Virus record (IMG/VR): IMGVR_UViG_3300038379_000522
Span: 1-56,034 of that record
DNA from: a virus
Lineage: Duplodnaviria > Caudoviricetes
Reading direction: 5' to 3' (one strand)
DNA: 56,034 nt
Part shown: in pieces, positions 1-56,034 of the stretch
How positions within the stretch are numbered: the first letter of the stretch is position 1
Layout: each line of letters begins with the position of its first letter
Position numbers and translations under genes: made by a program
Notes under the pieces: generated by a model
What the model saw: the letters and a program-made list of their open reading frames with translations, nothing else
What the model was told of the DNA's origin: nothing
Database searches by the model: none

Positions 1-200
1 TCACAGCACCCGCGCCAATTAAAATATTAGCACCAGGATTAGCTAAAGTACCGGATGGCAAGTGATGAAAACAGACGGTACCTTTAGGTGTCCACACTTT
101 GTGGCCAGCATTGGGGCCTCCAACACGAACTAAATAACGATATCTAGGAGCTATAAACGCAGAGATCTGACCCTTACCCTCAGAGCCGTACTGCCCACCC
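1..200. repeat. Terminal direct repeat copy 1 (circular assembly overlap)
   Basis: 1-200 matches 55835-56034 except G78 vs T55912; it falls inside a CDS. Confidence 0.97.
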
Positions 201-751
201 ACAAGCACATCAACGTTTTTACCTAAAGTTGGACCATTTATAAATCCAGATACTATAGTAACGACATCCTGTGGTGTACATTTTGTTGTATCAATAACGG
301 CATCAGCCACCTTGGCCAAAGATGAAGATGTTTCTATAACATGGGAGGATGCCTCTTCATATTCCAGTCCAACATCTTTGCTGGCGTCTCTACCTTGGAA
401 TCTGCTTCTAAGAACGCCAGGCAAAGCCGTAAGATGGATGTGCTTTATCATGTGTGAAGCACAAAAAACATTTCTGATGTGGGTGATTTGATCTAACGTT
501 CTTATAGCATCAATGATCATGGTGGGATAAGTCGGCAACTCCAACATTTTATTTGCTATCCAAGCACCACCCGTTTCTACATCTAATGCGCTGCCTGCCT
601 GCTGTAGAGCGTGCCTAGTGGCAGCGTCAGGGTAGGTCATTTTTACTAGTTGTGACGTTTGCAGCACGACACAGTTATCAAAAGCCGTTTGAAGAGCGAG
701 CGATAATGTTGATTTTCCAGATGCGATAGGCCCGGACAGCAGGACAATCAT
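1..751 (-). CDS. purZ: 5' part of P-loop nucleotide kinase-PurZ/PurZ0 fusion; continues across the circular junction into 55834..55005 (526 aa total)
   Basis: Manual translation from ATG at 751 (ATGA overlap with upstream ORF): MIVLLSGPIASGKSTL (Walker A)...MIIDAIR...KVADAVIDT...VDVLVGGQYGSEGKG...VRVGGPNAGH; open and in frame with ORF 55005..55931. Confidence 0.9.
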   Translation of the reverse strand, partial: MIVLLSGPIASGKSTLSLALQTAFDNCVVLQTSQLVKMTYPDAATRHALQQAGSALDVETGGAWIANKMLELPTYPTMIIDAIRTLDQITHIRNVFCASHMIKHIHLTALPGVLRSRFQGRDASKDVGLEYEEASSHVIETSSSLAKVADAVIDTTKCTPQDVVTIVSGFINGPTLGKNVDVLVGGQYGSEGKGQISAFIAPRYRYLVRVGGPNAGHKVWTPKGTVCFHHLPSGTLANPGANILIGAGAV

Positions 752-1002
752 GATATAACCTCATATACGCCGTAGTGCCAGCCATTAGGTTGGGGTGAAA
801 GGCCAGAAAAATTTACGAATACTAAACCACTAAATGTAATACTAGTGGGAGCGTTAGCATCGGTAAAAGCTAATTCTAATTTTCTTACACCGAAGTTAAC
901 GATGCGCATCTCATTAGATGCACTAGCTGGCCAACAACACGCGAAGCAGAGGTTTTTATAGCCAGGCAACAGCCCGACACCGCATGAAGCGCAACTGCTC
1001 AT
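748..1002 (-). CDS. Hypothetical protein with N-terminal CxxC...CxxC
   Basis: 84 aa; its stop overlaps the kinase-PurZ start codon (ATGA). Confidence 0.55.
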   Translation of the reverse strand: MSSCASCGVGLLPGYKNLCFACCWPASASNEMRIVNFGVRKLELAFTDANAPTSITFSGLVFVNFSGLSPQPNGWHYGVYEVIS

Positions 1003-1104
1003 AGAGGCTTACAATTTTTAAAATCATACCATACAAATTTTTTAGATAACCTTAATTTTCTTTAATAATTATGTTTTTACATTAGCTTAACCCTCCATAT
1101 ATTA

Positions 1105-1134
1105 ATTGTAACTCTGCGGTACTTGAACTGTCAA
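1105..1134 (-). promoter_or_regulatory. sigma70-type promoter reading toward the kinase-purZ unit
   Basis: Minus strand TTGACA-18 nt-TACAAT, followed by a GGAGG RBS. Confidence 0.6.
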
Positions 1135-1352
1135 GCCCACTCGATCCTACGTACCCCACACCGGTTTAAAGCTTCCTCGAATAAGTTATCTTTAAGCACG
1201 CTATCTTTAATTTTAAAATTGTCTGATCCTTCACCAGTAAACCCAACATAGCCGGATTCACTGACTTTTAATGTAACAGATCCTGGCAACATCTTACCCA
1301 TGAGAGCATCAATAACCTCTGCAGCTGTTTCAAACTCGATATATCTTATCAT
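1131..1352 (-). CDS. Hypothetical protein
   Basis: 73-aa ORF co-oriented with neighbours. Confidence 0.6.
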   Translation of the reverse strand: MIRYIEFETAAEVIDALMGKMLPGSVTLKVSESGYVGFTGEGSDNFKIKDSVLKDNLFEEALNRCGVRRIEWA

Positions 1353-1464
1353 ATTACTTATGGTTCCGGATCAAGGTTGATTGAACTATGGTCAACTCTG
1401 CATTACGTTTATCTACAGAATCTTCAGCCTTCTTCTTTGTAGAAAATACACCAAAGTTTCATAG

Positions 1465-1713
1465 TTAATTACCATCCCGCCCGTATGACCCACCATCATC
1501 ACCAGTATCATCCTGATAATCAGAGTCTCCGGTGCCATCACCTATATCATCATCTTCAGTATAATCACCCTCCTCGTATCTATGGGGGCAATCTTGGCCT
1601 AGACAATTGTCCTTAAACCTACACCATGGGTCATCGCAAAAGAACATTTTATAATCATATGATAAGGTTGGCTGTGTGGCGAACAAAATAAAGGCCAAAA
1701 ATGCTTTCTTCAT
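1465..1713 (-). CDS. Small signal-peptide protein with four Cys and an acidic Asp/Gly tail
   Basis: MKKAFLAFILFATQPTLS signal-like N-terminus; ATGA overlap with the upstream ORF. Confidence 0.65.
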   Translation of the reverse strand: MKKAFLAFILFATQPTLSYDYKMFFCDDPWCRFKDNCLGQDCPHRYEEGDYTEDDDIGDGTGDSDYQDDTGDDGGSYGRDGN

Positions 1714-2398
1714 GATAATTTATTCATGTTACTCAAACTAACCCTATGACCATCATTACGACCAATGCCGTAGGCACTATTACTACTGCCACCGCTATAG
1801 CGTCTGCCAACACTCCGAAGTTTATGTGTTTTTAAGCCAGCATCCTCCGTTTTTTGGGCCTTGTTTTGAATAACCACTAGAGCATTCTCAACGACCATAA
1901 GTGCAGTACCCGTCTCTGCTGAAATCTCCTTTACCGCGTCCTTAAGGACCTGAAGTAATCTCTCTCCTACAGTATCTATTACACCAAGTCGCCAAGAGTT
2001 GAGCCACACATTACCATTGCCTTTATAACCCTTTGCCATACGATCTCAACATCTGAAGCCGTGCCTACTATCATAATAATCCCTAGGCCACATGTCCAAC
2101 GATATCCAGCTTTCTTGGGTACGCCCTGTGCATTATCACACCAGATGTAACAACCATTTATCCGGGCTATCGAGGCAGCAAGCTTATACCACCAAGGTTT
2201 AAACCTTCAACCAGATGCATCAAACGGCTGTCCCCAACATCGGATCTCTTCCACTTCTTCTTTGCTGTCAACACCTAACATAGCATCTTGGATATTATAT
2301 CTGGTCATAATGGTTTGGGCCTCGGCTTCAGCTTCAGTACAAGCGGAGTTATCTGCTTTGGCCAGCATTTTTGCGCACAAGGCGCATAGCATCATCAC
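1710..2398 (-). pseudogene. Disrupted DUF2786-like phage protein
   Basis: KMLAKA...TEAEAEA...IMTRYNI N-terminus; in-frame TGA at 2207-2209; frame continues (WWYKLAASIARINGC...IVGTASDVEIV), then shifts near 2040 into ORF 1710..2039 (NSWRLGV). Confidence 0.6.
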
Positions 2399-2405
2399 GT
2401 TTCAT

Positions 2406-2696
2406 TTAAAAAATCCTTTCAATGACAATAATACAGAGGCCATATTCCGTGTATCCAATGTCATTTTCTATTTTAACAGCATGGGCCATAGCTTCTACTA
2501 AGACAGTATGCACTGTAGCGTGTTTAAACATTTCTCGAGCATTAGCAATTTGTACATCAGAGTTATCTGATTTATAGGTGTTATTTTCCCATTCGAGATT
2601 ATCGATGGCCTGCAAGTGTTCCACCCTGTACTCCCATGCCCCAGCAATGGTGGGATGTAAAGTTTTCAGGATGTAGATGCCATTATCAGCGCTAAT
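2406..2696 (-). CDS. Hypothetical phage protein (SADNGIYIL type); probable start is a non-canonical ATT
   Basis: AGGAG RBS 8 nt upstream of ATT-AGC-GCT-GAT-AAT; the ORF track extends it to 2732. Confidence 0.6.
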   Translation of the reverse strand: MSADNGIYILKTLHPTIAGAWEYRVEHLQAIDNLEWENNTYKSDNSDVQIANAREMFKHATVHTVLVEAMAHAVKIENDIGYTEYGLCIIVIERIF

Positions 2697-2702
2697 AACT
2701 AT

Positions 2703-2829
2703 TGCTCCTGTGCTTGGAGCATTAAGGAACAAAACAGCAGGTAGGATTGAAGCTTCTATTCTCGTGTAGTCCTACTACACCAGTAGCATTATGGAAGCTT
2801 TAGTGCTACGTTCCCAATCCTACCTACTG
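2703..2829 (-). ncRNA. Candidate structured RNA / cis-regulatory leader
   Basis: Outer 15-bp stem 2735-2749/2815-2829, two inner hairpins, plus a hairpin at 2703-2721 covering the RBS. Confidence 0.45.
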
Positions 2830-3032
2830 AAATTTGAACTGATTATCCCTGCTCTTTTACACTTGCCGGTTCGAACTCAATACCGGCGTTCGTGAATGCA
2901 TCGCTGATTTCTTGCCAGGTATCCGAGTTTCATTCCTTACCGTCCATGGCCTCGGCAATATTCATCACTAAGTTAACGAGTTCATAGCCTAACATGAGCC
3001 TGATCTAATGCCTAAGTTCCTTGCGCATGGCT

Positions 3033-3278
3033 TCACTCCTTGATGGTACGAAGACAAATTTGACCTTCCATTGCTGTACCCGACGTGCGAAGACCAGAGC
3101 CGGATACGGAGTAAAAACCGACGTGCCGAATACCCTTAACGCTCGTACCCCTATACTCGATGCTTTCTATGGTGCGTTCGATCCAACGTGCATTCTCAAC
3201 GGGCTCACCCATATACGTATCAATTTGTTCCTTGGTAAGTGGAGTCCACTTTTTCGCGTCCATTGCCTTTTTTCCCAC
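3033..3278 (-). CDS. Hypothetical protein, first gene of the leftward early unit
   Basis: 81-aa ORF just downstream of a sigma54-type site. Confidence 0.5.
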   Translation of the reverse strand: MGKKAMDAKKWTPLTKEQIDTYMGEPVENARWIERTIESIEYRGTSVKGIRHVGFYSVSGSGLRTSGTAMEGQICLRTIKE

Positions 3279-3319
3279 GCTACTTTATTCCACTTTGATC
3301 AACCTATGCCTGGGATAAT

Positions 3320-3335
3320 TGCAAGATCAATGCCA
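3320..3335 (-). promoter_or_regulatory. sigma54 (-24/-12) type promoter
   Basis: Minus strand TGGCATTGATCTTGCA; GG and GC exactly 12 nt apart; intergenic. Confidence 0.6.
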
Positions 3336-3440
3336 ATACGGGAAGGGCTCCCAAGGCCATCAAGAAACTCCTTGAACATATCTATAGATGCACTCTGCAC
3401 GATTATAACATACAAACTGCAATTTTTAATAGTGGGGGTA

Positions 3441-3470
3441 TTTACAATAATACCGGTGTCGTGTTATACT
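3441..3470 (+). promoter_or_regulatory. sigma70-type promoter of the replication operon
   Basis: TTTACA-18 nt-TATACT with extended -10 TG. Confidence 0.5.
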
Positions 3471-3537
3471 GTCCAACTCAGTTAACTCCACAACGGAGTA
3501 AACAGGGAAAAAACGATACAAGGAGGAGATAGCAGGT

Positions 3538-3747
3538 ATGGCAAAGCTGAAGGCTCGGCAGACTATTGTGGATGATTTTGCGAAGATGGTTGAAAAAAAG
3601 CGGAAAGAGCTTAAACTCAGCCGACGTGGTTTGGCCAAGGCTACTGGCCTTACCAATCAAACCATCCGTAATGTGGAAAACGGCGCAGAGCCAAAGCTGT
3701 TTACCATTTATCGCTTAGAAAAGACACTAGGCGTACTTCGTGCTTAA
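3538..3747 (+). CDS. XRE/Cro-family HTH regulator
   Basis: RKELKLSRRGLAKATGLTNQTIRNVENG-EPKLFTIYRL; AGGAGG upstream. Confidence 0.88.
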   Translation: MAKLKARQTIVDDFAKMVEKKRKELKLSRRGLAKATGLTNQTIRNVENGAEPKLFTIYRLEKTLGVLRA

Positions 3748-5226
3748 ATGAGTCTGCCACCACGTTTTGAGCATCAAGAGCGGTGGTTAGAGAAAACATG
3801 GAATGTGCCCGGGCATGCCGTATTTTGGGACCCGGGCACAGGCAAATCCCGCTTCGCGTTAGATACGGCAAGTAAACTTTTCGATAACCGCAGAATAGAC
3901 GCAATGCTTGTGCTATCACCTAATGGTGTACACAGGCAATGGGTAAAAGACCAAATACCATTATTCTTAAGTAATGCAACAGGCTTTCTATATGAAACAG
4001 CCAAAGCCAAAACTATGCGCCACAAGACATATATGGCTAAGGCTATGGAAGCCAAGTTTCCTATAGTAGCCATGAGTTTTGATGGCATCATGACAGAACA
4101 AGGCGCTAGATGGGTAAAAAAGTTCTTAACTAAGCGCACTGTCCTGTACGTGCTGGATGAATCTACGGCCATTCAAACCATTAATGCCAAAAGAACGAAA
4201 CGCATCATAGCATCAGGCGTATACGCTCCTTATAAACGTGTCATGACTGGCACACCTGGTGAAAACCCATTTAAGTACTACCCACAAATCAAGTTCATAG
4301 ATCCCGGCTTCTGGCCAAGGCATGGCTTCGAGAGTTGGGACGTGTTTAAAGATTTCTTTGCTGTATGGATCAAGGCAACTACAAGAGTAAACGTTAAAGG
4401 TATCTCTGTTATACGAGAATATCCAACTATTGCGCTTGATGCACATGGCAGAAAGAAATATCGAAACTTAACAGAACTCAAAAAACTATTAACTATATGC
4501 TCATCCAGAGTTAAAAAATCCGAAGCTTTTGATCTTCCACCAAAGTTGTACACAAAGCGCTATTTCGATCCAACATCAGAACAACTAAGGGTTTATAAAG
4601 AGTTAGCCGATGAAGATCTTACATTTTTGCGCTCTGGCGAACTCATCACGGCTAGTGTCGCTATAACGAAATTACTGCGATATCAGCAGATTTTATCTAA
4701 CTACATTCCATACGAGTATGACACCACTGGCTCACCTATTAGATACATAGATAAGAAAAACCCACGTCTGGATTGTCTTATGGAAGCTGTTGAGGAGATC
4801 CCGCATCAAGGAATTATTTGGGCTAAGTTCTCTCATGACATTGATTTAATTATAGACAGATTAAGCCCAACACATACCTGCGTAAGGTTTGATGGCAAGG
4901 TATCCGAAGCTACCCGAGGAGTAAACAGGAATCGCTTCATGGTTGGAGACGCACAGTGGCTTGTTGGCAATCCAGAGGCCGGTGGTGTTGGGCTTAATTT
5001 GGATGTAGCACAAAGTGTGATATATTATAATAATTCCTTTAAATTACAAACTAGAATACAATCGGAGGATAGGCCACACAGAGCAACAACAAAACACGCA
5101 ATCAATTATACAGATATCGTGGCAGACGGCACAGTAGACGTGCACATCTTAAGAAGCCTGTTAAGCGGAATGGACGTATTTTCGACTATAACGGGTGATG
5201 ACTTAAAGGAATGGATTAGCTTGTGA
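3748..5226 (+). CDS. SNF2-family (SF2) DNA helicase
   Basis: DPGTGKS, VLDES, MTGTP, GGVGLNL, QSEDRPHR motifs. Confidence 0.92.
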   Translation: MSLPPRFEHQERWLEKTWNVPGHAVFWDPGTGKSRFALDTASKLFDNRRIDAMLVLSPNGVHRQWVKDQIPLFLSNATGFLYETAKAKTMRHKTYMAKAMEAKFPIVAMSFDGIMTEQGARWVKKFLTKRTVLYVLDESTAIQTINAKRTKRIIASGVYAPYKRVMTGTPGENPFKYYPQIKFIDPGFWPRHGFESWDVFKDFFAVWIKATTRVNVKGISVIREYPTIALDAHGRKKYRNLTELKKLLTICSSRVKKSEAFDLPPKLYTKRYFDPTSEQLRVYKELADEDLTFLRSGELITASVAITKLLRYQQILSNYIPYEYDTTGSPIRYIDKKNPRLDCLMEAVEEIPHQGIIWAKFSHDIDLIIDRLSPTHTCVRFDGKVSEATRGVNRNRFMVGDAQWLVGNPEAGGVGLNLDVAQSVIYYNNSFKLQTRIQSEDRPHRATTKHAINYTDIVADGTVDVHILRSLLSGMDVFSTITGDDLKEWISL

Positions 5227-5723
5227 AAGACGTTAAAGAGTTAGTCAAACTAGCTAAAATGGATATAGCAGCTTCAATCAGGGTTGCTAATGCAGAAGAG
5301 GAACTAAAGAAAGCAAAAGCAGCGCTTGCCAATGTGCGAGAGCGAATGATACCGGAGTTGATGGATGAGCTAGAGATTGACAACATAGAGCATGGCGGGT
5401 TTAAAATAACCATGGACACTAAGATACATACGCACGTGTCCGATGAAAGACGTGATGCCGCCATGGCCTGGTTGCGTAAGCATGGCCTTATGAAGATCAT
5501 TCGGCATGAAATAAAGGTTCTTCCTTCCACGGCTGAAGACGTTAGAAAAACGATAGAGAATTTAGATAAACTTGGTGTGGATTACAAAGAAATTCCCACC
5601 GTTCACCACTCCACACTGAAGAGTGTAATCAGATCGAGACTAGAAGGAGGTAAAGATGTCCCGGTCGAACTCTTCGGATATTACGAACAACGAATAGCTA
5701 AGGTCCAACCAACGGAGAGATGA
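5223..5723 (+). CDS. Conserved hypothetical protein of the replication module
   Basis: 166 aa, overlap-coupled to both neighbours; AMAWLRKHG, VHHSTLKS. Confidence 0.8.
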   Translation: MKDVKELVKLAKMDIAASIRVANAEEELKKAKAALANVRERMIPELMDELEIDNIEHGGFKITMDTKIHTHVSDERRDAAMAWLRKHGLMKIIRHEIKVLPSTAEDVRKTIENLDKLGVDYKEIPTVHHSTLKSVIRSRLEGGKDVPVELFGYYEQRIAKVQPTER

Positions 5724-6493
5724 AAATGGCCACCAAAGCTGGAAAACCCACAACTCAAAAGACAACTGTATCTACGAATGTGGATTTCTCAGATTACCAA
5801 GGTATGGGATTTGAAAACCAAACGTCCGATGACGTTCTTATTCCATTTCTAAATGTTCTACAGTCAAACTCACCAGAAGTCGATGACGTTACGGGTGCTA
5901 AGCCCGGCATGTTATATAACACGGCTTCTGGTAAGTTATATACTGAACTTGTATTTGTCCCGTGCCTAACGCAGCACTCGTTTGTCGAATGGCGTCCTAG
6001 GGATGCGGGCGGTGGCTTTGTGAATCGCCACGGCATCCATGATCCTATCGTATTAGAAGCAAAGGCTAATGCGGAGAGGTTTGGCAAGAACAAAACGCCT
6101 AATGGCAATGACCTAGTAGAAACGTTCTACATATATGGCATTTATGAGGAAGGCCAAGAATTCGAGCCTTTCATTCTGTCTTGTTCGTCGACCAAGATTT
6201 CGGCATATAAAGCTATTAATTACAAATGGCGTAAGTTCAAGCTTAATGGTGCTAAGGTCCCCTTGTTTGCCAACTTGACCAAGATTTCAACGGTTAAGGA
6301 CGAAAACCAATACGGTAAATTCTTCAATATTAATCTGTCTCCGGCTCGTGGTGATGATTTGGAGTCTTCATTCATCACACCCGATACTCCGATATTTAAA
6401 GCCGGCATGGAACTCTACAAGATGGTAGAGTCCGGACGAGCAAAGCCTGGTGAGCAGGGTCAGGAGTTTGCCGATGATGCCGGGCCATTCTAG
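5720..6493 (+). CDS. Putative ssDNA-binding / recombination protein
   Basis: Position in replication module; acidic SSB-like C-terminus EFADDAGPF. Confidence 0.6.
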   Translation: MKMATKAGKPTTQKTTVSTNVDFSDYQGMGFENQTSDDVLIPFLNVLQSNSPEVDDVTGAKPGMLYNTASGKLYTELVFVPCLTQHSFVEWRPRDAGGGFVNRHGIHDPIVLEAKANAERFGKNKTPNGNDLVETFYIYGIYEEGQEFEPFILSCSSTKISAYKAINYKWRKFKLNGAKVPLFANLTKISTVKDENQYGKFFNINLSPARGDDLESSFITPDTPIFKAGMELYKMVESGRAKPGEQGQEFADDAGPF

Positions 6494-6499
6494 AACATA

Positions 6500-7621
6500 G
6501 TGGACTTTTCCACTTCACAGCTTGGAGCACTTGATGCTATCGCCACTTGGCTAAAGGGCTCCAAGCAAGTATTTAGGCTATTTGGTTACGCCGGCACCGG
6601 TAAAACCTCATTAGCCAAATACCTGCACGCCGATTACTACGCGGCGTATACAGGTAAAGCTGCACATGTTATGAATTCCAAAGGATGCTATAACGCAACC
6701 ACCATTCATAGGTTAATCTATGTCTCAAAACAAAAATCTGTAGAGAGACTAAATGAATTAATCAAAAAACTAGATGCCAACCCCAACAATGAAGCCATTA
6801 AAAAACAAATCATTGAGGAGAGGAGAAACCTCAACAGACCTTTTTTTACATTAAATCTAGACTCACCACTAAGATTTGCAAAGTTACTTGTTATAGACGA
6901 ATGTTCCATGGTAGATGAGCAAATGGGCAAAGATGTACTGAGTTTTGGTTGCAAAGTGCTCGTACTAGGTGATCCTTTCCAATTACCACCAGTCCGTGGT
7001 GGAGGGTTCTTCACTGAAACAGAACCTGACGTATTACTTACAGAGCCACATAGATTTGCTAAAGATCAGCCCATCTATAGAATTGCTACAAATATCAGAG
7101 AAGGTTTACCTATAAAGAATGACCCACAAGTAGTCCGTAGGATGACGCCAGAACTCGCTTGTAGTGTAGATCAAATCATCGTTGGCAAGAACGTAACAAG
7201 GCAAGCAACCAACAAGCGTATGCGTGAACTTTTGGGTTTTTCCAATGTCCTGCCTGTAGTGGGTGACAAACTTGTTTGCACTAGAAATAATCACGATCTT
7301 GGTATTTACAATGGTGCTATGTACAATGTCACTGCTGTAGATACAACCTTTGGCTTGTGCATGGAGATACAAGATCCGAATAACGGCACCAAATATGATG
7401 TGTGTGCCCATGCTGAATACTTTGAGGGTAAAGAACCGCACGACATTATGTCGGCCGATTGTTTCGAATTCGGATATGGAATTACCTGCCACAAAGCCCA
7501 AGGCAGCCAATGGGATAAAGTGGCTGTAGTTGATGAAAGCCACGTATTTAAAAATGTGAGCGCAAGATGGCTTTATACCGCAGCAACAAGAGCAGCAAAA
7601 GAACTAACGATAGCGGGATAG
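6500..7621 (+). CDS. RecD/Dda-like SF1B helicase
   Basis: GYAGTGKT, AYTGKAA, IDECSMV, GDPFQLPPV, TCHKAQGSQW, WLYTAATRA. Confidence 0.93.
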   Translation: MDFSTSQLGALDAIATWLKGSKQVFRLFGYAGTGKTSLAKYLHADYYAAYTGKAAHVMNSKGCYNATTIHRLIYVSKQKSVERLNELIKKLDANPNNEAIKKQIIEERRNLNRPFFTLNLDSPLRFAKLLVIDECSMVDEQMGKDVLSFGCKVLVLGDPFQLPPVRGGGFFTETEPDVLLTEPHRFAKDQPIYRIATNIREGLPIKNDPQVVRRMTPELACSVDQIIVGKNVTRQATNKRMRELLGFSNVLPVVGDKLVCTRNNHDLGIYNGAMYNVTAVDTTFGLCMEIQDPNNGTKYDVCAHAEYFEGKEPHDIMSADCFEFGYGITCHKAQGSQWDKVAVVDESHVFKNVSARWLYTAATRAAKELTIAG

Positions 7622-7803
7622 AACGATCTACCAAAAGTCACTGGTCCAAACTCCTCATAGTAGCTAGACCAGACCACAAGATACCAGGTGGCAGATTATA
7701 TAAATGTCCCACCTGTGGTTTAGTTTGGGCTAACCTCAACGCTGCACTATTTAAAGACAGAAAAACTGCACTAGCAACCTGCATTAATTGTCGTGTACCA
7801 TGA
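7567..7803 (+). CDS. Possible small Zn-finger protein (start uncertain)
   Basis: CPTC...CINC; fills the gap between the helicase and the next gene. Confidence 0.35.
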   Translation: MALYRSNKSSKRTNDSGIERSTKSHWSKLLIVARPDHKIPGGRLYKCPTCGLVWANLNAALFKDRKTALATCINCRVP

Positions 7804-8033
7804 AAATACGCGTAGCTATAGATAAGTGTCCTGCTTGTGGACGAGCACACGCTACAGAGTTTTCTAAGTTTTTGAATAGATGGTTGGGCTACTGTAGATA
7901 CATAGATGTACGTCCAACAAAGGAATATGTAACAGGCATTAATGGTCAAGTTATGCTTTGCATGACACCGAAAGACGAAGACGGTGCAACTATAACGCTG
8001 TGGAGTTGGAAAGAAGCGCTATTTGATGACTGA
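7800..8033 (+). CDS. Hypothetical protein with CPAC motif
   Basis: ATG at 7800 overlapping the upstream TGA; overlaps the polA start. Confidence 0.55.
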   Translation: MKIRVAIDKCPACGRAHATEFSKFLNRWLGYCRYIDVRPTKEYVTGINGQVMLCMTPKDEDGATITLWSWKEALFDD

Positions 8034-9939
8034 CGTTTTGCAAATGCCGCTATATGAAATGCCGTCAAAATGGCAGCTACCCGACTTAGGATCAATGCCA
8101 AATTGGAAGGATGCCAAGCGTATAGGAATTGACGTAGAGACCAAAGATCCTAAACTAAAGCAATTGGGTATTGGTGTACGTCGTGATGGTGAGATGGTGG
8201 GAATTTCGTTTACTATAGAGGATGGACCTTCCTATTATCTGCCATACGGACATCTTGGCGGTGATAATCTATTAAAAGAGCATGTGCTAGCCTACATCAC
8301 GGACCAGGCAAAAGAGTTCAATGGCACGCTTGTATTTGCGCATGCTGATTATGATTTGGACTATCTAATACACAATGGTATTACATTCCCCAAGTGCAGA
8401 TGGATAAGAGATGTACAAATCTCTGATCCTCTTATAAATGAACTTCATTTTCGTTATAGCTTAGAAGCCATCAGTGAGAGATTAGGTTTGCCAGGTAAAG
8501 ATGAGACAGATTTAATACGGGCAGCTGCCCAATACGGAATACCGAAAGCAGAGGTAAAAAGGTATCTATGGAAATTACCCGCTAAATATGTGGGTGAATA
8601 CGCTGCTTGGGATTCTAAGTTGCCTCTCATTATCTTGCGAAGACATGAAAAAATGATAGATGAGCAAGAACTCTGGCCGATTTTTGATTTAGAAAGTCGT
8701 GTGACGCCTGCTCTTGTGGCAATGCGTAGACGTGGAGTACGCATTGATTTTGATGCTTTACAAAGGGTAGAAGATTGGTCTATTGTAGAAGAGCAAAAAG
8801 CCTTAAACGAAATTCATAGGCGTACAGGTATACGCATAAAGCTTGGTGACGTATGGGCAAAACCGGCTTTAATCAAAGCTTTGGAAATTGCTGGCATCAT
8901 ATTACCTAATACAGCCAAAGGAGACAAAAAGATAGACCAAGCCCTGCTGTCTGCGGCCAAAAATCCTGTTGCTGATCTCATTATGCGCGCACGTAAAGTG
9001 AACAAATTACGCACAACATTTGTAAATAGTATTAGAGTACATGCCATAGGTGACAGAGTACATTGTACATTTAATCAGATGCGCACTACTGATGATGCTG
9101 GAGGTTCAAAGGGTGTAAGGTTTGGTCGTCTTAGCTCTGACAATCCATGTTTGCAACAACAACCGGCTCGAGATGATTTCGCAACTTTTTGGCGGAAGAT
9201 CTATGTACCAGACGAAGGATGCAAATGGCTGAGTGCTGACATAAGCCAACATGAACCACGCATGATTCTACATTATGGCGAATTGTGTAATCTCCCCGGG
9301 ACCAGCCTTATTGCAGACCAATGGCGTGAAAATCCAAATATGGATAACTACGACTTTTTATCAACTCTTATCTTCGGGTCTGCCGACAAAAAGCATAGGG
9401 ACAACACAAAACGGATCTATTTGGGTTTGTGTTATGGCATGGGTGGTGGTAAACTCGCCAAACAGTTAGGGCTACCTACAGAAATAAAAATTCACAAAGC
9501 AAACAAAAATACTTATCTAGCTGCCGGATCCGAAGCTCAAAAGATTATAGATCGTTTTAATGACAGAGTGCCTTTTTTAAGAAGACTTGCCAGGCAGTGT
9601 GAGGAAAAGGCACGAAAAAGAGGCTACGTTAAAACCATTCTTGGTCGTCGGTGTAGATTTCCACAAAATCCAGATGGTTCTTATGATTGGTGTCATAAGG
9701 CTTTCAGTAGAGTAATTCAAGGAAGTTGTGCTGATCAAGTTAAATTAGCTCTGGCTGAGTTACACGAAAACAATATGCCACAGCAATTACAAATCCATGA
9801 CGAAATCGATGCCAGCGTAGAAAGCAATGAACAAGCTTTACAAATATTGGACATCATGCGCAATGGTGTTCCATTAAAAGTGCCATTGAGAATAGACAAC
9901 AAGCAAGGTCCATCATGGGGCGAGGCTAAAAGTGGCTGA
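8023..9939 (+). CDS. polA: Family A DNA polymerase with 3'-5' exonuclease (candidate DpoZ-like)
   Basis: Exo GIDVET, YDL, YAAWD; GRLSS; motif A ADISQHEPR; motif B RDNTKRIYLGLCYGMG; motif C QIHDEI. Confidence 0.95.
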   Translation: MMTDVLQMPLYEMPSKWQLPDLGSMPNWKDAKRIGIDVETKDPKLKQLGIGVRRDGEMVGISFTIEDGPSYYLPYGHLGGDNLLKEHVLAYITDQAKEFNGTLVFAHADYDLDYLIHNGITFPKCRWIRDVQISDPLINELHFRYSLEAISERLGLPGKDETDLIRAAAQYGIPKAEVKRYLWKLPAKYVGEYAAWDSKLPLIILRRHEKMIDEQELWPIFDLESRVTPALVAMRRRGVRIDFDALQRVEDWSIVEEQKALNEIHRRTGIRIKLGDVWAKPALIKALEIAGIILPNTAKGDKKIDQALLSAAKNPVADLIMRARKVNKLRTTFVNSIRVHAIGDRVHCTFNQMRTTDDAGGSKGVRFGRLSSDNPCLQQQPARDDFATFWRKIYVPDEGCKWLSADISQHEPRMILHYGELCNLPGTSLIADQWRENPNMDNYDFLSTLIFGSADKKHRDNTKRIYLGLCYGMGGGKLAKQLGLPTEIKIHKANKNTYLAAGSEAQKIIDRFNDRVPFLRRLARQCEEKARKRGYVKTILGRRCRFPQNPDGSYDWCHKAFSRVIQGSCADQVKLALAELHENNMPQQLQIHDEIDASVESNEQALQILDIMRNGVPLKVPLRIDNKQGPSWGEAKSG

Positions 9940-10384
9940 GTCTACAATGAGATCTAAACTTGTAAAATCATTAAAACACGCTGGTGCTATCCCCGTTGAA
10001 AATTTAGTACACCCGGGTACACCAGACATCAATTACATAGACGGTTGGATAGAATGCAAATGGCTAAAAGCTTGGCCAAACAAGGCAGACACCATAGTGC
10101 AGGTTTCTAGATTTAGCAAAGGCCAAAGGTGGTGGCACATTAATAGAAGGATGTTGGGTGGCGATACCTGGTTCATTTTGCAAGTAAATAGAGAATGGTT
10201 ACTTTTTGATGGTGCAAAAGCTGCTTTATATGTAGGGCGCGCTCCAAGAGCAGAGCTGTATAATATAGCTTGTTTTGTATCTAAAGATGGTTTAACACTA
10301 AAATTTGTTGATAGCATCTTATCAATAGATCTGCCGCGCTTCGTCATGACTCCTAAAGACTGGAATAGGTTAAAAAACCCATGA
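9932..10384 (+). CDS. PD-(D/E)XK nuclease / Holliday junction resolvase-like protein
   Basis: PGTPD...WIECK...QRWW. Confidence 0.75.
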   Translation: MAESTMRSKLVKSLKHAGAIPVENLVHPGTPDINYIDGWIECKWLKAWPNKADTIVQVSRFSKGQRWWHINRRMLGGDTWFILQVNREWLLFDGAKAALYVGRAPRAELYNIACFVSKDGLTLKFVDSILSIDLPRFVMTPKDWNRLKNP

Positions 10385-12714
10385 TGGACTGTGTTGGGTT
10401 TCTTAAAGCATTTCATCCAAATGGACCTTGGGTATTAACATCCATCCAACCCACTAGAAAGGGGATAGAGGTAAAATCCTTTGGCCCGGACGCTGAAGAC
10501 GAAACCAAAAAGTGGATAGAAGCTAGGAATGGCAAACAAAACATCTATTTTCACGTAAATACACCGAAGGCCCATACTAACAAAAAAACAAGCAGGGAAG
10601 ATATAGCTAGGGTCGATTGGCTACATGTCGATATAGATGCAAGAGTCCAGGACAAAGACGACAAAAAATCGCCCCAAGAGTACTTAGCACAAGAACTAAG
10701 CCGCATTAGAAGACTTATTGATGAAGATTGCCCCGTTCCACCCCCAACTTTCATCGTTTTTTCGGGCGGTGGGTACCAAGCGTTCTGGAAGTTAAATGAG
10801 CCTATCGAAGTTAATGGGAATATAGCTATCGCAGATGAAATCGCCAGATATAACAAGCAGTTAGAAATCATACTTGGTGGAGATAACTGTCATAATATAG
10901 ATCGCATTATGCGGCTACCTGGCACCATGAACTTGCCTAACACACAAAAAACTAAAAAAGGCAGAATCCCCATTCTGTCTGAAGTATATAGTTACGCTCC
11001 TAAAAATGTTTATAGCCTAAGCCAATTCACACAAGCCCAACCCCTACAGTCACAAGAAGACGTATCCAATACGGTTGATGTAAACACATCAAACATAGAG
11101 CGTATAGACAACGTTGACTATCTGGACAAATGGGAAGTGCCGGACAGAGTTAAGGTCGTGCTCGTACAAGGCATGGACCATGATAACCCCAAAAAAGACG
11201 ACAACTCGAGATCTGCCTGGCTTTTCGATGCAATATGCCAACTCGTTAGATGCAGAGTTCCAGACGATATTATATTCAGCATCATTACAGATCCGTCCTA
11301 TGACATAAGCTCCAGCGTCATCGATAAAGGCTCTAATGCATCTAAGTATGCAATGAGACAGATTCAAAGAGCTAAAGATGAAGCAATAAACCCATGGCTT
11401 AGAAAGCTCAATGATCGCTTTTTTGTTGTGGGTAATTTGGGCGGCAAGTGTCGCGTTGTAGAAGTAGTACTAGATCCTCATTTGGGGCGCGTGCAACATA
11501 CAAGACAAACTTTCCAGGATTTTAGAAACAGGTGGCTTAGTCATACAGTACAGGTTGGTAAGAAAAAGACAGTATCAGCTGGTCACTGGTGGCTAATGCA
11601 CAAAGAGAAAAGACAATTCGATTATATGGTGTTTTATCCAGGTAGGACACCACCAGGAGCTTATAACTTATGGCAGGGCTTTAGCTGCGAATCTATACCA
11701 GGCGATAAGCATGAGCCATACTTGGAACACGTGAAAAACAATATTTGTAATGGAAACACAGGATACTACGATTATCTTATTAGTTGGATGGCCCGCACCG
11801 TACAGTATCCAGCCAAACCAGGTGAGACAGCCGTTGTTTTGCGCGGTAAATCTGGCACCGGTAAAAGCTTTTTTGCAAAACAGTTTGGTAGCCTATTGGG
11901 GCACCACTTTGTACAAGTATCTGATGCCAAACACCTTGTAGGGGCCTTCAATGCTCACCTTAGGGATTGCGTAGTGCTGTTTGGAGATGAGGCTTTCTTC
12001 GCTGGCGATAGAAAACACGAAAGTGTTCTAAAAACTATAATCACTGAAGAAAGACTTATGATTGAACAAAAAGGCATAGATGTTGAATCATCGCCTAACT
12101 TCGTACATCTTATCCTGGCCTCTAACTCTGAGTGGGTGGTACCAACTGGAGCCACAGAGAGGAGGTTTTTTGTGCTGGATGTAAACGATAGCCACATGCA
12201 AAACGTGCAATACTTTCAGGCCATATCTAAAGCCATGAGCGATGGTGGAAGAGAAAACCTACTTTATTTTTTACTTAATCATGATATCAGCAACTTTGAA
12301 GTTCGTAATGTCCCAATGACAGAAGCCCTTATGGACCAAAAGTTACATAGCATGGATTCAATGAGCGAATGGTGGTACACAAGACTACAAACTGGCAATT
12401 TAATAGAAAGCCACAATGAATGGGAGGGTATAGTATCGGTATCAGCACTTATGGACGATTACGTACAGCATTGCCGCAGATGGAACGTTCTTCGCATGGG
12501 TAATCAAGTAAAGCTAGGACAATTCATAAGAAAAATGAGTCCAGATGGTTGGCCCAAAAGAGGCAGAGCGAGTGTTGGGCAAGAGCGCTATTATACCTAT
12601 CAATTTCCTTCGCTCGACGTTATGCGTAAGCATCTTGAAATGGTATATGGTGGAGCACCCATAACTTGGGAAAAAAGCGAGATGGACCACAAAATGCTAG
12701 AACTTCCTTACTAA
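10381..12714 (+). CDS. Primase(-polymerase)-helicase: AEP/RepB-like N-terminus plus SF3/D5-like NTPase
   Basis: LHVDID, SGGGYQAFW, DRIMRLPG; GKSGTGKS, FGDEA, LASN, ERRF. Confidence 0.9.
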   Translation: MMDCVGFLKAFHPNGPWVLTSIQPTRKGIEVKSFGPDAEDETKKWIEARNGKQNIYFHVNTPKAHTNKKTSREDIARVDWLHVDIDARVQDKDDKKSPQEYLAQELSRIRRLIDEDCPVPPPTFIVFSGGGYQAFWKLNEPIEVNGNIAIADEIARYNKQLEIILGGDNCHNIDRIMRLPGTMNLPNTQKTKKGRIPILSEVYSYAPKNVYSLSQFTQAQPLQSQEDVSNTVDVNTSNIERIDNVDYLDKWEVPDRVKVVLVQGMDHDNPKKDDNSRSAWLFDAICQLVRCRVPDDIIFSIITDPSYDISSSVIDKGSNASKYAMRQIQRAKDEAINPWLRKLNDRFFVVGNLGGKCRVVEVVLDPHLGRVQHTRQTFQDFRNRWLSHTVQVGKKKTVSAGHWWLMHKEKRQFDYMVFYPGRTPPGAYNLWQGFSCESIPGDKHEPYLEHVKNNICNGNTGYYDYLISWMARTVQYPAKPGETAVVLRGKSGTGKSFFAKQFGSLLGHHFVQVSDAKHLVGAFNAHLRDCVVLFGDEAFFAGDRKHESVLKTIITEERLMIEQKGIDVESSPNFVHLILASNSEWVVPTGATERRFFVLDVNDSHMQNVQYFQAISKAMSDGGRENLLYFLLNHDISNFEVRNVPMTEALMDQKLHSMDSMSEWWYTRLQTGNLIESHNEWEGIVSVSALMDDYVQHCRRWNVLRMGNQVKLGQFIRKMSPDGWPKRGRASVGQERYYTYQFPSLDVMRKHLEMVYGGAPITWEKSEMDHKMLELPY

Positions 12715-12715
12715 C

Positions 12716-13381
12716 ATGTATGACGACATCACGTTCGATATAGAGACTATAGGCCCAAGTAAAATGGACCCAGCTGTACTTGAGTACCTAACAAAAAGAG
12801 CTGAGAAGTACGACAAAGAAGTAATGCCGGCTGTCGAGTTGGGTTTAGCTCGTATCATAGCTATTGGTACACAAAGAACAGACAGCAGCGCTAAGGCGCT
12901 TATAGTAGCTCCAGGGTGGGGAGGAACAGACAACATCCGTAGCTATGAAGATGAAAAATCCATGCTGTTTGACTTTTGGCGAGGTTTAAAAAACAGTCGG
13001 TTAATAACGTTCAACGGTAGATCATTTGATGGTCCCATGATCGCCATTCGTTCCGCTATTTTAGGCTTGGTGGCACAAAGAGATATCGTGGGGTACCGAT
13101 TTGACATCTCGAGCCATTGCGATATTGCAGACATTTTGTGTTTTCAAGGGGCAACACGTAGCGCCTATAGTCTAGATTATTGGAGCAGGGTATTTGGCTT
13201 GAAATCTCCAAAAGATGGTTTCTCAGCTAAAGACGTGGAGATAGCCTACGAAGCCAAAGAATATGAAAAGATTGGGGATTACGTGTTAAAGGATGTTGAA
13301 ACTACAAGCAAAATTTATGCCAGACTCCGTGACTTTGGTATACTAAAGCACTTCAAAGGTGGACCTAGAGGTACCTGTTAA
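12716..13381 (+). CDS. Stand-alone DEDD 3'-5' exonuclease (PolB-exo-like)
   Basis: FDIET, TFNGRSFD, SLD, YVLKDV. Confidence 0.88.
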   Translation: MYDDITFDIETIGPSKMDPAVLEYLTKRAEKYDKEVMPAVELGLARIIAIGTQRTDSSAKALIVAPGWGGTDNIRSYEDEKSMLFDFWRGLKNSRLITFNGRSFDGPMIAIRSAILGLVAQRDIVGYRFDISSHCDIADILCFQGATRSAYSLDYWSRVFGLKSPKDGFSAKDVEIAYEAKEYEKIGDYVLKDVETTSKIYARLRDFGILKHFKGGPRGTC

Positions 13382-13385
13382 TACA

Positions 13386-13430
13386 GGTATTATATAGGTA
13401 TTAAGCAGGATTTGCTGGGTATTGGCAGGC
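13386..13430 (+). repeat. About 10-bp phased GGTATT(A) array, copy A
   Basis: ggtattatata-ggtattaagca-ggatttgctg-ggtattggca; 18 bp identical to 47334-47351 (reverse strand). Confidence 0.6.
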
Positions 13431-13550
13431 AACTTGCACGGCCAATCGTGCAAGTTGCAATGGGTGGTCTTGGCACGATCTTTGAATATCCCCAAAAATG
13501 GTCCAAAGAGAGCCATCTAAAAGTACTTAAAGTATGGCACAGAACTTGCG
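13423..13550 (+). promoter_or_regulatory. sigma54-type promoter cassette 1
   Basis: TGGCAGGCAACTTGCA (13423), perfect 12-bp inverted repeat 13429-13458, TGGCACGATCTTTGA (13471), TGGCACAGAACTTGC (13535) ahead of AGGAGG and ATG 13591. Confidence 0.65.
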
Positions 13551-13590
13551 ATTTATTCTTCCTGTGGTGATCGAAAACAGGAGGAACCAA

Positions 13591-13794
13591 ATGAAGCTAG
13601 TAACCCTCGTAAACAAGATCAACGGTCACAAGGCAGTTATCGGCTGCGTGGAAGTTCCGGAGAACCGCGTCGAACTCGGTAAGGACATCCAGGTTAAGCG
13701 CGTCAAGGGTGATGTCCAGGTGTTCAAGTTCACGTCTGTTTCAGGTACAAGCACCGTTGCCATCCTTTCGACCACCCTTAAGAAGGCTGCGTAA
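13591..13794 (+). CDS. Hypothetical early protein
   Basis: Strong AGGAGG RBS before ATG 13591 (MKLVTLVNK...). Confidence 0.75.
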   Translation: MKLVTLVNKINGHKAVIGCVEVPENRVELGKDIQVKRVKGDVQVFKFTSVSGTSTVAILSTTLKKAA

Positions 13795-13798
13795 TCTC

Positions 13799-14317
13799 AT
13801 GACCAAACAGCACAAGTTTGAAGTGGCTGGATTAGGCCAGTCCCCGTACCGTTTCGTAGGGTCATCCGTGGAAAAGTACCAGGCTTGTCATGGTGCCCCA
13901 ATCCAACCGGGTGCCTCATGTGACTTCTGCGGCCAGGGTATCATGCAGGTTTTTTGGTTCAAGAGCGCCGATGGTCGGACGTTCAAGGTGGGTTGCGATT
14001 GCGCCGAGAAGGCTGGCGAAAAGAGCCTAATCAAAGCTGAATTGAGCCGCTTGGACAAGGAAAAGCGCGATTCGCGCGATGAGGCCAAAAAGGCTGAAAT
14101 CGATAGGCTCCTGGCCATCCCAGAGGTGCAGGAACGGCTTCAAGGAAAGCCTCATCCGTTCATCGTTGGATACACCCTCCTGGATTACGCTACGTACGTT
14201 TGCAAAAACGCTGGTGCCTCTGGCCGTTCAAGGCTTCTTAGTATGCTCAAGCGCTATGATGATGAACAGTACAAAGGACATTGTGATTCGAAAGCTTCAC
14301 GCCGGTTGAGTGACTAA
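13799..14317 (+). CDS. Hypothetical Zn-binding early protein
   Basis: CDFCG...VGCDC; ATG 13799 just after the upstream stop. Confidence 0.75.
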   Translation: MTKQHKFEVAGLGQSPYRFVGSSVEKYQACHGAPIQPGASCDFCGQGIMQVFWFKSADGRTFKVGCDCAEKAGEKSLIKAELSRLDKEKRDSRDEAKKAEIDRLLAIPEVQERLQGKPHPFIVGYTLLDYATYVCKNAGASGRSRLLSMLKRYDDEQYKGHCDSKASRRLSD

Positions 14318-14441
14318 TGCAAGGTGCAATTATTACAATGGCGACCTGCACGGGTCGTCTTGGCACGTTTCTTGAGTATACTACAAGTGCGGTTGACAGT
14401 AAGCCGCAAATATGGTATAGTAAAATGGTACACGGCTTGCA
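14318..14441 (+). promoter_or_regulatory. Promoter cassette 2: sigma54-type sites plus an adjacent sigma70 promoter
   Basis: TGGCACGTTTCTTGA (14361), TTGACA-17-TATAGT with extended -10 (14393-14421), TGGTACACGGCTTGCA (14426). Confidence 0.65.
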
Positions 14442-14454
14442 ATACCTATACTGC

Positions 14455-14661
14455 ATGAACGACTTTTTTACCATGATGGATGAACTCACCGACAAAGGCG
14501 AGCACAGTGTGTTTAGTGCGGCTGCTTTTTCGGCAAGTTCTCTTGGCATCATTGGCCAAGCACGCATAGCGGCTCTAGTCCATCTGTGGATGGAAAATAG
14601 GAGATATATAATTGAACAATCTAACTTGTTACACTGCTCAATGCCGAGAAATGGCACATAA
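14455..14661 (+). CDS. Hypothetical protein (start probably 14455 rather than 14317)
   Basis: The upstream part of the ORF-track call is occupied by promoter motifs. Confidence 0.4.
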   Translation: MNDFFTMMDELTDKGEHSVFSAAAFSASSLGIIGQARIAALVHLWMENRRYIIEQSNLLHCSMPRNGT

Positions 14662-15197
14662 GGTCGAGGAATATCTCAATTGGTTTACTGCCGCTTGCTG
14701 ATGGAATACAGCGGCAGAACGCTTGCTAAGTAGCACTGATAGTGCTTTGTACCAAACAAACCTAAGGTGGTATTACGTAGCCACGACGACGACTGCCTAA
14801 GACACCCGAAAGAGCTAAGCCAAGTATCAACATAGCACCAGGACCGAGTATGCTGCAAACCCGAATGCGAAAGACGCACAGATCCAGCAGAGGATGAAGA
14901 AGCCAAGCTTGATGTCATCTGCGGGTGTTGGTCGCTGGCAGATATGCTACACACCAAACGTGGAGAGTTTTACAGACACTAGAGGAGAATTTAAAAGTAA
15001 TGATTTTGCGCTGTTCAAGATATGCGATTACATAACTTGTGTATATCTCCTGTTTCAGCAGAGAATTGGTTGGTAGTACCTACTCGGCTGCTCTATCGAT
15101 GCACAGTTTGCGGTACTGAGAGAGGGGTAGTGAAGCAAAGTAAGAAGACTGAGGGAGTGGTTCACAGACACAGGGCTAATTCTGGAAGGATTCTCTA

Positions 15198-15641
15198 ATG
15201 CTCAAAGGCACCCTGGCATCCATCAAGTCCATGGAACCTGCACGCATGCAAAAAATGGTTATAAGCATCGTAGAGGCATTGGACTGTCAGCTATGGGACA
15301 TTAACGCGGCTGAGAAGATTGGTAACATTCTGGAAGACTATGGTATTCCTACTGTGAAAAGTCAATGTTTAGATCCCGAGCCGGACGAGAACGAGCAACA
15401 GATGCTAGACAAGATCCGAGCATCTTTTGTGCTGTGCATGGAGGATAATACTGACAGGTACGTAACAGAGCACAAGCGCAAAGATGGTACTGTATGGTAT
15501 ACTTCGCATTTGGGTGCACCATCTGACACCGGCCACAGGACATGGTATATGGATGGTACGCGCATTGGCGAATTTAAAAATGGCCAAACCATCATCAATC
15601 ATTACTTATTGGAAACGATCCTGGATGGATTGAATTACTAA
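15198..15641 (+). CDS. Hypothetical protein
   Basis: 147-aa ORF, AAGGA RBS. Confidence 0.7.
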   Translation: MLKGTLASIKSMEPARMQKMVISIVEALDCQLWDINAAEKIGNILEDYGIPTVKSQCLDPEPDENEQQMLDKIRASFVLCMEDNTDRYVTEHKRKDGTVWYTSHLGAPSDTGHRTWYMDGTRIGEFKNGQTIINHYLLETILDGLNY

Positions 15642-15664
15642 TAAAAAGACCTATCTTATCAACA

Positions 15665-15979
15665 GTGAATGCACTTAATTTTCGTATAGACGAAATCCTA
15701 GTTCCTGACTGCCTACTTAAACTGGAACGGGGAATGTCCGATACCAAAAATCCATATGAAGAGCTAAACAGGCTCAAAAAAGTTAATGCAATCATGGCAT
15801 TACTGGACAAGACATGTGGCTACGTAAAAGGAGACAAAGCCGATAAAGTGATAGCAGTACTTGTTGCTACACCGAAATCTGAAATGGACAAATTCTGCAG
15901 TATGGCAGGCACTACGCCCGCTAGCAACGAAACCATTAAAGCCGTACTAATGGAGCTTAGGCGAAGGGCTGAAATGTGA
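15665..15979 (+). CDS. Hypothetical protein (start may be 15734)
   Basis: ORF coupled to the next gene by a GTGA overlap. Confidence 0.6.
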   Translation: MNALNFRIDEILVPDCLLKLERGMSDTKNPYEELNRLKKVNAIMALLDKTCGYVKGDKADKVIAVLVATPKSEMDKFCSMAGTTPASNETIKAVLMELRRRAEM

Positions 15980-16203
15980 AAATCCACTATGTTGTGGAAC
16001 TAAAGCACGGTGGTGAATGGATACCGAACCACTTGTGCTACACGTTGACTGAAGCTGAAAAAGTAGTTAACGATTATCCTTACGTAGCTAGATACCCGTA
16101 CCGCACTATGCCAGGTAACAGTCCAAACATCCGCGTAATTATGGTGCATACTGTAGAGGAAAAGCACATTGTAGGCGAGTGGGAGATGAAATTGCGGGCA
16201 TGA
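15976..16203 (+). CDS. Hypothetical protein
   Basis: 75-aa ORF with overlapping start/stop coupling. Confidence 0.6.
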   Translation: MKIHYVVELKHGGEWIPNHLCYTLTEAEKVVNDYPYVARYPYRTMPGNSPNIRVIMVHTVEEKHIVGEWEMKLRA

Positions 16204-16460
16204 ATTATAAATGGACTCTCAAAGATGCCATAGAAGCAGCGATATCCCACTCTAATAGAGAAAAAACCGGCGTGATAGTAGTAGTACATGAAGATACTTA
16301 CCTTATCCAAATGGCTACGGAGCCGATCGATAAAGGAGATATGTGGGTGGCCATGGCGAAGCCAGGAAAGTTGATATCCACGGAGAAGAACAAGAAACCA
16401 ACACCATGGACCACTACCAGGTGGATGGACTTGTCGAACAAAGAAAAACAACGGCATTAG
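16200..16460 (+). CDS. Hypothetical protein
   Basis: ATGA overlap at 16200. Confidence 0.55.
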   Translation: MNYKWTLKDAIEAAISHSNREKTGVIVVVHEDTYLIQMATEPIDKGDMWVAMAKPGKLISTEKNKKPTPWTTTRWMDLSNKEKQRH

Positions 16461-16653
16461 GCTTTATTTATATATTTGTGAAAAGAGTAATCTAAAAAAC
16501 TAGTTGCGCATATCGATGGTAATGGAGCTAAACTTACAAGAGCAGTGCTACAAGATATTTTGATAGGAGAATACACAAAGCCAAAAATCTTTAAGGCTAT
16601 CATGGAAAAATTACCGCAAAAGAATTCTTAGAACCTGAGGAGGATGATTTAGA

Positions 16654-16851
16654 TTGACGCAAAAAACATTTATATCAATCACACACCACATGCAAACTGC
16701 AGGTGTGTACAAAGCTACGGCCGAATACCCAGAGTTCAACCTATCTGCAGAAGGATATGGACACACTAAACAAAAAGCCATACAAGTAGCCCTTTATAGG
16801 CTGTATCGAGCAGTGGTTGATAATGCAGAAAAGGTTAAACTCAATGTTTGA
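16654..16851 (+). CDS. Hypothetical protein
   Basis: GAGGAGG upstream, TTG start, 65 aa. Confidence 0.55.
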   Translation: MTQKTFISITHHMQTAGVYKATAEYPEFNLSAEGYGHTKQKAIQVALYRLYRAVVDNAEKVKLNV

Positions 16852-17254
16852 CGACTTTCGCTGCCCAAAATGCGGAGAACCTGTGCAGGCTCACTGTCCA
16901 AAAATGCATTGGACTGGTAGCATTAATGACTGCGGTATTGACCGTTTCAACTCTAATAACCTTTGTGAAAGGGCCTTAGCCTTTCATGGTGTCCAAAAGC
17001 AACTTAACCACTGTGCGGAGGAGTCTGCCGAGTTTATTTTGGCTTTGGCGAAGGTACAACGTTTTGAGCTATTAGATAGACCCATGTCAAAAAGGTTCTG
17101 TGATCTTGTGGAGGAGACAGCCGATTTAACAATCATGATGGCCCAAGCAAGAATAGCACTAGGTCGAGAGCGCGTAGATCGAGTAATCGAAATGAAAATG
17201 CAAAGACTATCTGAAGAACTAGACCACGAAATAGAGAAGATCAATCCCCATTAA
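16844..17254 (+). CDS. MazG-like NTP pyrophosphohydrolase with N-terminal CxxC
   Basis: AEESAEF...LVEETADL acidic helix pairs; KMQRL C-terminal motif. Confidence 0.8.
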   Translation: MFDDFRCPKCGEPVQAHCPKMHWTGSINDCGIDRFNSNNLCERALAFHGVQKQLNHCAEESAEFILALAKVQRFELLDRPMSKRFCDLVEETADLTIMMAQARIALGRERVDRVIEMKMQRLSEELDHEIEKINPH

Positions 17255-17261
17255 GTTCTTT

Positions 17262-17358
17262 GGATAGCACACCGATCATAGTTGGTAAGCAGAGAGTTTC
17301 CGTGCCCCAGTGTTGGTGGTGCGGCTTGCCTCTGACTCAATCGATGTGCTATCCTTTT
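17262..17358 (+). ncRNA. Candidate long irregular hairpin RNA or terminator
   Basis: Stem 17262-17276/17340-17354 (14/15), nested inner stems, followed by TTTT. Confidence 0.4.
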
Positions 17359-17447
17359 AGACTAGTAAATGCACAAATGGCCAAAAATGAAACTGTTTAC
17401 GTAACTGGTTAGACTATTGGAACAAAGCCTTTCTAAGGAGTAGACAA

Positions 17448-17825
17448 ATGGCTAGATGTGTTCGATGTGGCGAGTATGCAGAAACTGGTCACAAATGCAA
17501 ACAAACGGCCACGGTGCCGGACACTGTGATTGCGGAAAAACCTGTATCTTGTGGTGTCCACATGACCAGAGAGATGATTATGACTTGCCTTGACGCGATT
17601 AGGGATAAATATGGGGCTGGATATGCAGAGGGTATTGTTGGGCAAACTCAAGCTTCATTGTCCGCTGGTCTTAGCTTGATTTCAGCAATAGAGAACCGCC
17701 GTAAAGAGTCCAAGGGGGTTTGGGCTTTGATGCTAGGGGTGTTCGTCACAACCCTTTTGGTTTTTGCGGACATCAAAGCCCAAGCAACTTACGCGGCCGG
17801 CTTAATAACCGCCTTGTTCATATAG
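17448..17825 (+). CDS. Hypothetical protein, N-terminal CxxC, C-terminal hydrophobic segment
   Basis: AAGGAG RBS; last + strand gene before convergence. Confidence 0.6.
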   Translation: MARCVRCGEYAETGHKCKQTATVPDTVIAEKPVSCGVHMTREMIMTCLDAIRDKYGAGYAEGIVGQTQASLSAGLSLISAIENRRKESKGVWALMLGVFVTTLLVFADIKAQATYAAGLITALFI

Positions 17826-18133
17826 GCCAAAAACGCAGCCTTAAGACCATCAGACATTATTTCGAGCGCATCAGCATCAAAGAATGCAGCCTTCTTGAGC
17901 AGAGCTGTCTCTTCATCACCAATAGAGGCATCAAACACTTGCGTCAAGAAATCATCTTTCTGGTCAGCTGGAAGGTCCAAATAGAAACTGGCTACCGTGG
18001 TCATTCGCATAAGTTCACCCAACAAAACCATGATAGTTTGGGGGTTGGTGATCCCAAAATCTTTGACGGAAGCAATAATCTTACCAGCTGAAACAACGAC
18101 GGCCTCTGATTCCTTCTCGTACGCCATTTGCAA
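17789..18133 (-). CDS. Hypothetical protein, last gene of the late unit
   Basis: AGGAG RBS; 114 aa. Confidence 0.65.
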   Translation of the reverse strand: MQMAYEKESEAVVVSAGKIIASVKDFGITNPQTIMVLLGELMRMTTVASFYLDLPADQKDDFLTQVFDASIGDEETALLKKAAFFDADALEIMSDGLKAAFLAYMNKAVIKPAA

Positions 18134-18143
18134 CTACTCCTTT

Positions 18144-18689
18144 TTAGACTATCGTTCTTTTCATCCACCCTCGCAAGAATCGTTCTTGCGACGGCCTACC
18201 AAGACAAACTTTTATATAATGCGCAGACTGTAGCGCATTCATAACAAATATGACTTCTTTAATGTCTGCTTTTCTTAGCACATTAAGTGTGGCAGGACCA
18301 ATATTCCCATCTTCAAGAATGTCTGGCCAACTGGATTGATTCCTATTTAAAAGATTTAAAGCCATTTGCATATGAAATGCTACTTTGCTAGCACCAAGAT
18401 TAATTGCCTGATCAAAACACTCATCTGCAAGCTCTTGATCCAACGCATCACCAGCAAACACATCCCAGAAATTAGCCTCATAGAAAGCATCTACAACGGG
18501 ATATAAATCGTCAGATAATGGGTGCTTGCCGGCTGTCTTATTTGCATCTACAATTTTCCAACCGGGCCACTTTGGCCAATAAACCCTAGAAATGCCACAT
18601 ACAGTCTCACCACCAGGATCTTTTGGATCGTTGGAATATTTACCTTCTACTGGTAAAATTTTATCTAACGTTTTTCTAATACTAGCCAT
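18144..18689 (-). CDS. Endolysin, glycosyl hydrolase family 108 with PG-binding domain
   Basis: EGKYSNDPKDPGGETVCGI, DGNIGPATL, FLRGWMKR. Confidence 0.92.
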   Translation of the reverse strand: MASIRKTLDKILPVEGKYSNDPKDPGGETVCGISRVYWPKWPGWKIVDANKTAGKHPLSDDLYPVVDAFYEANFWDVFAGDALDQELADECFDQAINLGASKVAFHMQMALNLLNRNQSSWPDILEDGNIGPATLNVLRKADIKEVIFVMNALQSAHYIKVCLGRPSQERFLRGWMKRTIV

Positions 18690-19005
18690 TGAGCACCTTT
18701 TTGGCTTTTGGAATTACTATCAATGCAAAGGACAATACAGCAATCATTTCTGCAATTTGACAGGGCCAAAATGTCCATCGTGTCAGGTTAGGGATGTCAA
18801 TACCTAACCATGCTATAAATAGGACATTAACAGCCCCAAACCAAAAATGTGAAAGACCATAAGTTATTAAAACAAAAACCACCCACTTTGTTAAACTACC
18901 TCCATTTCGTGCCTCCCAAACCTTATGGGCCGTCGTCCAAGCAACAATAGCAGTAAGTGCATCAACAAATGCTAAAAATATCTCCCATGGCTGAACAGGA
19001 CTCAT
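18682..19005 (-). CDS. Membrane protein, putative holin
   Basis: Three hydrophobic helices; adjacent to the endolysin. Confidence 0.6.
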   Translation of the reverse strand: MSPVQPWEIFLAFVDALTAIVAWTTAHKVWEARNGGSLTKWVVFVLITYGLSHFWFGAVNVLFIAWLGIDIPNLTRWTFWPCQIAEMIAVLSFALIVIPKAKKVLNG

Positions 19006-19332
19006 CTAAGGTCTCCGTCTTAATTCATCTATTCCATCCCCAATTCGACGCAACGTATTAGCTGTTTCTATCAGCACTTCATTAAACCTCTCCATCTGCT
19101 CTGATCTACGCTCTTCACGCAATCGAAGTGCCTCTTCAAACCTCTCAGACATTCGTTCCATTGCCTTCGAAAATTCGTCTACCTGACGTTCCATCGCCCG
19201 ATGAGCGCTAACATTTGTATCTTCTAAAATCTTGAATGTACGATTCTGAACTTGAAGATATACTCTCCACAATGCAATGATCCCAAATACAACGATCGAG
19301 AAAATACCCAATCGACTTATAAGCTCATCCAT
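19006..19332 (-). CDS. Single-TM coiled-coil protein of the lysis module
   Basis: N-terminal TM followed by a charged coiled coil. Confidence 0.6.
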   Translation of the reverse strand: MDELISRLGIFSIVVFGIIALWRVYLQVQNRTFKILEDTNVSAHRAMERQVDEFSKAMERMSERFEEALRLREERRSEQMERFNEVLIETANTLRRIGDGIDELRRRP

Positions 19333-19334
19333 AC

Positions 19335-19721
19335 TTAAATAGAGAACTTGTCACCAGGACCAACTTTTTTGGCCAAGGGACCTGTAATAGTGCGCCCAAG
19401 CGGGATCTTAATAGACTGATGCAATATGGTAGATCCTCCAGCCATAATGACACCATCATTAATGGCAGGAATTATAGAACCCACTGGATCACCATTTATA
19501 CTGATATGTTTATAATAAGATACAGCTGATGAAATAAGAATATTTAAGTATGGGATAGCATTATTGCCTATATCCGTTTTACTTAGCACTCTACGATGTT
19601 TAACCACAGCAGCACCGACCGTAGCCGGGATAGATTCAGGTACGCACATTGCTATTACTGTGGGGGTCGTTGTAGCCACAATGCCTTTACCAATTTTGTA
19701 TAGACCATTAAATATACTCAT
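19335..19721 (-). CDS. Hypothetical protein (lysis region)
   Basis: 128 aa, AGGAG RBS. Confidence 0.65.
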   Translation of the reverse strand: MSIFNGLYKIGKGIVATTTPTVIAMCVPESIPATVGAAVVKHRRVLSKTDIGNNAIPYLNILISSAVSYYKHISINGDPVGSIIPAINDGVIMAGGSTILHQSIKIPLGRTITGPLAKKVGPGDKFSI

Positions 19722-19742
19722 ATTCTAATCAATGCTCCTTTT

Positions 19743-20651
19743 TTAAACCAACACCGCTAACCAAAACGCCAATGTCGTAGCACTTTCAACGGTGTAGACT
19801 TCGGCGGAACCAACATTAAGAGACGGCTGTGTAGCTAGAACTGCTTGCGTACCCACTTGAAGGTCGTCCGCAACAGACTGAGCTCGTAAAACCATGGGCG
19901 TAATTGCCTGATTACCGAGTAATACCCAAAGATCGTCGCCCTCGCTTAATGACTGGCCAGCATTCACCGAAATCATAACACTCTTTAAACCAATTCCGTT
20001 CACTACACCTGTAAGGCTAGTGTAACCAACAACAGTAAGAGTGGGGTTCCCGCCCAAGTTGATGGGTCCTTTTGCTAGAGCAGCCTCCGCCCAAGTGATC
20101 GCTGCAGCAGCGGTAGTTACGCGGAAACGGAGCTGGGCAGCGGTCAGTGCCCTCGGAACCTTGCCCACGTAGCAGGCATAAGTGTTTGTGCTAACGGTGG
20201 CTTTTGTACTCGTTAAGTTAGCCGTGGCAAAGTGCGGCACCATCAATACGGAACTATTATTCCCAACACTCACCGTGTTGAGCTTAGGTCGGCCTAATGC
20301 ATCATAGACCATAAACCCAACACTATCTAGATAGAACAAAACCTCTCCTGGAAGAAGGGTTACAGCAGAGGAAAGATGGTATTCTGTTCCCGCAACATCC
20401 TTCTTCAAGGTGAGTGTTTGATTATTGGTAGCGCTTCGATTCCGAAATGACAACTGCTTCACTTGACGTTGCGTCGAAGAAGCTGGAGCACTGACAATTG
20501 TAGTAGTGGTGGCAATAGCAATGTTCCCAGCACCAGAGCCTGGAGTTAACGTAGTCGATGTAATATCTACATACGAAACTACCCAATCTACCGACACAGC
20601 ATCTGCAGTTAGTAGTTCTAAACTCTCATTTGTAGCTACAAGAAAAATCAT
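19743..20651 (-). CDS. Putative tail fibre / virion accessory protein
   Basis: Thr/Ala/Val-rich beta protein at the end of the tail module. Confidence 0.6.
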   Translation of the reverse strand: MIFLVATNESLELLTADAVSVDWVVSYVDITSTTLTPGSGAGNIAIATTTTIVSAPASSTQRQVKQLSFRNRSATNNQTLTLKKDVAGTEYHLSSAVTLLPGEVLFYLDSVGFMVYDALGRPKLNTVSVGNNSSVLMVPHFATANLTSTKATVSTNTYACYVGKVPRALTAAQLRFRVTTAAAAITWAEAALAKGPINLGGNPTLTVVGYTSLTGVVNGIGLKSVMISVNAGQSLSEGDDLWVLLGNQAITPMVLRAQSVADDLQVGTQAVLATQPSLNVGSAEVYTVESATTLAFWLAVLV

Positions 20652-20875
20652 ATACGTAACGTTGCTACAATAAGAGCTTGCGCTTGGTTTTGGGCTGTTG
20701 GGCTTGGAGAAACAAACGTCCCATCAGCACGCAAAAACACATTCGTACCTCCGCCCGAGGCAGGTACCAACCCATTAGTACTGGATGTAAACGTTGGAAT
20801 GGTGTCTAACATAGCAAGCAATCCCAAGTCATCCTTATTTGCTTTTAGGTCTAATTGGTCTTGTAAATAGCTCAT
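20648..20875 (-). CDS. Small tail-fibre-associated protein
   Basis: GLVPASGGGTNVFLRADGTF fibre motif. Confidence 0.65.
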   Translation of the reverse strand: MSYLQDQLDLKANKDDLGLLAMLDTIPTFTSSTNGLVPASGGGTNVFLRADGTFVSPSPTAQNQAQALIVATLRI

Positions 20876-23742
20876 GATAAAAATACCCCATAACCCGTTT
20901 CATTAACAGGACCTGTTATAGAAAAAAATTGATCCGACGTTGGGGCAACAGTAAACCGCAATTCTACTTCTTCCAAAGCCACTATGGCCAACACACCCGT
21001 AGTGTTTCCAGCGGATACTACGGTAACAAATGCAGCTCCATCAACACTAGCCTCAAGTATCCCACTAGAAGGAAGAGCCGTAAAGATGTTAAATGTATAA
21101 TTTCCAGTCTCACCAAAAACAACAACTGCTGAAATCGTAGAAACAACAAAAGCACCAAATATTAATTCAGATCCTTGTAATATACTCGTTACTAGAAAAT
21201 CAAACTCCATGTCTTCAAGATTAGTATACTCTGTTGATCCTTCAATGGGAGTGTGCTTAGCCGTAACCACCAATCTACCTGTGGAAGGTATCTGAGTATT
21301 AGCCCCAACTGCCTCAATAATAGAATTACGAAGTATGTACGCTACAGGAGTTTCAGTGCCACTGATCACCGTAGCAGGAACAAGAATAGGCGTACCCACA
21401 GGATCAAGAATCAATTGGAATGTGAAGTTAGGTTGATCAGCAAGAAACACAGGTACACTTAGATCAAGCTGATGATCTCGCGTTACATCATCAATGCGCC
21501 ACCCTCTCGGTGTAACCGCAGATTTCAAGGCTTTTGCATTCTCCCCAGTAAAACCAGTTTCTGCCGTGTAAGTAATATCTAACGTGGCAGAAGCCGGAGC
21601 ATAAGAAGAATGCAACACAGGATCTTTAACTGTTAAAGGCATCCTCCATCGTCTGTCTAGTGTAAATTCTCTTACCGGAGTATCTCCCTCAAGTATTTCA
21701 TCACCAAGAGCAAATGAGCGTAGTTGAAGGTCCATCTCATCATCGGAATCTGCTAACACTCTCTCTGTAATGTTACCAGCCAAAAACCAAATATCTACGC
21801 CCGAAGCGTGTTCTCTCTGGGCAGAGTTAAATAGACCTCTATACAACCGCTGCAATTCAAATACCCCACCACCAACATCTTCCATTACCTCATAACCTAT
21901 GAACTCGCCATCAACATAGATAATTTGCTTAAGAGTACTAACTGAGGCCGGCCCACCTACTACCTCGAGCGAACTCAAATCATCAGGGTCAACATTATTA
22001 ACTTTTATTACATGCGACGTAACAGGTAAAGTAGCACTGGTAGCAAAATCTGGAATTACAGCCGCAGTGGTACCACGCAAAATAAATCTAGTAATTCTAT
22101 CATCAGCTTCATACGGCGCGCTAATTGGGCGAGTGGGGCCAAATTTTGAATACATTTGAAAACCAGATGTACCTTCCCCGGGGTTCCTGGCCCCAGCCCA
22201 AACACGGGGGTTGGCGTCCGGCAGTATAGGACCGGCTACAACCAACTGACGTGGTGCCTCGAAGGCCAAGGTATCGGCATCTACAACAGGCAAAGCTCCT
22301 TTTATTGGATCTGTCCACCCCGTACCCACAGGCTCACCGAACACACCAAACCCTGTAGAAAATATGTCCTGTACTGCAAATATATCAATCTCACCACTTG
22401 TTAGTGTGCCATAATTAATACGAGACAACCTAAACACTACTTCAGATATACCTAACCTGATATTACTAAAACGAAACACGGAACCCGGCACTAATGAAAA
22501 GCCACTTCTATTTACTCGCAAGCTTACTTTGGCCAACGGATAAGATAACGTGCTAAGTTCACGCCAAGCTATATTATTAGCTAAAGTTCTATTTTTAACA
22601 CCTGGAAAAGTCATTTCACTTGCGACATTACCGCCCTGGATTTCAGCATTAGCTGAATCTTGCGCTAAAGCAAATGTCGCTTTAAAATTATCAGCAGAAT
22701 CATTAAAAGCAACACGTATTTGGTTAGATGTCTCTTCCCAAGTGGTGCGTGAATATTCCAGCACTTTCAGTATGTTATCTTCATCAAACAAAGGTATTAG
22801 TTCAGGTACGTAATCATCTCTAATCAGGAGCATGCGCCACAAGCCTAAGGCCCTATCGAAATACAAGCTACCATCAATCTGACGTTGGATCTCTGATAGC
22901 ATCTTATCAGCTTCAATAGCATTATCCAACACCATGGAGAAACCATTACCCTCCATGGCCAATATCGATGCTGCTTCTCTAAAATTGGCTAAATCAATGA
23001 GACTGGATGATATTTTAAGGCCCCATAAAACATCTGTCATAATTTCATAGATTGCATTCATGGGATTACAATCTTGACCATTCACTATTTCAGATCCAGG
23101 ATATTCAACCGCAAGGTTTAAGCCATCTGGTATGCGAGTAACTTCAAATGACCAAGGTGATACACTTGGTGAATTGCCTATAGTACCATCAAAAGTTACA
23201 TAGGCCGTACCACGATAAGCCGGCAAGGGATCTTGAAAACTGGCCAGGAGTGAATCTGCAGCTTCGGTTAAAGAACCAGCATGAAATGTACCGTTGCCTT
23301 GTATACGCCCATTCCCACCAACATCATCACCACCAAGATCTTGGAACACGGAGTATGTCACAGTACCACCAGATACTGTGGATCCAGATAGAACTTCATC
23401 AATATAAATTTTATCTAGCCTATCTACCGGGCCTCTGCACAAAGCCATCTGCATTGTGACAAAGTATCTGAACCCTACGGTTACATCCTCAGATGAAAAT
23501 AGGCCAGTCTGTACTTCTTCCTCTATGGCTTCGTATCTTATGTTTCCATACCAAACAACATTTGGAGAATTAAGACGTACCCTGCCCCACACAATAGGGA
23601 CTGTACGACCTTCTGTGGCTGTTGGAAAATTAAAATCACCTAAACTAGCCGGCCTCGCATCTTCTAAACGAGGTTTTGGCATTAGGAGATCGGCCGCTAC
23701 ATAAACAACCGTCCACAACAAAAATGTAAGAAACCATGCCAT
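20872..23742 (-). CDS. Tail tip / central tail fibre protein
   Basis: FPTATEGRTVPIVWG, PAYRG, CNPMNAIYE, RGLFNS motifs of GTA/YuA-like tail tip proteins. Confidence 0.85.
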   Translation of the reverse strand: MAWFLTFLLWTVVYVAADLLMPKPRLEDARPASLGDFNFPTATEGRTVPIVWGRVRLNSPNVVWYGNIRYEAIEEEVQTGLFSSEDVTVGFRYFVTMQMALCRGPVDRLDKIYIDEVLSGSTVSGGTVTYSVFQDLGGDDVGGNGRIQGNGTFHAGSLTEAADSLLASFQDPLPAYRGTAYVTFDGTIGNSPSVSPWSFEVTRIPDGLNLAVEYPGSEIVNGQDCNPMNAIYEIMTDVLWGLKISSSLIDLANFREAASILAMEGNGFSMVLDNAIEADKMLSEIQRQIDGSLYFDRALGLWRMLLIRDDYVPELIPLFDEDNILKVLEYSRTTWEETSNQIRVAFNDSADNFKATFALAQDSANAEIQGGNVASEMTFPGVKNRTLANNIAWRELSTLSYPLAKVSLRVNRSGFSLVPGSVFRFSNIRLGISEVVFRLSRINYGTLTSGEIDIFAVQDIFSTGFGVFGEPVGTGWTDPIKGALPVVDADTLAFEAPRQLVVAGPILPDANPRVWAGARNPGEGTSGFQMYSKFGPTRPISAPYEADDRITRFILRGTTAAVIPDFATSATLPVTSHVIKVNNVDPDDLSSLEVVGGPASVSTLKQIIYVDGEFIGYEVMEDVGGGVFELQRLYRGLFNSAQREHASGVDIWFLAGNITERVLADSDDEMDLQLRSFALGDEILEGDTPVREFTLDRRWRMPLTVKDPVLHSSYAPASATLDITYTAETGFTGENAKALKSAVTPRGWRIDDVTRDHQLDLSVPVFLADQPNFTFQLILDPVGTPILVPATVISGTETPVAYILRNSIIEAVGANTQIPSTGRLVVTAKHTPIEGSTEYTNLEDMEFDFLVTSILQGSELIFGAFVVSTISAVVVFGETGNYTFNIFTALPSSGILEASVDGAAFVTVVSAGNTTGVLAIVALEEVELRFTVAPTSDQFFSITGPVNETGYGVFLS

Positions 23743-24555
23743 CTAGCGACGTACTCCAACCTGAAACGGGTTTTTAGATGGAACGTAAGGAAAACCACCA
23801 TAATTCACAATATTATCAAACTTGGCCACACACTCGGCTACAGTGTGGTCGCAACCGGCAATAACATGGACTGTTTGCCCAAATACACTCTGCTCAAAGG
23901 GCAACGGTAAGGATAAAATATCACCACTCTGGGACAACACCAGCCTAAAATCGGTTCCATCCGGTCTTGCAATGTATCCACCTGGTGCAAAATCTGCCCC
24001 TACCGTTGCCGATAGTCCATTAACAGTAACTGTATTACCAGCTTCACCAATAACACTACCTATGTAAGTAAAATCTATCTTTGCAACTTGGCACCCACCA
24101 TCATACAACACATGATTACAAAGACTTTGGAACTTATAACGAGGAATAGTCCTAGAGAATGCGGCCTCACTAGTCACTGAACGTAACATACATTGCGCAC
24201 CATCCATCTGGAAAGATGCTCCGATTACGCGACCTTCCCAAATGATAATGGCTTCAGCATCCCCTCGATGAAAACTTATGATCTGCAATAAAATAGGGAC
24301 ACCCGGCACAATACCAATAAATTTACGGGCTACGGCATCTTCTGTGGGCAATGTAATTTGTATCTCTGCCCTTCTCTCATCAGATGATAAAGTAGGATCT
24401 GTGCGTGCAATTTGTTTTGGCAAATAAGCTAACGAAGAGAATATTACAGTGTCTTCAGACGATGTATACCTAAAAATTTCATCACCAATGGTGAAGGTAT
24501 ACAACTCTACCGGTCTGCCTTCTTCTACTGAAGTTTCGAGAACTTCATAACTCAT
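23743..24555 (-). CDS. DUF2163 / BR0599-like baseplate hub protein
   Basis: GRPVELY, CNHVLYDGGC, AGCDHTVAECVAKFDNIVNYGGFPYVP. Confidence 0.88.
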   Translation of the reverse strand: MSYEVLETSVEEGRPVELYTFTIGDEIFRYTSSEDTVIFSSLAYLPKQIARTDPTLSSDERRAEIQITLPTEDAVARKFIGIVPGVPILLQIISFHRGDAEAIIIWEGRVIGASFQMDGAQCMLRSVTSEAAFSRTIPRYKFQSLCNHVLYDGGCQVAKIDFTYIGSVIGEAGNTVTVNGLSATVGADFAPGGYIARPDGTDFRLVLSQSGDILSLPLPFEQSVFGQTVHVIAGCDHTVAECVAKFDNIVNYGGFPYVPSKNPFQVGVRR

Positions 24556-26267
24556 TGCTGCACCCCAAGCACTCCAACAAAGATTCTGGCCGTGCCCACA
24601 TGAATGTGCTCAAACTCCATCTTATCTTCTACAATACGACAAAGCCTTAAATAACTAATCTTAGCAATATCAGCCACTTGAATTGTTTTAGCCCACATGA
24701 CATCTACTGTTAAACGCTCTATGGTAGATGAAAATTCCGTAGCCGATATTACTTTTCTAGTAAGGATTGTTCCATCCACAAGCTCTATACGAATGGATTG
24801 TAGAGGATTTTGCGCATTTACAAAATCAGAATATCCAACATGCTCTACATCTAAAATAAAAGAACTTTGCACCAATGGATTCACGGGAATTAAATCATAG
24901 CCAAAAGTTGACAAATAAAAAGATACTTGACTACCACGAAGTGCGTGGAAAAGTTGTCTAACTTCCCATACTCTGCGTGCATCATGTGCCAGGAAACCTT
25001 TTCTTGTGACCACATTAGGGACGACCCAATCAGAGAATTGAATAACAGACCCTGATAAATTATCTTGACGCTCTCTCTTTTTTAAGTAACCATCAACAAT
25101 GGTATCACCTTCCATGAGGTTAGGTTCCTCTAGCATTACCTTATTATCATGAATATCAAACGCTGCCGTAGAACCTATATCTGCCTCATTATCGACAACT
25201 AAAAAGTCAAGTGACCAAATATCGAGTTCACGAATAGCTCTGGCCCTATCTGATCTGGTATCAGTGATCGCAACACGAACAGGCATCACAATAGCTCTTC
25301 CCGCCGTATAACTATTTACAAGTGGAGATGTAAATGTGATGCTTGTGGCATCAAAACTTTCTATCTCGAGAACATCAAAATACGTAGAATCTACCCACAC
25401 AATAGCTAAGCTAGCTACCCTAAAATCTGCATAATCTGTGGATACCGAAATAGTGTCTGCTCCAGCCGTTACATCTGCCGCTAAGTATCTACCCTCAAAC
25501 CACACAGGCACACCAAATGTTCCTGATTGAAAGCCAAACAACAAATTTGCAAGTCTACGTCTCTCTGGGCCTTCCTCAACCTTCACATCAAATCTAAACG
25601 ATTGCCTAGGGTGTTTCCTAATACTGCGCCTCTGCTCTTTCCCATTAACAGATACTAGAATGTCCGTTTTATGTTCTAGCATCTCCCTGATCCTATCTTC
25701 AGGGATATACGGGAAAATAACAATACGGGTACCTGTGATAGGCACACTTATATCTTCTATGTCAAGATCAAAGTCAAGTGTGCCATTAATGTCTGGTGGA
25801 CCTTGTGTAGAAATCTGCACAGCAATGATTAAACTGTGCTGTGAGGCTATCAAAAATGGCAAACTAGGCAAACCAATAAAATCAACTCCTACACCAGCAT
25901 TATTAATTGCATCTTCAAGTACACGGGATGACAGCCTGTATGCATTATAAATTTCAATAGTTTTAATGATAACAGATAAAATATTGCCAAGATCAAGTCT
26001 GATAGGTGATACATGGACTCTCTCAAACCAATAGAAACCCGGTGATGGATCTTTAGCACCTGCATAAGATGCTGGTGTTAAAAAAATAACAACCGATATG
26101 TAAGAACCAAAAATCTCTGTAGGCAAATCATATGGCGTATAAATATCAACAGGTAGTATTAATCCCGCCGCAAGATTAGCTGATTGGTCAGGCAATGTAA
26201 ATCTATCACCAGCATCACCACGCTGGGTAGTCAACATTAAATCAAAACTACCATCAAAATCAGCCAT
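24552..26267 (-). CDS. Distal tail / virion structural protein
   Basis: KTDIL...EQRRSIRKHPRQ, LRGSQVSFY; position in the tail module. Confidence 0.75.
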   Translation of the reverse strand: MADFDGSFDLMLTTQRGDAGDRFTLPDQSANLAAGLILPVDIYTPYDLPTEIFGSYISVVIFLTPASYAGAKDPSPGFYWFERVHVSPIRLDLGNILSVIIKTIEIYNAYRLSSRVLEDAINNAGVGVDFIGLPSLPFLIASQHSLIIAVQISTQGPPDINGTLDFDLDIEDISVPITGTRIVIFPYIPEDRIREMLEHKTDILVSVNGKEQRRSIRKHPRQSFRFDVKVEEGPERRRLANLLFGFQSGTFGVPVWFEGRYLAADVTAGADTISVSTDYADFRVASLAIVWVDSTYFDVLEIESFDATSITFTSPLVNSYTAGRAIVMPVRVAITDTRSDRARAIRELDIWSLDFLVVDNEADIGSTAAFDIHDNKVMLEEPNLMEGDTIVDGYLKKRERQDNLSGSVIQFSDWVVPNVVTRKGFLAHDARRVWEVRQLFHALRGSQVSFYLSTFGYDLIPVNPLVQSSFILDVEHVGYSDFVNAQNPLQSIRIELVDGTILTRKVISATEFSSTIERLTVDVMWAKTIQVADIAKISYLRLCRIVEDKMEFEHIHVGTARIFVGVLGVQQ

Positions 26268-27263
26268 CTACACTTGCTTTCTATACGCTACGCCTGCATT
26301 ACGGGTTTCTTCAGTATCATTCTGTAGAAATTGCTTCCTAACCCAAGGAAATACCTTCCAAGTCTCTGCACCAAGCGTTATCTCATCACCCGCATTAAGA
26401 TTTCTTATGTTAATCAAAGCAACATCCGGCATAACACCCAACCACTGCCAAGTGTCAGGTGCCGTGGACGTATCACGCCAAATTACCGGGATCTCAACCA
26501 GTGGTTTATACGCATTCAAAGTAGAATAAGGAAACCATAACATATAATAGCCCCAAAAACCACCCCTTGAGCCGCCCATAAGAGATCTACGCGTAACACC
26601 AGCTGTATCAGTTCCAGCTGTACCGCCAGTAAAGGATCCTGTGCAACCCCAGCGTTCAGTACCACCTTGGCCAGGCATCCCTTCTATATGCACTGTTCCA
26701 GCTATATCACTAGAACCACCTATGCAATCTAACAAAAATGCATGGGAAGCTCCACTCGGGTCATCAATCTGTGCTGCGTTTTGACTCCATACATGACCAT
26801 AGGCAAATTCACCACCAGTCCAATTGCCCATCTTTATAAGTGCACCAAAGCCGAAATGCCTGAACACTCCAGACGTAATTTCAACGACAGCATAAAAATA
26901 AAATGGATCTGTTTCTGCACTGAAAAAATAGTACTGTGTATATGGTCCTGGTGTTAAAAACGTAACCCGGCGCTCTGCATTAATAGGAGTAGTGGTATCA
27001 CCATTACCAGAATCATTGGGCTGTTGATGTGGCTGTAGACTTGTAGTCCACCCAAGAGATTGGTAAATAGCTAAATCTGTAGATGGTGAAGTATCCCATC
27101 TGAAACTAACATAAATGCTCGTAGCTCCTGACGTGTAATGTAAAGTTCCATAGTTATTTGTAAGATCTAATTCGTCTTGCGTCCAACCATTAGCTGTTGC
27201 AAATGTAAATAGTTTTGTTACTAGATCTTCAATGGATGATGGTACACCAGCTTCATACGCCAT
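26268..27263 (-). CDS. Virion structural (tail) protein
   Basis: FATANGWT, FRHFGFG, GETWKVFP-like C-terminus. Confidence 0.7.
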   Translation of the reverse strand: MAYEAGVPSSIEDLVTKLFTFATANGWTQDELDLTNNYGTLHYTSGATSIYVSFRWDTSPSTDLAIYQSLGWTTSLQPHQQPNDSGNGDTTTPINAERRVTFLTPGPYTQYYFFSAETDPFYFYAVVEITSGVFRHFGFGALIKMGNWTGGEFAYGHVWSQNAAQIDDPSGASHAFLLDCIGGSSDIAGTVHIEGMPGQGGTERWGCTGSFTGGTAGTDTAGVTRRSLMGGSRGGFWGYYMLWFPYSTLNAYKPLVEIPVIWRDTSTAPDTWQWLGVMPDVALINIRNLNAGDEITLGAETWKVFPWVRKQFLQNDTEETRNAGVAYRKQV

Positions 27264-28550
27264 CTAGCCCTCCCGTATAGCAAGATAAGCGTAGTTATCT
27301 GTTCTATTACAATTTTGAAACACCCTGTATGCTACCCCATTTTCAATGATTCTATCTTCAGACGTTATAGCCCCAAAACCCGACACCCAGTAAACATCAG
27401 AAAGCCCAACTAAAACACCAGACACTGGTGATGAAAACACAATAAATGTAGGAAACAATACGTAGGAGTCCACAGTGTTAGGCGTAGGATGCAAAGACGA
27501 AGTTTCACCACCAGAGATCACACCCTCCGGTATGATCTCTAAAAATGAACCAACAGAGCTAGACATGAACTTATCTTCATTAGGTGTAGTTCCAGACGTA
27601 GTTCCTACTGGTCTTCCAGCCGGCAATACACAACGATCTCCGTTAAACGTTCTAGAACCCGTTGAAATAATACTATTTTTTATATCGTACCAAGTGCCAT
27701 CAACAGTGCGAAGTACCATTGGGCCTCTAGCATTCCCATTTGTATCATTTGATCTAAATGGATCTGTCAAACCAGACATTAACTCCGATTGACCACTACG
27801 ACTAGAGAATAGTGATGTAGTACCTGAGACCAAAATCGGGTAAGGATACTCAGTCTCTGTCGCAAACCTATCACCCCACCCAAGATACATATTAAAATAA
27901 GAACTGCCAACCCTAGCAACTGCAATAATTCTATAAGGAGTTACGGACAGCCACCATGCTATGGAAGAATTCGACAACGTAATATAAGGGCCAGCCTTGT
28001 CAGAAGGCAACCCAGCATCCCAAAGTCCAGGTGACAGACCCGGCTGGTCGGCGAATGAATTAAGCGCCGTATATCCCGTCATCCCATGCAATTCTAAATT
28101 ATAATAGTCACCTGGAACGGAAGAAAACGTGCGCCACCCCACAAAAATCTCATCGCCACCATCGCCAGATCCAAGGAGGATGACTTCTCTTTCACTACCT
28201 GAATAAGTAGTGTCCCTTTGCGTTATCCAACCATTTGTAGCAAAGGTGCAATTTAACGTGCATCCAGATCCAGCACCGGTGGTAGATACCGGATCACCTG
28301 GAGCAGCTGAATATACACCAGCATTTGTGATACGAACAGCCGTCACTGCTCCTGCGGACACGGCTGTAACTTCTACTGTGGCCGCAATTGTAGATGTCCC
28401 ACCACTAAGCGTTAATAAATTGCCAACAGAATAGCCGGTACCACCAGCCGCCACACTATCCACAGATTGCAGGGATGTCCCAGTAACCGCCGCAACTATA
28501 TCATTTGAAAAATCAATGTGGCCATTCGAGGAACCAATAATAAAGCTCAT
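27264..28550 (-). CDS. Virion structural (tail) protein with AGGTGY insert domain
   Basis: Follows the TMP; EYPYP, YRVFQN motifs. Confidence 0.7.
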   Translation of the reverse strand: MSFIIGSSNGHIDFSNDIVAAVTGTSLQSVDSVAAGGTGYSVGNLLTLSGGTSTIAATVEVTAVSAGAVTAVRITNAGVYSAAPGDPVSTTGAGSGCTLNCTFATNGWITQRDTTYSGSEREVILLGSGDGGDEIFVGWRTFSSVPGDYYNLELHGMTGYTALNSFADQPGLSPGLWDAGLPSDKAGPYITLSNSSIAWWLSVTPYRIIAVARVGSSYFNMYLGWGDRFATETEYPYPILVSGTTSLFSSRSGQSELMSGLTDPFRSNDTNGNARGPMVLRTVDGTWYDIKNSIISTGSRTFNGDRCVLPAGRPVGTTSGTTPNEDKFMSSSVGSFLEIIPEGVISGGETSSLHPTPNTVDSYVLFPTFIVFSSPVSGVLVGLSDVYWVSGFGAITSEDRIIENGVAYRVFQNCNRTDNYAYLAIREG

Positions 28551-30754
28551 GCTATGGCCTGCCTAACTATGCCACGATTGCGCGAAATAATATTAAGAAT
28601 GACCTTCTCACCTTCACCGCTTGACATGGCCTCTCTTATCTCAGATGGATCTAAAATATTAACAATGGTTATGCCACCGCTAGGGGCAACTTGACCAGGA
28701 GGAGTAACTGTAACTTGTTCACCCGGTGTAGCTCTAAAAGCGACCGTTTGACTGTCAGAGCCGCCTGAACCACCAACCTGGAAAGAACCGCCGTGCTGAA
28801 ACCCTCTAGGTTTAGGAAGACCAAGACCCTGAAAAAACAAAGAAAACAGGGCCTGTTGGGCAGCGATACGCGCCAAGTCCTGCAGGAAACTAGTCAAAAA
28901 ATCTCGCCAAGTTGACCTAAAATTGCCTAAAGCCTCTGTCGCATTACTGAAAAGACTGCTAATAGCTGTATCACGTAACGTAGTAAATACAGTCGCTGTC
29001 TCAAACTCTGAAGTTAGTGATTTGAAAGACTTGTTATATTCATCTATATTTATCTTACCATCCAAATATAACTGATTAAGAGCATCGAGTTGTATTCTAA
29101 GATTCTCTTGTGGCCCTTTTATTTCCTCTAGTAAATCAGCCTGTACCTGTAAACTCTGATTTTCCTGTAATTGAGTAAGGACTAATCGTCTTTGTTCGTC
29201 TGTTAAACTTCTCTTAAGTTTCTCTTCAAAGGCAAGAAGTCCGCCCTGAATTTCACGCTCTATATTGTTTAGCTTAAGGAGTTCACCTTCCATCTTAAGC
29301 TCATTAAACAACTTTGAAAAACTAACTTTCTCTTTTTTAGGTTCAGCTGCTCTGGGTGTCGGTGCTCCAGCCTGTGTTAAATCAACTATTTTAAATGCAT
29401 CTCGCAGATTTCTAGCTGCTCTTTCGCCAACAGAATCTGTAACTTTATCAATTACACCGTCCAGAAAACTTGTCAAATCATTTTGGTTCCAAGCATCTAA
29501 AAACACATCTCGAGCAACTATCCCAAGCTCTCTTGCATCACCAACAAATTTATTCTCTACACGACCAAATGACACATCCTCTAATAGATCTTGACCAAAA
29601 GCTTCTCTTATTTTATTAATACCACCAATAATCTTATTAATGGCACTTTCAACGATACCTACTACTCCATTGAATGCCTGCAAAAAAATATCAGCTAAAG
29701 CTCCAGGAATCTTTTTAAATGTGAAAATAATAACGCCGACAATACCTGTCATGAAGCCATAGACCTTATCAAAATAAATTGCTATGTTCCTGACAAGATT
29801 TAAGATTAAAAGACCAAGATTTTTAAAAGCTGACCCGAGACTACCAACAACGTCACTGCCTAACACACCTGTAGCTCTAGCGAAAGATTCCAAACCCTCT
29901 CTTACTTGACTAAATACAGCCTTAGCCACATCACCCACAAAGTTAAGGACATCAAGTAATCTATGTACATTATCAGCAATAAATAGGATAGCATCTGAAA
30001 AGGCAGATGAAGCTCCAGAGCCGGTTGTGAATTCACCAACCAACTTGACTACATTATTTCTAAGTACCGTAAACGCTTGACTTATGGTAGGCACCGTCTC
30101 TGCAAATCTCTCGGCCAATTCTTCTCTGGAGTTTGAAAATGCAGCAAAAATATCTGTAGCCGTAATCTTACCTTGTTCACCCATCTTACGAAGTTCACCA
30201 CGTGTAACACCTAATTGCTTTGCAATAACATCGGCCACAACAGAAGTTTGTTCAAGAACTGAATTCAGCTCTTCACCACGAAGAGCACCAGCAGAAATAC
30301 CTTGCGAAAACTGTATAAGAGCTGCTCTTGCCTCTTGAGAACTAGCACCACTAAGAATAACAGCCTGATTGATAGATTCTACCGTATCAAGTATCTGTTG
30401 TTGTGATACACCAAGATTTTTAGATGACCCTGCTAGTCTAGCGTATACTTCGGCTGTACCTTCAAATGAACTTCTAGTAGAGTTTGATATCTCAAAAAGT
30501 CTCTTTGTAACAGCCGCTAGTTCTTCATTGCTCTTTGTGACTGTTCGTATTCTATTTTGAATATTGGTAAACGTATCAGATAATGATGTAAGCTCTTTTA
30601 GAAGGATCGCACCACCAATTGCACCTAGTGATTTCTTTAAAATGTTGACGGCCGAATCAGTAGAGCGGGATGTCTTACCGATCTCATCAATGTTACGCTT
30701 TACTACAAGAGCACCCTTTTCACTAATCTCTACAATAAGTCTTTCTGTAGTCAT
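28547..30754 (-). CDS. Tape measure protein
   Basis: QFSQGISAGALRGEELNSVLEQ tape-measure domain; GGSFQVGGSGGSDSQ C-terminus. Confidence 0.92.
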   Translation of the reverse strand: MTTERLIVEISEKGALVVKRNIDEIGKTSRSTDSAVNILKKSLGAIGGAILLKELTSLSDTFTNIQNRIRTVTKSNEELAAVTKRLFEISNSTRSSFEGTAEVYARLAGSSKNLGVSQQQILDTVESINQAVILSGASSQEARAALIQFSQGISAGALRGEELNSVLEQTSVVADVIAKQLGVTRGELRKMGEQGKITATDIFAAFSNSREELAERFAETVPTISQAFTVLRNNVVKLVGEFTTGSGASSAFSDAILFIADNVHRLLDVLNFVGDVAKAVFSQVREGLESFARATGVLGSDVVGSLGSAFKNLGLLILNLVRNIAIYFDKVYGFMTGIVGVIIFTFKKIPGALADIFLQAFNGVVGIVESAINKIIGGINKIREAFGQDLLEDVSFGRVENKFVGDARELGIVARDVFLDAWNQNDLTSFLDGVIDKVTDSVGERAARNLRDAFKIVDLTQAGAPTPRAAEPKKEKVSFSKLFNELKMEGELLKLNNIEREIQGGLLAFEEKLKRSLTDEQRRLVLTQLQENQSLQVQADLLEEIKGPQENLRIQLDALNQLYLDGKINIDEYNKSFKSLTSEFETATVFTTLRDTAISSLFSNATEALGNFRSTWRDFLTSFLQDLARIAAQQALFSLFFQGLGLPKPRGFQHGGSFQVGGSGGSDSQTVAFRATPGEQVTVTPPGQVAPSGGITIVNILDPSEIREAMSSGEGEKVILNIISRNRGIVRQAIA

Positions 30755-31170
30755 GGCCCCAACAACTTTGCAGCTTGTAACTGCGCTCGAGCAGCTGTTA
30801 TGGCTCCAGTTGTCATACCATTAGGAGCTTGTGCGGAATATCCTTCATCGAGCCTCTGAATATATGGCAAAGAGTTGGCATAATAAATAGGCCCAAGAAG
30901 CCTGGTCCATCCTGCTACTACAGCATGGGCTTTGGCCATGGTTTCATTACCTGATTTATCCGTAGATTGGAGCTCTGCAAGAATGGGCTTGCCAACAGAA
31001 GGAATCCAATTAGCTCTAGCTCTGCCTGTGTCCACCGGGGTTGATAAAACTAGTACTTCATCAGCAGCTATGGCGGCACGTCTTACGGCCTTTTCGGCAT
31101 TATCGGCTACTTCTTTGGCACGAAAGCTAATCCGCTTGGCGAACTGTGCGAACCCTTTACTTGTTGCCAT
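30751..31170 (-). CDS. HK97 gp10-like tail completion protein
   Basis: TPVDTGRARANW, NSLPYIQRLDEGYSAQAPNG. Confidence 0.85.
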   Translation of the reverse strand: MATSKGFAQFAKRISFRAKEVADNAEKAVRRAAIAADEVLVLSTPVDTGRARANWIPSVGKPILAELQSTDKSGNETMAKAHAVVAGWTRLLGPIYYANSLPYIQRLDEGYSAQAPNGMTTGAITAARAQLQAAKLLGP

Positions 31171-31466
31171 CTCTTTTGTTTCTCTGCCTGTCTATCTAAG
31201 AAGACGTTATCTAAGGCCCTAACAAGGTAAAGCGCTAAATCCACCTGCTCATCATCGAATCCAAATCGATCAGCATATTCGATGACAGCAGCATAAGGTA
31301 TTGGGCCGCCTTCATATAGCCTGCAGGTATGAAGTTCGAGAAAAGCCTCAAAATAAAGCTCCAATCCTAAATCTATATCTGGGGCATCTGCTATTTTTTT
31401 AGGTATTGGCCTTCGTTCCTTTACTGCTATTTGGATAATTTTTTGGGCTATTGGTGCCTGATCCAT
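31107..31466 (-). CDS. Tail assembly chaperone, frameshift (GT-like) extension
   Basis: In the -1 frame of the upstream chaperone; AFLELHTCR...GPIP. Confidence 0.75.
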   Translation of the reverse strand: MDQAPIAQKIIQIAVKERRPIPKKIADAPDIDLGLELYFEAFLELHTCRLYEGGPIPYAAVIEYADRFGFDDEQVDLALYLVRALDNVFLDRQAEKQKRWQQVKGSHSSPSGLAFVPKK

Positions 31467-31483
31467 CCAATAAATCAGGCACT

Positions 31484-31921
31484 CTACGAGTTTCCCTTGG
31501 CGACCTCCCTAAGAGAAGCTCTATACAAAGCTCCAGATTCTGCCTGTTCACGCAAAGCGTTAAACAAATCTGGCAAAGACTTCAAAGTATCAAGTACTAC
31601 ATCTTTATTAAATGGCAACATCTCCCCATTACGACCTTCAATACCACGACACCACTCACCATTAACTCTAGTTTCCCAATCCAAAATAAGCGTCTCTGCG
31701 TACACCTCCATAAGCACGGCTCTAAGCTGTTCCTCTGTCGCCAAATCGGCTCTGATGATTTGGCGCATAGGACGAGTTTTGGACTCCAAAGCCTTCGTGT
31801 ATGCAAAGTTAGTGCCACCAGCCCTAGCTAAAGTTACCCTAAACGTACCATAGTCAATAATCACACCCTCCTTTTCACTCTTAGAGTCAGTGGCAAATGT
31901 ATCATACATGCCCATAAACAT
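31484..31921 (-). CDS. Tail assembly chaperone
   Basis: Between the major tail gene and TMP; ARAGGTN, LPDLF. Confidence 0.85.
   Translation of the reverse strand: MFMGMYDTFATDSKSEKEGVIIDYGTFRVTLARAGGTNFAYTKALESKTRPMRQIIRADLATEEQLRAVLMEVYAETLILDWETRVNGEWCRGIEGRNGEMLPFNKDVVLDTLKSLPDLFNALREQAESGALYRASLREVAKGNS
31490..31496 (-). other. Programmed -1 ribosomal frameshift site GGGAAAC
   Basis: XXXYYYZ just before the chaperone stop; the -1 frame reads KLVECLIYW into MDQAP of 31107..31466. Confidence 0.8.
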
Positions 31922-31934
31922 CCGCTCCTTTTTG

Positions 31935-33788
31935 TTATGCAGCCGAATCAGCGAGTTCAGGCAAATAATCGAAAAAATCCATCAAAAACGTATAATCAAG
32001 TGCCGGATCAATTTTAGCCGCAGTAGCTGCATCCATAGACAATGGAAGTGTGATGGGTTGATCTTGTTCAATGTTAGCTCTACCATTCCCAAGAGCAACT
32101 AGCGGCAAATCAAAAGAGATACCAGAATTAGAGGAGAATAAATGAAAATCAAGCGTGACATCTTCATTTTCCTGCACTGCCTGGATAGCTGACACTTCAG
32201 AAAAATAAGCCGTGAGTTCACCACTAACAGCAAACGTCCCAGCAGTGACTTCAAATGCCCCCAACGTACCAACAGCCTTATTAGGAGTAAGGTTATTGTT
32301 AATAGTAATCGTTAGATCCGTCAAAAATGCGAACAAGGCCACAGGATCAGGTACTCCTGCAGTGACTAATGCCATTTTAATCCTGGTGAAATCGCTGGAA
32401 GTATTATAAGCAGCCATTTCAGACAAAGACGGTCTATCACCAGCCTTAAGGCCATCCGCTACAGAATTTTGCGTATGACTTGCTGCCACACCAGCGATAG
32501 ACGTAGTTAGCTTATTAGCCGTGGCCACATTGAAGCTAACTTCTCCAACAACAAATGATTCCAAATACTCAGCCTGATTGGACGATGGTAGCGTCGTATC
32601 AGGAGCGCCCAGCGTACGCTCAAGTTCGTATGAAGTTCTAACAATGTTAGAACCCAACTCATTCTTCAGCACACGGCCAAAATAAATGTGGATAGTCTCT
32701 GTAGTAGAAGCCTCAGTAACCATCGTACCGGTGGTTTTATCTAGAGTCAAACTATTTGCAGCAATAGTGCGCACCCTAGCATACCCATTATTGGAAACAT
32801 TGGTAAAAAACGTTCCAGCCGTGTCACCCCCAACAAAAATCCATTCACCAGGAGTAAGCCCAAGAGTGGTAAAATCGAGTGAAGTTGACGTAAGCCGAGG
32901 ATAAGTACCTGAAGCGTCTACATCAATATCACCAGCCGCACCCACAACACCAACGGTCGTAATCTTCGCAGCGGAAGTAGGAGTCTCATTCACAAGATTT
33001 TCTGCCACTACCAGCGTAGTAGACGTCAATGACGTTACATGTTTAAGGCCATTGTTGGCAGTATTTGTAAACCCAGATGCAAAAATAAGCGATTCATCGA
33101 CAAATGTTATGACTGCTGCATAGGTCATATTAAACGTCGCACCGGTACCACCACCTGACGTAGAGCCTTGAGCAACAGGATCAGCGGGTGCAACAGAATA
33201 TCGACCAGGATTAACAATAATAGCTGCCGTGACCGCACCAGTAGATACTGTAGTAACCTCAAGTACAGTAGCCGTAGCAAATGTGCCACCCGCAAGAGTA
33301 ATCGTATCACCAACAGTGTACCCGGAACCACCAGCTGCTACAGTATCTACTGACGTAGCCCCAAGATTAGCAAGTGTATATGTGTCCAATGACGTAACAA
33401 CACTTGTAATGGGGATAGCAGCTTGAGAATTCAAGATACCGCGTTTAAAAGTTTCAGGCTTCCTACGCAATTTAGCAAAAAACAAACCTTGCAAGATGTC
33501 CTGTAGATTTGATTGAGTGAGATCAGAATCAAATCCACCAGAGGCATCAAGATCAGTAGTAACACCCTTTTTACGCTGGCGAGAAGGATTAATTGGATTT
33601 CGTGCAATTGTAGTGATCTGGCCGCCAAAATCAGTGTAACTATTAGGCTCTAGTGGTTCCCATGATACTACGGAATAGGCGTTTACCCCATTAGCACCCA
33701 AACCTGTCGGGCGCAAAATCTTGTAACTAGACTCCTCCGCGTACCGCAAACCAGTTTGATTTGAATCAATCTTGGTCAGAATAGCCAT
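31935..33788 (-). CDS. Major tail tube protein with inserted accessory domain
   Basis: IDSNQTGLRYAEE, LEPNSYTDFGG, RQRKKGVTTDLDASGG. Confidence 0.88.
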   Translation of the reverse strand: MAILTKIDSNQTGLRYAEESSYKILRPTGLGANGVNAYSVVSWEPLEPNSYTDFGGQITTIARNPINPSRQRKKGVTTDLDASGGFDSDLTQSNLQDILQGLFFAKLRRKPETFKRGILNSQAAIPITSVVTSLDTYTLANLGATSVDTVAAGGSGYTVGDTITLAGGTFATATVLEVTTVSTGAVTAAIIVNPGRYSVAPADPVAQGSTSGGGTGATFNMTYAAVITFVDESLIFASGFTNTANNGLKHVTSLTSTTLVVAENLVNETPTSAAKITTVGVVGAAGDIDVDASGTYPRLTSTSLDFTTLGLTPGEWIFVGGDTAGTFFTNVSNNGYARVRTIAANSLTLDKTTGTMVTEASTTETIHIYFGRVLKNELGSNIVRTSYELERTLGAPDTTLPSSNQAEYLESFVVGEVSFNVATANKLTTSIAGVAASHTQNSVADGLKAGDRPSLSEMAAYNTSSDFTRIKMALVTAGVPDPVALFAFLTDLTITINNNLTPNKAVGTLGAFEVTAGTFAVSGELTAYFSEVSAIQAVQENEDVTLDFHLFSSNSGISFDLPLVALGNGRANIEQDQPITLPLSMDAATAAKIDPALDYTFLMDFFDYLPELADSAA

Positions 33789-33791
33789 TGC

Positions 33792-34223
33792 TTATTTCAC
33801 CTCGTCATATTCGAAATCCGCCAGGATATTAACATGGTACTTGTTGCCTTCCTGGCCAACTTCGATTAATCTTGCATTCCGGAAGATCACCTGACCCGGA
33901 GCAGTAGTTACACCCTCAAACGCGTTCTTGGCTATAGTACTAAGTGTAGTAGATAACACCCGACCGCCACCGGTCGGCGTGTAAACTTCCACCGTCACGG
34001 TGCCTACACGTCTATATCTTCTAGTTCCGGAATCACTCGACAAAGTAGCTTGAAAAGAGCTGCTATGAGAAATAGTAATACGTGCCCAAGCCCCAGACAC
34101 TGGAGGCTCATCAGAAACATCTGAGTATAACACAGGCACATTTTGACTGCTAGAATCTGCATCCCAGGCAGTTTTAAATATGCCGTGAATTTCATCTATT
34201 GCCTGCGCGATTGTAGCCGTCAT
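33792..34223 (-). CDS. Tail terminator protein
   Basis: Synteny; RRVGTVTVEVYTP, FEYDEVK. Confidence 0.75.
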   Translation of the reverse strand: MTATIAQAIDEIHGIFKTAWDADSSSQNVPVLYSDVSDEPPVSGAWARITISHSSSFQATLSSDSGTRRYRRVGTVTVEVYTPTGGGRVLSTTLSTIAKNAFEGVTTAPGQVIFRNARLIEVGQEGNKYHVNILADFEYDEVK

Positions 34224-34609
34224 AGCTTCTCAACTACAAATAAATACAAAAGTCTTGTATTGCCAGGTGATAACAATTCAGTTTTAGTGATTTTCCAATT
34301 AACTAGCCCATCTATAATTAAATCAAAGTATTCTAAACTCGAGCCACCATCGTTGGCTGCAGCAAACAAAGCCACCTGATCAGAGCTTTTGACGTTATCA
34401 GAATTACCTACAGCCGTTGCCAAGCTGCCTGTAGCCACAAATGCAGCTTTTCCTGTCACAGATCCTCGTACTGTAGCACTCTGCGCGCCCCAAGGTTTCC
34501 CTGCGTCCGTTGGTGTATTTCCTTGATGCACAACAGTGACTTCCCTACCAAATTCTTCAATTAGTTCCTTGGCTACTGCCCTGACCTCTGAATAATCAAA
34601 ATCAGCCAC
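34220..34609 (-). CDS. Head closure / head-tail joining protein
   Basis: Synteny; LIEEFGR. Confidence 0.7.
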   Translation of the reverse strand: MADFDYSEVRAVAKELIEEFGREVTVVHQGNTPTDAGKPWGAQSATVRGSVTGKAAFVATGSLATAVGNSDNVKSSDQVALFAAANDGGSSLEYFDLIIDGLVNWKITKTELLSPGNTRLLYLFVVEKL

Positions 34610-35207
34610 GTCTTAACTCTCTCGAGCTTGTAGGCTTTATAATAGCCTGCATCCAAGCATCCGCCTGCGGATATTCAGGAATACTTTGTGTCAGTGACAA
34701 GCCCGAACTCACGACGGGCCTTCCTTCATTAGGCTTACCGGAGTAAGATTTCTTAATGGAAATAGGCCCAACCGTTTTCTCATCACCGGTCAATGTTCCA
34801 CCGGCTGGTGGTGTAGTCGTACCTGCATCTGGATCTAAGATGGGGAATACTAAACCAGGAATGGGAGCAAGATTACGCCCAATCTGTAGTGAAATAAGAG
34901 TATACTCAGCCACAGCTTTTTGTAATTGTAGTGGGATATCAGGCAAAGCATAATCATCATCATCATAAGCATCTACACGCGGCCACTCAAGAGATTGACT
35001 ACGGCTCCTTTTGAATCCCACATACTTAAGACCAAATCTCTTATCCACATAGTCAGTTGCTCTTATGATATGCTGTTCTATTTCAGCATTCTCATAGTCA
35101 CCAATTTCTATTTCACCTCTGTCTATGTGATGGGTATTAAAATAATCAACATCAATATAGGCATTGGCATTTGATAATCCCGCTCCAGTTTCCAATACGA
35201 ATGCCAT
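34602..35207 (-). CDS. Head-tail adaptor (DnaT-like phage family)
   Basis: ETGAGLSNANAY, RATDYVD, QSLEWPR. Confidence 0.8.
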   Translation of the reverse strand: MAFVLETGAGLSNANAYIDVDYFNTHHIDRGEIEIGDYENAEIEQHIIRATDYVDKRFGLKYVGFKRSRSQSLEWPRVDAYDDDDYALPDIPLQLQKAVAEYTLISLQIGRNLAPIPGLVFPILDPDAGTTTPPAGGTLTGDEKTVGPISIKKSYSGKPNEGRPVVSSGLSLTQSIPEYPQADAWMQAIIKPTSSRELRRG

Positions 35208-35374
35208 TACTTGCCTCTTGTCTTGTCCTTGTGCGTTTTATTGCGCATCCTAACAGAAGCTTCAGCTTCGGCTTTAGACGTTGAAGACCCAACTACCTTT
35301 TCACTACCGTCTGAATGTACTTTTACAATCTTCCAGGGTCTCAGTCCACCCTTATTTACAATTTTAAATGGCAT
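35207..35374 (-). CDS. Small basic protein (55 aa, below the ORF-track cutoff)
   Basis: Manual translation MPFKIVNKGGLRPWKIVK...KTRGK; start and stop overlap both neighbours (TAATG). Confidence 0.7.
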   Translation of the reverse strand: MPFKIVNKGGLRPWKIVKVHSDGSEKVVGSSTSKAEAEASVRMRNKTHKDKTRGK

Positions 35375-35778
35375 TAACTGTTTACCACATTTTTAAGAAT
35401 AGTAAACGTACCTACGGCGAGTACCGTTCTCTCCGATAAAGTATCTGTAGCCTCAAGCTCCCAATAATATATGCCTGGCTTTATCTCATTGGGATTGCCA
35501 GGCGCAGTATCAGCTGTTGATATTGTGACCCTACAAAGTCCATCCGTGCCTGGAGGATTTGTAATAACAATCCCAGCGCCTTCCGTTTTCTCCAGCTTTG
35601 GTGTAGTCTTGTACATAATAGGATCTAGATCATCAGCCTTAGACAGCGCCCATTTAAGAGTTAAATTTGTAAGATCAAGCGCTGCACCACCATTATCATT
35701 ATCCGTTAAGGTAAACGACAAAATCTGAATATTGCCTTCATAAAACTCTATGGTGTCATTAATTATGCTCACAGCCAC
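35374..35778 (-). CDS. BppU-like virion protein
   Basis: LDLTNLT, ISTADT, GIYYWELE, GTFTI. Confidence 0.65.
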   Translation of the reverse strand: MAVSIINDTIEFYEGNIQILSFTLTDNDNGGAALDLTNLTLKWALSKADDLDPIMYKTTPKLEKTEGAGIVITNPPGTDGLCRVTISTADTAPGNPNEIKPGIYYWELEATDTLSERTVLAVGTFTILKNVVNS

Positions 35779-37546
35779 TATCTCCCATTACGGCATGAAC
35801 TCTTACTTGATCACCTAGGACACCATGAGTTATAGCACTATTGCCAAGTAGATCATGTACTGTAGTCTTAGATCCCAAAACAGGACAAGTTAAACCAAGT
35901 GTAGGCATGATAAAATCTTGAGCCAAAATAGAAATCATAGCCGCATTCAATTCAACTACCGCCGTACCAGAACTAATTACAGTAGCTTGTGGATTAATGG
36001 TAATGCCAGCTGAGTGAAGATGCAAAACTTTGTTCAGTGTCTGTGGGTCAAGTAGCAAGACGACTGATTGCATAGATATAGAAACAGCACCAGTACTTAC
36101 TAAAACATCTTGCGGGTTTAGGAACAAAGTAGCCGCATCTAATACTACAGCTGTACTACCTGGAATCACATCCAAATCTTGGGGATTAATGGCTATGGTA
36201 GCTGAATTCATAACCTGTGTAAATATAGCTACCACATCCAGATCTTGAGGATCAAGCGTTATTACAGCAGAATTCAAAGTTAATGTAAATACAGGTACTA
36301 CATCCAAATCTTGGGGATCAAGTGTCAACAAAGCTGAATTCATTGCAATAGTAGGAGGAAGAACATAAATAATTTCTAAATACGGCTGATCAGATGTTCG
36401 TTCAATGGACCAAATACGAGCATCTCCGGCGTCATAAGCGCTATGGTCATAGACCTCTAAATCATGAAGTTCAGATGTACCACCACGAATCCAAGATGGA
36501 TTTAATGGAAACTCATAAAACTCTTTAGAGGCAGGATCCTGTATCTCATCACTATCAATTTCGGTTGTTAATGCACCAGCGGCATCACGAACATCAAAAA
36601 GATCCGCACTATTTAATGGGTCTGTAAGTTTATTCCATGCTTGGTAAAATTTCCACACCGCATTACTTGGTCCATCACCACCCTGTGTATAGGGAGTTAA
36701 CGAAGCTCGCCAATGAAGAATTACATCAGTTACAATAGCATTAGCATCCAATAATGTAGTATCAAAACGATCATATGAATTATAGCGTTGAGCCGTTGGG
36801 AAAATGCGCCGGCCAACTTGTTTAAAGGTTCCTGTATTCGTAGCAGAAATAGGCGTAGATGGAAATGTAAAAGTAATATAACCATTTATGTCATTGTCTG
36901 TATAAATTGTGGTAGTAGGATCGATTTCCACCACACGGCCAACCATTCTCGCCAGATCAATACGAACCTTGGTACCTTGTCTATATGGGCGCCACTCCGG
37001 ATCTGCGGGCTTAAGAAGAGGGGTAGCAGCTATTCTAACAATTTCCACACCACGATAACTGACAATAGCAACTGGCACAGGCCAAGTTATAGGATTACCA
37101 TTTTCATCTCCACCTATAATCTCATCCTGAGTATCAGCACGTAGTGTAACATCACCGATTGTGGAGAAATCAAAGCCCAAACCCTGCAATCGGCCTAGGG
37201 TGTCAATAAAACTAGCGGAGTATTTGAGGCCATGTCTTTCATAATCGACACGGCTAACGGCTCCAGGAAACTGCGCGATTACGTCCCTTACGTACCTATC
37301 CTGGCCACCAAATCTAATGAAAGGTGAAATGCGCACACCATGTGCACCACGAGTGAAAATGATATCGACATCGTTTTCTAGAGTAGCATCAAATAAATCG
37401 CGAATAGAACCCCAAGATCCGTCGACTTGTCTAAATGGGCCTCTTGAGCCACCGGACCTTGTAAACGAAGTATACTTATACCGGCCATTTCCTAAAGAAA
37501 TGACTTCAGTAAATTCATCAAGTATCCCTGTTACATTGGTAGCCAT
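35759..37546 (-). CDS. Large virion-associated protein with about 20-aa C-terminal repeats
   Basis: Repeated (M/L)NSA.l.L(D/N)PQDLDV units. Confidence 0.7.
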   Translation of the reverse strand: MATNVTGILDEFTEVISLGNGRYKYTSFTRSGGSRGPFRQVDGSWGSIRDLFDATLENDVDIIFTRGAHGVRISPFIRFGGQDRYVRDVIAQFPGAVSRVDYERHGLKYSASFIDTLGRLQGLGFDFSTIGDVTLRADTQDEIIGGDENGNPITWPVPVAIVSYRGVEIVRIAATPLLKPADPEWRPYRQGTKVRIDLARMVGRVVEIDPTTTIYTDNDINGYITFTFPSTPISATNTGTFKQVGRRIFPTAQRYNSYDRFDTTLLDANAIVTDVILHWRASLTPYTQGGDGPSNAVWKFYQAWNKLTDPLNSADLFDVRDAAGALTTEIDSDEIQDPASKEFYEFPLNPSWIRGGTSELHDLEVYDHSAYDAGDARIWSIERTSDQPYLEIIYVLPPTIAMNSALLTLDPQDLDVVPVFTLTLNSAVITLDPQDLDVVAIFTQVMNSATIAINPQDLDVIPGSTAVVLDAATLFLNPQDVLVSTGAVSISMQSVVLLLDPQTLNKVLHLHSAGITINPQATVISSGTAVVELNAAMISILAQDFIMPTLGLTCPVLGSKTTVHDLLGNSAITHGVLGDQVRVHAVMGDSGCEHN

Positions 37547-37978
37547 CTATGCCACAAGTAAAATACCAGTAGCAGCCCACTGCAGCGTATAATCACCGCC
37601 ATTGGTCGGCGTAGTAACTTCCCAATAAACCATAAGCAAATCACTAACGGTGTCATTGTACAAAATTGCAGCAGCGGGGGTACCAGCATTAAGACCGGTC
37701 CACACCACATCAGCACCATCCCAAGAGGCCCTGTTGTTAATATCGTCTTGGGCAACGACCTGACTACCAATAGTTTTACCACCCGCTGTATAACCGGTTC
37801 CACTAAGCTCATTAGCCGAAACATCTGCGTATGATGGAGCAGCACCGTCAACGGTGGGTGTCCAACCGGAGTTTACTAAGATAATTTTAAATACATCACC
37901 ACCGCTAGCCAAATTCATTGTCTTTAGGAGCACATTCTCCTTAAAGTTGTTGAATACGTGGCCATCACCCTCTGCCAT
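37547..37978 (-). CDS. Virion structural protein
   Basis: ELSGTGYTAGG, DGADVVW, TNGGDYTLQW. Confidence 0.75.
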   Translation of the reverse strand: MAEGDGHVFNNFKENVLLKTMNLASGGDVFKIILVNSGWTPTVDGAAPSYADVSANELSGTGYTAGGKTIGSQVVAQDDINNRASWDGADVVWTGLNAGTPAAAILYNDTVSDLLMVYWEVTTPTNGGDYTLQWAATGILLVA

Positions 37979-38209
37979 TTAGGACGACCTCCTACTATTT
38001 GAAGATGCCGACATAACAGCCGTCTTTAATTTAACTACTACTGGAGGTATCGTCTTACTGCCTATGACCTGTAGTAACGCTTGCCGATCCGGTTCAAGAC
38101 CCTTCCATCTATCATCATTTTCAGATTGGGCTTCGCGCATAATCTTCTCGAGTATGGCTAACCTAAGACGAAGCTCTGCTACAGAGAGATCGGCAAGCGT
38201 TCTTTCCAT
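37979..38209 (-). CDS. Hypothetical protein
   Basis: 76 aa, tightly packed in the late operon. Confidence 0.6.
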   Translation of the reverse strand: MERTLADLSVAELRLRLAILEKIMREAQSENDDRWKGLEPDRQALLQVIGSKTIPPVVVKLKTAVMSASSNSRRSS

Positions 38210-38214
38210 ATTAG

Positions 38215-38520
38215 TTATTCTGTAGGCGGAGTAGGTGGGAATTGGGCAGCAACACCCTTGAGGATAGCAGCCTTGCCTCGTAGATCACTTACAACAGAGG
38301 CCATCCCATCCATGACTTCCTGCGGCACAGAACCGATTTGGGCCATAAGCTGATTGATATCATCAGCAACATCTGCAATCCCAACACCAATCTCCGTAGT
38401 CTGCTCATTCACCTGATCGAGAAGAATACGGAACTCATCAATGCTCGCCATGATTCTTTCTCCTTGTCTGTGGAGACGCATCACCTCACGGTAAATACGT
38501 CTAAGCCACCAAGTAAACAT
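38215..38520 (-). CDS. Hypothetical coiled-coil protein
   Basis: 101 aa; tightly packed. Confidence 0.65.
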   Translation of the reverse strand: MFTWWLRRIYREVMRLHRQGERIMASIDEFRILLDQVNEQTTEIGVGIADVADDINQLMAQIGSVPQEVMDGMASVVSDLRGKAAILKGVAAQFPPTPPTE

Positions 38521-38718
38521 TTAATGCCTTCCCGTTACAGTCAGTGCATCGATAGATACACCACCGTCCACAATGAAAGCCACAAAAGTTGAACTTATAT
38601 CTACATCTAAGTTAACTTGAGCACCACCACTACCTGTAACGATAGGAGGGGAAAACCTGCACGATAACTTGCTTATCGCCAAGATCATCTCCACCTGCCC
38701 TTAAGCATCTTTGCCGGA

Positions 38719-38994
38719 TTAAGTGGCAATGCCAAAACTAGGGATAAAAATACAATTGGGATACGGAATAAAAATACAATTGAGATCCGGAATAAAAACA
38801 CAATTGAGATCCATGCCCATGAACGCTCCAGTCACGGCAAGATCACTAACTGTATCAGAATACCCAGCCGGCAACGGTATACCCGCTGCATTTGCGGCAG
38901 TGATAACCTCTGCGATTTTAACAGCATCACTTCCTCCATCATCAGAATTAATGATGCAGTGAGTAATACCATCAATAAACGTCTCTGCCATCAC
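38719..38994 (-). CDS. Hypothetical protein ending in a tandem repeat; possibly the 5' part of a broken gene
   Basis: C-terminus LNCVFIPD-LNCIFIPY-PNCIFIPS; coding-like remnant at 38521-38700. Confidence 0.45.
   Translation of the reverse strand: MMAETFIDGITHCIINSDDGGSDAVKIAEVITAANAAGIPLPAGYSDTVSDLAVTGAFMGMDLNCVFIPDLNCIFIPYPNCIFIPSFGIAT
38741..38812. repeat. 3 x 24-bp tandem repeat
   Basis: gggataaaaatacaattgggatac / ggaataaaaatacaattgagatcc / ggaataaaaacacaattgagatcc. Confidence 0.9.
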
Positions 38995-38999
38995 TTGCC

Positions 39000-39635
39000 T
39001 TAGCCATCCTTTTTACGCCTAAATTCAGGCGCAACATTGTCAATGTGCTGCCGGCTAAGGCCAGTAACTCCAGAAACGGCTTCAATAGCATCGATTCTAG
39101 GCCGGCCATCATTGGTCCAATGTTCATTGTTCTTGTTGTCTAATGCTTCTAGCGCCTTGAGAATACGACCCCGCTCCGACGGGAAGTCCCCGTCATGCCC
39201 GGAGTCCGACTGTCCACCCCTACTGGAAACACGTTCGGTTCCCCCGGCTTGATGGTCATTTGTTCTGCCGCCATCCGCTGTGGGAATTTTTGTAGATTCT
39301 CCCCCGCTCGACTGAACACTGCTTGAAACTTGCTGTCCCTGCCGCCCGATCCCGACAGTAGAATGAATTTCACTTGAGCCATTTAACTTATCCTTAGGTT
39401 CATTAAGAACCTTTGCTACACCGTTAGTGATCTCAAGCAACAAATTACAAGCATCTGCTTCTTTTGCACGTTCAAGCTCTAAACTGCCAACAGGATAGGC
39501 TTTATACACACGACCAAAGTATCTAACAGCGCCAGCGCCCTTAACTACTGTGATACCATTCACGAACTGATGCTTACCCGCAACAAATGTGTGACCAGTC
39601 TTTGCACCTGTTGCTACAAGTACTACACCATCCAT
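39000..39635 (-). CDS. Conserved hypothetical protein downstream of the capsid gene
   Basis: C-terminal LDNKNNEHWTNDGRP domain after a low-complexity linker. Confidence 0.75.
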   Translation of the reverse strand: MDGVVLVATGAKTGHTFVAGKHQFVNGITVVKGAGAVRYFGRVYKAYPVGSLELERAKEADACNLLLEITNGVAKVLNEPKDKLNGSSEIHSTVGIGRQGQQVSSSVQSSGGESTKIPTADGGRTNDHQAGGTERVSSRGGQSDSGHDGDFPSERGRILKALEALDNKNNEHWTNDGRPRIDAIEAVSGVTGLSRQHIDNVAPEFRRKKDG

Positions 39636-39678
39636 ACTGTGCTTTTTCCTATCTGTTAGTACAACTAACTTACATCAA

Positions 39679-40638
39679 TTATGGAATGATGCCAGGGGCA
39701 GCAGCAAGGCCCTTTTCACTAAACAGCGCAGACCCAGCGTACCACTTGACACGCCAAATGTGGTCATCAGCGCCTTCCTTCTCCCCAACATCAACAACCA
39801 TGATACCGGCCGCTTGCTCTGCCGTAAGACCAGCCACACCATTAGACCGAGATCCATCATCAAACGTACCCGCAAACACAGTAGATGCATTGCTTGCAGA
39901 ACCTTGGACCTGATCAATAGGAATGTAGTCATTACGAAAAACAGGAACACCAGAATAGGCCATGATTTCCTGCCCACCAGGAAGCTCAACAACTTCCATA
40001 ATGGCCGCACCACCCAAAGCGCGAAGAAGAGCCCTATATGCACGACGTTCACGAGCGTGCATAGCAAGATAATCCACTTCACCATCCTTCACAGTAACGA
40101 GATCCATGATCTCATCAAGGATAGCCAAAGTCAAAGCTTGACCATTCGTTGCAGATGTGCGCGTTTGACCAGCCGCGACCAGATTAATCAAACCGTCAAA
40201 CTGGTCACCTGCGCCAGTACCATTAATGAACATCCACTGCCAAAGCCGCCCAGCGTGCTTGGCCTTAGATGCAATCTGTACGGCGGTTTGATCATTGCCG
40301 TCTCCAGAACGCGTAGCCTGGATCAGGCCGTTTACCTCAGCATCACCTACGATCGTAGTTAGACCGCTGTATACTTCAGTAAACGTAGCGGGGTCTTTGG
40401 GAGCGGCAGTCTCACCAGGCATTGGGTTAAGGTCAGAAGAACCGATGACGGTACCAACACCAGTAACACCAACACCACCTAGTGCATTTTCCCTATTGTA
40501 CTTAAGACTATTACCTTCAATGCCATCAAAAGGAATCTGCAAGAACATCTGATTAACAGTAATGATGTTCTCGATAACGCCGGCCACCAGCTCATCTTGA
40601 GCCAGCTTGGCACTTTCTACAAGTGTTACAGAGGCCAA
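39679..40638 (-). CDS. Major capsid protein
   Basis: ASVTLVESAKLAQDELVAGVIE, FDGL, RVKWY; GGAGGG RBS with TTG start; follows the scaffold gene. Confidence 0.9.
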   Translation of the reverse strand: MASVTLVESAKLAQDELVAGVIENIITVNQMFLQIPFDGIEGNSLKYNRENALGGVGVTGVGTVIGSSDLNPMPGETAAPKDPATFTEVYSGLTTIVGDAEVNGLIQATRSGDGNDQTAVQIASKAKHAGRLWQWMFINGTGAGDQFDGLINLVAAGQTRTSATNGQALTLAILDEIMDLVTVKDGEVDYLAMHARERRAYRALLRALGGAAIMEVVELPGGQEIMAYSGVPVFRNDYIPIDQVQGSASNASTVFAGTFDDGSRSNGVAGLTAEQAAGIMVVDVGEKEGADDHIWRVKWYAGSALFSEKGLAAAPGIIP

Positions 40639-40777
40639 TTTTTAACCCCTCCTAGGGTATTTGATCATTGGCAGAGTACCAAAAGCTACTGGATTCACTC
40701 AACAGCGCCTTTGCCCCTCCTCGGATCACCCTAGGCGGGAAAACTAAAGACCAGTAAACCACTAGTGAAAGTACGTG

Positions 40778-41566
40778 TCAACCCCTCCTTCCACGAAGGC
40801 CAGCCGAAATTTTATCTACAGATGACTTATCTCCATCACTATTAGACGGAAATGAACGACCACCATGAGGTTTTCCACCACCAGCAGGAGCCTCCGACTT
40901 AAACAAAGGCATATACTTCTTTGATTTCTTCATATCCAGCACAAGCTCAGAGATAGTCATGTGATTTCCAGTACCACTAAATCTAGGATCTCCTACAGCA
41001 TCAACCACATTAACTTTGAATTTCCCGTTCTCCTCAGTGACCTTTACTTGATTCCTGATATGTGGTAAAGCTAGATCGACATCAATAGCACCAGCTTCTG
41101 ACAAAGCAGAAATAGCTGCACTAGTAACCAAAGTTTCTTCAAGCTGCGTCATGAGTGCATTAATACGTGCTTCACGCTTTTCCAAATCTGAAGTATGTTT
41201 TGTAGAAAGAGCCTCAGTTGCCTTACGCACAGCAACTTCAACATCATCTGTACCCTTTGATTTGCTAGTCTTCCTGGCCTCTTCAAGTTGAGCATTGAAA
41301 GCACTCAAGATGCTATTGGGATCGGCGCCGAAATCTTTAAGCGGCGTAAGGTCAATGATCTTACCCTTGGCATCCCTGGCCTCTGCCCTAGCAGCATTTA
41401 GCGCACGATTAAGCCCAGACACAGCTTTAACAGCCGATCCTACCACAGGGTCATCGGTCTTTAGTACATACTTCCCATCTTTCTCAACATACAAACCATG
41501 AAAGTCATCTGGGACCACCCCAGACAAAGAATCCACGGTAAGATTTTTATTAAAATCAAAATCCAT
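40778..41566 (-). CDS. Capsid scaffolding protein
   Basis: Coiled coil; PLFKSE..GGG; DKISAGL; synteny. Confidence 0.8.
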   Translation of the reverse strand: MDFDFNKNLTVDSLSGVVPDDFHGLYVEKDGKYVLKTDDPVVGSAVKAVSGLNRALNAARAEARDAKGKIIDLTPLKDFGADPNSILSAFNAQLEEARKTSKSKGTDDVEVAVRKATEALSTKHTSDLEKREARINALMTQLEETLVTSAAISALSEAGAIDVDLALPHIRNQVKVTEENGKFKVNVVDAVGDPRFSGTGNHMTISELVLDMKKSKKYMPLFKSEAPAGGGKPHGGRSFPSNSDGDKSSVDKISAGLRGRRG

Positions 41567-41595
41567 GGCTTCACGCTCCTTGTGTTGCTACTGAT

Positions 41596-41796
41596 TCACT
41601 CAGCTTTTACTTCCTCGAACTTAATGCCATTATCACCCGGCACATTCTCTCTATGGTCAACGGTACCATCAAGAATGTCTCTAGGTATACCATCAAGATA
41701 GGCTTTACAACCCCATTCATATAGCTTATGCTTACACCTAGAACATATACCTATAGTTTTTACATCTCCTTTCTGCCACGCAAAGCGCTTTCTCAT
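41596..41796 (-). CDS. Small Cys/His protein directly after MuF-ART (candidate immunity or partner)
   Basis: CSRCKH...CKAYLDGIP...DH; ATGA coupling. Confidence 0.7.
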   Translation of the reverse strand: MRKRFAWQKGDVKTIGICSRCKHKLYEWGCKAYLDGIPRDILDGTVDHRENVPGDNGIKFEEVKAE

Positions 41797-43667
41797 ATAA
41801 GTTCCACCTCTAACGTGTAAACATCAACATCGATCGTTACATCTTGCGTGAAATCTTTTACAGCTCGAGTGCCTGATTTGAAAACGCCCGTAATACGGAA
41901 GCTACGACCTCTATTTAAAAGTATCTCAGCTTCATCACCATACGCAGGCATAACAATAGCTCTCGTACCTTCAGGCACTCTGATACGGAAATTATATATA
42001 GCACCGGCTTCCGACACCTGATTTATACCGAAGTTCCAAACACCCTTGCCCATAGATGTAGATACGAAAGCTTTATCATTAAAGGCCAGCCCTGCTTTGG
42101 GTATGACATCTCCAAAAATCTCTTTAGCTGTACCACCATCTAAAAACGCTGTTCTATACACATATATATCTCTTTCCAAAGCGGCAGAATTATCAAACGC
42201 AGCATCTATATCATCTATAAAGCCCTTGTGTTTAGATAAAGTGCCACCGCCCCTAAGCTGTGCATTAATTATTTCGAACTGCTGGCCCTGATAACTCTTT
42301 AACGTATTGTGCTGCTCTTTAGTTATATTAGGACTGTTACGCTTCCAAACATCATACTGCACAGCATGTTTATCATTAAGTTTATCACCTTTAAGATTCC
42401 CGTAGTCAATAGGCGGGTCTTCGGTATGTTTAACGCGCGGTTTTGCTCTGGTTTTTAGTGCTTTTGGCTCTATAACAAGCGAACTGTGCCTTTGCTTTAA
42501 TTGCTTTAGCGTAAGTTCCTGCCCTTGCCTGTCTACGAAGGTATCTAACTTTGCGCCTTTCCTGAATAATTCAGCCTTCCCTTTCCCGAGTACGTTATCC
42601 TGAAATGCGATAGGCTGACGTCTTAACCATTCATCATAGTTAACGGTGGCCGGCACCGATCCTATATTATCTCTAGCCCATTGCCGCTTGAGGTCACTAA
42701 CTAACTCTTGTCTTTCACGCGGGCTTAACTCTTTCCACTTATTTCCAGCTTTTTCTTTAGCTTCTGTTCTAAAATCTAGCTCTCTCATACGACGAGTTCT
42801 AGTATCACGGACAAACGGCCTATCAGGAATAATATTTGCTATCCCATCAGCATCTAAAACTAAAGTTCGGTTTGATCTACAACCAGTGTGGGCAGGTGGT
42901 CTTGCAGTAGGTGGATGTAACTTTGGCGTTAATGTCAGAGGCTTATCACCAACGGGGGCAAAATGGCCATCTCTTGCTCTACAAATTGCAGATGTCCTAC
43001 CATCTAATGTAGAATTCCATCGATAAGCTTGCGCTATATCAAGGTTCTCATTAAAAAATAAATCTCTCGAGGCATCTGATACGTGATTTGTTGCTGTACG
43101 CACGATAGCTTCAGCATTTATGCGAGCCATGCCTGTGCTCTTTCTTACACGGCGTACTACCTGATCAATCGTCTCATTCTGTGCATTACCAAGTTGTATA
43201 GCATCAAGAATACGAGATTGATCGACCTTTTCAAGTTTACTCCACCAATCAGCTAAAGTATTTGCAGCATTGGCCCCACCAGCAAAAGGCTGTGTTCGCA
43301 CAATGGCCGACAATGCATCCGTGGATACAACTGCATATTCAAGGGACACCGGCATCACAGCATCCATAATGTTCTTTATAAATGTCTGCTCTGCCTTGGC
43401 TAAATCTATAAAATCATCACGGGTTCGTGATTTAATACTAGAGAACAATTCTTTTCGAAGAACCTTAATGTCGTCACGAAGTTTCTTCATGCGCTCAGTT
43501 GTAAACGTTTCGCCTCTAGGCAAACGCTCTCTAAGCATAGCCTCAAGTTCTTTATCGGACTTTTCCAGCAGACTCAATATAGCCTGAAACTCACCGCCAC
43601 CAAGCCTTCTTAAACCAATTTGATGACGAGTTAAGGCATCAAAAAGATTTTCATTAGCCGTCGCCAT
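41793..43667 (-). CDS. MuF (SPP1 gp7-like) head morphogenesis protein fused to a VIP2-like ADP-ribosyltransferase
   Basis: IVRTATNH, STLDGRTSAICRARDG, PPAHTGCRS; C-terminal INAQLR, VYR, FVSTS, EAEILL. Confidence 0.88.
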   Translation of the reverse strand: MATANENLFDALTRHQIGLRRLGGGEFQAILSLLEKSDKELEAMLRERLPRGETFTTERMKKLRDDIKVLRKELFSSIKSRTRDDFIDLAKAEQTFIKNIMDAVMPVSLEYAVVSTDALSAIVRTQPFAGGANAANTLADWWSKLEKVDQSRILDAIQLGNAQNETIDQVVRRVRKSTGMARINAEAIVRTATNHVSDASRDLFFNENLDIAQAYRWNSTLDGRTSAICRARDGHFAPVGDKPLTLTPKLHPPTARPPAHTGCRSNRTLVLDADGIANIIPDRPFVRDTRTRRMRELDFRTEAKEKAGNKWKELSPRERQELVSDLKRQWARDNIGSVPATVNYDEWLRRQPIAFQDNVLGKGKAELFRKGAKLDTFVDRQGQELTLKQLKQRHSSLVIEPKALKTRAKPRVKHTEDPPIDYGNLKGDKLNDKHAVQYDVWKRNSPNITKEQHNTLKSYQGQQFEIINAQLRGGGTLSKHKGFIDDIDAAFDNSAALERDIYVYRTAFLDGGTAKEIFGDVIPKAGLAFNDKAFVSTSMGKGVWNFGINQVSEAGAIYNFRIRVPEGTRAIVMPAYGDEAEILLNRGRSFRITGVFKSGTRAVKDFTQDVTIDVDVYTLEVELI

Positions 43668-43852
43668 CAGCCCCTCTTACGTTCCATGATAGCAATCAAA
43701 ACTCGCTCAACAAGCCTAATAACAACAACTAACAAAAGACTCAACCCAACAAACCAAGGTCTAATCTTAGCTGCCTGAGCCATAAAAACATTAAAAAACT
43801 CAGCCCAACCAAGAGACGGAAGATGGGGGGACTGTGACCTAATGCCCGACAT
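43667..43852 (-). CDS. Small membrane protein
   Basis: 61 aa with a TM segment; start and stop overlap the portal and MuF genes. Confidence 0.5.
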   Translation of the reverse strand: MSGIRSQSPHLPSLGWAEFFNVFMAQAAKIRPWFVGLSLLLVVVIRLVERVLIAIMERKRG

Positions 43853-45327
43853 TACCGCCTGTCCGTCTCTATTTCATTATCCAGATCAGGTGGCTCACCA
43901 AACAAATTCATAGCTTCTTCTTCAATAATGGCTGCATCTCTATCAGCATTAAAATCTTCCGACAAAATACCACGACGCTTGTACTCTCCAATAAGAGCCT
44001 CTCTACTAATATCACGCATCATACGTGCGGACTTAAGGGCATCAATATCAGCGGAGTTCGTTTCGTTAAAACTGTAGTTCGTATTGATAGTTACCTTGGC
44101 TTCACCTAGCTCTACATTCATCCACTTAGCAGTAATAACCAAACACTGCTCAAGTGCATCAGTGAACCGTTGTACATTATCCTGCAATGGACTAATGGCC
44201 TCCGCAGAGTTTAAAGCTCTAGCCGTTGCAGTCTGTGCACCAGGTTGTTTCTTCAGAAATTGTGCACCATATTCTGACATCTCATCCTTAAGAGACTCTA
44301 GATCCTTGCGTCCAGCCTCAATAGCAGCACCCGTGTGTTCAACATAATAAAACTTGCTTTGTGAGTCTGGCGACCAAAGCCACTTATTAGGACCAATAAC
44401 AAGCTTACCTTCGTCAGATCCACCACTAAGGGCAAGGATAGGAAAACGTGCGGTAGTTAGGATAGCCCTTTGTTCAGATGTAGATTGCCAATGTGCAATG
44501 TTCAAATTGGCAAGATCTTCTAGAGGAGACTCAGCCAGCATAAACCCGCACCGTCTACTATAAAATGTAACAAGTGGAATAATATCTAAATCATATGGGT
44601 AGCTATCAACCATCTTCCAAATGGGCTTACCGTGCGTATTCTTTTTCTTAAAACGCCTATATAACTCAACCCAACCACGGTTAACACCATTTTCATTTCT
44701 CAGGTATACACGCCGGATTTGCGGCTCAGATGTCTCTACCATTCCATTACGACCAGTAACCTCCTCCATAATACGGATTTCCCTAAGAATCTCACGGCCA
44801 CCAACGACCTCCGCATCAGCAAAGAAAAGTTGTTCTGGTTCTATCTGCACCCAATAGGGGCGCAGACCATCCGCACTATCATCAAGCAGTGATCTATTTT
44901 CTGCGGACACTACTCTGGGGTAATCAATAAATGTGTGACTTAACCCTTTGGATAAGCCACTAGAAAACCATTCTCTAGAAAAAACGTCAACATCATTCCC
45001 TTGCAGATCGACATCAGGCAAGACATTATCTTCGATCTCCTTCGGGACATCTTCAAATACAAGTGGCTTAGAGAACGGACGGCCTACCCAACCTTCTAAG
45101 GTAAGCTTAGTCATATTAAGCAAAGTTGCCTGATTTAATCTCTCCTGATAAGCACCCTCAGATTCTTCAACGTGCTGTGGTAGGTACACTTTACCAGCTG
45201 CCCGCATAGCTCTTGTTCCACCCAGCACCGTTGCCATCTTTCTCCAGTTAGGCAACATATAGTCATAGGCGGCACTTGTAGTTGAAGGATCTTTAGGGTC
45301 CTTTTCAGCAGGCATGCTATACCTCAC
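43852..45327 (-). CDS. Portal protein (DUF4055-like)
   Basis: GGTRAMRAAGKVYLP, LEDLANLNIAHWQS, TATA; synteny. Confidence 0.9.
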   Translation of the reverse strand: MRYSMPAEKDPKDPSTTSAAYDYMLPNWRKMATVLGGTRAMRAAGKVYLPQHVEESEGAYQERLNQATLLNMTKLTLEGWVGRPFSKPLVFEDVPKEIEDNVLPDVDLQGNDVDVFSREWFSSGLSKGLSHTFIDYPRVVSAENRSLLDDSADGLRPYWVQIEPEQLFFADAEVVGGREILREIRIMEEVTGRNGMVETSEPQIRRVYLRNENGVNRGWVELYRRFKKKNTHGKPIWKMVDSYPYDLDIIPLVTFYSRRCGFMLAESPLEDLANLNIAHWQSTSEQRAILTTARFPILALSGGSDEGKLVIGPNKWLWSPDSQSKFYYVEHTGAAIEAGRKDLESLKDEMSEYGAQFLKKQPGAQTATARALNSAEAISPLQDNVQRFTDALEQCLVITAKWMNVELGEAKVTINTNYSFNETNSADIDALKSARMMRDISREALIGEYKRRGILSEDFNADRDAAIIEEEAMNLFGEPPDLDNEIETDRR

Positions 45328-45781
45328 TTATCTCCCAGCGACTAAAATCAAAGTTAGATGCTTTATTTGCAATGTCCAACATATCTAATAGCTTATCTTG
45401 TTCATAATACAATAAAGCGTCTCTGTACATAAGTTCTGATTTAAAGTTATTTCCATCCAGGAGTACAGCCGTTCGTTTTCCAATCCCTTGTGCATAGCCA
45501 AGTTCCCAATGCGCAGAGGCTCCAGCAGGTTGTACAAGTATTGTGATATCAGCTTCTCTAATAAGGCTAACCGTCCTTACATATGATATATACGCTGCAC
45601 CATTCATGTCTCTCATACGAACGATCCAATCGGCCGGCCCATCAAGATTCCCAAAAACCTCCTCATCTGTAACACCAGAGCCTTTAAAATCCAAAGCTTT
45701 AATCCCCAGTGCACGAAGTGCCTCGAGTAGCTCAGTATGCTTCGGATTAGACCAGCGTGTAGCCAAATAAACTGAAATCAC
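45317..45781 (-). CDS. Nucleoside 2-deoxyribosyltransferase / dNMP N-glycosidase family protein
   Basis: VYLA N-terminal strand; ADITILVQPAGASAHWELGYAQGIGK signature. Confidence 0.8.
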   Translation of the reverse strand: MISVYLATRWSNPKHTELLEALRALGIKALDFKGSGVTDEEVFGNLDGPADWIVRMRDMNGAAYISYVRTVSLIREADITILVQPAGASAHWELGYAQGIGKRTAVLLDGNNFKSELMYRDALLYYEQDKLLDMLDIANKASNFDFSRWEISEV

Positions 45782-47295
45782 TTCATGTCTCCCATGTGTA
45801 CGGTCTTGCGCTGGTGCCTAACTCTATATCGAGTCTCATCTGCTAGATGATCTTCAAACTCAGTGTCTACGTCATCAAGATTCCTATGATCACGAGGCAA
45901 AACAGGGACTGTACGCCTAAAATGATAACAACGTTCGCAAACATACAAACCGGGATATTCTCTTGGAAACGAGGCGGAATTTTTTAATCTTGCACGTAGC
46001 AGCTGCCAGCCTTGTATACGAGATCCAGGTGATTTATCACATGCCTCCCACCTGAGGCTACGGCCTCTAGCGTTTCCAACCTTAATCATCTCATCTGCAA
46101 CACTAGATTCGCCTGTAGAAGACCGATCAAAAATACTTGCATCAGCCGAGCCTACACGAACTCTGTGTGCGATCCCATAATCATCCTCTCTATCGAGTAT
46201 ACCACGGCCTATTTCCCTAGACAACATGTTACAACCCTCATTCGGCTTGCCATTCCACCCATACCACTCGGCTATCCTAAACAGATCACCCTTAACAACA
46301 CCATAATTTCGACCCTCAAATCGGAATGGTTCACCATTGCTCTCAGCCCACCAACCAACAGAAAACGGCTTTGACTGACCATGATCATAACTTCTATCTA
46401 TACGCCATGCCTTAGGTATTATATTAAATGGGAAAGACGGCACCACATGAATGCTATCTCGCCATATGTCATCCAACATACCGCCAGCAACAATGTTCCA
46501 GTCACCATACAACCAGGCTTTTAGCTCTTGTTCATTACGAGCAGCTGCACGAATTTTTGCCTTGTAATCAGGTTCAGCATCAAGCAGTATTTTATTTTCG
46601 TCCAGCATACCATGGATAGCAACACGATCAGGTTCTTTAGAGCCGTCCGGTAGATACTGACCAATAATAATAGGGCCAATGATTTGACCACGACCAACAG
46701 GCAATCCAAAATAAGACTTCACTGCATTGTGCCCGACGCCATACGGATTTGTTGTAGCTCTGTACCTGCGCGGAACATCCTTATTCGAAGATCGCCAACA
46801 CGACTTCATACGATGATAGCCATGGAGATTGGGCCACGTAGTTAACTCTTCCCATGCGATCCAAGGAAACTCAAAACCATGATATTTCCAATAATCATCT
46901 TCACTATCAAAATAACCAAAGTACAGCTGTTCTCCTCCTGGAAACGTCCAGAAGTGACCACTTTGGTTATAGTTTGCATTAGGGAAGATTAACTTAAACC
47001 AGCGAAGACTCTTACTGATTAAATCACGAAGTTCTGGGAAGGTTCTTCTGAAGATGATACCGCGCCAAGCAGCACCCCATCCTACTCCAACATCTTGGGC
47101 AAAATCCATAAGGAGAGCGTCTGTTTTGCCAGGACCACGTGTTCCCTCGTACAGAGCTTCATCTACGGGGCAGGATAAGAATGCAAGTTGGCTACCTGGT
47201 TGTGGTGCCCATACCGCCTCTTTCTCCCTTGAACCATCCTTGATATATGGCTTTATGCCCTTGTTGGTTTTCCGCCAAAGTACCTCAAGAGGCAT
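45778..47295 (-). CDS. terL: Terminase large subunit
   Basis: YEGTRGPGKT, WEELT, ATTNPYG, DHG, EDHLADETRY. Confidence 0.93.
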   Translation of the reverse strand: MPLEVLWRKTNKGIKPYIKDGSREKEAVWAPQPGSQLAFLSCPVDEALYEGTRGPGKTDALLMDFAQDVGVGWGAAWRGIIFRRTFPELRDLISKSLRWFKLIFPNANYNQSGHFWTFPGGEQLYFGYFDSEDDYWKYHGFEFPWIAWEELTTWPNLHGYHRMKSCWRSSNKDVPRRYRATTNPYGVGHNAVKSYFGLPVGRGQIIGPIIIGQYLPDGSKEPDRVAIHGMLDENKILLDAEPDYKAKIRAAARNEQELKAWLYGDWNIVAGGMLDDIWRDSIHVVPSFPFNIIPKAWRIDRSYDHGQSKPFSVGWWAESNGEPFRFEGRNYGVVKGDLFRIAEWYGWNGKPNEGCNMLSREIGRGILDREDDYGIAHRVRVGSADASIFDRSSTGESSVADEMIKVGNARGRSLRWEACDKSPGSRIQGWQLLRARLKNSASFPREYPGLYVCERCYHFRRTVPVLPRDHRNLDDVDTEFEDHLADETRYRVRHQRKTVHMGDMK

Positions 47296-47394
47296 TATAC
47301 CCGCTTAATACCTCCTTATACCTACTAATATCTAGCAAATCCTGCTTAATATCCACTCAATGCCTTCTAATACCTAGCAAAATCCAAAATATCC
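47296..47394 (-). repeat. About 10-bp phased GG(T/A)ATT array, copy B, upstream of terL
   Basis: About ten degenerate units, e.g. ggtattagaa-ggcattgagt-ggatattaagca-ggatttgcta-gatattagta-ggtataagga-ggtattaagc. Confidence 0.7.
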
Positions 47395-47399
47395 GAATG

Positions 47400-47534
47400 T
47401 TAATCGTCTATGTCGCAATCACAATAATCCCATGGTACCCCACAGTCTAAACAAACATCATCATCATCAGCAGCTTCATCATCAACAACTTCATCATCAA
47501 CAGCTTCATCATCATCTTCATCGACACGACACAT
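47400..47534 (-). CDS. 44-aa highly acidic micro-protein with CxxC...CxC
   Basis: Manual translation MCRVDEDDDEAVDDEVVDDEAADDDDVCLDCGVPWDYCDCDIDD; GGAG upstream. Confidence 0.6.
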   Translation of the reverse strand: MCRVDEDDDEAVDDEVVDDEAADDDDVCLDCGVPWDYCDCDIDD

Positions 47535-47539
47535 GACTT

Positions 47540-47935
47540 TTAGTACTCTCCATTCCCTCTAACTTTAACTAACCCTATGCTATTGATCATTGTATCCGCA
47601 GAATGCCCCATCTCATTGAGTTTTGCTATTAATGTTTCATACGCTCTTTCACCAGCTAATGCAACTCTAGTTGGATCCAAAGACTCTGGCCTCGGCTTCT
47701 TGATCTTTTTACCAGAACTTGTATATTCATCCCACAATTCTTCAGCTAAAGCACCGGCCAGTACACCTATTTCACTTCTCTGATTCCACTGCTTACACTC
47801 AAGAATACCAATCTTCTTGCGTGGCATAACAGCACTGCGTACTTTAACCAAATAATAAAGGCTTTTATCAACACGTTTGTGTAAAGTCAACTCTACAACC
47901 GGAGAATGATAAATAGAGTCCTTTCTTACCGTCAT
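47540..47935 (-). CDS. Hypothetical protein
   Basis: 131 aa; ATGA-coupled to terS. Confidence 0.7.
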   Translation of the reverse strand: MTVRKDSIYHSPVVELTLHKRVDKSLYYLVKVRSAVMPRKKIGILECKQWNQRSEIGVLAGALAEELWDEYTSSGKKIKKPRPESLDPTRVALAGERAYETLIAKLNEMGHSADTMINSIGLVKVRGNGEY

Positions 47936-48477
47936 GGTTTATTGCCATTGCTACTATGGTCACCATTATTACCATGGATGTCAAATGGAATCTCCATAGG
48001 ATCTGATTTTTGGAACTGATCTTGCCATTCATCAGACTTAAGTTTCTGGCCCGGCACAACGAGAACTCCACCTGACACATTCATATCAATGGCCATCTTA
48101 TCATTATAAGCTGCCGGCATTCGTCTTTTGGCTTCTATTTCTAGAAGTCTATCGCTATACTCCTTGACAACACCAACAAGCACACCACCCTGGAATACTG
48201 GCCTTTCTACTCCAATGACAGCACGACGGTAAATCTCCTGCTCAATCTTGGTATTAAACTCTTCCAACGCATCACGACACAAAGCGTCGAACTCAGGGAA
48301 ATTTTTTCTATGATAATCTACTGTTTGAGTAGAAACGCCCGAAACATGCGCCGAATGTCCAATACGGCCAGTCTCGATAAGTTCTTTTAAAAATACATCA
48401 CGCGCAGCCTTAGTAAACTTACCAGCCGCATACTTATAGAGTGGATGCAAAACTACAGGTTTCTTCTTTGCCATCAA
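47932..48477 (-). CDS. terS: Terminase small subunit
   Basis: FLKELIETG..HTH, RRAVIG, EYSDRLL; upstream of terL. Confidence 0.85.
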   Translation of the reverse strand: MMAKKKPVVLHPLYKYAAGKFTKAARDVFLKELIETGRIGHSAHVSGVSTQTVDYHRKNFPEFDALCRDALEEFNTKIEQEIYRRAVIGVERPVFQGGVLVGVVKEYSDRLLEIEAKRRMPAAYNDKMAIDMNVSGGVLVVPGQKLKSDEWQDQFQKSDPMEIPFDIHGNNGDHSSNGNKP

Positions 48478-48650
48478 TTAAAATCCTTCAACCTTAGTCT
48501 AAAGACGTAGGGTAACATCTTTACACCCGCGCGCACAAATCTAAAACCAAAAATGAACAAAGAATTAGGGCCCAAAACACGCATCGGTACTAATACTCAG
48601 GAGTGCAAATGTTACCGACAAGCAACACCACTTATAAGCCCCTTGTTAAC

Positions 48651-48990
48651 GTCTATATTTAATTTTACTTAATATAGACGTATATAGACAATATAGGCAG
48701 ACACAAAGTCAACTTAGCCCTTTGTTGTCTGTATTTTCCTAAATGTAATTAAAATAATATAGACGGAGCTAGAGTCAGCCACCGACGCGGACTCTGACTA
48801 CCTTATACCTATATTGTCTATATTCTTAAAAAAAACCAGAAAAAAATAAAAAAGAAACCCGTACCGGTGGCACGTTTCTTGGGTATGCCGTGGCTTACGG
48901 AGTATCGTAGACGAATATAGACATACAGACAGGAAAGGCTTTACGAAGTCACACGCCAATATAAATACAGACAATACAAACAATACAGAC
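48651..48990. repeat. AT-rich array of AATAYAGAC 9-mers (candidate origin or packaging region)
   Basis: About 12 direct and inverted copies in the largest non-coding gap. Confidence 0.75.
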
Positions 48991-49013
48991 GGCTTCCTGC
49001 TCTTTTGGGCATT

Positions 49014-49304
49014 TTATACCCGCGTAGTCTTAGGCATTCTTACCTTGAAGATCCTAGCCTCTAGTGATGGCTTCTTACCCTGCATAAGCTGTGCCTGAGT
49101 GGGTTCTGACCAGTGACATGGGCACCATTCACCGTCCATAAGTATTGCCCAAGCCCAATTACACCCTGGCCTCATGCCCTGTTCTTGGCCTTTCCTAGCT
49201 TTTTTCTTGGTTGTTTTATTTCCGGTGGCCTTAAGACCTTTAGAACCCTCGATGATGTCGGGCCCTGTCTTCTCTTTGGGCTTCGTACTATATTTTTTGG
49301 CCAT
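49014..49304 (-). CDS. Hypothetical basic protein
   Basis: 96-aa ORF, Lys-rich N-terminus. Confidence 0.55.
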   Translation of the reverse strand: MAKKYSTKPKEKTGPDIIEGSKGLKATGNKTTKKKARKGQEQGMRPGCNWAWAILMDGEWCPCHWSEPTQAQLMQGKKPSLEARIFKVRMPKTTRV

Positions 49305-49432
49305 ACTCGGATCTACGAATATGATTAATAAGCCTGTTCTTTTACTCTGGCTAGTTTCTTCACCACAGGTAATGTGGCCGTCTCAATCGGGGCAGAATGC
49401 CTAGCCCTGTGTGCTGCTGCAATATCTGTTTA

Positions 49433-49941
49433 TTACCTCAAGCGCTGTAACAAATAATTTAGCAGTTTCCCTTGTTCATTTTTTACTATTCCTTGTTTGC
49501 AGGCGATGGCATCATTACCGTAAGAGTCTACGCCCATACCGCAATGGATGGAAAACTTGTTTGTAATTTCTACAGCTTGTACGGCGTCAGCACCCATAGC
49601 CATAGCTCCAAGCGCAAAATCACACCCAATACCCCAGGCCATGAATTGACAATTTATGGGGATTGATATACATTCTTGGCAGTACACGATGACGGATCCG
49701 TTTGGCTTCATAACAATAAGATTGGCCTACCTGTCCGTTTTTGGCATTCCGGCCATTTGGCTACATCAGCGCCATTATTAAGCCAATCAACTAGCACAAG
49801 GCCGCAATCATAATTACCAACAAAACTGGCACAACTACCATCCTTCATAACAAATAGCTTTGAAACTTTCTTCCTAATTCCATTAGCCTCTATCTGTCTG
49901 TCTGCAGCAATTTTGTTTCCATCCCAAGCAATGACGCTCAT
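49433..49941 (-). pseudogene. Split Ntn-hydrolase / proteasome-subunit-like phage protein
   Basis: MSVIAWDGNKIAADRQ in ORF 49708..49959 and AWGIGCDFALGAMAMGADAVQAV in 49433..49711; joining needs a frameshift near 49740 and passes a TAG. Confidence 0.6.
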
Positions 49942-50229
49942 AACATATTTCCTTTCCACATTAGTGTTCTTAGGCTGTGTATGGTGATCTCTTCACCAGT
50001 GACGGCTCTTTAATACTTTAGTACAAATAATTGTACTTTGTAATCGTGCTTATCGGTTATAATTAGGAAGTATTGTATTATGATTTTCTTAGATCATAAT
50101 ACAATATCGGCAAAAACATGTCCGGTGGGTTGTAGTAATGCTCTATGGACACTATTATATACCTAGCCGTCTCACAGGCTTAGGATTAAAAAATGTTAAA
50201 ATCGTGAGTAGACAATAACAATTCCTTCT

Positions 50230-50252
50230 GGGGCCTCTATCACAGAGGCCCC
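50230..50252 (-). terminator. GC-rich hairpin after the accessory island (no U-tract)
   Basis: ggggcctct-atcac-agaggcccc directly after the 50257 stop. Confidence 0.5.
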
Positions 50253-50256
50253 AAGG

Positions 50257-50733
50257 CTATTCTACAGAGAACAAAGTAAGTTCACCCTTACTTTTTTTAA
50301 CCACTACGATCACATACTCTTGTGGCTTCAGAGTAAAATCTATATCACGCGTAGTACCTAACCACATGAGAATTCCGGGCTCGCCGTTCTGACGCCACTT
50401 GTATAGCCTATCCTTGGCTATCTGCGCTTTTGACGCAGAGTTTTCCGTAGTTTTGAACTTATCACGAGACTCTATGGCACGAATGTATCTATTGCCGGCT
50501 TTGAACATGAAGTGATTCTTATCCGTAAGACCAACGTAGCGGTTGCCTACATAACGGATAACAATTGGTGTATAACCAGAACCGAATTCCTTATATACAA
50601 TTCTGGCAGTAAGCACAACTTCTGCTTGTACTGCAGGCACATTTACATCTTGCATAGGCACTACAGCCCAATCAGACAGAAGTGACCCTAACACCAAAGA
50701 TAAAACTAGTGGCCCCAATCGCCACCATCCCAT
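50257..50733 (-). CDS. Exported or membrane-anchored hypothetical protein
   Basis: Hydrophobic N-terminus; 158 aa. Confidence 0.7.
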   Translation of the reverse strand: MGWWRLGPLVLSLVLGSLLSDWAVVPMQDVNVPAVQAEVVLTARIVYKEFGSGYTPIVIRYVGNRYVGLTDKNHFMFKAGNRYIRAIESRDKFKTTENSASKAQIAKDRLYKWRQNGEPGILMWLGTTRDIDFTLKPQEYVIVVVKKSKGELTLFSVE

Positions 50734-50900
50734 GGATTATTCTCGTCATCCATCATGCAGCATCCCGAGCAGGTTCTACAAAACCCATTGTACATAGCAT
50801 CCCAGAACCAGATGAGCATCCAATCTGACGGCAGAGCAGAAGCCACGCTAGCACTTGCAAGGCTGAGGCCAATGATAATAGACGTAATGCGCTTTTTCAT
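50706..50900 (-). CDS. Small secreted Cys/Trp-rich peptide
   Basis: MKKRITSIIIGLSLASASVASA signal peptide; CRTCSGCC. Confidence 0.7.
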   Translation of the reverse strand: MKKRITSIIIGLSLASASVASALPSDWMLIWFWDAMYNGFCRTCSGCCMMDDENNPWDGGDWGH

Positions 50901-50983
50901 TCGTCTTTTTTCCTTTGTTTTTTAGCCGGCCGATCTTTTACGATGACCGGCTGACAAAATGAGCAGACTGTGCGCCTATTCTG

Positions 50984-52060
50984 CTAAGTCATATTTACGC
51001 CCTCCCATGTGCCCATATTAATAAGGAACGACGGGACCAAGAAGGCCAAACATCCTTTGCCGATTGGATCGTTTGAAATAAAACGAATTAAAGTCGGGTT
51101 TTCGTTTTGAATGTCAACTACCAATGTACCTGCCGAGTACTTACGAACGAAGGATGAACCTTCAGTTCTAGTTTGTTCCATTGGTGATGACAAATCCCAT
51201 AAAGGAATGGTGTCTTTAAATCCCAATAAAGGTAACTTCTCAGCAGGGTTCATAACCGTGTACCAAGTATCCCACAACGCAGCGGCAGCGTAACCTTCTA
51301 CAAGTGGTGTAGTGGTATTTTGCTTTACAACCGTGTACAAGCCACCATCCTTTGCGTACCTATGAGAATCTAGGATGGATCTTTTGTTAATACCAACGGC
51401 ATCATTTACCCAACTACCACGTAGCCCAAAATCTTCTACTAACCGCCCATTGCTAGGATCGCAGTCTCCAACCAGACCATCGGAGCCCACAATAATTATA
51501 GGCTCAGGCAGCAAGGCTCGTAATCTAGGTAGAAAATCACTGCATGCAGAAGTCCAAGCTGCAGAGAACTCATCCCAAGGCTTTGCTAATTGTACTCCCT
51601 CAGGGAAGAAACCGGGCCAAGGCTTAATAAAGGAGCCTAATTCAATGGTAAACCCATCACAGTCTTCTAGCTGCAAATACCAAGAGTCTTTCATCCTATT
51701 TAATAGCCAGCCAACATTAGCTTGACTAGAACAGTCTATCCAGCCATGGCCATAAGACCTTTGTTCATCAAATACAACAGAGCCTTTTTTATCACGAAGG
51801 ATCTGTGGAATACCCCACCCCTTTTCGTGACGCATGGGGTTCCAATCGCTGTACTCCGTTCCTTTGGGTACAAGCTGAGGCATCCAAGGAAAAAAGATTT
51901 TGAGGTCGGGATTAAAACTCTTCATCTGCTTACGAATGGATGGAGTCTCAATACAAACGAAACCATCATAGGACGTTGCTAGAATTTCTTTTTCTTGTTC
52001 TGTGTATTCCCACCATCTTTTAGGCAGGAGCTTCGTATACAATAACAATTTAGGTTTCAT
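50984..52060 (-). CDS. Putative glycoside hydrolase-like protein (GHL15-like TIM barrel)
   Basis: DGF, NGRLVEDF, C-terminal DLSSP...FVRKYSAGTLVVD pattern; recognised by eye only. Confidence 0.5.
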   Translation of the reverse strand: MKPKLLLYTKLLPKRWWEYTEQEKEILATSYDGFVCIETPSIRKQMKSFNPDLKIFFPWMPQLVPKGTEYSDWNPMRHEKGWGIPQILRDKKGSVVFDEQRSYGHGWIDCSSQANVGWLLNRMKDSWYLQLEDCDGFTIELGSFIKPWPGFFPEGVQLAKPWDEFSAAWTSACSDFLPRLRALLPEPIIIVGSDGLVGDCDPSNGRLVEDFGLRGSWVNDAVGINKRSILDSHRYAKDGGLYTVVKQNTTTPLVEGYAAAALWDTWYTVMNPAEKLPLLGFKDTIPLWDLSSPMEQTRTEGSSFVRKYSAGTLVVDIQNENPTLIRFISNDPIGKGCLAFLVPSFLINMGTWEGVNMT

Positions 52061-52195
52061 TCATCCTCTCCCATGATATACCAAGGTTTTATTTCGGGTC
52101 AGGCTCTTTCACAATAATGTTATTATATAATAAACACTCATGCTCTGTCTGATGACAGTCGGCCGGTTCATGATGACGCAACCTCTTACAATGAA

Positions 52196-54814
52196 TCACT
52201 CATGGGGCGGCCCGGCATTTTTATCTTCCTCATATTTGTACACAGAATCTGGACCAGCCTGTGTGGCTGGCCATGTCACGATCACATACTTCCAATCATC
52301 CCCCACATTAGGACAAAATATTGAGTCTCCTTTTGCTGCATATCCATTGTAAAAACCAGGAGAATCCGGGCCATGGTACCAGGCACCTTGTACAGATGGG
52401 CCGCCATCACGCACAATGCGCCATTGATAAGCCGTTGTATCATAAGTAGCTACAGTTAAAAAACGGTCAATACGGGGTGGCGGCGGGGGCGGTGTAACTG
52501 CACCTTGTGCCAATCTTACTATACCTCCGTTTTCAACGGTGAAATAACCAACCCCATTTTCATTTACATCAAACACACCTTCTTCAGTCTCAGTTTCCCA
52601 CACATAAGAACCAGGTTCTAGATCCGCAACAAAATTGCTGGATTCTGACATAATGCCTAAATCATAAATGACTTCAACATCTAGCTCTTCATCCTCAGAG
52701 AACACAAGAACCCTGGTAGCCCTTTCTTCATAAATCGTAATACCAATTCTGCCATCATTCACATGTGGTAACAATTCGACAATTACAGGATCTCGGCTCT
52801 TGTCAGTAAGCTCATAGACGTGCGGGATTGTATATTCAGTTTCACCAGTCACCCTGATCTCCGACCGCCAGAACCCAGCCCAACCACTATCAATAACCTT
52901 TCTCTCCTCCGCACCACTCACGTACTGCGTATCATATGGAATGTTTTCACCAGTATCCGGGTGAATAAATTCATAAGAATCTCGTTTGTTCCACTCACCA
53001 CTTGCGGATTTCCCACCAAGACGCCAAATCTCCAAATAGCCATCATATAAAACGCTTGCATGAACTCTCGAGTTATCACGACTCCACGTGTAGGATTTGT
53101 CTAGTGTATATTGGCCAGGAGTGCCGCCATGTGCGTTAGGCGGTGTGCCACCATCCCACTTTCCACCCTCATAAAGACTGAAGCCATCCGATGATGGACA
53201 ATGCATGACAATGGCAACCTTAGCCGTTGGTCTCAGGGTACTAATCCTGTCTATGTTCACCACAAAGCGGCCGGCAACAAGACAGATTGAACGTGTTACA
53301 TTTTTCACTATAGCGCCATTTGGCCATTGAGAAGGTTTAACTGTGTTTGGGTAAAGAAGCGTACAATTCATATGTGCATACTGTACACCACCGCCTATAA
53401 CAAATTTATCAATAAAACCTACCTCATAATCTGATTGAAAAGGCCCAGTCGGCGTATCAAGATCAGGTGCCGACGGGGGCACTTGACCACGAGACTGTTG
53501 ACCACCTGGCTTGTATGGCGTACTGGGATCTGAAATCAGAATAGTATTTTCTGATATGGGGCTAGAATGGTACTTAAAATGAGGTTTTGCAGTTCCATCA
53601 TACACACCTGTGGATGCACTCAAGATCGTTTTGCCACGAAAAAAAGCATGGTGGGAAGAAGCGTATACATGACCAGGGAAAATAGGGCCTCCAGGAAGTA
53701 GCGTTACAACTACGGTAGAATCATTATCATAGTTGAAAGATGACCTCATATAAGCATAACGGCTATTGCCGCCATCTCTACGCGTTAAATCACCAAAGTA
53801 TTTGCCTAAAGGCAAATTGGTAGGTGCTTTTCGTGGTAATGACCTATCTTCTACTAGAATCCGCCAATAATGAGCAGATGAATTGCCAGCAGCTGTGGCC
53901 TTATCAATCCACCATAAAGCCTCTGGGTTTTTGGTCGGGAGTGCGAAATCCACGAAAGTAGTATGTAGTTCCGCTAAATCGTGATTGTCTCCTACCTCAT
54001 CGCTTTCAAACCATCCGGGTCTAGTCGCGTACATACCCCATATACCAATCATTTCTAGATGGTTGGCATACTGTACAAAAGGCTCATCATTCGTTGCATT
54101 ATCCCATGCAACAGCTGTGACCATATCCTCCCAAGGTCTTTCCCATCTGTAGCCGGAATATGTACCGCAATAATTTAATGCTCGAGCCTTAAAGTCGTTT
54201 TGCACATGCCTATAAGCAACGTTCAAACGGCGATCGAAATCAGGATCCGATATTTCGCCATGAATAGCAAGTAAAGTGCAGAATGCACTGCCGGCTATCC
54301 AGGGGTATTTGTAATAGTTTTTATACTCAAGATCCTGTAAAACGCCAAAACTGCCAGTTGTGATGTCGTAGAGCCATTGTTCTACTTCATCCTTTATAGG
54401 CAAAAAAGCTGGATCATTATATAAAACATCATAAGCGTGTACGAACCCTGACCACGTAGCATCCTCCCCATAGTGGCTGTATTGGATAATGGCATGGTCC
54501 TTGCATACGGTGAGCCAATCAATCAGCAAATCTCTGTACGTTGTATTGCCAGTGATGAAATAGGCTGTAGCTAGGTTATTCAACTTTTTGGAGTAACCAC
54601 GCACCATAGACTGGTTCCAAGCACCGGTCGTCGGTCTATCACTTGATCCGTATCTTTGAACTTCGGAAGTTACCTTGGCCCATTCTGTTGCGTGTGTGCT
54701 AGTGACTCGGGCACGGATGGATGGTGTAGTTTCTTGTGTGGCAAAGATACGAGGATGCTCTGACAAAATGGCTAATGACATGAGTAGTGCTTTTATCATT
54801 TCATGAGTCTCCAT
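52196..54814 (-). CDS. Putative polysaccharide lyase (DUF4962 / heparinase II-III-like), probably exported
   Basis: Signal-like MIKALLMSLAIL, HPRIF, helical N-half, YMRSS, TGVYD, ENTILISD, poly-Pro linker. Confidence 0.6.
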   Translation of the reverse strand: METHEMIKALLMSLAILSEHPRIFATQETTPSIRARVTSTHATEWAKVTSEVQRYGSSDRPTTGAWNQSMVRGYSKKLNNLATAYFITGNTTYRDLLIDWLTVCKDHAIIQYSHYGEDATWSGFVHAYDVLYNDPAFLPIKDEVEQWLYDITTGSFGVLQDLEYKNYYKYPWIAGSAFCTLLAIHGEISDPDFDRRLNVAYRHVQNDFKARALNYCGTYSGYRWERPWEDMVTAVAWDNATNDEPFVQYANHLEMIGIWGMYATRPGWFESDEVGDNHDLAELHTTFVDFALPTKNPEALWWIDKATAAGNSSAHYWRILVEDRSLPRKAPTNLPLGKYFGDLTRRDGGNSRYAYMRSSFNYDNDSTVVVTLLPGGPIFPGHVYASSHHAFFRGKTILSASTGVYDGTAKPHFKYHSSPISENTILISDPSTPYKPGGQQSRGQVPPSAPDLDTPTGPFQSDYEVGFIDKFVIGGGVQYAHMNCTLLYPNTVKPSQWPNGAIVKNVTRSICLVAGRFVVNIDRISTLRPTAKVAIVMHCPSSDGFSLYEGGKWDGGTPPNAHGGTPGQYTLDKSYTWSRDNSRVHASVLYDGYLEIWRLGGKSASGEWNKRDSYEFIHPDTGENIPYDTQYVSGAEERKVIDSGWAGFWRSEIRVTGETEYTIPHVYELTDKSRDPVIVELLPHVNDGRIGITIYEERATRVLVFSEDEELDVEVIYDLGIMSESSNFVADLEPGSYVWETETEEGVFDVNENGVGYFTVENGGIVRLAQGAVTPPPPPPRIDRFLTVATYDTTAYQWRIVRDGGPSVQGAWYHGPDSPGFYNGYAAKGDSIFCPNVGDDWKYVIVTWPATQAGPDSVYKYEEDKNAGPPHE

Positions 54815-55004
54815 TTCTCAAGACAGCCGGAGTGGTGTCTAATCACTCCGGCTTAGACATTGACTCTAAATCTGCTGATTTAATGGCCCTCTTCTCTAGA
54901 ATCTAAAGAAAAGTTGAAGTACGAAGCTCATATAGTTTGCTTCGTGATAGAGGCCTTTGGCACCCTCTATGCTACCCTTTTATAAAGGACATCAGCAGTA
55001 GCCC

Positions 55005-56034
55005 TTACCATTTCCTAAGATCAATCACTCCTTCCCTATGGAACATTGTTGAAATGAGACTGACAGGAACACCTGTAGCTATCTCTATTGTTTCAATGAA
55101 ACGAATCGTATCCATAGACAGATCTGATAACCGGCGTGCACCGGCATTATTCTTGTCAATATAATCTACAAAGGTAAGTGCGATGTCTGTTGGCCCGTTT
55201 AATTGGCAAGACTTATGAAGTTGCACCCAATCAAACTCTGCAATACGACGGCGAAGCTTGGTAGTGGATGTCGTCTCCGTTTTCTCGAGTACGGCGACAT
55301 CTATACCTGTGTTTCTAGCAACGTGCTGCAAATCGATTTCTTGTTCCATTGGGCCAGATGTACTGCCTTCGGGAGACTTTACGCGGATAGGATGTGTACG
55401 ACATACCATAATTACTTTATTTACCCTATGTGGCGGAATACCGGCATCTGATAACGTTCCAGATGCTGTTGTATCACGGCTAGTAACGTAAGGGTAATGG
55501 CCATGATGAATACTGAGGGACGTCCCTTGTGTACCTTCCAAAAGTACCTTATGGCCATGGTAATATGCGCTGCCCAAAAGCACTTGGATAGGAGTTATGA
55601 ATGGTTTTAATTTCGGGTGATCTTTAGCTAATACGACATCTGGGGATGCTGCTGTACGTAAGATCTTCCTGGATGTAGCTCTACCAACACCTTGCCCCGT
55701 AGAACCTATGGATGACACAAGGGCCTTTTCGTATTTTATATCATCATTATCAATGATGATGGCGTTAGGATCTATACTAAGACGATGCTCAACATTAAAT
55801 TCTGCTACTTCTTCCAAGAATGAGTTAACATTGATCACAGCACCCGCGCCAATTAAAATATTAGCACCAGGATTAGCTAAAGTACCGGATGGCAAGTGAT
55901 GAAAACAGACGTTACCTTTAGGTGTCCACACTTTGTGGCCAGCATTGGGGCCTCCAACACGAACTAAATAACGATATCTAGGAGCTATAAACGCAGAGAT
56001 CTGACCCTTACCCTCAGAGCCGTACTGCCCACCC
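55005..56034 (-). CDS. purZ: 3' part (PurZ/PurZ0 catalytic domain) of the kinase-PurZ fusion
   Basis: GGQYGSEGKG, NAGH, HHLPSG, IGSTGQGVG, LLEGTQG, YPYVTSRD, RTHPIRV, ETTSTTKLRRR, LTFVDY. Confidence 0.92.
   Translation of the reverse strand, partial: GGQYGSEGKGQISAFIAPRYRYLVRVGGPNAGHKVWTPKGNVCFHHLPSGTLANPGANILIGAGAVINVNSFLEEVAEFNVEHRLSIDPNAIIIDNDDIKYEKALVSSIGSTGQGVGRATSRKILRTAASPDVVLAKDHPKLKPFITPIQVLLGSAYYHGHKVLLEGTQGTSLSIHHGHYPYVTSRDTTASGTLSDAGIPPHRVNKVIMVCRTHPIRVKSPEGSTSGPMEQEIDLQHVARNTGIDVAVLEKTETTSTTKLRRRIAEFDWVQLHKSCQLNGPTDIALTFVDYIDKNNAGARRLSDLSMDTIRFIETIEIATGVPVSLISTMFHREGVIDLRKW
55835..56034. repeat. Terminal direct repeat copy 2
   Basis: Matches 1-200. Confidence 0.97.

Follow-up and report, generated by a model that had tools for sequence, protein, structure and literature searches.

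A kinase-synthetase fusion gene across the contig ends of a tailed phage, and its mainly cellular family

The two ends of a tailed-phage contig raise the question of whether they share one gene, a nucleotide kinase fused to a PurZ-like synthetase, and whether such a gene marks a phage with 2-aminoadenine (Z) in its DNA. To our knowledge, the known 2-aminoadenine synthetases, PurZ and PurZ0, are stand-alone, phage-borne enzymes accompanied by dATP/dGTP-hydrolysing partners. The window (the whole stretch of DNA analysed here, 56,034 nt) comes from a real tailed phage, with genes for TerS, TerL, the portal, the MCP and the tail; an initial annotation had read its ends as a kinase-PurZ fusion of a candidate Z-genome phage. 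Papers marked 'in part' below are cited for the available part of their text.

One gene across the contig ends

Positions 1-200 of the window recur at 55835..56034 with a single mismatch (G at position 78, T at 55912). This terminal duplicate is the overlap left by assembling a genome that is circular or circularly permuted, and the circular unit is thus 55,834 nt long. Joining the ends yields one 526-aa ORF on the minus strand, which runs from 751 to 1 and then from 55834 to 55005. Its 5′ part (1..751, minus strand) contains the start codon ATG at 751-749, codons 1-250 and one base; its 3′ part (55005..55834, minus strand) contains the rest of codon 251 and the sequence up to the stop at 55005-55007. 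Circularisation was computed by script with either variant of the overlap, and the 526-aa frame was open both times. The motifs GPIASGKST, GSEGKG and KLRRR fall at aa 7-15, 189-194 and 443-447 of the protein. An 84-aa ORF lies directly upstream (748..1002, minus strand) in the same transcription unit, its stop overlapping the ATG of the fusion by 4 nt, and the fusion is translationally coupled within the phage operon.

A Logan contig of 55,864 nt (55,834 + 30) bridges the junction: window positions 1-1500 lie at its positions 2680-4179, so the sequence goes on beyond the left end of the window. This contig was assembled from a public freshwater metagenome run that is possibly the source sample, and the bridging, seen in contigs and not in reads, is not independent of the sample. 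It has T at window position 78, corresponding to the Asn variant of the protein. The joined protein aligns end-to-end with unsplit homologues, at 54.4% identity (residues 1-526) with P0002 (530 aa) and at 48.1% identity with P0095, the latter encoded on a 6.4-Mb chromosome; among the 120 best database homologues, 108 have lengths of 485-589 aa. P0002 is encoded on a 59-kb contig.

As initially proposed, the ORF is a single genuine phage gene that the contig ends hide, and it encodes an enzyme of two domains. That it is an assembly artefact whose halves are not contiguous in nature is extremely improbable: the record is classed as linear in IMG/VR, with a CheckV completeness of 88%, and the overlap has its one mismatch, but a contig from another assembler crosses the left end and has a size fitting the 55,834-nt circle, and both the end-to-end alignments and the lengths of the homologues speak for the joined protein.

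The two domains and their relatives

The adenylosuccinate-synthetase-like domain begins at aa ~180 (its start is at 1..214, minus strand), and its phosphate loop GSEGKG (170-187) has Ser at the position of the catalytic Asp13 of PurA. The domain matches PF00709 (E 1.3e-54) and phrog_1211 (E 7.4e-68); in the PDB, sequence matches were obtained to Pyrococcus PurA (E 6e-50), phiVC8 PurZ (8.5e-36), S-2L PurZ (4e-32) and PurZ0 (1.5e-25). The best NCBIfam model is archaeal AdSS, NF003295, at 276.4 bits (cut-off 368), and the scores also stay below the cut-offs of TIGR00184 (218 bits, cut-off 395) and of the PurZ model NF038379 (196.6 bits, cut-off 300).

Ser at the Asp13 position was found in all 80 genome fusions, all six viral fusions and all 70 stand-alone viral homologues; the housekeeping PurA sequences have Asp (6/6). 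In the alignment this column holds Ser in the window, in 5/5 PurZ and in 34/34 fusions, and of the 120 best database homologues 118 have Ser, the other two being unmatched there. In true PurA the conservation of Asp13 is 99% (PMC12884076, in part), and an S14D change removes selectivity (bioRxiv 2025.10.22.683976, in part). PurZ-specific substrate contacts are S23, T273 and Q308 (PMC8342488, in part); at the equivalent of S-2L T273, where PurA has Gly, Thr is present in the window and in 32 of the 34 fusions. The base pocket for the NTP, T-F-V-D (aa 471-474, 55164..55175, minus strand), combines an Asp as in PurA and PurZ0, which is the GTP type, with a Phe as in PurZ. The guanine-binding Asp is retained in 34/34 fusions, and by these residues the nucleotide pocket of the domain is of the GTP type.

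The motif K-L-R-R-R (aa 443-447, 55245..55259, minus strand) places Leu at the site of E. coli PurA Arg303, phiVC8 K267 and S-2L L278. The alignment to E. coli PurA that the initial annotation had given held against the sequences compared, namely Pyrococcus PurA, phiVC8 PurZ and bacterial PurA. The loss of Arg303 that it took as a PurZ trait is present in the window, with Leu as in S-2L PurZ, but it is not a general mark of PurZ: five PurZ sequences have Leu (three), Lys (one) and Arg (one), and PurZ0 has Lys in 4/4. Among the 120 best homologues this column is Arg in 90 and Lys in 25, with Leu solely in the window and P0002; the same two are the only rows with Leu among 35 fusion rows. The PurZ counterparts of Arg303 are described as displaced rather than lost (PMC8342488, in part). 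Since PurZ0 uses dGMP yet has Lys there, and since most relatives have Arg or Lys, the Leu is weak evidence for a preference for deoxynucleotides.

The tree (86 rows, IQ-TREE with bootstraps) separates all Ser-type rows from PurA, with the archaeal PurA rows outside the Ser-type group. The fusions, including the window, form a clade with support 100/100, in which the window pairs with P0002 (100/98); the window falls outside the PurZ clade (100/100), and the four PurZ0 references make a clade of their own (97/93). With the fusion clade, the Ser-type group gains a fourth branch in this tree, next to PurZ and PurZ0. The tree and the residues thus bear out the assignment of the enzyme to the PurZ-like, Ser-type synthetases rather than to housekeeping PurA. 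The narrower name PurZ is not borne out: the protein stands outside the PurZ and PurZ0 clades, scores below the PurZ model cut-off and has a GTP-type pocket.

PurZ0 is reportedly a GTP-dependent succino-amino-deoxyadenylate synthase, said to have been described by Tong et al. in 2023 (e.g. from Gordonia phage Archimedes, PDB 7VF6). The window protein resembles it in its fold, a short AdSS of the archaeal type, in having Ser in place of Asp13 and Thr where S-2L PurZ has T273, and in the guanine-binding Asp. It differs in belonging to a separate clade (~30% identity), in a T-x-x-D pocket that contains Phe where PurZ0 has Met, in its fused N-terminal kinase and in having no DutZ/DmtZ neighbour. 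With the ATP/dATP-dependent PurZ enzymes (phiVC8, 6FM1; S-2L, 7ODX) it shares the Ser and Thr contacts, the Phe at S-2L F306 and the Lys-Leu pair of S-2L K277-L278, whereas their NTP pocket reads N-F-x-N/Q (S-2L 305-308) against T-F-V-D, and DatZ/MazZ are missing from the window. Archaeal short PurA (Pyrococcus horikoshii, 2D7U/5K7X) matches over 340 residues and is of the same length class and GTP-pocket type, but its catalytic Asp is Ser in the window.

The N-terminal NMP-kinase-like P-loop domain (227..751, minus strand; aa 1 to ~175) has its Walker A motif GPIASGKST at 707-733. By sequence it gave sub-threshold Pfam matches to AAA_18/AAA_33 (E ~1e-5; AAA_18 26.0 bits vs a cut-off of 29.4), only a chance match in the PDB (E 0.15) and no tblastn match in 50,697 phage records. 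The AF2 model of the domain (pLDDT 91.6) has as its top structural match 3LW7 (Z 19.2, rmsd 2.5 over 162 residues, TM 0.76-0.80), a Sulfolobus adenylate-kinase-related protein with AMP that shares the fold at 18% identity; that protein is stand-alone, with no function in its PDB title, whereas the window domain is fused. Other structural matches are adenylate and uridylate kinases (Z 14.7). As modelled, the domain shows the core, the NMP-binding part and the lid of an NMP-kinase fold, in agreement with the kinase claimed from the letters alone. Across 55 sequences the invariant residues are G7, G12, K13, W64, Q88, R93, H104, H106 and D150; the Walker A, Asp and Arg residues are conserved in the window copy as well. 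This kinase subfamily is essentially restricted to kinase-AdSS fusions.

A cellular family beside ADP-ribosylation genes

The fusion is no peculiarity of this phage. It is present in at least 585 species genomes of bacteria and archaea; the family is mainly cellular and, as described below, tied to genes for a DarT-like ADP-ribosyltransferase (ART) and a macrodomain protein. Cultured carriers include Paraburkholderia aspalathi LMG 27731, Roseibium suaedae DSM 22153 and Corallococcus llansteffanensis CA051B. No fusion was found in 50,697 GenBank phage records, and solo copies occur on a few metagenomic viral contigs. All five cellular carriers checked have a separate housekeeping PurA with Asp, and the family is not the housekeeping synthetase. 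In the literature on PurZ, PurZ0, PurZ-like enzymes, Lmac_3114 and anti-phage synthetases we found no kinase-PurZ fusion and no PurZ-like enzyme in ART cassettes; members may already be present in PMC12884076, in its supplementary Figure S8 and in its tree data with their four archaeal Ser/Gly sequences.

In cells the gene order is M78 protease-macrodomain protein, fusion and DUF7002 DarT-like ADP-ribosyltransferase. The DUF7002 gene lies directly downstream of the fusion in 65 of the 80 inspected loci, and the M78-protease/macrodomain gene is nearby in 67. The DUF7002 model (pLDDT 96.5) has as its top fold match DarT1 with NAD+ (E 5.5e-4, TM 0.40-0.44), followed by DarTG; its invariant residues are H22, F111-F112-W113 and E196. 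A protein-atlas search with DUF7002 returned DUF7002 clusters only, and a literature search by that name found nothing. The M78-macrodomain protein has a macrodomain match (E 3.6e-49) and an N-terminal region like IrrE and CapP. Recurrent neighbours of the cellular loci are integrases (seven), type I restriction HsdR (five) and HsdS (four) and dCTP-deaminase-like proteins (five).

The same cellular cassette has been described around the DarT-like ART Lmac_3114, with an AdSS domain adjoining in 60% of cases and, in Pseudomonas aeruginosa, an AAA domain (BMC Genomics 2025, PMC12522546, in part), and its Hxx, FFW and xxE motifs match the DUF7002 invariants. The available part of that paper casts the partner as an ordinary AdSS modulating purine and NAD supply and does not mention the Ser, the kinship with PurZ, the macrodomain-M78 protein or phage copies. 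The window protein is, like the cellular members, one ~530-aa chain within the clade, but it is not flanked by M78-macrodomain and DUF7002 genes: the phage genome gave no DUF7002 match at E up to 1 and none with HMMs of both cassette partners, so that, in distinction from the Lmac_3114 cassette, the enzyme is without an ART. The window copy is probably a solo member captured from the cellular family, a direction that we infer. The Z-cluster is toxic in E. coli (PMC8342488, in part); a constitutive cellular Z pathway is thus unlikely, and a conflict role is indicated for the family.

What the phage enzyme may do

Our tentative preference, a little short of confidence, is that the phage has captured a PurZ0-like guanylate-aspartate ligase that depends on GTP and is coupled to a kinase, and that at least some Z enters its new DNA; both substrate and product are deduced from residues. 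With GTP as the phosphate donor, the C-terminal domain would phosphorylate a guanine mononucleotide at O6 and then put aspartate in its place, as in PurZ0-type chemistry. The phage copy would favour dGMP, because Leu replaces the Arg that contacts the 2′-OH, and host PurB would then yield (d)ZMP. The fused kinase would phosphorylate a nucleotide in the same route, the simplest candidates being (d)ZMP to (d)ZDP or GDP to GTP; since a kinase step after PurB is not adjacent to the synthetase step, the logic of fusion does not favour a dZMP kinase. During infection the net effect would be a conversion of guanine nucleotides into 2-aminoadenine nucleotides, with at least some Z in newly made DNA. 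The true substrate could also be a ribonucleotide or something else. Given a clade that is mainly cellular and linked to ADP-ribosylation genes, the Ser signature is not in itself a sign of a Z genome.

A fully Z-substituted (ZTGC) phage, in which PurZ comes with its own dZMP kinase and dATP is cleared by non-orthologous proteins, would agree with the Ser and Thr signature, the Leu at the Arg303 equivalent and the NMP-kinase fold. Two proteins could clear dATP, an NDT-like protein (45317-45781; phrog_12607 E 6.5e-15, Pfam NDT E 1.2e-4, below cut-off) and an NTP-pyrophosphohydrolase-like protein (16817-17254; phrog_2245 E 5.3e-17); they belong to the functional classes of DmtZ and of DutZ/MazZ, and Z phages show convergent, non-orthologous solutions (PMC12884076, in part). 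Against this, phmmer searches of the window with S-2L DatZ/MazZ, SH-Ab DatZ, Wayne DmtZ-DutZ and SH-Ab DUF5664-DUF550 gave no homologue, these two proteins included (the NDT-like ORF has no homology to Wayne DmtZ), and Pfam HD, dUTPase, MazG and Lyase_1 had no match at E up to 1. Homologues of DatZ, MazZ, DutZ/DmtZ, DUF550/DUF5664 and PurB are all absent from the phage genome; elsewhere, the identical search showed that 52 of 74 stand-alone viral genes for PurZ-like enzymes have a DmtZ-DutZ homologue as a neighbour, and dutZ is present in 98/98 PurZ0 genomes (PMC12884076, in part), where dmtZ is frequent as well. Neither gene lies in a cluster with the fusion, whose clade is mainly cellular, and the cultured-phage relatives of their products belong to Mycobacterium phages, Rhizobium phage RR1-B and Halobacterium phiH, host names absent from the 10 commonest of the 25 for 219 PurZ-like-bearing phage records.

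The polymerase was considered as a further sign of Z. The best PDB match of the window PolA is 7PBK, phiVC8 DpoZ (E 3e-47), but its nearest phages are PaMx11, Ab18, Epa5 and Bordetella FP1/CN1, at 48-49% identity, and phiJL001-like polymerases from ATGC phages also closely resemble DpoZ (PMC10201439, in part); we therefore dropped PolA as DpoZ and as evidence for Z. This kinship with PaMx11-type polymerases counts against a Z genome, although DpoZ is dispensable in S-2L (PMC10201439, in part). Eight replication-side ORFs of the window, and neighbours of 872 aa and 358 aa, have no Pfam or PHROG match. Because the phage has no recognisable dATP-removing enzyme, complete replacement of A by Z is unsupported; we regard it as possible but rather unlikely, and its specific form with the two non-orthologous proteins as unlikely.

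Equally unlikely in our estimate is a conflict role of the phage copy itself, in which the phage took one component of the cassette and its product blunts the cassette (counter-defence) or excludes competing phages, with the phage's own base composition unchanged. The setting of the family would suit this: the three-gene cassette is mobile, with DUF7002 and M78-macrodomain genes in most loci, DarT1 and then DarTG as fold matches, a clear macrodomain with an IrrE/CapP-like N-terminal part, and recurring integrase, HsdR, HsdS and dCTP-deaminase-like genes; solo copies sit in unrelated viral contigs. The anti-phage dCTP deaminase is built in a similar way, a P-loop kinase-like domain at its N-terminus being followed in one chain by an enzyme that converts nucleotides, and family members show a weak resemblance to it in the kinase part (PADLOC dCTPase E 1.2e-7 for P0030; NCBIfam E 5.7e-4), although the catalytic domain is another one. 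In PADLOC, homologues of the window protein gave only weak VakA and dCTPase matches, and the two protein pieces of the window matched no PADLOC model. Furthermore, the phage copy retains every catalytic residue in both domains, and on a related viral contig (L005) the fusion lies between a DnaB-like helicase and a primase, near PolA, that is, in a replication module, which is a better fit with nucleotide supply.

An ordinary auxiliary role in purine supply is improbable; the protein would then be an adenylosuccinate synthetase acting on IMP, and its adenylate-kinase-like domain would add to the AMP and ADP available. Pyrococcus PurA as the top PDB sequence match, archaeal AdSS as the best NCBIfam model, the GTP-type pocket and the AMP-bound best fold match of the kinase would all agree with it; the Ser found throughout the family where true PurA keeps its Asp13, the Thr at the PurZ-specific T273 position, the separate PurA kept by cellular carriers and a score short of the AdSS cut-off argue against it.

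What stands out, to return to the preferred guanylate-aspartate ligase, is a Ser-type branch that is always kinase-fused, that is widespread among bacteria and archaea, and that in cells is linked to ADP-ribosylation genes amid integrases and restriction genes. A more speculative extension, which we consider doubtful, is that PurZ-type chemistry is no phage invention: a kinase-linked, GTP-dependent guanylate-aspartate ligase in the cellular DarT-like conflict cassette would make 2-aminoadenine nucleotides on demand and share its origin with the phage Z synthetases, and the window phage and P0002 would be a fresh solo capture shifted to deoxynucleotides (Arg to Leu), an intermediate towards a Z genome. 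If so, 2-aminoadenine nucleotides could poison the replicating DNA of an invader, and extra 2-amino-purine targets could arise for a guanine-N2-type ADP-ribosyltransferase. Should the enzyme do something else, it would still be a new enzymatic partner for DarT-like systems. If it does convert guanine into 2-aminoadenine nucleotides, the Ser13 signature alone would no longer be enough to call Z genomes in metagenomes, the origin of PurZ would become directly testable, and conflict systems of cells would include Z nucleotides.

A single open frame across the contig ends

The initial annotation had joined the two ends of the window into one 526-aa ORF. End-to-end comparison showed that positions 1–200 equal positions 55835–56034 bar one mismatch (G at 78 vs T at 55912). 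On the minus strand, an ORF with ATG at 751–749 stays open past the left end of the window, and a 5′-open frame comes in at the right end and reaches a stop at 55005–55007. Removal of the terminal overlap leaves a circular unit of 55,834 nt; both overlap variants were translated and either one gives a single 526-aa open frame. The joined protein has Walker A at aa 7–15, GSEGKG at aa 189–194, KLRRR at aa 443–447 and TFVD at aa 471–474, and it aligns end to end with two unsplit database homologues, P0002 (530 aa; 54.4% identity) and P0095 (from a 6.4-Mb chromosome; 48.1% identity).

A second assembly also crosses the left end of the window. The only public run with the sequence is X1, from a freshwater metagenome that may be the source sample. 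Among its Logan contigs one of 55,864 nt, equal to the 55,834-nt circle plus 30 bases, has window positions 1–1500 at contig positions 2680–4179; thus another assembler puts 2.7 kb before window base 1. The fusion gene and its junction are real. IMG/VR classes the record as linear (CheckV completeness 88%), and the single overlap mismatch probably hid the terminal repeat from this classification. That mismatch, the sole difference between the overlap copies, switches one synthetase-domain residue between Thr and Asn; the X1 contig has T at window position 78.

The start codon of the fusion shares 4 nt with the stop of an upstream 84-aa ORF. Directly downstream of the fusion (50984–54814, minus strand) are encoded an 872-aa protein, with a run of prolines close to the C-terminus, and a 358-aa protein, neither with a match in Pfam or PHROG.

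Domain identities and spread of the fusion family

Profile and structure searches agree with the proposed architecture, an NMP-kinase-like P-loop domain followed by an adenylosuccinate-synthetase (AdSS) fold. Over its C-terminal 342 aa the protein hits Adenylsucc_synt of Pfam (E 1.3e-54) and PHROG 1211 (E 7.4e-68). Compared by sequence with solved structures, this domain matches Pyrococcus PurA first (E 6e-50 over 340 residues) and also phiVC8 PurZ (E 8.5e-36), S-2L PurZ (E 4e-32) and PurZ0 7VF6 (E 1.5e-25); its NCBIfam scores lie under the cut-offs for both archaeal AdSS (276 bits, cut-off 368) and PurZ (197 bits, cut-off 300). For the N-terminal 179 aa the Pfam matches (AAA_18/AAA_33) are all sub-threshold. 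A kinase-domain model built from 55 sequences (pLDDT 91.6) has as its top structure 3LW7 (Z 19.2, rmsd 2.5 over 162 residues), a Sulfolobus protein related to adenylate kinase and bound to AMP; phosphomevalonate kinase follows at Z 16.4, and adenylate and uridylate kinases come next at Z 14.7. Walker A, one Asp, and several Arg and His show little or no variation in the 55 sequences, the window included.

The fusion does occur in a phage, as first noted, but it belongs to a large family that is cellular in the main. In a survey of one genome per prokaryotic species, which returned at least 600 stretches, at least 585 encode a relative. The 80 top-scoring ones show 44–51% identity and span many bacterial phyla as well as archaea (Nitrosopumilus, Cenarchaeum). 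All five carriers tested have a separate housekeeping PurA, with Asp. A length of 485–589 aa is seen in 108 of the synthetase domain's 120 best homologues, 94 of these 108 with Walker A within the first 40 residues; the phosphate-loop Ser is present in 118 of the 120, and the remaining two escaped the pattern. Several of the 120 are on contigs of 0.5–6.4 Mb.

The kinase-domain profile found 4,269 clusters (E ≤1e-3) among 1.84 billion representatives. The best 150 include 12 full fusions and 37 truncated fusions with the Ser loop, and among 28 shorter ones inspected at their ends several terminate within or ahead of the inter-domain linker; the kinase subfamily is thus essentially confined to the fusion. 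A search of 50,697 GenBank phage records found neither the kinase domain nor a synthetase >35% identical to that of the window. In viral contig L010 the fusion is immediately preceded by a stand-alone kinase paralogue (5412–5993, plus strand; 30% identity to the window's kinase over 170 aa), and a DUF7002 gene is found downstream. Two cellular fusions, L095 and L130, are much longer (757 and 844 aa) and may carry additional fused domains; neither has a separate DUF7002 gene directly downstream.

Placement and substrate pocket of the synthetase domain

A tree of 86 rows was built as a quick tree and with 1000 ultrafast bootstraps. It held the window, P0002, five viral fusions, L119b and 27 of the 80 genome fusions, 22 of them picked at random and the others by name. 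The 62 distinct stand-alone viral homologues were clustered at 70% identity and entered as 35 sequences, one for each cluster; five PurZ, four PurZ0, Bacillus phage vB_BpsS-140 and housekeeping PurA (four bacterial, two archaeal) completed the set. The synthetase had been read as PurZ-type. All 80 Ser-type rows do split off from archaeal PurA (quick tree, SH-aLRT 100), but the window falls outside both the PurZ (100/100) and PurZ0 (97/93) clades, in a clade with the fusions (100/100), where it pairs with P0002 (100/98) and is then joined by viral contig L006 (98/99). Many IMG/VR viral contigs (L011–L084) have stand-alone Ser-type PurZ-like genes with 30–42% identity to the window; these form at least one clade distinct from the PurZ and PurZ0 references, and four of them (L051, L053, L054, L057) make the sister group of the fusion clade (quick tree, SH-aLRT 92).

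Pocket columns were compared in S-2L numbering for PurA, PurZ, PurZ0, 34 fusions and the window. The Ser noted at the Asp13 position (S23) is borne out: PurA has D, while PurZ, PurZ0, 34/34 fusions and the window have S. At T273, PurA has G; PurZ, PurZ0, 32/34 fusions and the window have T. Pocket 305–308 reads T-K-L-D in PurA, N-F-x-N/Q in PurZ, T-M-L-D in PurZ0, T-F-V/A-D in the fusions and T-F-V-D in the window; H52, Q190, R240-V241 and R280-R281 are retained. The guanine-binding Asp, kept in 34/34 fusions, makes GTP the probable donor.

The second proposed PurZ mark, loss of E. coli Arg303, holds for the window (Leu) but is not general: the position is R in PurA, L3 K1 R1 in PurZ, K4 in PurZ0 and R26 K6 L1 N1 in the fusions. 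Among 35 fusion rows and the 120 best homologues, Leu is confined to the window and P0002. In the available text of PMC8342488, Arg303 touches the 2′-O of IMP, its PurZ counterparts (S-2L R244, phiVC8 K267) are too distant for this contact, and the PurZ-specific contacts are S23, T273 and Q308.

PurZ and PurZ0 are well described already, and four archaeal Ser/Gly sequences are placed basal to both in the accessible part of PMC12884076. In the literature searched we found no description of the kinase-fused Ser-type clade, of its position beside PurZ and PurZ0, of its M78-macrodomain partner, or of phage copies that stand alone and have Leu in place of Arg, although supplementary data may hold related material.

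Cellular cassette and proposed role in the phage

ORFs were clustered over the 80 genome loci. A ~460-aa gene is present in 67, mostly directly upstream of the fusion, and a ~225-aa gene directly downstream in 65; outer flanks vary. The ~460-aa protein combines an M78 domain of the IrrE/ImmA type (Pfam E ~1e-10; IrrE 2e-11, CapP 5e-10) with a C-terminal macrodomain (56-sequence profile, E 3.6e-49 to 2AFC/2FG1/5E3B; ALC1 and TARG1/OARD1 match too). The ~225-aa protein is DUF7002 (E ~1e-62 to 1e-66). Its model (pLDDT 96.5) points, with modest scores, to an ADP-ribosyltransferase (ART) fold: the top match is DarT1 with NAD+ (E 5.5e-4, TM 0.40–0.44), followed by DarTG, the catalytic chains of pertussis and cholera toxins, and Tpt1. 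The invariants H22, F111-F112-W113 and E196 correspond to the Hxx/FFW/xxE motifs of the DarT-like ‘Lmac_3114’ family in the portion of PMC12522546 available, where the association of AdSS with a DarT-like ART is already published and the AdSS domain adjoins the Lmac_3114 ART in 60% of cases. Repeated outer neighbours are phage-type integrases (seven loci), HsdR (five) and HsdS (four) of type I restriction, ResIII helicases (four) and dCTP-deaminase-like genes (five), a picture of a putative mobile conflict cassette. In three Myxococcota loci (L098, L103, L131) the gene upstream of the fusion encodes a ~720–750-aa HerA/FtsK-like ATPase rather than the M78-macrodomain protein, and a DUF7002 gene is absent after the fusion.

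The enzyme likely acts on a guanine nucleotide. It would activate (d)GMP O6 with GTP, aspartate would displace the activated group, host PurB would yield (d)ZMP, and the fused kinase would do a neighbouring phosphorylation. The proposed dZMP kinase is possible; phosphorylation of dZMP is not adjacent to the synthetase step, so GTP regeneration or substrate supply is equally plausible. A tentative reading, with somewhat less than an even chance, is that the substrate is dGMP and that some Z enters DNA.

The main rival, drawn from the ART/macrodomain cassette, is a conflict role in counter-defence or exclusion.

Elsewhere in the window, the 624-aa head-morphogenesis protein (41793–43667, minus strand) matches Alt-like and exoenzyme-type ADP-ribosyltransferase PHROGs in its C-terminal part, at aa ~400–600 (E 5.5e-12 and 4.2e-7), so the phage may package its own ADP-ribosyltransferase. 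Adjacent Pam3 gp33-like (DUF7307, E 4e-26) and gp34-like (E 1e-56) genes (5223–6493, plus strand) are flanked by SNF2 and RecD-like helicase genes.

A largely Z-substituted genome is unlikely. The S23 and T273 equivalents and the Leu speak for it, but the Ser signature is common to hundreds of cellular genes and so marks no Z genome on its own. Also in favour, the fusion of the related viral contig L005 sits inside a replication module (DEAD helicase, DnaB-like helicase, fusion, primase, Cpn10, UDG-PolA). Two further ORFs belong to classes tied to Z synthesis in the available parts of PMC12884076 and bioRxiv 2025.10.22.683976: a 154-aa NDT-like ORF flanked by the genes for portal and large terminase (45317–45781, minus strand; phrog_12607 nucleoside deoxyribosyltransferase, E 6.5e-15; Pfam NDT only E 1.2e-4) and a 145-aa NTP-pyrophosphohydrolase-like ORF (16817–17254, plus strand; phrog_2245, E 5.3e-17). 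However, the former shows no recognisable similarity to Wayne DmtZ, and its relatives belong to Rhizobium phage RR1-B and to phages of Mycobacterium; the latter lacks a Pfam MazG match, with Halobacterium phiH as the sole cultured phage that carries a relative. Pfam finds no HD, dUTPase, MazG or Lyase_1 match in the window at E up to 1. Phmmer with known Z-phage accessory proteins (S-2L DatZ/MazZ, Wayne gp51 and DmtZ-DutZ, SH-Ab DatZ and DUF5664-DUF550) matched only the polymerase there; in a control, these queries recovered a homologue of DmtZ-DutZ ≤6 kb away in 52/74 stand-alone viral PurZ-like loci, but none in the six fusion loci or the window. The polymerase resembles DpoZ 7PBK but is 48–49% identical to PaMx11-type enzymes; we rejected this likeness as a Z mark, as it is also described for the phiJL001-like ATGC group in the accessible text of PMC10201439.

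The window encodes TerS, TerL, portal, the head protein with its Alt-like ART part, MCP and tail proteins, and also SNF2, RecD-like, PolA, primase and exonuclease proteins. The fusion is an intact two-domain enzyme of a cellular fusion family, carried solo by a tailed phage.
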